In this document: piece by piece, positions 1 to 64,000 of the stretch | How the letters are laid out: every line of letters starts with the position of its first letter | How positions within the stretch are numbered: position 1 is the stretch's first letter | Source: Magallana gigas | Taxonomy: Eukaryota | Assembly: GCF_963853765.1 (NCBI RefSeq) | Contig: NC_088853.1 | Coordinates: 40,362,001-40,426,000, forward strand | Length of the DNA: 64,000 nucleotides | Reading direction: 5' to 3' | Notes under the pieces: generated by a model | Told to the model about the DNA's origin: nothing | What the model saw: only the letters and a program-made list of their open reading frames with translations | Databases searched by the model: none | Position numbers and translations under genes: made by a program

Positions 1-660
1 GGCTGACGAAAAATAATCCCAGAGTTATTCCATTTACATCGGGTTATTTGCCGATGGCAGGGACTGAATTTTTTATGAGATAAAACTCAACACGTTAGAA
101 GTCTGAGAGTCTGATACATTCTTAGTTTTTAGAAAAAAAAATCAAGATCACTAGAGGACGGTGTGGGGGAGGGGGTGGTAGTGAAAAGGCCCTGACTTGA
201 TTTCAAATTTGAAGGTGTGTGTGTTTCTTGCTACCAATGTTTTATTTATACAATGTAATTTTATTTGATAAACTGTTTACGGGAATATTTCAAAAACTTT
301 GTTTTGATTTTACATGCAAATAAAGTTTTAAATATTTGGTAAAATTTTATATTTCATGCACTACAATATTTAATATTGTAGTGCTACCTCCAATCAAACT
401 GTTTTATCCTTAACACTTATGATGTCTGTATATGAGATCATAACTTAAGTTATTTTTCATCTTTATGACAGAATCGTTTGTTAATTAGATGGTCATTTTA
501 TTTTTGGAAAGATTGTAAGCGCATATATATTTTCCTTTTGTGTGGTGTGAAATGGCTCGTTATCAAACACTGGTTGTAGGGTCATTCGAGTAGTCAGAAG
601 GATCAATTCCATTCAATTCTTTATGTCTTTAAGCATTACAGCTTATCAGAGCAATACATG

Positions 661-666
<6 letters not shown>

Positions 667-725
<59 letters not shown>
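667..725. repeat. (TA)n microsatellite
   Basis: Pure TA run; explains the IYIYIY ORF at 623-853. Confidence 0.97.
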
Positions 726-729
<4 letters not shown>

Positions 730-1429
730 AAATAAAATAAAGGACATACAGATTTTGTCAATGCATAAACATGATGACCTTTGCTCATCTCATTCCTCTC
801 ATTCACTTACACGCACACGTACACCCTCTCATGCATTAAAAATAAATGGTTAAGGTAAGGTTGTATATTAGAAAATAAAGGAAGACACATTAAAGAACAT
901 GTAGAACTGAGGGGGGGGGGGTGTTATTAGTATACTCACAAAACAGACATCTTTGAATTGCATAACTTTTTTGTGGAGCTGTGTTAAAAATGCTTCCTTT
1001 TTTTTTACTAATAAAGAGACGTTAAATGTTAATCAATTTCTGGTATATTTAACTTGTTGTAAGAGCTACAAATTCACAGAAGAAAACAAATTGGCTTGTT
1101 GTAATGCATTGCTCTTCTACATGTAAGCTTTCAACAAGTTAAATCATACGGCAATCAGTTGCTTAAAATAGAAATATCCCTTTCAAAGTTTATATAAATT
1201 ATTACGATTGAATCAGAATCCATTCGTTTATACATACAGTTGCAACTCCATACACCTAGGAAAAGTTCCTTTTTTCCCCCAAATAATTTGCGTATGAAAT
1301 ACATTTATAAAAAACACGTGAAAAAGAGTTCATGGGAAATATAAAGAACATGTATGCACGTACATAAGTTTATACGTAAATCCGGCAATAACATCCGAGT
1401 ATAAATCTGCAGGCAAAACTCATCAATGG

Positions 1430-1717
1430 CACTTAGCGGGATTCAAACCAGGGATGCACTCGGTCTGTTCAAAAGTCAAAACATGACCCACTCGGCCATT
1501 GAGAGAGATAACTGACGTTGCAAATTTTCGATATTGTTTCCTTTTGATAAAAATATTAACGAACTATAGCTTATGAAATACACGGAAAACCTGTAACACT
1601 TAATTTGTATCTTTAAAAAAAATATTTTTTTCTTTTCCAAATAGGCCCAAATAGGCCCCGTGGCACTGAACGTAGATATTCAAATAGGCCCAAATAGGCC
1701 CTGTGGCACATAAGTGG
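1430..1717 (+). mobile_element. Right end of a piggyBac-like element (left end not found in the window), carrying a minus-strand tRNA-like segment
   Basis: Ends GGCCCTGTGGCACATAAGTGG followed by TTAA (1718-1721). An internal copy of the GTGGCAC motif lies 43 bp upstream. 1430-1500 reads on the minus strand as TGGCCGAGTGG...GGTTTGAATCC (A/B-box-like). Confidence 0.6.
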
Positions 1718-1867
1718 TTAAAAAAAAGAAATTAACAACACGATATATAAAACGTAAGCGCTTTCATTACATATACATATATATATATCCAAAATGTGCA
1801 GTCCTTGGTATAGGTAAATATAATTTAAATGAAAGTCGATGAAAACACGTTTTCAATCACTCTTTAA

Positions 1868-2722
1868 CCACTTCTGTGCCACAGGGCCGATTTTGGGCCG
1901 ATCACACAGTTGTCCAGAGTGCCACGGGGCCGATTTTAGGCCGATTTTAACTTTACACTTTTTCCATATGATTTATTAAATATACGTCAATAAATATAAA
2001 AGCATCGTATGTTATTATGAACAATAAAGTATCCAATTGTAATTTATTGACATATTAATTTATTATTTTGATTTTTAAAAGAGATTTATTGCGCTAGAAT
2101 TAACGGATTTCTTGATACATAGTTACACAAACTAAGATCTTTTTATCTGCCATCAAAATTTGCATAATTATTATATCAATTGTTGAAATAAAACTTAATG
2201 TGGTTTTTTTTATTGCTAAACATTACACTAAAACAGCATATGTTCATGTGCATTAATTTTATTAATTCATCGTAATTAACATATTGTTGCATAATTTTGT
2301 TCCGATTGTTTGTTTCTCAATAACTTCAAAAATTCAAGCAACAGATAATATTATTGCCCTAAATTATTTTTAAAATGTTTACGCAATGCATGCATGTATA
2401 TTATTTTCGAAACATATAATTCTTAAAAATAATATCAACATTGAAAAGAATGACATAAATGACTTCCATAACGCGGTATTTTGTTATAACGTCATTTTAC
2501 GTAAATGACGTCATAATAACACGTGCGTTCTGCCTTGCGCCGTACAAGATGGCTGGAGTGTGGTTCCGTGTATTGCCGCCTGAACCGGTGCAAAATAAGC
2601 CATTCACTGGGAACCCAGGGCCAAAGAACATGCCGGCGAGAAATGCATCTCCGTTGGAATATTTTCTTTTATTCTTCAACCTAAACCTAATACGAGAAGC
2701 TGTGCGTCAAACTGATAGGTAT
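1868..2722 (+). mobile_element. Left end and 5' part of a piggyBac transposon, truncated
   Basis: TTAA (1864-1867) then CCACTTCTGTGCCACAGGGCC, the inverted match of 1697-1717 with 1 mismatch. An internal TGCCAC repeat lies 43 bp inward, and a transposase 5' fragment follows. Confidence 0.7.
2548..2722 (+). pseudogene. N-terminal fragment of a piggyBac (DDE_Tnp_1_7/PGBD) transposase
   Basis: MAGVW...FTGNPGPKN...SPLEYFLLFFNLNLIREAVRQTDRY matches the conserved PGBD start (GP...SPxxxFxLFF...IVxxTNxYA). Homology stops where the tandem-array flank begins. Confidence 0.75.
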
Positions 2723-2759
2723 CGTATCCCATAATTTTTATAAATGATTTGGTATTGCA

Positions 2760-5700
2760 TGATGTAAGACTGTACAGGTCATATACTTCGTGTACAAAAT
2801 TGTATAGGGCGTATACTTTGTGTGCATAATTTCGTGTATACATTGGACCATATATAACCGATGATACATTGTGTATACTTAGTGTAAACGGTCTATACGC
2901 TTTGTACATTGGGTATACGTCGTGCAAACGGCCTGTACAGGGCGTATACTTTGTGTGCACCATTTTGTGTATACATTGGACCATATATAACCGATGATAC
3001 ATTGTGTATACTTGATGTACAAGGCCTGTACGCTTGGTACGTTGGGCATACGCCCTGTATAGGACGTATACTTCGTGCAAAACATTTGGTGTATACATTG
3101 GACCATATATAACCGATGATACATTGTGTATATTTGGTGTAAACGGTCTATTCGCTTTGTACATTGTGTATACTTGGTGTAAATGGTCTATACGCTTTGT
3201 ACATTGTGTACACTTGGTGTAAACGGTCTATACGCTTTGTACATTGGGTATACGTGGTGTAATCGGCCTGTACAGGGCGTATACTTTGTGTGCACAATTT
3301 CGTGTATACATTGGACCATATATAACAGATGATACATTGTGTCATTGTGTATACTTGGTGTACACGACCTATACGCTTGGTATTAGGCATACGCCCTGTA
3401 CAGGACGTATACTTCGTGCACAAAATTTGGTGTATACATTGGACCATATATAACCGATGATACATTGTGTATACTTGGTGTAAATGGTCTATACGCTTTG
3501 TACATTGGGTATACGTGGTGTAAACGGCCTGTACAGGTCATATACTTCGTGTACAAAATTGTATAGGGCGTATACTTTGTGTGCACAATTTGGTGTATAC
3601 ATTGGACCATATATAACCGATGGTACATTGTGTATACTTGGTGTAAACGGTCTACACGCTTTGTACATCGTGTATACTTGTTGTAAATGGTCTATACGCT
3701 TTGTACATTGGGTATACGTGGTGTAAACTGCCTGTACAGGGCGTATACTTTGTGTGCACCATTTGGTGTATACATTGGACCATATATAACCGATGATACA
3801 TTGTGTATACTTAGTGTAAACGGTCTATACGCTTTGTACATTGGGTATACGTCGTGCAAACGGCCTGTACAGGGCGTATACTTTGTGTGCACCATTTTGC
3901 GTATACATTGGACCATATATAACCGATGATACATTGTGTATACTTGGTGTAAACGGTCTATACGCTTTGTACATTGGGTACACGTGGTGTAAACGGCCTG
4001 TACAGGTCATATACTTCGTGTACAAAATTGAATAGGGCGTATACTTTGTGTGCACAATTTGGTGTATACATTGGACCATATATAACCGATGATACATTGT
4101 GAATACTTAGTGTAAACGGTCTATACGCTTTGTACATTGGGTATACGTCGTGCAAACGGCCTGTACAGGGCGTGTACTTTGTGTGCACAATTTGGTGTAT
4201 ACATTGGACCATATATAACCGATGATACATTGTGTATACTTGATGTACACGGCCTGTACGCTTGGTACGTTGGGCATACGCCCTGTATAGGACGTATACT
4301 TCGTGGCCAAAATTTGGTGTATACATTGGACCATATATAACCGATGATACATTGTGTATACTTGGTGTAAACTGTCTATACGCTTTGTGCATTGTGTATA
4401 CTTGGTGTAAACGGTCTATACGCTTTGTACATTGTGTATACTTGGTGTAAATGGTCTATACGCTTTGTACATTGGGTATACGTGGTGTAAACTGCCTGTA
4501 CAGGGCGTATACTTTGTGTGCACAATTTGGTGTATACATTGGACCATATATAACCGATGATACATTGTGTATACTTGGTGTAAACGGTCTATACGCTTTG
4601 TACATTGTGTATACTTGGTGTAAATGGTCTATACGCTTTGTACATTGGGTATATGTGGTGTAAACTGCCAGTACAGGGCGTATACTTTGTGTGCACAATT
4701 TGGTGTATACATTGGACCATATATAACCGATGATACATTGTGTATACTTAGTGTAAACGGTCTATACGCTTTGTACATTAGGTATACGTCGTGCAAACGG
4801 CCTGTACAGGGCGTATACTTTGTGTACAAAATTGTATAGGGCGTATACTTTGTGTGCACAATTTCGTGTATACATTGGACCATATATAACCGATGATACA
4901 TTGTGAATACTTAGTGTAAACGGTCTATACGCTTTGTACATTGGGTATACGTCGTGCAAACGGCCTGTACAGGGCGTATACTTTGTGTGCACAATTTGGT
5001 GTATACATTGGACCATATATAACTGATGATACATTGTGTATACTTGATGTACACGGCCTGTACGCTTGGTACGTTGGGCATACGCCCTGTATAGGACGTA
5101 TACTTCGTGCACAAAATTTGGTGTATACATTGGACCATATATAACCGATGATACATTGTGTATACTTGGTGTAAACTGTCTTTACGCTTTGTGCATTGTG
5201 TATACTTGGTGTAAACGGTCTATACGCTTTGTACATTGTGTATACTTGGTGTAAATGGTCTATACGCTTTGTACATTGGGTATACGTGGTGTAAACTGCC
5301 TGTACAGGGCGTATACTTTGTGTGCACCATTTGGTGTATACATTGGACCATATATAACCGATGATACATTGTGTATACTTAGTGTAAACGGTCTATACGC
5401 TTTGTACATTGGGTATGCGTCGTGCAAACGGCCTGTACAGGGCGTATACTTTGTGTACAAAATTGTATAGGGCGTATACTTTGTGTGCACAATTTCGTGT
5501 ATACATTGGACCATATATAACCGATGATACATTGTGAATACTTAGTGTAAACGGTCTATACGCTTTGTACATTGGGTATACGTCGTGCAAACGGCCTGTA
5601 CAGGGCGTATACTTTGTGTGCACAATTTGGTGTATACATTGGACCATATATAACTGATGATACATTGTGTATACTTGATGTACACGGCCTGTACGCTTGG

Positions 5701-6199
5701 TACGTTGGGCATACGCCCTGTATAGGACGTATACTTCGTGCACAAAATTTGGTGTATACATTGGACCATATATAACCGATGATACATTGTGTATACTTGG
5801 TGTAAACTGTCTATACGCTTTGTGCATTGTGTATACTTGGTGTAAACGGTCTATACGCTTTGTACATTATGTATACTTGGTGTAAATGGTCTATACGCTT
5901 TGTACATTGGGTATACGTGGTGTAAACTGCCTGTACAGGGCGTATACTTTGTGTGCACCATTTGGTGTATACATTGGACCATATATAACCGATGATACAT
6001 TGTGTATACTTAGTGTAAACGGTCTATACGCTTTGTACATTGGGTATGCGTCGTGCAAACGGCCTGTACAGGGCGTATACTTTGTGTGCACCATTTCGTG
6101 TATACATTGGACCATATATAACCGATGATACATTGTGTATACTTGATGCACAAGGCCTGTACGCTTGGTACGTTGGGCATACGCCCTGTATAGGACGTA
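2760..6199. repeat. Modular tandem array (10/30/40-bp modules, 122-213-bp units, 631-bp higher-order repeat)
   Basis: The anchor CATTGGACC occurs 22 times from 2841 to 6105. Spacings: 133,122,213,128,163,173,133,163,133,122,213,173,163,133,122,213,163,133,122,213,133. All short ORFs here are repeat artefacts. Confidence 0.97.
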
Positions 6200-6291
6200 T
6201 TTATCGTGCTATTCCAGACCTTTAAGTCCATGTGCTGCCAAATGTAAGGCCATGCGAATTTGAGCATTTTCCTTGCAAAGAGTCTATGGTG

Positions 6292-6299
6292 TGACGTCA
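6292..6299. promoter_or_regulatory. CRE-like palindrome TGACGTCA in the CpG-richer spacer upstream of the MULE ORF
   Basis: Exact TGACGTCA about 210 bp upstream of ATG 6510. Another copy at 2506-2513 precedes the piggyBac ORF. Function is inferred only. Confidence 0.25.
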
Positions 6300-6509
6300 T
6301 CACATTTTTAGTTGACATTTCTATATTGCTGCTGAAGTGGTCGGATCGTCTTGTGTTCAGTCGGCACTTATTCTCTAGAGAAGCCACACCGTTTAGTAAA
6401 TTCAATTAATCTTTCCATTATTAAACGCTCGTATTTCTATCGTAATATATTTACAGTGTATTCTATAATTGAAAGTTGCATGGTGTAGATTCAAATAGAT
6501 GTCATCAAA

Positions 6510-7964
6510 ATGAAAAGGCTATGCGGACCGAGAAAAAAACACAAATTAGATTATTGTGTTATTGGCCAATATTTAAGACAATTTTGTACAACCACAAATG
6601 ACAATGACCTTACTGACACCGGTCCTTACGGACAAACAGCAACCTCTTTGTTTTGGTCAAATTCGATCAAAAATAGGAAACATGTACAGGTTGTCTGGAA
6701 GGAGAATAGGGGTAATGTACAAAATGAAGGTGAGTTGGTGTCTACAAATCCAGTTAAAAATGATAATAAAGATGAAGACAGCAATGACAGGAATGTTAAT
6801 ACTGGGTTTGCCAAAGAAAATGAAAGTCAGAAGAAGTATTCAATCGGCAGAAAACGAAATAGACTCTCCTTTAATCGGAATAAAGAAACTATCAGCATCT
6901 CCTCGGATGAAAGTGATGACCATATCACGAGATCAACTCGAAAATTAAGGAAACAGAAAACTCCTTTCACCCCATCAATCAAACCAAAATCACCTACTGT
7001 ATACTGTATTTGCTCAAAACATTACACAGAAGTAGACAGCGGTAGGATGATTGAATGCCAGGGTTGTAGGAACTGGTATCATTGCTCATGTCTTTCACTA
7101 CCGGTATTAGAGTCAGAAATTTCCGGTAAGCATATATTCTTCAAATGTGGCCGAAAGACATGTAACAATGGTCAGTTTGACTACAAAGTAAAGGGAATAG
7201 CTATAATGCCAGACACGCTTGTTCTGCAAAACATGAACAGAACGGAACTCTTGATCGCTAATGTAGAAAAAAGATCAAAACGTATTCAGAGAGAAATTAA
7301 AGAGTTTTCAGATTCCAATGAATCTTTCCAATATCGAAAACTATCAGAACAACTAACAAGGTGTCTTTTAGAGCTAGATAGTATTGATACACACCAGCAA
7401 CACCAAATGAGGTCTTTACGAAAAGCTACCATTGACAATATTCACTTGATTATAAAAGAACTAGACGCGTCAGTAGTTAGTAGCCAACATTCCAAACGCA
7501 GGGATACAATTCCCAAGCAAGAGGAGTCTGATGAAAACAATATTTCAAATTTTACTGCTAGAATTAATGAAACATCCCCATTTCGCTTACCAGACCCTAT
7601 AGAAGAAACTGTTGCTGACATGAACGTTGAAAATGTATCGCTGGAATCTGCAACTCCGCTTAATTCCTTTGAAGAGAAACAAACAGATGTCGAGGAATGT
7701 CAGTTAAACCATGCAGAAATAGAACAGATCCTTAATGTCCAATTGCCATCCTTCTTTACCATGACATTGCCTACAAGTAGTTCTTTTATATTATCAGATG
7801 AAGATATGGTGCATCTGAATAATTCTCAAAATGGCCGTTGCTACAAAAAAGGTCACTGGCAACACATATTTGCAAAAGGAATAGCAACGTCAAACAAGCA
7901 TTGCGTTTTTATGTTTGATAAACATCAAATCAGCACAGCTAAAAAAAAGGAGAAAGAGGCGTAA
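6510..7964 (+). CDS. 5' part of the NOF-like MULE polyprotein: N-terminal region, PHD finger, BAG domain, start of the transposase N-terminal Zn-binding region
   Basis: PHD: YCIC...MIECQGCRNWYHCSC...C-x4-C (~7002-7163). BAG-like: YRKLSEQLTRCLLELDSIDT...MRSLRKATIDNIHLIIKELD (~7245-7470). The C-terminal HWQHIF...HCVFMFDKHQI continues into the next ORF if one A is removed from the A8 run at 7941-7948. Confidence 0.8.
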   Translation: MKRLCGPRKKHKLDYCVIGQYLRQFCTTTNDNDLTDTGPYGQTATSLFWSNSIKNRKHVQVVWKENRGNVQNEGELVSTNPVKNDNKDEDSNDRNVNTGFAKENESQKKYSIGRKRNRLSFNRNKETISISSDESDDHITRSTRKLRKQKTPFTPSIKPKSPTVYCICSKHYTEVDSGRMIECQGCRNWYHCSCLSLPVLESEISGKHIFFKCGRKTCNNGQFDYKVKGIAIMPDTLVLQNMNRTELLIANVEKRSKRIQREIKEFSDSNESFQYRKLSEQLTRCLLELDSIDTHQQHQMRSLRKATIDNIHLIIKELDASVVSSQHSKRRDTIPKQEESDENNISNFTARINETSPFRLPDPIEETVADMNVENVSLESATPLNSFEEKQTDVEECQLNHAEIEQILNVQLPSFFTMTLPTSSSFILSDEDMVHLNNSQNGRCYKKGHWQHIFAKGIATSNKHCVFMFDKHQISTAKKKEKEA

Positions 7965-10900
7965 TGTGCCAATGTTCAAATGCAAAGGACACTGCAAGTT
8001 CAAGGATTGTTCAGTCAAGGTCTATGTTGAAATGTTGGTTCCTAAAATGGTAAGTGTTTTTTATTCTGGTAACATGGAACACAAGATTACCGATCAACAT
8101 GCCAGACCAATAAGAGCCACTCAAAGAGAAATACTGAAGGAATCTTTCAAAAATGGCGGTAAACCCTTGAAACATTTCTTAGAGGCATTTGAAAAAAAAG
8201 ACACGGACCAAATTATATCCGGAAACTGCGATAATGTAGGTAAAGACGCACACGTCTTCCGACAAATATCTTCAGAAAGCAGGCAGATTGGTCGAATGGA
8301 CAAAGATTTAATTCAGTCATTGCTTACAATTATGAGAACGAGCAAGGAAAATGGATTTGGGTTTATTCAGCAACTTTCAGTAAAACCTTTCACTGTACAG
8401 TATTGGTCTGAAGAAGGTCTACGGCTATACCATAGCTTAGCAGAAAAAAATATTGTTTTCTGGGATGCCACAGGCAGCGTTGTCCGTAAAAGCGATGATG
8501 GTAAAAGGTTTCTGTACTACGAGCTTGCCCTGAGGCATCCAGTCAAAGGAAAGATGGGCATTCCTGTCTCTTCTATGGTGACAGATGACCAAAGTTTGCC
8601 ATCTATCTTGAACTGGATTGCACGTTTTAGACACGACGAGAAGAAACTCTTTGGGCATGGAAATGTTTCCCAGCCGAAAATGATTATAAGTGATGAATCG
8701 TGGGTTTTTATAATTGCTGCATTGAAAGAGTTTAATACAGAGACCCTGGCAGAATTTTTGAATAGGGCATGGAGAATTGCTAACGAACATGAACCAAAAG
8801 AAAGGAAAGACAAAACAATTGTTCATCTTTGTACGGGCCACTTTATGAATAAAGTAAAACGGTTCTGTTTGCAGAATTATAAACGCAATATAAAGTTTGG
8901 GATGTACCTTGTAAGTTTATTGCTAAATTGCAAAACCTTAAAGGCAGCAACAGAAATTTTACATGATATTTCTGTTGCGTTGCTATCAAAAAATATTACA
9001 AGTGCTAACAGACAATTTATTGATCGTTTGATGCAAAAAATCAACAAATTTGACACAAAGGAAAGTTCTTGTTCAGAATTGCCAGATGACTCTGAGAAAC
9101 ATTGCGAACAACAGAAGCCAGGTTTTTACACCGAGGAGGCTTTTATTAGTTTAGCTGGGACGTCGCCATTCAAACAATGGGCATGTGGTATAGTGGAAAG
9201 AACGCGAAACAGTTTACACATCTCTGATGAAAAGTCTATTAGAAATCCTTACTATTCTGAGGTCTTCTTGCAGCAAATACTCGACAGATACATCCCTATA
9301 TTACCACTATGGGGGTCTCTGATCTTACCAAGCGATTCTTCAAATGCAAAACATCATTCTATATACAACACTGGTGACATATGCAAGACCCAAAGTACAA
9401 TAGAAAACAGGTTTCGTATTTTGAAACAGATATCACTTGGAGATAATAAAAACAGACGTTTAGATGATTTCTCTGAGGAACTCAGAAAACATACTGTTTC
9501 AATTCAACGTCTGGTTGTAAAAGACACTTTAAAAGCTCCAAGTAATCTCAAAAGAAAAAGGTCTCAAAGTACTTTAAAGGAAGCATGGAGCAAGAAACAG
9601 AAACCTTTGAACATTTCAACAGAGACAGGAGATTTTCAAAAAACCCCTACTAAGGTTATCAATCTCCCAGAGGTAGTTACCCTCACAGAACACAGGGATT
9701 TGTTCAGTGGAACAAAAGTGTGTCCGATTGACAACTTGGGTTCTACCTGTTGGTTCAACTCGGTAATGCAAGCTGTGAGCGGATGCAAGATGTCTGAATC
9801 CTTGCAAAACCACGAAATGATTATTGATGTAGACAAGGATTCGTACAACACACTGAAACGTTCTGTCATTTCTCTTTTAAGAACTATGTCGAAAAACAAG
9901 TGTACAAATACCAAGGCCCCTAGAGAACAGGTAAGGCAAGCTCTGTCTGACATCGCTAAATTCGAAGGAGAACTTGGTGCAAATTTGGGGCAACAGCATG
10001 ACGCAAATGAATTTTATTTAAAAATAGTCTCCCCAATAGCCAAAGACATTGGTGAACAACTTCAAATCCAACAAGCCTTTAATTGCATTGACTGTAAATA
10101 CAGAAACTGTATAACAGAGTGTCTTGTCAATTCTATTGGGCTTACTGTACCAAACGATGCATCCGATGCGTCAATATCCTCCTTGTTGAACTACTATTTT
10201 GAACATGAAATTCGAGAACAATGTCAAAAGTGCTCAGGTTTATTGTATTTGCAGCAAGAATTGACTAAAATCCCTACAACTCTTGTCCTCACCGTGAACA
10301 GGTTTCAGTATAATGCTGCAACCTCAAACATGTCAAAGCTCAAAAAGAGCATTCAAATTGACCGTGAAATAGATCTTTCAAAACATGTCAAAGGTGTTTC
10401 AAATTGCAGGTACGTATTAAAAAGTGTTGTTTGTCACCACGGACGATCTATTAATTCTGGCCACTACACGACAAATCTTATTGCAAACAATTCAATTGTG
10501 AAAGTTAGTGATGCAAACGTGTCTGTTGGTTCCGAAAATGAAATGCAAAGAGACTGTTATGTTCTGTTTTATGACAGGCACGTTAATTTGCCTGATTTTG
10601 TCAAGCCAGCATTAGAATGCATAGGCAACACATTAGCAAATACTGTTTCTGCATCATGCCAAAACCAAAGTACAGTCCAAGAAATGTTTATTCCCGCTCT
10701 TCTAAAACAGGGAGACATAGACACGGCTGTATCATTGATTTCCAAAAATGTTGACGCCTTTACTTCAAACAACTATTTCAATATGTTTGAGGTTGTTTTG
10801 AAAACAATATTTGGTTGTGGTAAAGAGGCTTCTTACAAAGTCAGTGCTCATAGCTTTCTCTTGTCCAAAGTCCGTGTAAGTGTTTGCAATGTATGCAAAA

Positions 10901-12024
10901 ATAAAATGATAGAAAGAGATGACAGTTTTTGTGTGTTGAAACCACTAACTTTATTTCAAACAGATATTGTCAATTCCTTTGCTGCTTCTACGAACATGTG
11001 TAGCCATGATGTAAGCTCAGATGAATATATCTGCAGTTTACCTGAAAGCATGATTTTGTGTCCCCAGCAAACGATGAAAGCAACTGATATGGCCTTGGCA
11101 GAAATAGATTTGGAAAGTAGTATGAAAACAGTTTTTCCGTTAGTTAGCAGGCAGTATCAACTTTTACTCACTGTGGTGAAAGACGAGGGGATTGTTAGAA
11201 TAATAAAGCATGGACCAACAAATAATACCAACAATGAGTCAACGCCATGCGTGTTGAAAGAGACAGCAGAAGTAGTTGCGACAGTTTACGATCTGAAACC
11301 GAAATCTGCGTCATTCACAATAATGCCGACGTCCAGACTTAAGGAAGATTGTTTTACACCTTTACGAATTCCAAACAAATCGTTCAAAGATAGTTTACAC
11401 AACCAGGATGTTGTCCATCAAAATGGAACAATATCTCTAGACACAGCCCTGTGTATGGCAAGAGACACATACTGGCTGTCTAGTGATGATGTTAATAACT
11501 ATATGAAAATGTTGTGTTTGATGGCCCCAGAAAAGGTACATTTTGTCGATGCCGGTTGGTTTAGCCATAAAATCTTAAAAGATGAAACACTGACATCCTC
11601 CGTCTTCAGTTTAGAAAACAGCAAACAAAGTTGGTTTGGCAAATCTAAAGTTGTTGTTCCTATAAATCTTAGAAACGTTCATTGGGTGTTAGTTGTTATT
11701 GACATCAAAGAGAAGGTTATGTATTTTTGTGACTCAAAGGGAGACCCACCAAAAATAATTTTACTGCAAATAACTCGGTATATTTCATACGAGTTCTTAA
11801 TGAGGTTTGGTAGGAAACTAGACCTGTCAAAGTGGAAATATATCGAGTTCTGTAAGGAACTTAATTTTCCCATACAGATAGACGATAGCAGTTGTGGAGT
11901 TTATATTTGCGAGATGGCAAAATCAATCCTTTACAAAAAAAGAATATATCACCACAACAAATTGGCGACACGAATGAGGGCTCAAGTTGTACGAGAATTG
12001 TACTCCGGTTCAATTGAGTTTTAA
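7915..12024 (+). CDS. 3' part of the NOF-like MULE polyprotein: DDE transposase, USP (peptidase C19) deubiquitinase, Ulp1 (peptidase C48) protease
   Basis: MULE core: FWDATG (D 8464), ISDES (D 8692), CTGH (CxxH), IENRF (E 9403). USP: NLGSTCWFNSVMQ (Cys 9748), QQHDANEF, VVCHHGRSINSGHY (His 10462), VSDANV. Ulp1: VPINLRNVHWVLVVID...CDS...QIDDSSCGVY (His 11680, Cys 11893). Confidence 0.88.
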   Translation: MINIKSAQLKKRRKRRNVPMFKCKGHCKFKDCSVKVYVEMLVPKMVSVFYSGNMEHKITDQHARPIRATQREILKESFKNGGKPLKHFLEAFEKKDTDQIISGNCDNVGKDAHVFRQISSESRQIGRMDKDLIQSLLTIMRTSKENGFGFIQQLSVKPFTVQYWSEEGLRLYHSLAEKNIVFWDATGSVVRKSDDGKRFLYYELALRHPVKGKMGIPVSSMVTDDQSLPSILNWIARFRHDEKKLFGHGNVSQPKMIISDESWVFIIAALKEFNTETLAEFLNRAWRIANEHEPKERKDKTIVHLCTGHFMNKVKRFCLQNYKRNIKFGMYLVSLLLNCKTLKAATEILHDISVALLSKNITSANRQFIDRLMQKINKFDTKESSCSELPDDSEKHCEQQKPGFYTEEAFISLAGTSPFKQWACGIVERTRNSLHISDEKSIRNPYYSEVFLQQILDRYIPILPLWGSLILPSDSSNAKHHSIYNTGDICKTQSTIENRFRILKQISLGDNKNRRLDDFSEELRKHTVSIQRLVVKDTLKAPSNLKRKRSQSTLKEAWSKKQKPLNISTETGDFQKTPTKVINLPEVVTLTEHRDLFSGTKVCPIDNLGSTCWFNSVMQAVSGCKMSESLQNHEMIIDVDKDSYNTLKRSVISLLRTMSKNKCTNTKAPREQVRQALSDIAKFEGELGANLGQQHDANEFYLKIVSPIAKDIGEQLQIQQAFNCIDCKYRNCITECLVNSIGLTVPNDASDASISSLLNYYFEHEIREQCQKCSGLLYLQQELTKIPTTLVLTVNRFQYNAATSNMSKLKKSIQIDREIDLSKHVKGVSNCRYVLKSVVCHHGRSINSGHYTTNLIANNSIVKVSDANVSVGSENEMQRDCYVLFYDRHVNLPDFVKPALECIGNTLANTVSASCQNQSTVQEMFIPALLKQGDIDTAVSLISKNVDAFTSNNYFNMFEVVLKTIFGCGKEASYKVSAHSFLLSKVRVSVCNVCKNKMIERDDSFCVLKPLTLFQTDIVNSFAASTNMCSHDVSSDEYICSLPESMILCPQQTMKATDMALAEIDLESSMKTVFPLVSRQYQLLLTVVKDEGIVRIIKHGPTNNTNNESTPCVLKETAEVVATVYDLKPKSASFTIMPTSRLKEDCFTPLRIPNKSFKDSLHNQDVVHQNGTISLDTALCMARDTYWLSSDDVNNYMKMLCLMAPEKVHFVDAGWFSHKILKDETLTSSVFSLENSKQSWFGKSKVVVPINLRNVHWVLVVIDIKEKVMYFCDSKGDPPKIILLQITRYISYEFLMRFGRKLDLSKWKYIEFCKELNFPIQIDDSSCGVYICEMAKSILYKKRIYHHNKLATRMRAQVVRELYSGSIEF

Positions 12025-12222
12025 ATAGATGGAAACTATGATGCTGATTACCGTTGTATAAGAGATTGCTCGCCAACAACTTTAATGATCATGTAAAGAA
12101 GTTAACCATAGGAATTTTCCAAGAAACTTTTTCACGTTTTTGCGAGTATAGAAAAATGTATGATGGTTTTCCCGTATTGTAAATATTGTGTGACGTAGCA
12201 TTTTCTTTAAAACCAAACAAAC

Positions 12223-14900
12223 AACGTAACAGTGGAAAATCTGGGAAAACAGTATATGACTCTATTATTGTTATCATTTAGTTTTGTCTCTCTCAAAGAA
12301 GAGCTTATTCTTAGCCATAGTGTTTTTTCTTTGCTTGCTGAAATAAGTCTGTGATTTAGGTGTACATATTTTAAATGTGATTTTAAGACGGAAAAAGTTA
12401 CCCATATTCAACTGTTTTTTTCTTTCTTGATATTGTTACTTTGTCTTTGTCACTGCGAGACGGAAATACAATATAGTTAAATACCTCAATTGTTTTAATC
12501 GCACAGATTATTTGTTACTAAACAATAATTAAAAGCATTCTGTATTTGCTAGTAAGAGTACTAATGTTACTTTGAAATATTTCAAACAGTTCCGGGTAAA
12601 ACTAACTAAGATGTAACTATTTGATAACCATTTGCTTTTATTTTTACCAAAGATGTATATGTAGTTATGCGATATTGTCTGATAAGGACAGTGAACGTTA
12701 CTCTTTCACCGTGCATGCATAGTATTACTGTTTCTTTTTTGCATGAAAATTACGTTACAGCTCATAAGACTATTGCTAGTTCACTCCTAAGAACCTTTTG
12801 TTATCACGCAGATTTGTCCTTCTCGGGAAAAGCTCATTCTTTGTTTTGCTAAAATTGGGACTGAGATTAAGGTGTGTGTATATATATTAGAATGCCATTT
12901 TGTAACAAAATTAAGAATTGATCTTTGTTATTTTGCTGAGCACAGTTACATTTTTGCCTCTGCTGTTACATTTTTGCCTCTGCTGAACTAGATCTGGTTT
13001 AATAACCAAAATCAAGATAGTGAACTTTTCTAAATTGCACGAAACATGTTGCTATACAATAAAAGCATTTAGCATATTCAAACGGGGATTAAGGTTACTT
13101 TGAAAGAACTCAAACAGTGACGAAGTAAAATTAACAAAAAATGCCAACCCATGCCAAACAACCATTTTCTTTTATTTGCTTCTTCTCTAAATCAAGGATG
13201 CTTATATATTTTTTTAACCAAAGATGTACAGTATATATAGTTATGCGATATTGTAAATATGTGTTTGTCTAATAAGACAGGGAACGTTACTTTTTCACTG
13301 TGCGAGCAAATTATTATTTTGTATTGTCCGTTTTAGGTTGAAGTGTACTCCAGTTTAAATGATTTTTTATGAAAATAACAGTACTGCTCATATGGGTATT
13401 GCTAGTTCACTTCTAAGAACCTATTATTATCACATAGTTTTGTCCCTCTCAGGAAAGAGCTCATTTTTGTTGGTTTTGCTAAAATTTAGACTTAGATTAA
13501 AATGTGTATATATATATTTATACCAGTATATTAGAATGGCATTTTATAAGAAATGATCTTTATTATTTTGCTGAGCACAGTTACGTTTTTGTCTCTGTTG
13601 AACTGGTTTTGGTTTAATAACCAAAATCAAGACAACCAACGTATCAGTGGAAAATCTGGGAAAACAGTATATGACTCTATTATTGTTATCATTTAGTTTT
13701 GTCTCTCTCAAAGAAGAGCTTATTCTTAGTTGTAGTGTTTTTTCTTTACTTGCTGAAATAAGTCTGCGATTTAGGTGTACATATTTTAAATGTGATTGTA
13801 AAACGGAAAAAGTTGCCCATATATAACTGCTTTTTGCTTTCTTGATATTGTTACTTTGTCTTTGTCAGTGCTAAACGGAAATACAATATAGTTAAATACC
13901 TCAATTGTTTTAATCGCACAGATTATATGTTACTAAACAATAAATAAAAGCATTCTGTACTAGTATTTGCTAGTAAGAGCACTAAGGTTACTTTGAAATA
14001 TTTTAAACAGTTCCGAGGTAACACTAAGATGTAACCCAAAAAACCATTTGCTTTTATTTTTACCAAAGATGTCTATATTAAAAAGTTAAATCCTTCCCAA
14101 GCCAATCATGGCTTATAAGGCTGGTGCTTATACCCGGTTTCCGTGGTGCTAAGCGGATGAGAGTCGCAGACTCCCCCTGGATGGGACACCAGTGCATCGC
14201 AGGTTAACTCCCCAGCCTAAGCCGGTACCCATTTTCAGCTGGGTGGACTGAGACAACGCAGATTAAGTGTCTTGTCTAAGGACACAACACACAACATCAA
14301 CCGCCCACAGTGGGATTTGAACTGGGGACCTCTCGGTTACCAGCCAAGCCACTAGAACGACTGAGCTATGTGCTCCACAAAGATGTCTATATAGTTATGC
14401 GATATTGTAAATATGGGTCTAATAAGGACCTGCACTGTGTACGTTTTGTTCGTTTTAGGTTGTCAGGTTGTATGAGATGTGTAATCGGGTTTAATTAATT
14501 TTAAGAAGGATGGATGTTTGAAAATAGCGGTACTGCTTGTAAGACTGTTTAGTATTGCTAATGAATTTGCATGTCAACTATTTTGATGATCAGGGTTGGA
14601 AGTTAATCCTAGTTATATAGTAAAGGAAAATACTGGTATGTATAAGAAATACAGCATTACTACTCTTGGGTATTTAGTTTTATATTGAAAATATCAGTTG
14701 TTTCCGTAACAACAACTAACGTAAATATGGAAAATCAGGTAAACATAAAAACAGTGAATGGGTTACTCCAACCATCCTACTGTTACATTGTAACACTTAC
14801 ATTGTCTCTCTCTAAGAAGATCTTATTCTTTGTTGATTTTGTTTTGCCGAAAGGATGATCAAGTTTGTAATTATGTCACAAAACTCAGTTCCCTTTATTT
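12223..14900. repeat. Degenerate tandem repeat of ~0.6-0.8-kb units (about 3 and a bit copies)
   Basis: AACGT(A)xCAGTGGAAAATCTGGGAAAACAGT at 12223 and 13639, degenerate near 14716. CAAAGATGT...ATAGTTATGCGATATTG near 12649, 13220 and 14064/14378. GGTTTAATAACCAAAATCAAGA near 12997 and 13612. Confidence 0.85.
14079..14377 (-). mobile_element. Full-length tRNA-derived SINE with a conserved central domain (V/CORE/Meta-type superfamily)
   Basis: Minus strand: TAGCTCAGTCG (A box)...GTTCAAATCCC (B box), then GTGTCCTTAGACAAGACACTTAA...CCACCCAGCTGAAAATGGGTACC and GGTGTCCCATCCAGGGGGAG. 15-bp TSD CAAAGATGTCTATAT at 14064-14078 and 14378-14392. Confidence 0.88.
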
Positions 14901-15004
14901 TGCTAAAATTATAATATATATATACAAATGTATATGCTTTATTGTATTCCTTTTTTTATTAATTTCATAATATTTAATTTCTTCCATAAATACAATGCAA
15001 TTAA

Positions 15005-15740
15005 TACTGACTCTGATAAAAATTAATTTATCAAACACTTGATTTTTTATTTAATTTTAGGAAATTAATTTTTAAAAAAGGGATCTAAACCTTTTACTGT
15101 GGTATTAAATCAGTATTTCTACAAAGTACAATTTATACCAACTACTTCTTTCAGGCAAGTGGATCCAATATACTCATATCATTTTCTATTGTGTGCAGAA
15201 GTTTTTGGAATCTTAATCCCTAATAATAATGATATTAGGGGTATAACAATAGATTGAATATAATATAAGCTTTCCCAATATGCAGATGACACTTAATATT
15301 TGATGGTACGCCCAAGTCAATGGATAGTATTCTAAATTAATTAGACTATTTTGCATATAACCCAGGGCGTATAATTAACTATCCTAAAACTTAAATCTGG
15401 GATCGGAAGCAAAAAGCACTCAAAAGAAGTTTTTCATCATACACGATGGAAGTTAGCCCAGAATAATCCCACGTTTGACCTTGGGGGGGGGGTCCATTGA
15501 TCTAAATAAAACGATTGGATTAAACTATCCTCATGATCCTATGAAATGTAAAGAACATACACAATTGATAAATCAATGGCAATTAAGAAAATTAACTGCA
15601 ATTGGAAGATTAACATGCAGTTATAAAATCTTGAATCATACCTAAACATAGCCATTTAATACTTACTATATCACACCCAAGTATAGAATATCTGCAGCAA
15701 TTAGAAAAAAAAACATCATTCTATTATCGAAGATACCTGA
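15005..15740 (+). pseudogene. Decayed L1/Tx1-type LINE reverse transcriptase fragment
   Basis: Manual translation from 15153: RQVDPIYSYHFLLCAEVFGILIPNNNDIRGITID*I*YKLSQYADDT. Later: IPKHSHLILTISHP. Multiple stops and frameshifts. Confidence 0.8.
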
Positions 15741-17849
15741 TGGATGAAATAAATGACAAGAAGAATGTTGACTAGTTGCTTTATTCTAGTTTGGCGTTAC
15801 TGGCCGCAGTGACTTTAGGCTACCAATGGGCTGCCTTACAACAAAATTCAAATAAATGGTGACGACCTATCAACAGGCTCATTGTGCAGTGGGTAAACGC
15901 AAATGCACAAACGTCACAAATAAGTAAATTGAAAGTTCAAATCAACACACATTAAATTTGTCAATAAATTGTACATGTAAATATAAAATATTTGTGCGAA
16001 TGGGTAAACGCAAATGCACTTTATAAGTTCAAACTACATTGTACGTGGAACTTGTCCTTACATGTTTGTGTCCATTAAAATAGTGAAAGTTATGGTACAA
16101 TAAGTAATGGGGAAATGCTCCAGTATGAACACACAGCATTTGAAACACATCAACATGAATTTGCCACACATAAGCTGATAAGTTGAAATTGGATATCATA
16201 TGTAGCGCCGTCGTGCGGTAAACGGCTTCTTAATGGTTTTTTACAAATTTCAATGGATTTAATAATTCCAATCTAACTAAGGTATTTCCTCCACATCCTC
16301 AATGTTTTAAAATCAGACAATCACAAAGTTTATATACAATTTATTTACATGGCAATAATCCCGAGAAACACATATATAACACGCACAAAATAAATAATAT
16401 CCTTTGAACGGCTCTATAGAATGAAGTGAACGAAGTGCGCACAGTGCGAAATCTGTACCCGTATATATACACACTGGCCGATGCTCATAAGGAGCATCGC
16501 CATCAAAACAAAAGAATTACGTAATGGTCACGCCGATGCTCGCAAGGAGCATCGGGTAGCTATTTACATGGACGCATATAAACAAAATATAATGAACCCC
16601 ACCCCCAGGAATCCGGGGTCACCTAATTGTCACAAGTCCTAGTTTGGGTGCCTTGCGCCCATTTACCGAGGGATATTTTCTGTCGGGATCGAAAAACTAG
16701 TCGATAAGCATATTTAGGACTGAGTTAGTGCGTTGAAGTTAGTGCGTGCTAGCTTGACTCTGGTGTTTATGTATTCATTGGAAATTTTAAGTCCCTGTGC
16801 TGCAACAAACATGTCTTCAAATGCAAAATGGAAAGTATTCCCAAGTAAGTCCTTTTTTGGGGGGTGGGGGTGGAGCACTGTCAGTATGAATTATGATTTT
16901 GTTCTCGTAATAGCATGGTCAATGTTAGGCCTGTAGTCTCTCCTTGTATAATTGTACATGTACAGTATCAGACTTATTTCTCAATTACAACAGAAATGTC
17001 CAAAGACCTACTGACCAAAAACCAGTTCTCACTTAGAATCCTCTCTCGACACTCAATCAGTATATTGTATGTATAACTATTGGAAATGCAATGCTTGATG
17101 TAGTCTTGGGTCTTAGGTGGAATAATACACCTGGAAAAAGTCACTCAAATTAACAGTAAATTATTTGATTATAAAAGATATAATGATAGATAAACCGTAA
17201 ATATGTCAAATACGAAATGTGCTTTCGATCAGAGGTCAGCCATTCTGTGATGATGTGTTATTCCACCTGTTAATGGGATCAATCATGGAAATTAAACAGG
17301 TTTTAAATAATAAATAAGAATTATATTGATAACACAAGAAAAAAAAAATTTTACACATATATGTGTGTGGTTTTTTTTTTGGTATTAAGCTCTCTGAAAT
17401 GTGCACTGCCTTGCAAAAACTAAATGATAAATTTTGCAAAAAGTCTTCTCTTTTTTTTTAAAAATAATTCATAATATACTGGCGTGCCACCAGTTCTCGC
17501 AATGTACTGGCAAGAAATAGTCATCATTGGGAACAGTTCGCACGCCAGTTAAGTTAAAACATTTGTTAAAGCCACATTACATTATGTGCAAATTAAAAGC
17601 TCTGTTAGCCTGCCATATTAGAATAGAATACAAAATTATTAAATTAGATGTATGTCTCAATTTTGGTAATGTCTTAGAAATGATTTAATTGTTAAACTAA
17701 AATTTTAAATATATTGACGGAAAACTTCCTACACTGTAAGCTCTATAGCAATTAAGATGACCTTGAAGAAAACAATTGTAAAATCAAACTTACTCTTTTA
17801 AACATTATTTTAGTTGATATACCAAATAGCTTCTGTCCCAAAAATTTAA

Positions 17850-18207
17850 GGTGCTTCACTACACTGAAACTTATACTTTTTAAGATACGTACTACGTCAC
17901 AAGATGGCGATTTAAATGTTTTGTTAAACTGGTTGTATCAATCAATTCAGATGTATATCATCATAGCTCAGTGGTTAAAGTATCAGGCTTGTAAATCGCA
18001 TGTCATGAGTTTGAATCCACCTGGGGGCTGGGGCTTTAATTTGTTTATGTTTACTGAATGAAATAGAAAATATGTAACTATGTTTATCTAAAATCGCACA
18101 TTTTTTCGCCAATTTTATATATATACTTCTTATCCATTGTGCTTTCTATCATAATAAAGTAATTTTCTGCTGATTTGAGAAACTATTTCAAGGTGTAGTG
18201 AGGCACC
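17850..18207. mobile_element. MITE with TTAA TSD (Kolobok-type) containing a tRNA-like segment
   Basis: TTAA-GGTGCTTCACTACAC ... GTGTAGTGAGGCACC-TTAA (15-bp TIR, 1 mismatch). Internal TAGCTCAGTGG (17964) and GAGTTTGAATCC (18007). Confidence 0.85.
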
Positions 18208-18514
18208 TTAACTGGTTTATGGAAAAGGGGGCACTCACCTGGATATCAATCAAAACAAAAACATATAAAGTACTGTATATTTGTAATTATGGACCTACTC
18301 ATAATTATGTTTGGTAACTCTGTATCAGGGATCCGTGTGATGGCAGCAATTTACAATAATCCAATTGCTTATATCTTATTTAGAATAGTTTCCTAAACTA
18401 ATGTGAATGTTATTTATGAAATTGTTAAACATGTATACCTGTACAAAATGGTAAGGATCATAAATATGATATGAATATACTAATGAAATGTTTCTGATAT
18501 TAGAAATGATTTAA

Positions 18515-18864
18515 GGTTGTAATGTATACGACATCTGTTGATATTAATGTGGATTAGAGTACATTATAATAAAATTAATTTTCCCGGTAAAGAATTTTCA
18601 AGTTTTACAATATTTAACCAAAAAAACCAAAAAAATAATACATGTAAAAATTTTTGGAAAATTAAACAATTTTAAAACCTCCAATGTGATTCAAACTCAT
18701 GAGTCGTGACTTACAGATTCAAAGTGAACCCTTCAACCCGCTGCGCTTGGTTGTTAGGTGACAATTTTGGGAAAGAAACTATTTATAAAATTACACTTGA
18801 TTTTATTGTTTATTTTGATAAATAGAACATCATAATATGGAGGACCGAGGTGTTCAATACCACC
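18515..18864. mobile_element. Older MITE with TTAA TSD (Kolobok-type)
   Basis: TTAA-GGTTGTAATGTATAC ... GTGTTCAATACCACC-TTAA, degenerate TIRs. A reverse tRNA-like remnant lies near 18680-18750. Confidence 0.55.
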
Positions 18865-21106
18865 TTAATTTGTTATTTATGTCCATTCCCCTTTAGGGAG
18901 CTTCAATTGTTATCTAACAACTATACATGTAGGCTTCAAAATTTGTCGAGTAATGAAACATACCTGAGGTCAGTACTAGCTATGCTAATCAGTGCATTTT
19001 TATCCACAGAATTGTTTAAAATTCAACGTACATCATAATTAATAAATGTCCTAGAAAAATTAAATGCTATGTAAAAGTCAAACAATTATTGTTAAATTGG
19101 TAACTTGACTTAATGCGATACATAGACTAGTTTAATGCAAATTAAAGAAATGATTTATAGCTGTGCACTGTGACCATGCCCTGCTGTCAAGTACATGCTT
19201 CAGCGACTGTGTATGTCGATTGGGGAATTTAGCTCAAGGGGATTAAAATATTAAAAAAAAGGAAAAAGTCCAAATGACAGCTAGGATTAAAGAAATAATA
19301 TATATAAAATCAAATGTTAGATAATTCAGTTTACACAGGCAGGTAACATCAATGAGCAAGTCTTGTTCCTATCTTCTAGTAATTTAGAGGAATAGGCTTT
19401 GGAATGCAGAAATCGTCTCATAAATTAACTAAACACCCGACACGTCTCTCTAGCTCAGCTCTGTATTCCTAAAGTCCAAGGCTGAAACACTAACTGTTTG
19501 AAATGTTATCAACAAGAATGAATCTTTTCCATGAATAGCATCGCACAATCATATTAAGTAAGTTATAGATATATAATAATATAAAATATATATTCTCAAT
19601 AATAAGATAAGAAAGATATAAAATTTATTTAGATTAGTATATAGTATTTGTTTCTTTTACATCAAGCTGCTGCTTCAATGTACATTTTTCATGATTAAGC
19701 TTTCTTGCCTAGTACTTCATTGATAACCTATGATTTATATGACTGTCCGAGCCTCATTGATTAACAATATGATATGTTGATCTATGCATGCACGTTTATA
19801 TATATATATATTCACCATTTTTTCTCAAAATGGTTGTTATCTTGAGCTGCATTCATGATGTGTCAAACTTTATCAATAATCTTAATATTATAATAATATT
19901 AAAACCTAAATAATAATTTTTTTTGATAAATAAAAGACACTCACAGTGCCATTTCGATTAAGACCTGATAGGTATTTTACTCTCCTTTAGAAAAGGGTAA
20001 TTTTCAGATCACTAGAGTTTAAAAATTTGCTGCTTGCTATTGAGAAAATATTAAAAGTATATCATTGTACATGTATAGTTTGTTAAGATTGAACAATGTT
20101 TTTTTTTAAAGTGTTAAAAATTATTTTGAATTCCTTATGTCAAAACATTTAAACAATGTTAGGATCCAAACCAAACTGAAAATTGTCTAAGATTGGTCAT
20201 TCATTGTGGTACATGTATGTAATTAATGACCATCAATATTCCTTTTGAGCTTTTGAGGGGTTTTATACATACCAAAGGGTTTGTTGTTTCACGGGCAAGG
20301 GGGGGGGGGGGTATGTCTTCAGACCAAAATACATTCCAAACAATGCATTTTGCTTTGTAACGTTTCAAAAACTAATTAACACTATTTGTCATCGAAACGA
20401 CCAGTACTTGCATATTTTGAGAATAATATCCGAACACTTATACTTCCGCTCAAATTTTACAGAAACTGAACAAATCTCAGGGAAGTCTCATGAACTTATA
20501 TTCGAGCACCTCTGGATTTATTACATACTTATCAACGATAAAGAAAACATTTTGAACACATTCGCAAGCCCTTAGGGTAATCTTGTTGTTCTCAGAGAAT
20601 CTTTCTTACAAAAAGTCATGTATTCTGTATAGAAACAGTATCCTGCTTTTTAACACAGAATTATTATGGAGCGTGCAAGGAAAATCATATTGTTAAAATT
20701 GTGAAACTTTACTTTCAGAATAAAATGGATACTAGTGTTATTTTTATGAGAAGAATTTATATACATGATACATACTACTGTGTACAACAATATGGAATTC
20801 TTTTGTTAGGTAGTAAGGGTGCATGCTCTGAGCATCGTTTTTGAAAGTGGGGATGTGTGAACCAGATTCATTCAAAAATCTTGAGAAGAAATTATAAAAA
20901 ATTTTAAATGAGAATTTTCGCCTAATCATGTAAATCCTAGTCAATTGGGGGTGGAGGAGAGGGTAGTCTGAGTTGTATACACATCAATCTATTAAAGTCC
21001 AATAGCTATAGATAGAAGATTAACACATCAAAGATCCATTTTTTGCTATATTAGACTATATGAAAAGTTAAACAGCTATTTTCATGTTCATTTTTTTTTC
21101 AGTATT

Positions 21107-24100
21107 ATGCCACCTTGTCCAAAACATTTGCTTATCCTGTTTGACTGGGATGGCTGTACTGCAATCATTGAAAGTTCCAGAGTCCAATGTTCAAGGAAGA
21201 AAGTTCTTTCAAAGTCCAGCAGGGGAACTCTTTCATATGAAGGACGACTTCACAAAGTAGAAATTCTAGAACTTTCAGGTAACGACCAAATGATATTTTT
21301 TTTACTTCTTAAGGTCAGACGACACGTTGATCAATTTTATATATTAACTTTTTCCAGGAATTTGTTAATGGTTTACTGGTACTCTGACAAGCTTTCTTGC
21401 AAAAAATTAGGATACCCTACCAGGCATTTTTGCAAAATACTAGAGATTGCAATTTCCTATGTAATCTTGTAAATAAACTTGAATTGCTGATCTAAAAATA
21501 AATAAATACAGCACAATGAATATGACTATATTGGGCCGGGCTTCGAACTCAAAACCTCTAGAGCCTCGCTCCTGGAAGAGAGCGGCCACGGCTCTAACCA
21601 CTCGGCCATCTAGGCATATATCCGTATACAAGTAAATTTTAATCATTTTAAAAATCATCATAAAAATAATAATTTTTATTGGAACTCTTTATTATGAGGA
21701 GATACAAAAAAAATGCTCAAGAAATGTGTCGTCTGACCTTAATTCTTATTTCATAACAAAATAATTTGTAATTTATAATTTCATGAATACTACACTAATG
21801 TGTCAAAAGTATGTCAACTTTTTTTTTCTCTATATATTTCATTGAAAACAAGACTAATATTTAAAAGGGTTTTTTTGTTATTTTTCGTCAGGTTTGAAGA
21901 AATTTATGTTGATTAAAGGAGATTCAATTTGCACTTTTTGACAAACATTGAAATGGTTTTTAAACAACTCATTTGTAAAATTTTGATGTTTCAAACACAA
22001 CATGAAGATATTTTTTATGTGCTCTGCTAAATATCTTTTGTAAAATGGGAGCCCAAAAATCTTACGTTGGATTGTGAAAATCATATCACAAGAACTGAAA
22101 GACATTGACATACTTTTGGCACCTGTATCTACTCTCAAACAAAACATTACTGTTCATTCAATTCTAATAAGTTATAAGTCAATACCTCGAAAGAAGGGAG
22201 GGCATATTGCTTTGCTGCTGTCTGCCTGTCGGTTAGTTGGTTGCTCGGTCCACTATAGTTTCAGTTCATTTTCTTCACAGAGGTTTGCACATATTGTAAT
22301 GAAATTTGGTATACTGATAAATCGTGTCAATATCTAGGTCAAATTCAATTTTGGGTACAATCTATCAATTTTAGACAGAGTTATGCCCCTTGGACTCAGA
22401 AAAATTCTATTTATTTACAGTTTACGTTCATTTTTTCGTGGATGTTTCCATAGGAGGGGGCATAAGTGTTCCACAAACATCTCTTGTTAATGAATTGGTT
22501 CATGTCTAGGAGCAATGTTGCATGACCCGATTATCTCTAAAATAATGTGAATACATTTTTATAACAGATGGATAGTTATTTGATTTCAGAGTTATGATAC
22601 ATGTACATGTACTTGACTTTCATTTGTAGACTCGAAAGAAGAACTTGAGGACTATGATACTGAATGGGAACAGACACACCGTGCACTTGCCATATCCAGT
22701 GAGAGGGAGAAACGGCAGAATTCAAAAGGGAGAAGGAAGATGGGTGGATATTTAGACATTTGGAATGATCCAGAGAGTATCACATCTGATAATGATGAAG
22801 CTGCAGAAGATATTCCTAGTACATCCCAATCCCAGGTAGCTATGATTAAACTTTAAAACTATTAAACTATAACTTATTTTAAACATGTATGTATTTTGCC
22901 ATAATTATTTATGGGTATTAATTAAAATGTTTATGTTTTTTCTGTATCAATGACAATCACCCAACTCTTCCCTCCTGTTTATATGTTTATTGTATAATCT
23001 TTTTATTGCCCCTTGAGGGCCCTTAATTGACCAATAAAGAAGTTGAAATTTAAACAAAATTTTTACACTTTCAAGGTTTATCACCACTTTGAAGACAATT
23101 AGTTGCCCGGGGGGGGGGGGGGGGGGGGAGGGGGGGGGGTTAAAAATGTCTTACCCATCAGTTTATTGGTCTTTCGGGCACAAATAAAATTATAGTTTGC
23201 TTGCCCTCTAGACTTTGTCTGAACTCAAACATTATGACAGTTATAACATAAATGAAGTAAATTATTTTTAGCATTACTCCTTTTGATGATATTTTGACTT
23301 TTAATTGTGTGTCCAAGAAAACCCAAATAGCAATAATTTTGATCTTTCTATTTTAAGTTAAATTACCATAACAAAGGAAAAGAAACATTGTTTTTTGTAC
23401 AGATGGCTCTGAATGGGCCATTCATATAACAAAAGAGTGACTATTAATTAAGCAATGTTGTGCATGTACATGCACAAAATTTATGCCCTAGAATTTATTT
23501 TGAGAATCATAAAATGGTATAAATTTAACACCGTCTTTATTGTATTACAGCAGCAACAATCACAGCAAGAGGATACACCAGTCAGCTCAAGATCTTTTAA
23601 AGAGGTATGTTTTTTTTAACAATGCAGTGTAAAAGAATTATAGTTAATTTGGCCAAATATCTGCCCCCAATCTTAAGAAATTTTCAAATACTAAATAGTA
23701 CCCAAATCAGATCTTCGTAAAACCATTAACAGATGTTGTCTATTGCATTATTCTTAATATTAGTCATTAAAGTCAACAGCCCAATAGATGTTTATCAATG
23801 ATATCACTAAAATAGGTTAATTCCCACAATTATTCAAACAAATGAATATATTGTCAATTTTCCATCATATTTTGCCTTTGGAAGTATATCTTTGCTGGAC
23901 TTTAATATCAGGGGTGAAAAATTGTAATCTGTCCTTTTGTGTGGAGTAATATATATATGTATCTTAACGTAACCTGTCATATTAAAGTAAAACCTTCTTT
24001 TTCAGGGATCCAAAGGCCGCAAGATTACAGTTTTGTTTGAAGGACTGGCTGACACAACAAATTCAGATATTTCACCAAAACGTTCTCCAATGTATTTGGA

Positions 24101-25151
24101 TGATCTGACAACAGATGAACAAGAAATCGTCGTTCAACAAGTTCTGTACTACGAGCAAGGGAAAACAACATCTTCTTCCCAAACAGATAAGGTTATAGTG
24201 ATTCAGGATGAGAAAGAAATTTTGGAGCTGATTACAGACAGCAAAGTAAAGAAAACATCTTCCACCCAAACAACATTGGTATCAACAAAAGTGACAGCCA
24301 CGCAGACAGCCACACAGACTGCCACACCGCCCATACAAAAGCCTGGCCCGACATTTGCAGATGCCGCTGTGCAGACTTGTCTTTCTACACCCCAAGAAGA
24401 TTACGCCCGCAGGATGGAACGCAAAATTGATGAAATTCTATCCATTGTGAAAAAGAACGACCGCCGTGATCAGTCTCTTAGTGTGAGTGAGGTGTACCAG
24501 TGGGCAATGGCCAATGTACCGAATGGGAGCACTATCCAGTCAACTCCAACTATATCCATCTACAGAGAGGAAGATAACATGGAAAACACTGCTACGCCTA
24601 TTGAAACAACTCCAAGGACTATGAGCATTCCATCTGTTGTAACCGAGTTGTCACCAATCACCAACTCGGAGAACATTCAGAGGGAAAGTGTTAACAGCCC
24701 CGACACAGATGCTGCAAATTCTAATGTGACTGTGCCCAAAAAAACCCTGTGTGATCGTGAACCACTGAAAGAGTTGGTGCCAAACAAGAAGAGAAGACGA
24801 ATCCTGGTTCCTAACTGTAAGAAAGACTACACTGTGAAAGAAATCTCCTGTCCAGAGGATGTTGAGGCCGGGCAGTATGAATTCAAGATGCGAAGAGAAC
24901 AACTTGAGAAGCTGCATGGATCCTCCTGTTCAGAGGGGAACTTTTTGTGGAATGTTGTTAAAACGGTGTATTCTGACCATGAACTCGTTGGAAATAACTT
25001 TTTTGGAAGAAAGAACAGACCCGCTCTATCCCCTCGCCGTGTGCATCTTATTGAACATTGTTATTTGGACTTCTGTGGTGACAACATGGACGAGTTCACA
25101 AAGGCTGTGAATGTGATCAACAGTGGAATCAGAGCAATTTCCAGGAAGTGA
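21107..25151 (+). CDS. Spliced BEN-domain protein gene (~525 aa)
   Basis: Exons 21107-21278, 22630-22835, 23551-23604 and 24006-25151 have GT-AG borders and join in frame (…ILELS/DSKEELED…SQSQ/QQQSQQ…FKE/GSKGRK…). C-terminal BEN-like motif: FLWNVVKTVYSDHELVGNNFFG…PALSPRRVHLI…AVNVINSGIR. Confidence 0.8.
21313..21738. mobile_element. MITE with TTAA TSD (Kolobok-type) in the BEN gene intron, carrying a tRNA-like segment
   Basis: TTAA-GGTCAGACGACAC ... GTGTCGTCTGACC-TTAA (perfect 13-bp TIR). On the minus strand, 21533-21612 reads TGGCCGAGTGGTTAGAGC…GAGTTCGAAGCCC. Confidence 0.9.
22181..22488 (+). mobile_element. Non-autonomous Helentron-associated (HINE/pearl-like) element
   Basis: 5' GAAAGAAGGGAGGGCATATTG, a degenerate CTGTC/GTCGG microsatellite, a core with ATGAAATTTGGT…TAGGTCAAATTC…GAGTTATGCCCCTTG, and 3' GGAGGGGGCATAAGTG…CTCTTGTT. 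Confidence 0.7.
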
Positions 25152-26301
25152 CAAAGTACAATTGAATTTGGAGTATTAGCATCGATTTGAGCTACATAGT
25201 TAATGCAAAACCTTCTGCAATATGTATAGATAAATGATTACTTTAACCTGTACAACATTGCAAATTCAACTGTTGTTCATGTATATTTCAATTAAAACAA
25301 TCTGTCATTCTGTGAAAAATTACTACATAGTTACATTATAAAACATGTACCTCATGTATGTATTGTGTAGTAAATGATCGGTGCATTATCATTGTAATGC
25401 TCTTTTCTGTATGTATTTATATATACATGTTGTATATTTCATGTGTCATGAATGGGTTTTTTTTATTTAATAATTTATTGCACTTTAGTTCTACATATAT
25501 TTATCAACACTTAGCAAAGATCAACACGAATGATGTTTTGTGAGATGATCAGAGATACTAGTATGTATTATTGCATATTGTTACATTCACTTCGAAACTT
25601 AATAAATTCCTTTGAACATCTTTCCTGGGTTTTATTTCATCAGGATAATAGAACACTTGTCAGAGTGAGAAACAGAGCTCACATTTCTTTCTTTTGTAAA
25701 CAAAGCTCAGGTCATGTGTTCGTTTTAAATCAAATGTTAGTAACTATTTCTGTCCAAAACCAATCAGTAGATAGAAAAATCAGCTTGATAAAGAAGTTAT
25801 ATGGTATATTGAAGTGATGTAAACAAAAAATGGCACACGCCTTGTTTACATTAATACAAAGAATTGCGAGCTCTGTGTCTTGCTTGTAACTCTACAATTG
25901 ACGCTCAAATTTTGGTTGATCATTTAAAATGTCTTTATTGTGATTATGCCCCTTATTCGATACTTCCTTGAATTTATTGTTGAAATGCAAACAAAATGCA
26001 TGATTTAAATATTTTGTCAGTATTAACTCTTAGAAGGTGACAATAGAGTAGACTCACTTCTCAGAAAATAAAACACAGTTGGGATTTTCAAAATTCATTT
26101 ATCGACATATATTCAATATGTATAGTGTCATATACCAGTAATCTTAAACATTTTGCAAAGCATGAAATTACACTGGAAATGGCAAGTTCAGTTTCACATA
26201 AATCAACACATAAACATCAGGTAAATGTATGGCATTTTTTACAATGAACATCAAACAAAACCAAATCAGAGTTTCACTGATAGAGTTCATTGGCACACAA
26301 A

Positions 26302-27831
26302 TCAAAATCCAGAAGCGTCACCCTTGTTGAGAACAATGTAGGGAATCACTCGATGAATGTGGTCGATATATCTGCCACACTGTGCAGCTGTTAGAGATGC
26401 CCAAAAAGCCTTGATGCCTCCCACTAGCTCGTCTCTTGTCCTTGGCTTGTGAACGTTGGAAAGATACTGCTTCATGGAAGCCCAGACATTCTCGATTGGG
26501 TTCAAATCTGGTGATGAGGCAGGGGTCTTCATGATATGGTCCAGAATACCATTATCTTCCATCCAAGATTTGGTCGATTTGGAAGTGTGTTTGCTATCGT
26601 TGTCCTATGAATAGAGAAATGTAAATTCAATTGTTTGATAAATTATACAAGTGGTTTAGTAATTGATTTTTGAATAACAAAATTTAAATGCGCTTAAAAT
26701 GAAATTACCTGGTAGAGGCGATATCCATTTGGAAAGTTTTCTGATGTGAAGGTGACGAAATTGTCCCTCAGAATCTTCTGGTAGATCTCTGAATCCATTA
26801 TCCCGGTAAAGATGCAAATGCTTGTTTTGCCTTTGTAGGAGATACCAGCCCATACATTAACCTAATGGGTGAATAAAAATACTTTAAGAAAACAAATCGC
26901 ACCTCATGATGTATATCACTTCTGACTTTAATTTCCTTTATTTTTATTCAGTCTCATAATATCAATAATTTTTATTTAGATTGTAATAACATTATTCAAA
27001 AATGAAAATTAACAGTCTTCATAGTTTCCTTAAATGAACATACTGCATAAATTTTGATTAGATTTATGTGTACCTTGTATGAATGCTTTGGCCTGGGAAT
27101 TCTATTGCATTTCTTCTCAAAGTCAGATGACTTTTGGTGGAAAGCGATTATACCATTGGCACACATCTCCACACAGCTCTCGTCAACAAAGATTACATCC
27201 CTGAACCTCTCTCTGGTTTGTAGTACATCAAGGCACCATTGCATGCGAACCTAAGAAATATAAGGTTGGTACTTATTTACTGTACATTATATAAAATCGG
27301 ATACATATAAATACAACAAGTATAATAAGAGTTATGGTAGAGCATTATTGTGATATTATTTTCCGATCTAACATGGGAAAACAGGCTTAATGAAAAACAT
27401 ACCGTCTTATTCTTTCTGCTTATCATCTGGCAGGTTTTGTTGCTCGTCTGCGATTTCCATCCAAGAACACTGTGCCTTCTCGTTGAAATAAGGCAGGTTG
27501 ATACTTTCAAGCCAAATGTCTCAAACAATCGCTTCTGCAACTCCGACGCCTTAAGTTCATTATTTTTGTCCATCCACAAATCAATGAATTTCAGATGTAA
27601 TTCTTTCAGTTTCACACTGGCGGGATTCACGGTCCTTCGTCGTCTGGTCAAGATTCCACAAGATTTGTGTCTCTTAAGAAAACTGTAGATAGTTGTTCGT
27701 GAAAATTTCACAGAGTCCTCCTTCTGTAGACGATCTTTAATAGCCAGCACCGAAAAATTTCTTTCGTACAAGTCCAGAATTTTCAATTTTAAACGCACAG
27801 TCAATCTACCTCCTTTACACATTTCCGCCAT
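26302..27831 (-). CDS. Intact Tc1/IS630-superfamily transposase with three phase-0 introns, DD36E (353 aa)
   Basis: Exons 27831-27403, 27250-27074, 26861-26709 and 26604-26302, all GT-AG, join without stops. N-terminal HTH region; catalytic VIFVDES, YQ/DNDSKH and SPDLNPIENVW, with 36 residues between the second D and the E. Confidence 0.9.
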
Positions 27832-27888
27832 TTTGGTTCTCTCGGGTCAACATTCCGAAAAAAAGTAACAAAACGAAAAAAATCAAAC

Positions 27889-28000
27889 GAACACGCACGA
27901 TCACGCACGATTAAAAACGCAAATTAACGATTCTGATACACGCACTAACACCCACGGTACACGAACGATCACGCACGGTACACGAACGATCACGCACGAT
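27889..28000. repeat. CACG-rich short direct repeats upstream of the Tc1-like gene
   Basis: CACGGTACACGAACGATCACG twice in tandem (27953-27994), plus partial copies at 27889-27910. Confidence 0.8.
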
Positions 28001-28399
28001 AAGCTTGTCAACAATAACGTTGTTACCACTGTTACCCAATTAGAACTAGCTTCTTTTTCCAATCACTGCAAATTACTTCTTATACAATGTAGAGTTATTC
28101 GAAAAATTCAAACTAGCCTGAGATGCTGCATATGTATTGGGAAACATGTTTATGTCAAGTTATTAGTTTTGGATCACAAATGAGACATAAAAAAAGTCTG
28201 ACCAAAGTTAAATCTTTCCGTTAGATATTGCTGCATTTTGACAAGACTAAATAAAATAGTATAAAAATTCTCATAGTTCATATTATGCTGATATCCATAA
28301 CCCTGTCACATGTAGTAGCTATGTCATCAAAGATGTACGAGGCAAAGCTTGAGTTATTCAACAAGGTGTCCAAATACGAACCGTTAGAAAACAAACATA

Positions 28400-29769
28400 C
28401 TGCAGGCATGTTCACGAAACTTTCCTACGACATGACCTAAGAGTGTTCCTTAGATAAAACTGAGGAGAACAGTTAGGAACATCCTAAGATCAACTTAGAA
28501 CACGTCTTAAGATGTAGCTCGACGGTAACTTAGGAACATCTTAAGTTAGGATATCCTCACCTTCTACAACTATTCTTATTATTCATATTTATTCATACAG
28601 ATCGATTTTGAGATACTTTAGTGGTGATAAATCATTAAATAGTTCGCCAGAGAAAAGCGTACGTATCGGTAGTTTACACAATATGCCTAAACCAAGTAAT
28701 TTTAATATATTCATTTTTTTTAAAATTACAAATACTTAAAAATATATTAGTGTCCAGTAACAATTTAGTTTAAAAAAAACAAAAACAAACAAACAAACAC
28801 AAAACAAAAAACAGCACAAAAAGAAAAAGGCCCCCTCCCCCCGAAATCTAAATGACTGGGTTTTTTTTTTAAAGGAAATATGTATCAGGACATAATTGGC
28901 TTACAAAGCAAATAATTATTTAAACAACACGTTTGCATTCTTTGAGTGTAAATTAACATTTGATAATCTTGTCATTCAAGTACATGTAATACATAAACAC
29001 GCGTATGTCTTACAATTCATCGTTACATGTAGAATAAACACGCGTACAAACCCAACCATTTTCCTTTTATCTGCAAAATATAGAATACACGAACATATAA
29101 AATAAGTAATAAGTCATAATCTATCTCGAAAATACATAAATACAGTATACTGGTATTTAACATTACGATTTTTTTCAAGATTATCTTTTCTTAGCTTGAA
29201 GTGATAAAAATTAGCCAATGTAAATTTACTTTATAGCCAAGGATATTTGGATTTACAAACGAATTAAAACTAAAAATGTATCTCACGTTGTGTACAATGT
29301 AGATATTAAAAATAAATTTTCATTCGCCAAACAGAGACTGTATTTGCGTTAAAAAATTGCTTAAAGGCAGGCATGTGGCAACGGGGAAGGGGGGAGGTGA
29401 GAGTTTTGGATCTCTCTCCACATAATTTTGTTAAAATGAACATAAATGATAGAATAAATGACTATACCCCCACCCTCCCGGATTGGGAGTTTGAGGTTTG
29501 TCGGAAATGCGGGAACTGTAGAAAAGATTGCTTTGTTCTACCGGTCTTAAGAAAAATCTTTACAACAGTCCCAATATTCCAAAAAGAGTGATTTTAAAGA
29601 ATTAGGACGGTCTTAAGACAGGGTAGGTGAAGTCTTAAAGTAAGGACAAAGTTATGGCGGTTCCTAAATTAAGGAGAGCTTCGAAAAACAGACTTAAGAC
29701 TACGCCTTATCCTAAGATGTACTTAGGACACACTGTAGTCCTAAGATAGCTTCGCAAACACGCCTGCAG
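28400..29769. mobile_element. Non-autonomous DNA transposon (~1.37 kb, PIF/Harbinger-like) with CTTAAG/CCTAAG-rich subterminal regions
   Basis: Imperfect ~32-bp TIRs CTGCAGGCATGTTCACGAAACTTTCCTACGAC and GTCCTAAGATAGCTTCGCAAACACGCCTGCAG. The TSD is ambiguous because the CTGCAG flank is palindromic. Confidence 0.65.
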
Positions 29770-30802
29770 GTTTCTTCTGGGATGCATCATTCTGTGTCAT
29801 ATTGGCTACAATTCTTTCAACTGTTAGTCACATATAGACACGTGTCTTTTATACATGTATAGATCATGCAATCCCACGCATATGACAGTCTCCGATCTGG
29901 GTGACTTTTTTCAACGACTCTTCCCTTGAGTCAATTGGTGAGTATGTGTAGTTACATTATTTATAGAAAATTGCAAAGAAAAAAAAAACAAAAAAACATT
30001 TATCTAATACTATTGTCCGAACATTAGATTATTCAAGCAGCGGGAGACAATAAAAACCTCGAAAATCAACTTTTGAAGGGGGACTAACTGTACTACTCTG
30101 ATTTATTGAACTACAGAAAAACTAACAAGGAGTGTAACCGTATGCCGAACAGACGAATATATTATTTATCTAGGCGCCATTGAGTTTAGAAAGCCATGTA
30201 AGAAATGTGCACTTGGGTGTAATAAAGAATTGTCAACATTTAAATACGTTTCATATTGAATGCGCATTATTTTGATAACAATTAAATGTATATGTTATAT
30301 ATGGGAGTAGCTGTGTTCAGATCATAAATATTTCCTATTTCCATTTCCTTATAGATTAAAAAGACGATAGCACCACAATGTTTAAGCCAAAATAAAAAAA
30401 ATGTCAAATTATTCATGAAATATTTGAAATTAAAAAAAAATCAAAGAGTGATTATTGCTTTTCACTGTCTTTTTACAACTACATTAAGCAAATTCCGTGT
30501 GAACTAACAATGTCACTCAGTTATGCTTTTTAATGCTTGTAAGTACCTTTGAATTATTTATGAACTTTCCAACAAGTTATGCGTTGATTACCTATTAATA
30601 TATGTTTATCTAATGCTATGTAAACGGCATTCTTTATTTCAACATCCATTTATGTTGTCAATAAAAAAGAAGAACAGAACTTTTTTTCATTCACAATTCA
30701 ATTACCATAGCTGGTAGGAAAGTGAGTTCAACAAGTTTTAAAATTATAATATAAGTTTAGCCATTGTGACATAAGGACATATTCTCCTATATATTACGAA
30801 AA

Positions 30803-32552
30803 ATGAAAATCCGGGCATTTGATATGTTAAGACTGGTGTTGCTTTTTACATTGTCCTCAGCGGTTCTGGTATATCAATTTTATGAAGTCATTCCAGTGTT
30901 TGAAAGCAAAATGTGTGTTTTTGAACCAAAAGAAAACAAGCACACAGACTCTCTTGTAAGATGTGCCATGCTCTGTAGTTTCGGATGTAGGACTTTTAAC
31001 TTTAACCATAATTCAGGATTGTGCCTCACCTATAATACATGCCATACCTTGAATATGACAGTCACTGAAATGGGACGGCAATTGAACAATAGCCTTTCGT
31101 ATTATAGTAAGTAGCTGTTTTAATTGTTGTAAATAAGAAAACAATTCTTGTTTATAGTGGATATCTATATTGTGTGATTTTATATTTGCTTTATCAAACG
31201 AGTTGAAATGGTGTATATTATATTCGCGAAGCCTGCCCAGCAAATATAACCATTTCAATGAGTTGGATAAAACAAATATAAAATCACATAATTATAAATG
31301 TTCTATTTATCTAATACAATTTGATTTATATTATAAAGCTTTTTTAAACAGTCACTTATATGACCTGAATTGATTTTTTTCGAAGATAAAAAAAGCGATG
31401 ATGCAACTTTATGTTTCTGTGACTGTGACAAGTTTCCGTGACCTTGTGCAATACAATTTAGTACGTCATTTCTGAGATAAATCAAACTGTTTTAATGTAA
31501 AGTTTCACTGAAATAAACCTTGAAATAATTTTTTAGCTCTAAATAATTTTTCGAAAAGCTAATTCACTTGATTAAATGGAAATACTGATCAGAAGACTTG
31601 AATGATATACACAAAATTGCGAATGGTTGTTTGTTTGAATTGACTCGAACGCGGAACGGTTGTTGATGTTTTATAAGACAAACACGAGCCTATTGATTTA
31701 AATTGAAAATAGTGAATAAAGATGCCTACTGGTGGTAGAAAAAATAGTCGTATGAAACATTATTTTGGTAAGTTCATGTGTATAAACACAAGGATAACGC
31801 TCTGTTTTCATGGTGTCGTCAGGATGAACTTCTTGACAGTTAACGTAATTTGCAGTTTTATAAACTACACAAATCAAGTTGGAAGGGGGCTTAAGTAATC
31901 AAAAATCTTGAGACAAACAAGACGCGTATGCTACGCAGCTATGTGTTTTCCTTCATTCTTTGACAAAATCCATTTTATATCAATTTTTGCAGTACATATA
32001 GTATTGTGTTGCCTCGGACTAGAATGTATCGACGTCATTGGATGAATCGTGTCACGTGATTGCCTTATAAATCCCTTTACACGGCAAGCGTCAAAATTTA
32101 TATGGCAACATGGCGGATGTAATGTTATTTGAGCTGAATTTTTACACAAACGTTCAATCATACCTTGAATTTTTGAGCCCCAAAATATTTTAGAGTGATA
32201 TCCCTTTGCCCGTGACGTAATAAAACGATTCTATATACAATAGCATTCAGACGACTGACGAGAAAGGTACAAAATGAGAGAATAAGCCTATGAATTTAAT
32301 TCTTATATATTATCTGTTGTTGTTAACATATCAAACTTTAGGTCCTCGACAAAACAAAACACTTATTAGGTTTGTTGTAAACAGTCAGTAACAAACCTAA
32401 TAAGTAATAATGTTAAAAGTACTAGCAAATTATAGAAAATAGGTCGCTGAAGCGAGGGGCTGTGTCAAAATTAGTTCGAACCGCCGGAAGTATTTGATAA
32501 AGCACGACCCGTATGAGATAGCAAAGGTTTAGCACACGGAAAATATACATAT

Positions 32553-32640
<88 letters not shown>

Positions 32641-46478: not shown

Positions 46479-46968
46479 TGCCAACCGTCCTTGCCACCTG
46501 ACAAGGCAACTTGTCGCTCAGCCACTTGGTAATACAAGTTGGTCAATCAATCTGGCTATGCCACTATGTCTATCTATTTTTACTCTGAATAGATCCTATC
46601 TAAACAACTTTAATCTAGTTACACAAGTTTCAACTTACAGAATTCACAGCTGTGAAATTCTCCTACACAGTGATTCACACCAGGGATTACTTAACGTATG
46701 AATTTACTGTACACACCAAACAACCACCGAATAGTGACACCACCTGACTCTTAAATCAAATGAATTATCTCTAACATGAGTGTTTAAGCACGTCATAAGT
46801 CTATCTGACAAATTCGAAAGTACAATAACTGTTTTTGTTGTTTTGTTTTTATATACTAAAAATACTTGAATAACTCTTTTAATCATTTGACAATTTAATT
46901 ACACTATTTCCAATAATTACTGATAATAAAGATACAAACAAGGGAAGATAACTCTTTCAACCGTTTCA
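46479..46968 (-). repeat. 3' LTR of the Gypsy element (~490 bp)
   Basis: Starts TG directly after the PPT (46968) and plausibly ends CGGTTGGCA (46479). No second LTR in the window, so the far border is approximate. Confidence 0.6.
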
Positions 46969-47209
46969 CTTCCCTCCCCTTAAGAATATGCGTCCCGCAT
47001 TATTCTACTGTCAGAACAAACAGTAAGGTAACAAAAATTAACAAGTCAATATGACGATGATTTATAGCATCTTCTCCCTCTTCACACTTATTGTCTTGCG
47101 TCCGTGCTCCCGGACAATGGTTGTTGTCTTAATCGACTTCGTATATACAACTTGGTCTGTCTGAATAGCCTTATCTGTAACTTTGCATGTGAGGTCATTT
47201 GTCTTGTCA

Positions 47210-47616
47210 TCCAGCCTCGGTGTCTAAAAACGGTCAGGTGTATACACGGGCAGGGGTTGAGTCCTTTTACTAACAGCCGGGTCGACGGCTTTCTCACAGG
47301 GTGTAGGTCCACTGGTAGCTATACAATATCTAGGTTCTTTGTAACTAGTACCCGGTTCTTCATCAATGGTAATGTCGGCTTCTTAGGAGAGCCACTCCTC
47401 TTCATCTGAAGACTCGGACTCGTCTTCGTGGAGATCTCTAGATAAACTATTTTCACTATTTAAAACCCTCTGAATTATCAGACTGTTGGCTACATTGACC
47501 TTTCTCACTTCGTTTGAATGGTTTCTCTTTAGATGTCGTATATAGTTGACTTTCTTGTCTGTCCAATAATCACATCTTCTACAAGAGTGTGGTTTTATAA
47601 CACTCGGCCTTTCCAT
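47210..47616 (-). pseudogene. Extra C2H2 zinc-finger ORF between pol and PPT of the Gypsy element
   Basis: HSCRRCDYWTDKKVNYIRHLKRNH, an acidic tract, one TAA at 47383, then the frame continues EADITIDEE…KRTQPLPVYTPDRF. Confidence 0.6.
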
Positions 47617-50164
47617 TCCGAGTGATTTATACTTTTAAAATAACAGAATGGACATTTCTTCAGCTGTTCCGCGCTGGAAGTCTTCGTCTTTGCCATTTCT
47701 CCACAACAGAAAAAAACTTTTCGTATAGACAATTTACCACTGGACATAATCTTGCAGCCATTTAGGCTGTCTTCTAAATTCTAGAACCACCTTTTGCAGC
47801 CAAAATTAACATAATTTTCAGCCTCATCTGTTTCAGACCCTTCGTCACTGATGACATCTGTCTTGACGTTGTGGTTGTTATTGGTCTAAGACACTTCCTT
47901 TTTGCGTTTGATTTGATGGATCATATCCACATTGTCTACATGGTAACCTACTTAATGCGTCTGCATTTTTGTGCTGAAGCCCCGGCCTATGTTGTATCTT
48001 GAAATCAAAGGCACTTAATGTCTCCAGCCATCTGGGAAGCTGACCCTCTGGGTTCTTGAAGGTAAACAACCATCTCAACGAACCATGGTCACTACTAACC
48101 AAAAGCTCGTAAGTAGACTATACAAATGTCCCATTGTAAGTCTGCTCACACGCTTTTCATGAGGCGTTCGAATGTATCCGGAGCAAAACTGAAGCCAAAA
48201 GGCATTACATTAAACTCAAAAAGACCTTGCCTCGTTGCAAATGCCGTTTTGTGTTTGTCCACACTCTCCATTTCTACTTGCCAGTAGCCCGAACAAACGT
48301 CAAGTGTAGAAAACCAAGTTGACCAAGACAACTGGTCAAAGGATTCATCGATCCTCAGAGAGGATATGAATCTTGAACGATGCAGCTAATGAGGCGTCTA
48401 TAGTCGACCTTTCTTCTTTCTTCTTAACCATGACAATAGGTGAGGACCATGGGCTTTTGGATGGGTTTGATAACATCTCTCCAGCATTTCATCTATTGTT
48501 TAATTTGCTTCCTCTGTCAAATGAGCAGGTACCCACCTTGAATGCTGTTTGATAGGACGACTATCACCGATATTGATGTGATGCTTGACAACACCCGTCT
48601 TGCCAAAGTCGAAATTATTTTCTGCAAACAAAGAGGTGTTTTTTAAAAAAAATGTTTTTGCATTTTTATGTTGTTCAGGAGTAAATGTGTTTACTGTCTT
48701 CTGCAATATTTTTGCCAGATCCTTCCCCAGAATGTTTGCTCTCTGGGATCTTCATCTGACAACATATTTTGTACTGTATTCACTTCAGAAAGCTGTCCTA
48801 CTGTTATTCCCGAATAAATGATTTTTGATTCTTGTTTCGTATTCATGAGTCTTACGGGAACAGTTTTTCCAGGAGAAACAACTGACCTTGCAGTCAAAGC
48901 ACATTGCTTTCCAACAATGTAGTCAACTGATTCGACTATACTTTTACAAGATGGAATACGTTAACCTATTGGCACACAAACTTTGGCGGGTATTATGACC
49001 TCACTTCTTGGCTATTTGCTAACTGTTTTGACAGCTGCTATCCTAAAACAGCAAAGGAACCCTTCTTTTGTGATTTTCTTCTCATGCCCCTTGATAATGA
49101 GAGCCTCATTGTTGACATCAACTGAGCACTTGTTTTTTCTTAAAATCAAGGCCTTAAATACCATCGATCTTGAGATTTGCAACTATTGCATCATTGTAGC
49201 ATGTCACCTGGTCAATACAAATGTTGAAGTCTGCTTTTCCATGCACGGAACACTGTACTATTTGCTGTCCATATTGTTTGAGATACTTCTTGCAAGTTCG
49301 GTCTTATTGTCACTGGTAACTTTTTGTACAGAGTTTCTGATACCAGTGTTACAGTGGCAGCAGTGTCCACAAGAAACTTCACTTTTTCTCCCTGTACCTG
49401 AACTTATACATACAGTCCACATTCCTCAACTGATGAACCAAGGCCAACTGACACATTTGTTCTTCTAGCTGCATTCGTATCACCTTGTGCATCATCTTTC
49501 TGGCCTTCATCAAGACTGTCATGTCGTTCCTGTCATCTGCGTAGCTCAGGGCAGTTACGTCTTAAATGCCCTGCCTGGTTACATTCATAGCACCTGCGCC
49601 AACTTTTGCCTAGAGCTTCTTAATTCTTTCAGTTCTTCTGTACTATACTTCATTCCTTCTTCTACTGACTTCATCCAGGTTTCCAGCTTGTGATCAACAT
49701 TGATACCATGTAGCTGGGGTTGTTCATCTGCCCCAAAACTCCATTAAGTGTCAGGTCTTTACAAGAAAGGTTTTCACCTCCTAACCAAACCGACCTGTAC
49801 GGAGTGCAACTTAAAGAAAGAAGACAAAGGCCATTAGAGACTCTTTCGGAATTAGGTCAGGCCATCAGGCGGTTGACTAACTTGGCATACCCTTCTGCAC
49901 ATGGTGAAGTTCGTGAAACATTGGCTATGAATCAATTTATTGATGCCTTAATTGATTCAGACATTCGTATTCGAATTAAGCCGTCTCGTCCTGCCAATCT
50001 GAAAGAAGCCATGAGGAATATAACGAAGTTGAAAAACGAGATAGATAACTCAGAGAAAACTTGAGGACAGCTATTGCAGATGATATAAGGATGTTTCCAC
50101 CCATTAATTACGAAACAAATGAAAATCCGGGTATTTTATATGTTGAAATTGTTGTTGCTTTTCA

Positions 50165-50352
50165 CATTCCCCTCAGCGGACCTAGTTAATTATGGTTAAA
50201 GCTAAAAGTCTTGCATTCAAAAGTACAAAATAAAGCACATCTTACAATAGAGTCCGCGGGCTTAGTGTCTTTGGGTTCCTACATAAACAATTTGTTCTCA
50301 AACACTGGAATGGCTTTATAATATTGCGACTCTAGGTCCGCTGAGGGAAATG
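50165..50352. mobile_element. Small MITE-like inverted-repeat element, superfamily unclear
   Basis: CATTCCCCTCAGCGGACCTAG … CTAGGTCCGCTGAGGGAAATG (21 bp, 1 mismatch). No clear TSD. Confidence 0.65.
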
Positions 50353-50669
50353 TATTAAGAAGTATTGAAAAGCATAACTGGGTGACATCGTTAGTTCACA
50401 TTGAAATTGCTTTATGTTGCTGTGACAAGACAGTTACAAACCTTTTTCACTATTTGCTTTATGATTTCAAATGCTTCATTTATAATTTAACATTTCACTT
50501 AACATTTATTTACAACTGTAAATATTGTGGTGTTTAAGTCGGTTTAAATCTATTAAAAATGCAAATTCTGATATCGTTTTGTAACTATTTATGAAAAGAA
50601 CACAACTTTTCCCATATTAAACAGAAACATTTAATTGTCATCATTATAGAGTTCATTTCGTTTAAAGAA

Positions 50670-51400
50670 GACACAGAAAGTAATATCGACCTAGCAATCT
50701 CGATCGATATCACTTTTTGTGCCTGAGGTCGAAATCACTTAACATGGGTCCACATAACCATATATATATATATACCTATCATGAAGTCCACATTACTTTT
50801 ATTATATAATCACTCACTGCACAGTTATGGTTGTTAAGAAATATTTTTATTTACAAGAGTTAGGAAATTGTACACAATGACGTTAAAATAATCTACAATC
50901 CTTCAAAATACTTTGAAAAATGCTCCAGTTAGGAATTTAAGTTATCCTTATTTTGATTACTAATAAGAGCAGATTACATTTTTCATAGCACTTTCATCAA
51001 TTAAAACCCGACCCACTGAATAAAAACAAAAGGCCGTCCTCGATACACAGCCTACTATGAATTCATTTGCCTTTCAATGACGCACACAGTGAAGAGATAG
51101 AAAGCTACAGAAAAATATAACCGAACATTAGAGATTACTGCTGTATATATATAAAAAAAGAATTTGTATTGACTTATATTTCGCATAACATTATTTTTAA
51201 TATTCTGTTTGTAGTAATTACTGTCGGTAACTTGTCTCTTCAATAGCTATTTTGTTGTTTATACTGCCGAGTCGTGCGATATTATAATCCGCGGGCGCGC
51301 ATTCGCGTCGATATCGAAAAAGGATGAATGCCACGTGATGTACTTTCAGCCAATGGCAATGATGAACATTATTGTCATATATAATCATGTATGGTGTAGT
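50670..51400. mobile_element. Probable Crypton-like non-autonomous element remnant
   Basis: Palindromic AAAGTAATATCGACC…GGTCGAAATCACTT block near 50675-50742. A CpG-rich end GCGCGCATTCGCGTCGATATC…CACGTGAT…CAGCCAATGG near 51290-51390. Confidence 0.35.
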
Positions 51401-52170
51401 CATTAACACGAGCACCACTAATACATAAGAGGTAAAATACATAACACATATGAACATTTAAAAAACAGTAACTGTTACAACCCCCCCCCCAAAAAAATAA
51501 TAAAATAAAATAAAATAAAAAAAAACACCAAAAAAAAACAGTTCAACACTTTCGTCTTTGGAAGTTTTTATTTCGGAATCCGCTATATTTTATGCTTTGC
51601 ACGACACAGCAAGTTGATCATATTTATTTAGGGATGAAGTGTCTTTATATGTAGAAATAAAACTTAACCCATATTGTCAATTGGATTAAATAAACAATTT
51701 AGATTACATAAAAAGACAATTGGTCTTCATTATTCCCAGCTATTTACATTTTTTTTTGACTGTTTATAATTATGTACATTTTAACAACTTCTAACAATGG
51801 TCACCCATCGTAAGCATTCGTATTATGTTATGCTACAGTTAAAGTACAGCACGTTTGAATAAATTGTGCTGCTTTGTTGCTATACAATTGGCAGGAAGGA
51901 AATCTGCGCCGCTTTATTTCCTTTTAAGCAGCAGAAAAATAATAAACTTTGTATGTTTACTTTGAAAATGTACTTGCAAACAAAATTCTTACATAAAACA
52001 AGTAAAAAAAATCAAAACTTGATTTGAATCATTTAGTAACTGCAAAGATGTTTTAATCTCAAAATGAATATATCAAAATAAGTTTTTAAGTTAGAGCATT
52101 TTTAATTCATTATTTACATGTAACTGTCGCATATAACATCTTAGTCAACAAAATAGTGCAAAGCATAATA

Positions 52171-52389
52171 CTGTGGAATCATTAGATTTCGTGGTGGCTC
52201 AATTTTCGTGGAATTCGTAGGTAACTCTCATCCACGAAATCACATTCTGCACGAATGGATAAATTAGGGTAATAAAGTCATATTTCCTTTTGTAGATATA
52301 TAAAAATACACGAAATTACGTCCCAACGAACCTGTAAACTTTAAACCATTCCCGAAAATTGGCCCCTACGAAATTTAATAAGTCCACAG
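52171..52389. mobile_element. Tc1/mariner-type MITE (TA TSD), same family as 33978-34182
   Basis: TA-CTGTGGAATCATTAGATTTCGTGG … CTACGAAATTTAATAAGTCCACAG-TA. Confidence 0.85.
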
Positions 52390-53333
52390 TATGTGCGAAA
52401 ATAATGAAAACTACCGGATTCCAGCTACAAAAACAATTGCATTAGGCCAAAGTTAATCACAAAAATAATAATCAGACGCGCAAAACGAGGATGGATGGTG
52501 TTTGCAGTCTTCTTCATTACTGATTCGTCTATTTTATCCATGTGAAAAGAGAAAAAAATATTACATTGAGATTTCACTTTGAATTTTTTTGTAATTTGAC
52601 TTTTATTAACCCGTTTTTTTTTATTTCTTTTTCTCATTTGGACAATTCACCTTTCAAGATATTAGTAACAAGATAAGTCATATGCTTTATAAAACTGATA
52701 GTTTTAATTTTTTTCCAATCGTACAAGATTTTTGAGTTTTATCGATCTTCAATACCAATTATTGTACTGGAAACTTCGCCAGGAAAATGACAAAAATGAT
52801 AAAATATTAAAGGTTATCCGAGAATCCAGCTCTGTATAAACATTCTATACCTTGAAGTTTAGCTGCAGAACAGAAACAGAATTAAAAAGAGGTTTTAAAT
52901 GATACTTCCTCTTTTCAGACACAATGCCATGAATTAATAATTTTATGATGAATATGTTCTTCAAAATGTAGCTGTTCAGACAGGGAACTACTATAGTAAC
53001 TTTTGTTCAAAACAAATGCATTGTTTTAACGTTATGTTTGAAAAGTAATAAGGGAGGGGGAGATCTGCTGCTCATTCGCTGAAAAGTACAAAATTGGTCA
53101 ATCGCTATTTATTTTTTATAAGACTTTCTCTTTGTATTGACAACCAATGTGGGATCCACTATTATTACACCCATGATATGAAACCCATGTTATTATCGCA
53201 TTGATATTTGGTTTGTCTGTGTTTGTTAAGACTTGTCGTTTATGAAAGCAAGCGCATTTCGAAAAGAAAAACTGAATGTAAAGGTACAATTACAATTTTG
53301 AGCTTTTTAAAAAAAAAAGGATTGTGGAAAATC

Positions 53334-55538
53334 ATGGCATCTTCTGTTAGTGGATTTCTTCTGCTTTTTACATTAATGTCCTTGCTGGTTGGCTTAATGT
53401 CCCAATATTATAAGGCTTATCTGGAGTTTGATAACAAACTGTCTATTATAAAACCAATATACGACAAGCATGCGGATTCCATTTCAATATGCGCCACATT
53501 CTGTGGATTCGGATGTAAGTGTTTTAATTTCAATCTCCAGACAGGAATGTGCCGAACATATAATTCATGCAATGCCTTATATATGACTGTCAATGAAACA
53601 GGATGGCGTTTGTATGTTGACCCACCTCTAAACACGAAAGGTAAGCATATGGGTTTCACATTTTACAGCATTTATGTAGCCATTGTGTCTTGTTCTATGT
53701 AATTGTTTTTATATGTATATTGTACGTTCATTATGTCAATTATAGCCATTGAAATTTGTATGTTACAGTTATTAGTCCTATCTTTGATCATGACGTAATC
53801 ATTAACTGTATTTTTATCATGAGATACGCAACTTTTGAATTGTTTTTGAAAACAGCAACACGAAATTCCTGTGCAAATATTTTAATTTTTCATTATTTTC
53901 TCACTCGGAGTCAATACATTACATTTACATTAACCAAGTCTGATTCAATCCTATTCTTACGAAAACTGATTGTAATTTAAGGCACTGTAAAAACTGACAG
54001 GACAAAAACTTACCTATGTAAAATTTCAAATAACATTTGCAAAATGCGGGTAATGTTGTTTTTTTTTTTGCAAGATTTTAAATTCGTATATAAAGGCTAC
54101 ACACGAATACCACTAAAATTAAGCTACCACTGTTTTACTTCAGATCGTTATCATTAATGTTTGAAAATCAAAATTGAACCAAATGCCATGTTTGCAGTTG
54201 TTTTTTGGGGAGTTTTAACCTATAAACAGATAATATTTCTGTTTAATTTTTTAATGTTGATATATTAATCGTTTAAGAATTGGAAAAATGTTGGCATTCC
54301 TGTATTCTTAGATACGTTATGAATTTTAAAAACTTTAATGTCTTTAGAGTGTTAAATTATATTTTAAAAAAAGATTATATCGTAAAAACATTAAAAAAAA
54401 AACTATGTTTGTTTTTTTCTCTCTCTTTTTTTTTTTTTTTTTTGTCTGTTTTTTTAATGAGTGATATGGCAATTCCCAATTATCTGTGTTTGATTTCTTC
54501 TGTGTTGAACGCTATATGTTATAGTTGTTAACAGTTCTTCTCTTTTGTTCAAACATACACAACACACATATTGAATAAGTTTGTACTTTGTGTGTGTATC
54601 AGATGAAAACTGAAGAAACATGAACTTTAGTTGTCTTTGATATTAATCAAGGAGGGTAGACAAGTTCTGTAATGTTTCCTTTGTTCAAGTGCGATGGTTT
54701 TTTATTTATTTCTTTTCTCTTTTTTTATTGATATGCATGTAGATTGATTGTAGTATACGTTTAAAAAGTAAAGTTTATCTCCTCCAGGAAAGAACAAGCA
54801 TTCAAGTACCGATTTATTTTTAGATACAGCAGACGCCAAGGTTTTTCAACACAGATGCTTATACGCAAACTACATTCGTAAGTCAACGTACTTTTAAATT
54901 AAAGTTAAAAGTGTACCCTATCTATCTATCTATCTATCTATCATCTTGTTATCTATCTATCTACATGTATTTATCTATCTATCAATCTATCTATATATGA
55001 ACAGGCCGCCATTCAAAAAAAGTAAAATCAATGTTTTTGTATAAGATTTGAGGCAATATAATAAAAAACCTTGCTTATATCCACAACAAATTAGCTGTTT
55101 AAATATTCAGACAAATAAGTAATTTTTGGAAACCAGTTAATTAAGAGATTTCAGATTTTAAAATCCGAGATTTCTTGTCAAATTAAACATATGCAGCAAA
55201 AACATAATTTCTTTATTCTCCATTTTCATAATTTCGTTTCACTATTTGCTGAGATCATGCAACAGCTAAGAATGAATTGAAACATTCAATAGAACAAAAC
55301 GTAAAAAAAGGCAAACTTAATCTATTATTAAGAAATAAGGAAAAAAAAATTGGTGCATTTTTTATATTGTATTTGAGAATGCAGATGTAGATTAATGCTA
55401 AATAACTGAGTGTTAAAAACACTTAAAGGTGGCTTTACCATTCTAACTATAGACATTCTAACTTCAGATCTCGAAGAAACTGATTCAAAGAATCATTACT
55501 GTTTGATTCAAACTTCTACCAACTGGACAAATGCAAAG
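53334..55538 (+). CDS. 5' exons of a secreted PAN/apple protein, probably followed by a C-type lectin domain (incomplete in window)
   Basis: Exon 53334-53640: signal + PAN (CATFCGFGCKCFNF…CRTY), phase-1 donor. Possible 54-nt exon 54824-54877. Exon 55468-55538: …NHYCLIQTSTNWTNAK, resembling the Y…W..A start of a CTLD. Confidence 0.62.
54918..54995. repeat. (TCTA)n imperfect microsatellite
   Basis: Interrupted TATC/TCTA runs. Confidence 0.85.
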
Positions 55539-57916
55539 GTAAATTTAACTTTGCAATTTATGATCACTAATTTATACGCTAACTGTAAAGGTAAGAAAAC
55601 AATGATGTTGTTGTATAAGTATGTTTAGATTTTTTTTCATATAAAGTACATATTGTCAATTCTGTGTTAAACGGATGATTTGTCTAAGTAGAGAACAAAG
55701 TTAAATAGCATTTTACCCTGATTGTCAATGTGTTTTCATACACATGTTACTCATGTAATAACGCATTATTTATCGAATTCGCAAAACGTCATTCTTGAAA
55801 GTAGCTAGAAACAAAAGAAAACGACGAGTTGCGGGACTAACTTTTCCTGGTGCTTCTTCCTCTCTAGATGCACAATTTTGGAAGTCCTGATACCTATTTG
55901 AATTGATATAATTGTAATATAATTGATTTTTTATAGTTTGTAATGTCCCTAAGTTATTATATGGAGCAAAGTCATTTATAAGTGTGATTCAGCAACTATT
56001 GAGTGCAGATGTTTCAGTTATTAACACTCTCTTTGATAGGTATGACATTTGATGGTTTTTAAGTTATAATCAGTAATCAACTTCATGTAATATGAAGACT
56101 TTTTTCAGTCAAAATACTGACACATTTTCCTGAAAGTATTCTCTGAAACTTATAAGTGCAGATGCTTGAAATTTTAACACACTATTTGCTTAATGTAGGT
56201 ATGGCATGCGCATGGTCCATTGCAATATTATTCAGATGTCAACTTCTTGTAAAATGACGACTTGTTTATTTTTACCATAAAGGACTAAATCCATGTTTAG
56301 CCAAAATCGGCCTAACGTCAAAAGCAATTAAAATTGTATTAAAAATATTCTAAAACATTTCTTCATTCGTTATGTAACTTTTTTTTTGTGTTTAAGGATT
56401 CAGAAATTATATTTCTGATGTTTATTTGAAGACACTATAATAGCGAAAAACGCGTGCTTTTTATAGCGTCAAGCATGACGTTACGTCTTTAAAAGAGCCT
56501 TCAAGTAAATTACATATTAACTATATTGTTATCTATGAAATTGAATGTATTTGTCATTAAATTGAAGTTAAAGATAAGTTCATTATCAGAATTTAATCGA
56601 GAAAGAAACGGAATTGAATTTTTTTTTACCCGAATGGCACACCATAGTTTCCGTAAAGTCGGCCATTGTGACACGATTTCGCACGGTGACAAACAGGATT
56701 GTACAGCGACAAATACAAAGGAATTCATCGACGCATTTGTAAAGTAAGTGTTATAAAACATCTCGATATTCTCTCTGTAACGTAAGGAAATATAAAATAA
56801 GAAATATTTGAATTGTTTTTATAAAAAGAGTTAGATGAACGATCGAGTCACATGTAATGTACAACACGCTGCATAGCCGCATGGTATGGTGTGTTGGCAG
56901 CGTTTCCATTTCATTGCGGGAAAAAGTTCACTTCACTATAGATTGGTTTATTATTGTTTAATTGCTATTTAAAGTATTATTTATTCACACATAACATGCA
57001 TTTTTTCATCAGCTGATCTGAGACACTCACACATTTACCCAATTCCAAGAATGTACAAGGATATACATTAAATCCAACTTGAATGCAAAACAAAGAAGAG
57101 CTACATGTATTAAAAAAAACAACGACAGCAATAACTATACTCTATTTGTAACATATTTTAAGCTCTAGTGACTACATAGCATATATGTAACTACCATTTT
57201 CAACCCAAACAATGACTCATATATTTCAAAAATATATAAAAGAATAATTACATGTAACATATTTAACACAGAAATTAAAATAGCAAATAATGGGTAACAA
57301 ATATGGTAATCATAAAGTAAATGATTCTTTGTTATGGCACATTGTCAATTAGTTTAAAAATGAGATGACAAAATGATTCAATATTAAACGAACATGATAA
57401 CAGAACACATCATGCAAAATGCACTGACATTAGTCTATACAGAGGAGATACCCCTATCTAGTGCAAACAATGTTTCCAAGTTATACAAATATATATACCA
57501 GTAATCAGGGTACAATTTATCTGCAGTGAAGATTTTGTAATTGACAAGAAAGTTGCATAATAAAAACTAGGTAGTGTGCTTCCATCATGATTTAGATAGA
57601 TTGTATATACTTATCGACAACAATAAACATCTTATTTAAATTAATACACAAAAATATCTTTTGACACTGTATTAGAATTTTCTACTAGTATATATGTAAA
57701 AAAAAATTATGATATAATTCTCGATTAAGTCATAATATGTTACAATTGACAAATTGTTGATTACAAAACATTTGTGTGATAATAATGCAACCAGATCTGT
57801 ATTGTGTTTAAATGAATCAGATAAATGAATATTTCATATTATAAATCAAAAATGTTCATATTTTCAGGATACCAACATAGTCTGATTAATCACTAGAAGA
57901 AGAAAAATGAACTCAG

Positions 57917-60223
57917 TTACTCCTCTACCTCACTGTCATCACTGTCCTCAGATTCGTCAATGACAGCTGCATCAGTGACAAACTCGGACCAGTCTTGAAT
58001 AGACGAAATAGCCTCCCTGTTGTGTCTCCCAACAGCGAGAAACCAGATAACGGCGGCGACATGGGAACATACTCCCACAACACGGGCACCCGCTCGACAT
58101 CTGCAATACCATGCAGTGATATCAGACTCGGAAAACTGGATCCAGAGCAGATACTGTCGGGAAGAAACATGACGACTCTGTAGCTTGACCCTGATAAGCC
58201 CATGGAACTCACTGTGTACCAAGATATCCACATCCCCCTCCAAATACTCCTGAATATAACTTGGACACAACTTCAGTTGATAAACTCCACAGGTCAGATT
58301 TCGTATGTCATCTTCGCTGATGTTGGGGAATTCCAAAGAATCAGTAGCCACTTCCCACTTTACAGACTTCTTATCCAGACAGTTTTCTTCAACAAATGTC
58401 TTTAAAGAGTTAACTTTTGTTGACAAATACCTCATTTTGCATGCAAGGGCCATGTCTTCATCTTCACTTCCTGTCGACAGAGGCTTGCAGTAACGGTTGG
58501 AGAGGGCACACACGATGCGCACATAGTCACCGATAAATGGCACTTGATTGGTTGGAAGAACATGAGCAAGGTACTTCCATCGCTTTATCCTTGCATTGGC
58601 TGCCTCAACAACCCAACGAATCTGAAAAGTTAAGAACAAGCACCACTCATAAAAAAGGTAAAAGTGCCTTATTTAAAATTAACAGTTGGTATATTTCTTT
58701 ACTAAAAGAAAAAAAATTTAAATGATGAAAATCATAAAATCAATGATTTGGAACAGCATTTGTTTATATTTCAGATGAAGACAGATGTAGAATAATTGTA
58801 TAATGTAATTGTATTGAAGTTTTTCTGACATCATGATTGATGATTGAATTTATTTTGTAGGTCTGGTAATCAAAATATGAAAACAACTAACCTTGGTGAC
58901 CAGACGAGAGGCATTGGCATCTAAGGTTGTCATCTGCTTCTGTCCTCTGCTCATCAGGCGAGGCATTTCGGCCCTTATTCCCAGCTCCTCGAGCATATCG
59001 ACTGAATCTCGGAAGCCTCTGTCTACAACAAAAACATCATCTTCATGGAACCAGCCCTTCAGATCTTCTACATTGGTATGAAGCATATGGTTGAGGATAG
59101 TGGCATCATTATTCCTAGCTAGGTAGGGTCCAAGAACTGTTAGAAAGTATCCGTCTGTGGATGTGACAACCATGGGTTTAACAAGGGGCCTGCCTTTATG
59201 TAAACTATATGATTTCCGTTGAAACTGGAAGTTGTTACTTTTCTGAATATATATATAAGTTCCATCCAAAACAGCAATAGCTTTCTTATTTGTAAAATCA
59301 CCAAAAAGTTCCTGTGCCAGAGGTCTTGTATGATTTTCTATAATTTCTTCTCTTGTTGTATGTTGTAGTCCAAGATGATGTGGTACAAATGACTTCATGA
59401 GTGCTGTACGGACTGATTTTACTGCTCTACAGAGGGAAGACTTTGAAATTCCAAAAATCGTGGCCAGAAGTTGATTTGACATTCCTGATCTCAGTTTTAG
59501 AAGAAAGATTCCAAGTGACATCCTTGTGCCTCGGTTTTGTGTGTTTCGAATATCACTGGAAATAAAGGAATGGAGGTCTTCAAAGTTTTCTTTAGAGATA
59601 CCAGTCAGTGCCATATAATCACTGTTGCTCATGGTAGACAGTTCAAAAGAAAATCTGCTTGTTGAGGTCTGGAGGGCATAATTTCGTATTTTTTGGATCA
59701 GTTCCAGCACTGTTGACTTGTTTACAAATGAAGACTCGAATGTCTGTATTTTGGTCAAAACACCAGGTCTAAACTCTCCTTCATCAATGTGGGATGGACA
59801 ACATCTGCTTCCAGGTGGGATGATGATTTCATGGTGAAGAAAGGCTGAAAATCTAGCTGCTGAAGACACGACAACAAGTTTAGGACCCGGTCGCTTGCAG
59901 ATTAAGCAGTAAGCATGTGAAGAAGGTGTTCTCTGGAGAGGCAAAGATATAGATGGTGGACTGCACATTCCTGGTTGTAGAGGCTGACACACAGGAAGGG
60001 AACTAGACTTCTGCTGGCATGTTTTCTGGTTTCCATGGTAGCGATGTCTGCACTTGTTGCACAAAATGTCATTTGAGTTTGCCTCAACAAGAAAGTTCTT
60101 TCTGAGGAAGCGACGGATTGCTGTTGACTCACATTTTTTTCTGTCATTTGGCCTTGTTCTTTTTTTGCAAAGGATGCATGGGAAAATCTTTTTACTCTCT
60201 GTTTTCATTTGATCTTCATTCAT
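57917..60223 (-). CDS. Intact Kolobok-type DDE transposase (DDE_Tnp_4 fold with C-terminal SWIM), 2 coding exons, ~678 aa
   Basis: Exons 60223-58892 and 58621-57917, GT-AG, phase 0 (LVTK/IRWVVE). N-terminal Cys/His clusters (CILC, CNKC, CLIC, CCPSH); DDE motifs VLDGTY, VVDRGF, VVEAANAR; SWIM CRCRAGARVVGVCSH. Confidence 0.88.
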
Positions 60224-60705
60224 TTTTATGTTCTGAAAATACAAAACAAAAATGTAGTGATACACAACTTTAATGTTCACTAAAAAATAAAGATATCATT
60301 TTATATGTATTGTGAATATTTATGTTTACAACTACTAAGCAAATACTTGCAATGTATCAAGTATAAATTAACTTTATAGAAAAACTCAAATTGACAAACT
60401 GTAGAATTACAGTGCCCCCCCCCCCCCCCAATGTATTAAATGGAACTGTCAGTCTAATATTTTTTGGAGCTGCAGACCTTCAGTTGTGTTACAAGTGTTG
60501 TTTTTGACATGTGATCAATATATTATCATTTACACATATTTTTCTAGATTAACTTTAATTAATTGCTATAATATGATGATAAACTATAATTGCCAAATTA
60601 TGATGAAAATGGTTTTTTTAGGGGGGGGGGTTATAGAAAAAAAGTGTATATTGAAAAAAGGTGTACTCAATAATTTTTCTATCCAATATTTAAAGAAAAA
60701 AATAA

Positions 60706-60785
60706 AGCGCGCCGAGCGGTGATCGATCCCGGATCGTCGGATTTGCAGTCGAGAACGCTACCTTTACACCATTCAGACTACGGTA
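60706..60785 (-). other. Degenerate tRNA-like sequence (not a functional tRNA)
   Basis: Minus strand GTCTGAATGGTGTAAAGGTAGC…CTGCAAA…CCGGGATCGATCACC; imperfect A/B boxes and poor stems. Confidence 0.4.
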
Positions 60786-61605
60786 GATGTGGGAATGATA
60801 TGCTGTACAGTACACTAAAAAAAACTTTAAAACAAAACACTTGGCCGTTTTTCCTTCTATTAAGAAAATAATTATGGTTTATACAGGTTGATTTATTTAC
60901 TAAATATATATTTTCCATTAGCCTATATTGCGTCCTTCATTTTTTATTTCTAAATATAGACGACTAACGTTCACTCTTTGCCTACATGATATCTGCTATA
61001 CTGGCTCGCCAGTATGCATTTTAGTATCGGCTATCGAATATTGATTGTTTTTAGACCAAATCTTCAGATTAATAATCATTCTTGTATGTTTTTATTTACA
61101 TGCATATATAAAAACAGTCTTTAAGGCTGAGTAACGTATACACGGATTGAACAATCTTCTCATCTGTCAAATAGTATCATGCAGACGAACGTTGCGAACA
61201 ATATTATTTATTCAAGAAAAAATCAACAGAAATCTACGTATTCAATCAAATTCTTATACATACCTTCAGAGTTCTTCTTTCTTCATTTTCTATAGGTTTT
61301 GTTGATCTTTCGTTCGTGTATTTTCAAGATTAATCACGCAAAGTAAAAGTCGCTGTTTGTTTACGTATGCAAATAAGCATGTATGGAATGTCGTGCATGC
61401 GCAAAATTTGGTGTTAAAATTGAACACATATACGTTTCATTAACAACACACTGTACCTTTTTATTTTTCAGATTAGATGACAATTACACAATGTGTTTGA
61501 TTCTTGTGGTTTTTATATTTTTAAAACAAAAAGGTGTGAAAAAACGTGCAATACTGTCAAAAAATAAGTAAATCCGGATTGCTCCTCTTCTTGTTTACAT
61601 TTTAA

Positions 61606-61724
61606 TTTTCATCAACAGCACACCCTCTGATCCAAAAACTTTCACTTTGAATATCTTTTTTTATTGATACAATTTCATAATTTAAAAACAGTTTTTAGAT
61701 CAGAGGGTGTGCTGTTGTTGAAAA
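61606..61724. repeat. 35-bp inverted repeat (hairpin)
   Basis: TTTTCATCAACAGCACACCCTCTGATCCAAAAACT versus AGTTTTTAGATCAGAGGGTGTGCTGTTGTTGAAAA, 2 mismatches, ~49-bp loop. Confidence 0.85.
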
Positions 61725-62299
61725 ACACCACCAAAGAACGAAAATGCTGTGATTTTACCCCAAAACCGATCCGGAACCGGTTTTGTCATTTACATATTTT
61801 TGCAAGCAGACGTTTTGGCGGGGAAATTCTGGCATGTCAAAATAGTATCAGGTCTAGACTAACACATAACACCAATTTTATTTCATTTTGACCTAGTTTA
61901 ATTTTTGACATATCACAGGGCCATTTATAGCTAAACATGGATTTTGTCCTTTTCATCAAATTTTCGTCAAGGAATTCTTCAGCAGCTATTCTTTTTGTGT
62001 TAATTAATAAATCGGAAAAATGCATATCTTTTTTTTTTATTGTCAAAGCAGAAATTGTAAAAAATAAATAAATCACAATTCCAGTACAAGGGATAGTAGG
62101 GCCGGGGTGATTCCTATTGTAGAGTCTTCCTTGAATGCCATGAAAGTGGCCATGGAAATTGTATAAGTTTTAAAGCAGATGTTGATTTTTATATATGATT
62201 TTTTAAAAAGATTTAATAAAGAATTTGTATGTACAATTACATTTTGTTAAAATTTAGAAGAGAAAAATTACAAAATTAGAAGTGCTGATTTGAGATATT

Positions 62300-62728
62300 C
62301 ACTACTAGTTCTAAAAAGTAGTGCCATTTTTTACTAATAATTTCTGATATTTACTGATGTTATACTGTTATTGCTGAGAATTGCTAATATTTACACTTTT
62401 AAGAAAAATGCCCGGTATTTGTTTTTTGTTAATTTTTAATAATACATAACATTTTACATCTAAAAGTAACTAAAATTATGCTCTTAAACAGTCCATGGCA
62501 GTTAAAGAGATTTCTCAGGATTATGAACAATTCTTAGTTCGCACAGTATATCTCAGTAAATATCAATAATTATCAGAAGTCACAGCAAAAGCATCAGTAA
62601 ATATCAGAAACAACAACAATTATCAACAAAAATATCTACAATTTTCAGCATTAACAGTACAATATCAGTAAATATCATGAATTATCAGAAAAAAAGGACA
62701 TTTTCAGAATTGTTTAAAGCCAGTAGTG
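62300..62728. mobile_element. CACTA/EnSpm-type MITE with long foldback arms
   Basis: ATT-CACTACTAG … CCAGTAGTG-ATT (3-bp TSD). Arms with repeated TATCAGTAAATATCA motifs are inverted over ~100 bp. Confidence 0.8.
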
Positions 62729-64000
62729 ATTTTGATAAAATATCAATATCGCTACTTTACAAATAAGAGCCAGTGATGTCGAGAACTTTGAAAAAAAAAA
62801 TTCTGTTTTTAAAATTAATGTAAATAATGTGCAAATTAATTCAATCAAACAAAATAATTATTGCAGAAAATTGAAATTGTTAAAAAAAATCATAATGCCA
62901 GAAAAGGTGGACAATTCTAATCACAATATTTCTCTTACAAAGTAAAAAACTCGTCTTGAAAATGATATATGCTGTAGAGGACATCTTATTTTTTATGTGT
63001 TAAAAAAACATCAACAACAACAACAAAATAGTAATAATAATAAAATTCACTGACAAATTATTTAACACTGCAACGCCCTGCTTCCCTTTAAGGACGTCTG
63101 ATCCTGCGATTAAAAGTCTTAAAGTTTTTTTCTAAGGTATTTTTTAAAAATCTACACACATAGCTTAACCAAAATCCAAATAAAATTTTGGGGTCTATAT
63201 GCTTCATTTGGCGCTACAGTGTATTAAATATGACCGTTCTGCACTGAATGTGCATATTGCACATAAATCGCTTTTCTCTCTATGTTCTATTATCAAAGTG
63301 AATTATGGCATCAAATACAAATTTAAACTATTTAAAATGAATAAAATTAAAATTATCATAAAGAAAATGTAACAAATTCTTCACCTAATTGATATTTTGA
63401 CCTTTTTGCACTAATAAAACACGATTTTTATCAATTACTGATTCAGCATGATATGAAATTATTTAAAAGTCTCAAACTTTTTCTCAAATTATGATAACTT
63501 GTCCAAAAAATCTTCAGAAATTAAACCAAAAGTATGGGTCTATTGTGTAAAATTTGAGATTTGGCATGAAATAAGCTATTCATTTTTCCATGACCTTTAT
63601 TAAATATAATTTAAATTTGCCAATATGTGTCTATAGAAATATTTAAAAATTGCAAAAATATTTTTTTTTCATAACAAAATGAAGATATCCTAATGCACAA
63701 ACTATCTGTAAAATTTTATTTGCACTGAGAACAAGGAAGCTAAAATGACGGTACTCTCTAACAACTGAGTTATGAAAAATGTTCATTTTCTTCTTAATAA
63801 CCTTCCGCCACAAAATAAAGTCCCATACTAAACTCTGTAAATATGTAATTTTTCCTTTACTATTTTATTTAAAATAGTTTAATTGGCATTATAAAAAACG
63901 AATTTATAAGTACAATCAATAAATAAAGCATAATTTCTAGAATAGAGGTGACCCAAAATGGCTACCCCAAAACAGAGGAGCGAATGTCGATTTTGTTTAT

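What the first reader, a model, noticed from the sequence alone, without database searches (positions are those of the whole stretch)
2760..6199. 3.4-kb modular array with 10-bp phasing and higher-order structure: a candidate Foldback-type terminal arm
Seen: 22 anchored units whose lengths (122/133/163/173/213) differ by 30- and 40-bp modules. The 40-mer divides into four related 10-mers (CATTGTGTAT/ACTTGGTGTA/AACGGTCTAT/ACGCTTTGTA) rich in GTATAC, TGTACA and GTGCAC palindromes. The 133-122-213 triplet recurs four times, and a 631-bp higher-order unit is near-identical. The array ends ~310 bp before the NOF-like ORF. Established: Drosophila FB-NOF elements have arms built from short modular tandem repeats. 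Inference: a helically phased transposase-binding arm, or a satellite being generated by the element.
Basis: partly seen in the sequence, partly recalled or inferred. Interest (0 to 1): 0.7.

Follow-up and report, generated by a model that had tools for sequence, protein, structure and literature searches.

The report
Phased internal satellite in oyster transposon
The 3.4-kb modular repeat is real, but it is an internal, fast-changing satellite inside an 18-kb foldback-type Mutator-like oyster transposon, not its terminal arm, and in another copy it has grown to 32 kb.

Summary
There are 22 units of 122/128/133/163/173/213 bp, built from 40- and 30-bp modules, with a 631-bp higher-order repeat. 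TA steps are phased at 10.18 bp.

The array is not a terminal arm. It lies 4.16 kb inside an 18,152-bp transposon whose left end is 1,388 bp before the window and whose right end is at 16764. That element has 172-bp inverted ends and a 10-bp target duplication. Its true foldback arms are 182-bp repeats (CgiSat28 family) that end 31 bp before the window starts.

About 14 inverted-end-bounded copies exist, and nine have 9-10-bp target duplications. Only three carry the 1,841-aa protein. Its DDE core best matches IS256/Mutator-type transposases.

The array shares no 9-mer with the ends. It is absent from a sister family and from a pearl-oyster relative, and it ranges from 4 to 211 forward units between loci (8-211 in all). 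In the rearranged third coding copy it is a 32-kb block with a nested higher-order repeat.

Most likely this is a passively carried, unequal-exchange-driven internal satellite. This scan has already noted foldback elements with satellite arms in this genome, on other DNA.

The parts
1..1862 (+). Internal unique part of the transposon. It begins 31 bp after the 182-bp left arm, which lies outside the window together with the left end at C1:40360613 (1,388 bp before window base 1). It contains a (TA)n run at 661-725.
   Evidence: 99.5% or more identical to the other copies and continuous with L054.
1863..2764 (+). Captured 5' piece of a piggyBac-like gene, in two blocks (1863-2065 and 2449-2764). 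It includes the first coding exon (ORF 2459-2734) and the start of its intron. Homology stops exactly where the array begins.
   Evidence: 78-80% identity to C3:29.37 Mb and C5:4.43 Mb, ending at 2764. In the C5 paralogue the exon is followed by an intron and a typical piggyBac transposase exon.
2760..6199 (+). The modular tandem array: 22 units, two unit types, 40- and 30-bp modules, a 631-bp higher-order repeat, and TA steps phased at 10.18 bp.
6200..6509 (+). Unique 310-bp spacer between the array and the ORF. It contains a TGACGTCA motif at about 6294.
   Evidence: 99.6% identical in the C4 and C1 ORF-bearing copies.
6510..12024 (+). Gene for the BAG-PHD-DDE transposase-USP-Ulp1 protein. 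In this copy it is split into two ORFs by one extra A in an A-run (A8 instead of A7) at about 7942-7949. It also lacks 12 bp relative to the 1,841-aa form.
   Evidence: Fold and profile evidence.
12025..16592 (+). Non-coding 3' internal part of the element.
   Evidence: No ORF of 120 aa or more and no long tandem array (only two ~2-copy repeats of 41-45 bp).
16593..16764 (-). Right terminal inverted repeat: 105 bp of unique end plus the first third of one 182-bp unit.
   Evidence: 93.6% complementary over 172 bp to the left end at L054:4613-4784. Sequence read. The genome-wide search with the end finds it too.
16765..16774 (.). Target-site duplication GTTTATGTAT. Its partner is at L054:4603-4612, just before the left end.

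Best explanation
The array is an internal, non-coding satellite. It is carried passively inside one young subfamily of a foldback-type, Mutator-superfamily DNA transposon of an oyster (Pacific oyster or a close relative).

Element layout, left to right:
- a 105-bp unique end;
- an arm of 182-bp repeats;
- 2.8 kb of unique DNA, which includes a captured piggyBac-like gene start;
- the modular array;
- a 310-bp spacer;
- the 1,841-aa transposase gene;
- 4.6 kb of non-coding DNA;
- the right inverted end.

Shown here: the element's ends, arms and target duplications; the copy distribution; the absence of end-like motifs in the array; the array's absence from relatives; and its extreme length variation.

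Inferred: the array grew from a roughly 10-bp TA-containing motif by successive duplication into 20-, 40-, 133- and 601/631-bp units and a super-unit of about 4.7 kb. It changes by unequal exchange, replication slippage and template switching during gap repair after excision. Those processes would also produce the deleted and inverted versions seen in non-coding copies. The array is not needed for transposition. Its 10.18-bp phasing is a legacy of how it was built, and it may position nucleosomes as a side effect.
For: Position:
- The left flank is conserved at 99.5-99.8% at the 14 array loci where it was fetched.
- The ends and the 10-bp target duplication are at L054:4613 and window 16764.
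- An 8,071-bp copy has arms of about 2 kb made of 182-bp repeats at both ends, with the modular array in the middle.

Mobility:
- About 14 inverted-end pairs exist, with ends identical over 105 bp.
- Nine have 9-10-bp target duplications, two of them with one mismatch, in unrelated flanks.

No link to the ends: the array shares no 9-mer with the inverted ends or arms.

Dispensable:
- The sister family (58% identical transposase) has a 182-bp arm but no such array.
- The Pinctada relative has other arrays, of 146 and 187 bp.

Turnover:
- The fully fetched copies share the opening 133,122,213,128,163 (one lacks the 122), then differ. Forward counts per locus run from 4 to 22 units, and 211 in the third coding copy.
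- The two intact coding copies are 99.6% identical in their flanks but differ after unit 11.
- In three non-coding copies examined (six carry an inverted array part) the innermost arms are 64 nt apart.
- The rearranged third coding copy has 211 units over 31.9 kb, with its strongest long-range self-identity at a lag of 4,696 bp.

Confinement: all 77 hits of the B-type unit lie in these loci or in one fragment.
Against: - The array lies directly upstream of the ORF in all three coding copies, 310 bp in the two read to the start codon.
- Its TA phasing is unusually clean and persists over 32 kb: 10.16 bp, power 200.
- Contigs from RNA libraries bridge both array junctions at about the same depth as the ORF, while the equally repeated stretch 2000-2196 is empty in three of four runs. 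The array may therefore be transcribed.
- No binding, chromatin or expression experiment exists.
- No non-coding copy that has lost the array completely was seen, although this may only reflect their youth.
Confidence: 0.7

Rival explanations
1. The array is a cis-acting element for the transposase gene. It could be a promoter-proximal chromatin element, with nucleosome-positioning or insulating DNA set by TA steps every 10.18 bp. Or it could be a transcribed leader between the captured piggyBac-like promoter and exon and the transposase ORF.
For: - It lies directly upstream of the ORF in all three coding copies, 310 bp in the two read to the start codon.
- A single dominant 10.16-10.18-bp TA peak.
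- A captured gene start abuts its left edge.
- RNA-library contigs span 2279-2863 and 6116-6614 at a depth similar to the ORF, with 2000-2196 empty in three of four runs.
- The encoded protein carries a PHD histone reader.
Against: - Absent from the sister family and the Pinctada relative.
- Forward unit number ranges from 4 to 211.
- Kept in copies that have no ORF.
- The contigs are Logan assemblies and cannot prove transcription, strand or start site. No splice across the array was seen.
- The leader would hold many upstream ATGs.
Confidence: 0.15
2. One reading: the array is a Foldback-type terminal arm, a helically phased platform of transposase-binding sites at the element's end.
For: - The host element is foldback-like and Mutator-like.
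- The array is phased.
- Inverted pairs of the array exist in six non-coding copies and next to the 32-kb block.
Against: - The array starts 4,157 bp inside the left end, after the 182-bp arm and 2.8 kb of unique DNA.
- The right end at 16764 has none of it, and no reverse-strand anchor exists in the window.
- The inverted pairs abut in the middle of elements with a 64-nt spacer, not at the ends.
- It shares no 9-mer with the inverted ends.
- The sister family lacks it.
Confidence: 0.03
3. The array is the remnant arm of a second, unrelated hairpin-type element that inserted into an ancestor of this subfamily. The head-to-head array pairs with a 64-nt loop would be the intact form.
For: - Array(+)/64 nt/array(-) is present in at least three copies, and six copies carry an inverted array part.
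- Many satellite-armed foldback elements are reported in this genome by earlier notes of the scan (untested).
Against: - The outer end of the inverted arm does not repeat the array's left terminal 72 bp. That piece matches once per locus.
- No target duplication or independent copies were found. Every B-unit hit lies within this family's loci.
- The left boundary coincides with the breakpoint of the captured gene fragment.
Confidence: 0.07

Closest known systems
Drosophila Foldback (FB / FB-NOF) elements and other Mutator-superfamily foldback elements such as Tm1 of root-knot nematodes (PMC3169594)
   Same: - Long inverted arms built from tandem repeats.
- Arms that vary in length between copies and between the two ends.
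- 9-bp (8-10) target duplications.
- Most copies non-coding, with a few carrying a large transposase gene.
- A short-period build-up of repeats (from my own knowledge of FB arms, not tested here).
   Different: - Here the arm repeat is 182 bp. The finding itself is a second array that is internal.
- The coding copy is asymmetric: the left arm has 6.9 units and the right has one third of a unit.
- The protein carries BAG, PHD, USP and Ulp1 domains.
- Homology to the Drosophila NOF protein itself was not tested.
Tetris / TIR-220 of Drosophila virilis (PMC4079207)
   Same: - A foldback element with 8-10-bp target duplications.
- Its own tandem repeats have been amplified into kb-size satellite-like arrays.
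- A modular structure with many rearranged forms.
   Different: - In Tetris the amplified repeats belong to the inverted arms, and no coding copy is known.
- Here the amplified array is internal, and the coding partner is present.
Oyster satellite DNAs carried by mobile elements: CgiSat28 (182 bp, Repbase label DNA/MuDR; PMC8268682) and Helentron-borne repeats (PMC7492417)
   Same: - The 182-bp arm of the sister family matches the published CgiSat28 consensus by eye.
- The window family's arm is a diverged variant with the same period.
- The general pattern is short satellite-like arrays scattered with transposons.
   Different: - The modular array's anchor and a core motif (both strands) do not occur in the supplementary files of that paper held as text, which include the CgiSat consensus sequences.
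- The anchor (both strands) does not occur in the searched paper library.
- It belongs to a Mutator-like element, not a Helentron.
Galileo (P superfamily) long inverted repeats with multiple THAP-binding sites (PMC3688188)
   Same: It is the model behind the 'binding-site array' idea: long repetitive inverted ends that hold several transposase-binding sites.
   Different: - Those sites are in the ends.
- The present array is internal and shares no motif with the ends.
Pack-MULE-type gene-fragment capture (PMC8277862)
   Same: A Mutator-like element carries a fragment of another gene: the start of a piggyBac-like gene at window 1863-2764.
   Different: The captured piece comes from another transposase-type gene. 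It directly abuts the array, and no chimeric transcript was shown.

Membership tests
Foldback-type transposon (structural class) | Long terminal inverted repeats made largely of tandem repeats, variable in length | tested here: met
   Met by the 182-bp repeats. The left arm has 6.9 units in the window's element. Both arms are about 2 kb in the 8-kb copy. The distance from the left end to the array is 4.0-7.4 kb in most copies and up to about 15.7 kb in three larger or complex ones.
Foldback-type transposon (structural class) | The array under review is itself the terminal arm and is mirrored at the other end | tested here: not met
   It starts 4,157 bp inside the left end. No reverse-strand copy exists in the window. 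The right end at 16764 lacks it.
Foldback-type transposon (structural class) | Target-site duplication of about 9 bp (8-10) | tested here: met
   9 bp at four copies, 8 of 9 matching at two, and 10 bp at the window copy and C2:56.1 Mb. The second coding copy has 9-10 bp. Four of thirteen copies have none or an odd one.
Foldback-type transposon (structural class) | Most copies non-coding, few with a transposase gene | tested here: met
   About 14 inverted-end pairs, but only three loci carry the ORF at 97% identity or more.
Mutator superfamily (MULE) transposase | DDE triad with a CxxH motif after the second D | tested here: met
   D184, D260 and H309 are invariant and C306 and E497 nearly invariant across 40 relatives. 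HHalign puts them in register with the DST, TDD, CxxH and TNxxES motifs of oyster MULE-domain ORFs.
Mutator superfamily (MULE) transposase | Match to the Pfam MULE model PF10551 | tested here: not met
   No hit for the protein at E up to 10 or for 40 relatives at E up to 0.01. PF10551 hits 81 places in the genome, none of them this family.
Mutator superfamily (MULE) transposase | Profile or structural kinship with MULE/IS256 transposases | tested here: inconclusive
   HHalign against four MULE-domain ORFs gives probability 75.8%, E 2.3e-5, over 234 columns. The AlphaFold model has pLDDT 81.5. The best structural match is the ISCth4 (IS256-family) transposase at Z 12.5, ahead of Hermes at 10.3 and the P element at 9.5. 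Foldseek E-values are only about 1e-3. The evidence is suggestive and consistent, but not decisive.
Drosophila NOF protein family | Sequence homology to the NOF ORF of FB-NOF | not tested
   No NOF sequence came back from any search. The ten relatives whose names I looked up are unnamed or uncharacterised proteins of sea cucumbers, a rotifer and metagenomes.
Satellite DNA with higher-order repeats | Head-to-tail units, higher-order periodicity, arrays of tens of kb | tested here: met
   A 631-bp higher-order repeat in the window. 211 units over 31.9 kb at C1:10351258-10383138, with 601-bp and about 4,696-bp higher orders. Genome total is 385 anchors.
Published C. gigas satellitome (CgiSat01-52) | Monomer present among the catalogued consensus sequences | tested here: not met
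   The array anchor and a core motif, on both strands, are absent from the supplementary files. Only the sister family's 182-bp arm matches CgiSat28.

The most novel reading that the evidence does not exclude
The array is a selected, helically phased chromatin element. With TA steps every 10.17 bp over kilobases, it would fix the rotational setting of nucleosomes, or recruit a factor, just upstream of the gene for a transposase that itself carries a histone reader and two ubiquitin-like-protein proteases. That could shield or tune the expression of the element. Its expansion to 32 kb would then be a by-product of that role.
Probability: 0.1. Interest if true: 0.7.

Novelty: new member of a known kind. 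Interest (0 to 1): 0.4.

Why it matters
It gives a fully delimited example, with both coding and non-coding copies, of a Mutator-type foldback transposon in an oyster. It links the 182-bp CgiSat28-type satellite to the element arms and to a candidate transposase. It also catches a second, uncatalogued tandem repeat in the act of growing, from a few units inside mobile copies to a 32-kb block with nested higher-order repeats. That makes it a usable test case for how satellites are born from transposons, and for whether strict 10.2-bp TA phasing has any effect on chromatin.

Tried and rejected
- The first AlphaFold model, from a 12-sequence alignment, was poor (pLDDT 55), and its Foldseek search gave nothing. 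A 40-sequence alignment fixed this.
- Pfam finds no transposase family in the core, either for the protein or for 40 relatives.
- The PDB sequence search finds only the USP and SENP domains.
- A word-based search with a profile of distant relatives gave only sea-cucumber proteins.
- The protein atlas was busy.
- I tested whether the array derives from the intron of the captured piggyBac-like gene. Local alignment gave z = 1.0, so I rejected this.
- I tested whether the array repeats motifs of the inverted ends. It shares no 9-mer.
- I first took the window's array to be the largest copy. That was wrong: the DNA search scores only the best candidates, and pattern searches revealed the 32-kb block.
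- The array anchor and a core motif were not found in the text-held supplement of PMC8268682. The anchor was not found in the paper library either. PMC11136912 has no held supplement.
- Searches of the scan's own notes by sequence and by specific words gave nothing.
Full report
**1. The observation**

The array is in the sequence as described.
- The 17-mer ATTGGACCATATATAAC occurs 22 times on the + strand between 2842 and 6106, and nowhere else in the window on either strand.
- The spacings are 133,122,213,128,163,173,133,163,133,122,213,173,163,133,122,213,163,133,122,213,133.
- The 133-122-213 triplet occurs four times.
- The 631-bp block from 4874 is repeated at 99% identity.
- The array ends 310 bp before the ATG at 6510.

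Laid out in tens, each A-type unit is a 30-bp anchor block, then one to three 40-bp modules, then a 63-bp tail. This gives 133, 173 and 213 bp, and an extra 30-bp module gives 163. The 122/128-bp units are a second, divergent type.

GTATAC, TGTACA and GTGCAC are five to ten times over-represented against a first-order Markov model.

The 10-bp claim needs a correction. Identity at lag 10 is low (0.21), while lags 9 and 11 (0.42), 20 and 40 are high. The periodogram of TA steps has one dominant peak at 10.18 bp, with power 77 against about 7 in a coding control. The common unit lengths are close to whole numbers of 10.18-bp turns (122 = 12.0, 133 = 13.1, 163 = 16.0, 173 = 17.0, 213 = 20.9).

**2. 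Where the array sits**

It is not at an end of anything.
- The DNA to its left (window 1-2770) is 99.5-99.8% identical at the 14 array loci where it was fetched. It runs on beyond the window's left edge.
- In the 6 kb before the window (L054) there is a 182-bp tandem array of 6.9 units. It ends 31 bp before window base 1.
- The similarity between copies stops at L054:4613, where the sequence reads ACCAAAGTCAAGCTAGC.
- The same 172 bp occur inverted (93.6% match), ending at window 16764.
- Both ends are flanked by GTTTATGTAT.
- The element is therefore 18,152 bp long (C1:40360613-40378764).
- The array starts 4,157 bp inside the left end, and the right end has no trace of it.

**3. The family in the genome**

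A search with the 105-bp end finds about 14 inverted-end pairs, 8-25 kb apart. Most have ends identical over 105 bp. Nine elements have 9- or 10-bp target duplications, two of them with one mismatch, in unrelated flanks. These are real transpositions.

An 8,071-bp copy shows the architecture most clearly: end plus about ten 182-bp units, 2.8 kb of unique DNA, eight units of the modular array, then about ten inverted 182-bp units plus the other end. The foldback arms are the 182-bp repeats.

Only three loci carry the large ORF: the window, C4:10.31 Mb and C1:10.35 Mb. Every locus with the array lies inside such an element or in the rearranged C1 region. The one exception is a fragment at C1:4.45 Mb.

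**4. How the array behaves**

- The fully fetched copies share the opening 133,122,213,128,163 (one lacks the 122), then differ. Forward unit numbers per locus run from 4 to 22.
- The two intact coding copies are 99.6% identical in their flanks but diverge after unit 11.
- Six non-coding copies have part of the array inverted head-to-head. In the three examined the innermost arms are 64 nt apart, which suggests one ancestral event that was then spread by transposition.
- Pattern searches corrected my first impression that the window holds the largest array. The 30-nt anchor occurs 385 times in the genome and never in the reversed-pattern control.
- The third coding copy has one uninterrupted array of 211 units over 31.9 kb (C1:10351258-10383138). 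It uses the same unit lengths, has 601-bp repeats and its strongest long-range self-identity at a lag of 4,696 bp, and has a TA peak at 10.16 bp.
- That copy is rearranged. Beyond the array come 12 inverted units and then unrelated DNA, with no left arm or end.

**5. The protein**

The two window ORFs are one gene broken by an extra A in an A-run (A8 instead of A7). The intact 1,841-aa form is on a public contig that is colinear with window 6171-12259.

Pfam sees BAG, PHD, UCH and Peptidase_C48 domains, but nothing in the 600-residue core. That core has 1,398 relatives at E of 0.001 or below. None of 40 sampled relatives has a Pfam transposase domain.

D184, D260 and H309 are invariant, and C306 and E497 nearly so. 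A 40-sequence AlphaFold model (pLDDT 81.5) matches DDE transposases only:
- Foldseek returns the P element, Transib, RAG1, ISCth4 and Hermes.
- VIA-align ranks ISCth4, an IS256-family enzyme, first at Z 12.5. IS256 is the bacterial kin of Mutator; that statement is from my own knowledge.

HHalign against four oyster ORFs that carry the Pfam MULE domain gives 75.8% probability and E 2.3e-5, with the D, D, CxxH and E motifs in register.

Taken together with the 9-10-bp duplications, I file the protein as a divergent Mutator-superfamily transposase. I could not test kinship to NOF itself.

**6. Relatives**

A sister family at C3:23.75 Mb has a 58% identical transposase with an open 1,866-aa frame. 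It has a 182-bp arm array upstream of its ORF. The TRF consensus of that arm matches the published CgiSat28 consensus by eye. CgiSat28 is listed as 182 bp with the Repbase label DNA/MuDR (PMC8268682). This fits an oyster, C. gigas or a close relative, as do the 'oyster metagenome' labels of the RNA runs that hold the stretch.

The sister family has no modular array between arm and ORF. The pearl-oyster homologue (55% identity) has a 187-bp array downstream and a 146-bp array upstream, and neither shows the single phased peak.

The arm repeat, with its period of about 182 bp, is therefore the conserved feature. The modular array is specific to one subfamily. Its anchor and a core motif are absent from the CgiSat supplementary files, and the anchor from the searched paper library.

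**7. The left boundary**

Window 1863-2065 and 2449-2764 are 78-80% identical to loci on C3 and C5. The homology ends exactly at 2764. In the C5 paralogue the same exon is followed by an intron and a typical piggyBac transposase exon. The element therefore carries the captured start of a piggyBac-like gene, and the array begins at the breakpoint. The array is not derived from that intron (z = 1.0).

**8. RNA libraries**

Logan contigs from four RNA runs cover 2279-2863, scattered parts of the array, and 6116 onward. Their depth is similar to that over the ORF. The equally repeated stretch 2000-2196 is empty in three of the four runs.

That pattern looks more like RNA than like contaminating DNA. 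However, contigs cannot show strand, start site or continuity, and I had no second call to lay a silent control. I treat transcription of the array as possible, not shown.

**9. Explanation and rivals**

I commit to the passive internal satellite reading, with confidence 0.7. The grounds are:
- its internal position;
- no motif shared with the ends;
- its absence from relatives;
- a more than 25-fold range in unit number between loci;
- runaway growth in a broken copy.

The steps from a roughly 10-bp motif up to the 4.7-kb super-repeat, and the role of unequal exchange and gap-repair template switching, are inferred.

A cis-regulatory or chromatin role cannot be excluded (0.15). The array's fixed place directly upstream of the ORF and the clean phasing argue for it. 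A nested second element (0.07) and the terminal-arm reading (0.03) fit poorly.

**10. Comparison and novelty**

The element works like Drosophila FB/FB-NOF and nematode Tm1. The array's history parallels Tetris/TIR-220, where foldback-borne repeats seeded satellites (PMC4079207, PMC3169594). It also fits the oyster pattern of satellites carried by mobile elements (PMC7492417, PMC8268682).

Earlier notes of this scan report several other satellite-armed foldback elements in the same genome, on other DNA (untested by me).

What is new here:
- the delimitation of this family together with its coding copy;
- the link of the CgiSat28-type arms to it;
- an uncatalogued, strictly phased internal array caught at sizes from a few units up to 211.

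It is a new member of a known kind.

**11. Caveats**

- Counts from the DNA search are lower bounds.
- The C1:10.29-10.39 Mb region is complex and only partly read.
- The 32-kb block rests on one assembly.
- The frameshift in the window's ORF could be a homopolymer error.
- The organism is inferred, not given.

Noticed in passing
window 1863-2764 (paralogues L078 = C3:29368500-29373000 and L079 = C5:4427500-4431500): The element carries the captured start of a piggyBac-like gene: upstream region with a palindromic ACGTCA-type motif at 2484-2519, the first coding exon and about 30 bp of intron. Homology to the paralogues (78-80%) stops exactly at the array boundary.
   Followed up: partly
window 7942-7949: An A8 run, against A7 in the public contig L076, splits the transposase gene into two ORFs in this copy. 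A 12-bp in-frame deletion (CQTP) lies further on. It could be a real defect or a homopolymer assembly error.
   Followed up: partly
G000 C1:10351258-10383138, with the inverted part C1:10383313-10384760 (L092-L095, L091): There is a 31.9-kb uninterrupted array of 211 units next to the third ORF-bearing copy. It is followed by 12 inverted units and then unrelated DNA. That copy has lost its left arm and end. More arrays lie nearby at C1:10.296, 10.314 and 10.320 Mb.
   Followed up: partly
G000 C4:10311783-10330773 and C4:42370265-42387997 (L081, L082, L064, L065): The second coding copy and one non-coding copy sit in the same flanking sequence, reverse-complemented, about 32 Mb apart. Either the target is itself a repeat, or a segment was duplicated and the element inside it later changed.
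   Followed up: no
L051:4000-5300 (C7:2463000-2464300): Non-coding copies contain about three units of a 516-bp repeat. Each unit embeds an 86-bp piece of the array unit (anchor region, 92-94% identical), about 3.7 kb from the inverted array part. The interior of these copies (L051:421-4137) has no similarity to the coding element.
   Followed up: no
L077:4335-7000 (C3:23753967-23756632): The sister family's 182-bp arm matches the published satellite CgiSat28. It shares only short motifs (a GGCGCC pair, CCGGATTCC, CCGGTCTCAG, AAACTAGGA) with the window family's 182-bp unit, although both have exactly the same period.
   Followed up: partly
L087:121-3258 (C8:11063515-11066652) and L089: Ordinary MULE-domain ORFs of this genome begin with an OTU-like cysteine-protease motif (GDGNCLFRS). 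This is a second case of a Mutator-type transposase fused to a ubiquitin-family protease in the same genome.
   Followed up: no
L080:23538-25529 and 6265-7194 (Pinctada imbricata contig VSWD01000009.1): The pearl-oyster homologue (55% identity, 1,842 aa) has a 187-bp array of at least 10.6 units 8 kb downstream and a 146-bp array 2.8 kb upstream of its ORF. Satellite-bearing architecture recurs in the family with unrelated repeat sequences.
   Followed up: partly
window 311-723: This stretch, which includes the (TA)n run at 661-725, is missing in the C7:2.45 Mb copy. L053 joins window 310 to 724. It is an indel polymorphism between copies at a microsatellite.
   Followed up: no
runs X7 and X14: RNA libraries labelled as two other organisms (coded B and C) hold the array flanks and the ORF at 95-100% identity. 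The family is therefore shared by close relatives, or the samples are hybrids or mislabelled.
   Followed up: no

Follow-up and report, generated by a model that had tools for sequence, protein, structure and literature searches.

The locus analyzed here raises the question of whether an exceptionally long gene of the Pacific oyster encodes the transposase of a DNA transposon or a protein that the host has taken over. In a 64-kb stretch of DNA, called the window below and numbered from its first letter, a reading of the sequence alone had found two open reading frames (ORFs) that appeared to join a transposase core to a PHD finger, a BAG domain, a ubiquitin protease, and a SUMO protease. We therefore considered in turn the integrity of the gene, the identity of its domains, its relatives, and its flanks. 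Our preferred answer, which we hold at a probability of about 0.6, is that the gene encodes the transposase of a NOF-type Mutator (MULE) cut-and-paste DNA transposon resident in the oyster genome.

One intron-less gene split by a homopolymer

The features that define the transcription unit are as follows.

6200..6509, + strand: 5' leader and probable promoter region (stranded poly-A RNA reads and reading of the sequence)
6510..7964, + strand: ORF1, 484 aa, the N-terminal portion of the protein, ended early by a frameshift
7915..12024, + strand: ORF2, 1369 aa, the remainder of the protein
7941..7948, + strand: A8 homopolymer, in which an extra A breaks the gene in two in this assembly
12025..12259, + strand: 3' untranslated region, with RNA coverage to at least 12249

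The overlap of the two ORFs falls at the A8 run, and deletion of one A yields a frame of exactly 1837 aa, which reads ...STAKK-RRKRRNV... across the A7 junction. An A7 instead of an A8 was present in 9 of 10 poly-A RNA reads (run X23), the base at 7941 being absent. The same base was missing from a DNA contig (X1), an RNA contig (X15), and the Logan contigs L001 and L004. Contig L001, 99.6% identical to the window, contains an unbroken frame of 1841 aa, which exceeds the 1837 aa by a 4-aa in-frame indel; a 12-bp in-frame indel polymorphism was located at 11006, inside the linker between the two protease domains. The single-base correction proposed from the sequence alone was thus confirmed by the RNA reads and by the intact L001 frame. 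The frameshift in the window is either an error of assembly at the homopolymer or a private allele. Programmed frameshifting at this site was ruled out, since the DNA of other animals has an A7 and a continuous frame, as do nearly all of the RNA reads.

The RNA of the gene was sense strand, unspliced, and polyadenylated. Stranded poly-A reads reached at least 6250, and one RNA contig began at 6328; a palindrome, TGACGTCA, lies near 6293 within the 5' leader. At the other end, the RNA depth was 4.95 in the bin from 12050 to 12249, and the Logan contigs stopped at 12259, the onset of a local repeat. Introns, which would have been a sign of a host gene, were looked for, and a spliced host gene was ruled out because the RNA reads had no joints and the contigs were colinear. 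The locus therefore contains one intron-less gene of 1837 or 1841 codons.

A DDE core between a chromatin reader and two proteases

The domains and catalytic codons, all on the + strand, are listed in their order along the gene.

7005..7139, + strand: PHD finger, BPTF/EBS/ING type (Pfam PF00628, ORF1 aa 166-210, E 2e-6)
7254..7469, + strand: BAG domain (Pfam PF02179, ORF1 aa 249-320, E 1e-12)
7851..9609, + strand: NOF-type Mutator-superfamily DDE core, a Cys/His module followed by an RNase H fold with a helical insertion
8464-8466 (D), 8692-8694 (D), 8830-8832 (C), 8839-8841 (H), 9310-9312 (W), 9403-9405 (E), + strand: catalytic codons of the core
9727..10572, + strand: USP/UCH domain, peptidase C19 (Pfam PF00443, ORF2 aa 605-886, E 1e-29, full model)
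9748-9750 (Cys), 10462-10464 (His), 10510-10512 (Asp), + strand: USP catalytic codons, from alignment to USP4 and USP21
10573..11469, + strand: USP-C48 linker of ~300 aa, poorly conserved (about 20% identity between relatives)
11470..11934, + strand: Ulp1/SENP domain, peptidase C48 (Pfam PF02902, ORF2 aa 1186-1340, E 1e-13)
11680-11682 (His), 11731-11733 (Asp), 11875-11877 (Gln), 11893-11895 (Cys), + strand: C48 catalytic codons, from alignment to SENP5 and SENP1

All four accessory domains named in the sequence-only reading (PHD, BAG, USP, and Ulp1) were recovered by Pfam and PDB searches; the transposase core, which makes up the ~600-aa middle of the protein, in contrast, matched no Pfam model. 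The PHD finger was barely over the threshold, with a score of 28.0 against a cut-off of 24 bits. Its best solved-structure matches were EBS, SHL, BPTF, PHF2, and Spp1, all readers of H3K4me3. The pattern of Zn ligands is present, with a Cx4C spacing of the last Cys pair, and Y165, Y172, M180, and W189 occupy the cage positions, as had been claimed for a Y/M/W cage; we take these to be the positions of Y10, Y17, Y23, and W32 of BPTF. The finger is thus predicted to be of the H3K4me3-reader type. The BAG match spanned positions 1 to 77 of the 78 in the model, and in the PDB search it retrieved BAG4/SODD, BAG5, and BAG3 at E values from 1e-6 to 7e-3.

The core begins with a Cys/His module formed by C465, C495, C500, and H524 (P0001 numbering), which spans the frameshift. 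Its D-D-CxxH-E set (D184, D260, C306/H309, and E497 in ORF2 numbering) had been described as complete, and conservation and modeling agreed. Among 41 cores of the family, D652, D728, and E965 were invariant or nearly so, and in the CxxH that follows the second Asp, C774 was nearly invariant and H777 invariant (all in P0001 numbering). An AlphaFold model of the core (pLDDT 82) gave an RNase H fold with the catalytic set at the sites required in a transposase of this fold: the first D in strand 163-169, the second just past strand 239-242, the CxxH directly past strand 285-288, and the E in helix 477-490, with helices 306-460 intervening between the second D and the E. The CxxH motif is also present in hAT and P transposases and is therefore not specific to MULEs.

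Neither PF10551 (MULE) nor PF00872 (Transposase_mut) matched the window protein at an E value of ≤1 or 35 family members at an E value of ≤0.001, and a sequence profile of the core found no match in the PDB. The best solved structure was that of the IS256 transposase ISCth4 (PDB 6xgx/6xg8/6xgw), with 12% identity and an rmsd of 5 Å; unlike the oyster protein, ISCth4 is bacterial, about 400 aa long, and devoid of accessory domains. Among predicted structures, the best match was a cluster named "NOF-FB transposable element" (TM 0.65 over 430 residues), followed by MULE clusters. Compared with other DDE superfamilies, Mutator/IS256 transposases were thus the closer in fold, and the earlier assignment to NOF/MULE was upheld by these clusters together with an alignment to a medaka member of the first (see below). 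The bacterial IS256 group is regarded as the sister of the eukaryotic Mutator elements.

Both proteases retain their catalytic residues, in agreement with the original description of intact boxes. The USP boxes NLGSTCWFNS, SGHYT, and VSDANVS lined up with the equivalent boxes of USP4 and USP21, and the C48 motifs VHW, CDS, PIQ, and SSCG lined up with those of SENP5 and SENP1. The linker between them had USP-like atlas neighbors at 0.86 to 0.88 and a predicted fold with an unusable pLDDT of 49.7; a further USP-like domain in it, in degenerate form, is no more than a lead.

Relatives and published precedents

The core belongs to a family of about 1400 clusters at 50% identity, found from cnidarians to fish, in which the accessory domains are shuffled between members. 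The combination of core, USP, and C48 is common in this family, and BAG is rare. In the atlas cluster annotated as '120.7 kDa protein in NOF-FB transposable element', 45% of the members have a C48 domain and 34% have a PHD finger. A medaka member of this cluster (P0196, membership 0.98) aligned with the oyster protein over 661 residues (E 4e-59), and its C48 domain also aligned with that of the oyster; the PHD finger is N-terminal in the oyster protein but C-terminal in the medaka protein. Compared with NOF-FB proteins, the oyster protein has USP and BAG in addition, and its likeness to NOF is to the cluster and the medaka member, not to Drosophila NOF itself.

A counterpart with nearly the same length was found in Pinctada imbricata (KAK3092502.1, FSP39_003739). 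This 1842-aa protein, encoded by an intron-less gene, is 55% identical over the core and has the domains BAG, core, UCH, and C48 in the same order as in the oyster, but its BAG domain is duplicated, and Pfam found no PHD finger in it at an E value of ≤0.01. It is labeled a hypothetical protein and, in UniRef, 'Ubiquitinyl hydrolase 1'. No synteny with the oyster was found within ±10 kb of the gene. A single-protein scan of metagenomes returned no relative.

The presence of Ulp1-type proteases in transposons has been on record for about twenty years; to our knowledge, no role has been demonstrated for them there. Ulp1 domains were reported in Mutator elements, namely plant KI-MULEs/CUMULE/VANDAL20 and MuDR-type elements of Hydra and lancelet (PMC2836005, 2010), and Ginger1 transposases carry Ulp1, OTU, or PHD (Bao, Kapitonov & Jurka 2010, PMC2836005). 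The same study proposed that the ubiquitin/SUMO pathway participates in transposition. In these Mutator and Ginger1 proteins, there is a single peptidase type per protein, and neither a USP-Ulp1 pairing nor a BAG domain was reported in any of them; Ginger1 also differs from the oyster protein in having an integrase-type core. The Trichomonas vaginalis protein XP_001314237.1 (cited in PMC2836005) joins a transposase_11 domain (IS4/IS5-like) to peptidase C19. It resembles the oyster protein in having C19 on a DNA transposase but belongs to another superfamily, comes from a protist, and lacks C48, PHD, and BAG. The novelty seen in the sequence-only reading was therefore narrowed: Ulp1 and PHD on Mutator and C19 on another transposase had been published in 2010 (PMC2836005), whereas the literature searched held no report of a MULE/NOF core that carries both USP and C48 or of a BAG domain in any transposase.

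Flanks, alleles, and competing explanations

The gene is flanked by repeats on both sides.

2760..6199, + strand: satellite-like hierarchical tandem array (TRF; 20/40-bp sub-units, 122-173-bp and 341-bp higher-order units)
12209..14076, + strand: local rearranged duplication, downstream (self-BLAST, 12209-12660 versus 13623-14076, 90%; second pair, 12735-13017 versus 13363-13632, 75%)

Within the window, no terminal inverted repeats (TIRs) or target site duplications (TSDs) were found, no inverted match between the flanks was detected at an E value of ≤0.05, and there was neither a second copy of the gene nor a second arm of the kind found in Foldback elements. The claim that the locus is a transposon was thus not supported by the window, and because these marks are missing from the 64 kb, it is unproven that this copy can move. 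Upstream, an interrupted ORF (2459-2734), which resembles a piggyBac-type N terminus, was dropped as an element boundary, as Pfam found nothing in it and it has no continuation downstream. Contigs L004 to L010, which have broken ORFs, were rejected as separate insertions: they share the flank of the window up to 12874 and are therefore alleles or indistinguishable from copies. Contigs L014 to L016, from a distant relative, proved to be colinear alleles and yielded no element ends. Since all the contigs recovered for this lineage have the flanks of the window, only one locus is documented for it. The depth of the run X1 contig was 21.8 versus about 6.9, and such a depth is no measure of copy number.

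A single locus also fits the strongest competitor, according to which an immobilized NOF-type transposase was domesticated as a chromatin or ubiquitin/SUMO-pathway factor. The locus was found in numerous animals, sampled by at least 12 studies, it lacks TIRs and TSDs in the window, and its sense-strand poly-A expression is stable. The dN/dS ratio relative to a paralogue was ≤0.12 in all domains, and the protein as a whole has long evolved under purifying selection; the Pinctada counterpart, with its equal length, shared architecture, and 55% identity, points the same way. Against domestication, several independent frameshift alleles segregate, the window's own among them, and within-species changes are non-synonymous in the majority, at 22 sites, too few to split relaxed from moderate constraint. 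Diverged, broken paralogues were found in runs that belong to the same SRR series. Moreover, the gene lacks introns although the genome is rich in them, the complete catalytic DDE set has been kept, the flanks of the Pinctada gene show no synteny within ±10 kb, and the many clusters of the family shuffle their accessory domains as is typical of active transposons. We consider domestication clearly less probable than a resident transposon, at something like one chance in five. As for the copy itself, it is probably fixed at this locus and possibly immobile, given an array on one side only and no detectable terminal repeats, and in some of the population it is now decaying.

The upstream array suggested another role for the gene, as the autonomous partner of the gene-less, satellite-armed foldback elements of the oyster, with the array as one arm and the other lost or outside the assembly. 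The nearest named relatives of the core are NOF-FB proteins, and FB-NOF elements (RepeatMasker/Dfam DNA/MULE-NOF) contain satellite-like repeats in their long TIRs. The 3.4-kb array stops about 310 bp upstream of the start codon and adjoins the gene in all animals sampled; the Logan contigs from other animals begin in its last unit, at 6171. The array may be an arm of the Foldback/NOF style, though a one-sided one. In contrast to FB-NOF, the oyster has one array without an inverted partner: the 20-bp unit had 48 matches, which all fell within 2865 to 6148 and on the + strand (0.01 expected by chance), and no further copy of the array occurred in the 64-kb window in either orientation by BLAST, nor any 20-bp unit downstream. 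A right arm was sought in the window with BLAST, with the 20-bp unit allowing 3 mismatches, and through short-word comparison of the flanks, and none was found. In addition, the unit sizes are unlike those of CgiSat33 (105 bp) and CgiSat25 (88 bp), so that identity with these published oyster satellites was rejected; the text of the satellitome supplements gave no match, a weak blank, as the supplements may omit consensus sequences. Nor do the arrays near the homologues of other species form inverted pairs. This partnership is unlikely.

Least credible is that the USP and/or Ulp1 domain cuts an 1837-aa polyprotein into transposase, reader, and protease products: two peptidases do share one chain with weakly conserved linkers between, but enzymes of the USP and Ulp1 types cut behind the C-terminal Gly-Gly of folded ubiquitin or SUMO, and no ubiquitin-like module was found in the protein by Pfam. 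With no ubiquitin/SUMO-like module or processing site found, the term polyprotein is not supported, and the product is a multidomain fusion, not a demonstrated self-cleaving precursor.

For a resident NOF-type transposon, the parts of the protein suggest a division of labor, which is inferred, as is the toolkit for anti-silencing, targeting, and Hsp70 recruitment that the sequence-only reading saw in them. The core would cut and join DNA ends like other MULE/IS256 enzymes, and the PHD finger would bias binding to active chromatin. USP and C48 would strip off ubiquitin and SUMO, either those on factors of chromatin, repair, or silencing or those on the transposase, and the BAG domain would engage Hsc70, either for the folding of a very large protein or for remodeling of the transposition complex. 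A bolder and quite doubtful extension is that this enzyme and its paralogues are the missing mover of the gene-less foldbacks and that PHD, USP, Ulp1, and BAG would together act as a counter-defense, targeting active chromatin and stripping the SUMO/ubiquitin marks of silencing or of transposase turnover. The gene also provides a concrete candidate for the enzyme behind the oyster foldback elements that bear published satellites.

The protein naturally joins a complete DDE core, a chromatin reader, and two unlike proteases of ubiquitin-like proteins. Since some alleles are intact and transcription occurs, it lends itself readily to direct tests. The core stands for a large family, spread across animals, for which Pfam has no model and whose members bear only 'hypothetical' or 'ubiquitinyl hydrolase' labels; for these reasons, annotations probably miscall such transposase genes as host deubiquitinases.

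Reading frame across the A8 run

The gene under study and the sequence upstream of it comprise the following features.

2760-6199: hierarchical tandem array of 3.4 kb, its 3′ end ~310 bp before the start codon
6510-7964 (+): ORF1, 484 aa
7915-12024 (+): ORF2, 1369 aa
7941-7948 (+): A8 run, site of the ORF1/ORF2 overlap

The window contains 0 N bases. When one A of the A8 run was deleted, ORF1 and ORF2 fused into 1837 codons, exactly the length that the sequence-only reading had given for a single frame after a one-base correction. A word-indexed protein search found an uninterrupted version of the protein in a Logan assembly (P0001, 1841 aa), which heads a cluster of 441 sequences at 90% identity. 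Its contig (6100 bp) is colinear with 6171-12259 of the window at 99.6% identity, the sole differences being one A fewer and, at 11006, 12 bp inserted in frame, and its junction reads through as ...STAKK-RRKRRNV.... Of 10 raw reads of poly-A RNA in run X23, 9 likewise lacked the extra A, as did the DNA contig of run X1 and the RNA contig of run X15. A family-wide conserved block spans the frameshift site, with W450, N462, C465 (33/33) and F469 on the ORF1 side and C495, C500 (33/33) and H524 (35/35) on the ORF2 side, and the alignment with a medaka relative (P0196) starts 5′ of the site. Because DNA contigs of other animals and most RNA reads lack the extra A and both the conserved block and the medaka alignment cross the site, ORF1 and ORF2 are one protein. 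The split is private to the assembly or allele of the window, the extra A being either a rare allele or an error in the assembly.

Domains and transposase core

Accessory domains (E-values from Pfam; structural support from matches to solved structures)
PHD: ORF1 aa 166-210; E 2e-6; best solved matches EBS, SHL, BPTF, PHF2 and Spp1, all H3K4me3 readers
BAG: ORF1 aa 249-320; E 1e-12, 77/78 model positions; solved matches BAG4, BAG5 and BAG3
UCH/USP: ORF2 aa 605-886; E 1e-29; Cys, His and Asp boxes align with USP4 and USP21
Peptidase_C48: ORF2 aa 1186-1340; E 1e-13; His, Asp, Gln and Cys motifs align with SENP5 and SENP1

All four accessory domains named in the sequence-only reading were recovered by Pfam and backed by solved-structure matches, and they are real. 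The catalytic sets of the USP and Ulp1 domains, described there as intact, proved to be so in these alignments. In the PHD, Y165, Y172, M180 and W189 occupy what we take to be the positions of the BPTF cage residues.

The assignment of the core to NOF/MULE is backed by structure and sequence relatives, but the Pfam MULE profile finds no match. Pfam gave zero matches in the core of the oyster protein and of 35 relatives alike, and a solved-structure search with a sequence profile of the core gave none. In an exhaustive HMMER search, the core family came to 1393 clusters (50% identity) at E<=1e-3, 125 of them at E<=1e-30. Invariant or nearly so in 41 aligned cores are D652, D728, C774/H777, N912, P932/W934 and E965 (P0001 numbering). 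A confident AlphaFold model built on the alignment of family cores (pLDDT 82, pTM 0.73) places the first Asp inside a strand, the second right after the fourth strand and the CxxH after the fifth strand, with the Glu carried by a helix that follows a large helical insertion; this arrangement is the RNase H-type transposase layout. The best predicted-structure match was a cluster bearing the automatic name "120.7 kDa protein in NOF-FB transposable element" (TM 0.65 over 430 residues, rmsd 3.5 Å), whose members carry C48 in 45% and PHD in 34% of cases; next came a run of PF10551 MULE clusters (TM 0.50-0.58). The medaka relative falls in the NOF cluster (score 0.98) and is 27% identical to the oyster protein over 661 residues (E 4e-59), with the C48 domains aligning too. 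Model and sequence relatives thus support the middle ~600 aa as a DDE transposase of the Mutator/NOF kind, the NOF-type protein compared by sequence being the medaka one. RepeatMasker tables list "MULE-NOF" as an established class of repeats, and in a Dfam 4.0 preprint NOF_FB is a foldback transposon whose long TIRs contain satellite-like repeats.

Expression, constraint and surroundings of the locus

In a stranded poly-A library, 305 of 305 reads had one orientation; in most stranded libraries, a single orientation marks sense RNA. RNA depth was even (3-15x over 6250-12249) with 0 joints; transcription covers the whole gene, without splicing. Five more RNA runs contain 37-68% of its sampled words, and the gene stretch is present in at least 20 runs, drawn from 12 studies. 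In comparison with L013, a paralogue or orthologue of 71% identity, pS was 0.70-0.76 (saturated) and pN 0.09-0.20, with a dN/dS of about 0.12 over the USP, linker and C48 region. Selection, in the form of long-term constraint, has acted on the whole chain. Among listed polymorphisms, 15 of 22 were non-synonymous compared with 17.4 expected under neutrality, a sample too small to part relaxed from moderate constraint.

Signs of recent decay also occur, the extra A of the window among them. L004, a Logan contig, and its relatives keep the A run intact but have 1-, 8- and 1-bp deletions at 8348, 8919 and 10750. In X23 RNA, a 2-bp deletion at 7156 was found in 3/3 covering reads; that animal would then express a frameshifted allele, but read depth is very low. 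For many members of the 441-sequence cluster the contig is full-length and the product truncated. Broken contigs have the right flank of the window in common as far as 12874 and therefore represent the same locus, or copies inseparable from it. A paralogue of ~73% nucleotide identity, also broken, occurs in runs of the intact contig's SRR6063xxx series. In run X1, a 495-bp contig (depth 6.9; main contig, 21.8) carries a diverged same-length stretch in place of 321 bp at 10101-10423, either a second allele of that animal or another copy.

Contigs of other animals start within the last unit of the upstream array. All 48 of 48 matches of its 20-bp unit were on the + strand and inside the array, and the rest of the window had no array-like sequence. 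A sensitive left-versus-right flank comparison gave no inverted repeat at either the window locus or the Pinctada imbricata locus, and no further family fragments were found in the window. No TIRs or target-site duplications emerged there, and that the gene belongs to a mobile element is the weakest part of the reading. The flanks had no coding similarity to three homologous loci, a weak test with flanks this short. Introns and synteny, earlier named as marks of a host gene, were not seen, the former in unspliced RNA and the latter in this limited flank comparison.

Other features were observed around the gene. At 2459-2734 (+), a 91-aa ORF (…FTGNPGPKNMP…SPLEYFLLFFNLNLIREAVRQTDRY), resembling the N-terminal lead-in of piggyBac-type transposases, has no Pfam match; because it ends exactly at the start of the satellite array and has no continuation further downstream, the array may have split an older element or exon. 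Directly past the 3′ UTR, 12209-14076 is a rearranged local duplication (12209-12660 matches 13623-14076 at 90%, and two more pieces match at 72-75%), which is why short-read contigs stop at 12259. In a distant relative (core-UCH-C48), a ~187-bp repeat array with inverted units lies ~2.4 kb downstream of the ORF (L014 12026-12366, L016 10208-11144), in an orientation that differs among three metagenome assemblies. Elsewhere in the window are the following.

1689-1722 / 1863-1896: 34-nt inverted repeat, arms 91% complementary and 140 nt apart; looks like a MITE
24033-25151 (+): 372-aa ORF; sole Pfam signal a sub-threshold BEN domain (E 0.087)
34439-35260 (+) and 35617-37039 (+): kringle-like motifs in open stretches (by eye only), then a reverse-transcriptase-like stretch (…VGVRQGENLSPFLFSLYINDLE…, by eye) and a 300-aa ORF without Pfam match
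57917-60280 (-): adjacent ORFs of 476 and 240 aa with HTH_Tnp_4 and both halves of DDE_Tnp_4; apparently a PIF/Harbinger-type transposase interrupted by a frameshift or intron

Possible function and family

The oyster protein joins a DDE core with intact catalytic residues, structurally of the Mutator/IS256 type, to intact USP and Ulp1 catalytic sets, a reader-type PHD and a full-length BAG, and it is expressed. By the biochemistry of such families, the core would cut and join DNA, the PHD would bias it towards H3K4me3 chromatin, the two peptidases might take ubiquitin and SUMO off silencing, repair or turnover targets, and the BAG could recruit Hsc70. Transposase ubiquitin-pathway domains have been proposed to act during or after transposition, e.g., in DNA repair (Bao, Kapitonov and Jurka 2010, PMC2836005). 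The word polyprotein, in its self-cleaving sense, is unsupported, as Pfam found no ubiquitin-like module in the oyster or Pinctada protein. That the protein is the missing foldback transposase with an anti-silencing toolkit is possible, though unsupported at present.

Published cases (PMC2836005) include Mutator elements with Ulp1 in hydra, lancelet and plants, Ginger1 with Ulp1, OTU and PHD, and an IS4/IS5-like transposase of Trichomonas that is fused to a C19 hydrolase. Our literature search, outside which Repbase Reports lie, found no USP with Ulp1 on one transposase, no USP on a Mutator/NOF core and no BAG in any transposase, a gap that may be one of access. The PHD-BAG-core-USP-Ulp1 transposase protein itself is solidly real.

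Named family members come from the bivalves Pinctada imbricata and Mya arenaria, two sea cucumbers, the rotifer Adineta, medaka and the cnidarian Clytia. A 530-aa fragment of the same family (P0033, NCBI "MAG: Sedimenticola sp.", 41% identity) sits in a bacterial metagenome-assembled genome, most likely as host-DNA contamination. Among 35 long members, UCH occurs in 13, C48 in 10, PHD in 9, Macro in 1 and BAG in the oyster protein only; BAG is present in several close relatives with 40-80% identity to it. The medaka protein is arranged core-C48-PHD, whereas in Clytia the core is followed by a USP-like segment. The Pinctada protein (1842 aa, 55% core identity) has the order BAG x2, core, UCH, C48, its two BAG domains resulting from a 441-bp tandem duplication across the 5′ end of the ORF (L002 9866-10720). 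UCH and C48 occur together in 8 of the 14 closest proteins, and the core-UCH-C48 order is kept in a relative with just 30% core identity. This recurrence makes the dual-peptidase arrangement an old and widespread feature of a sub-family rather than an oddity of one locus.
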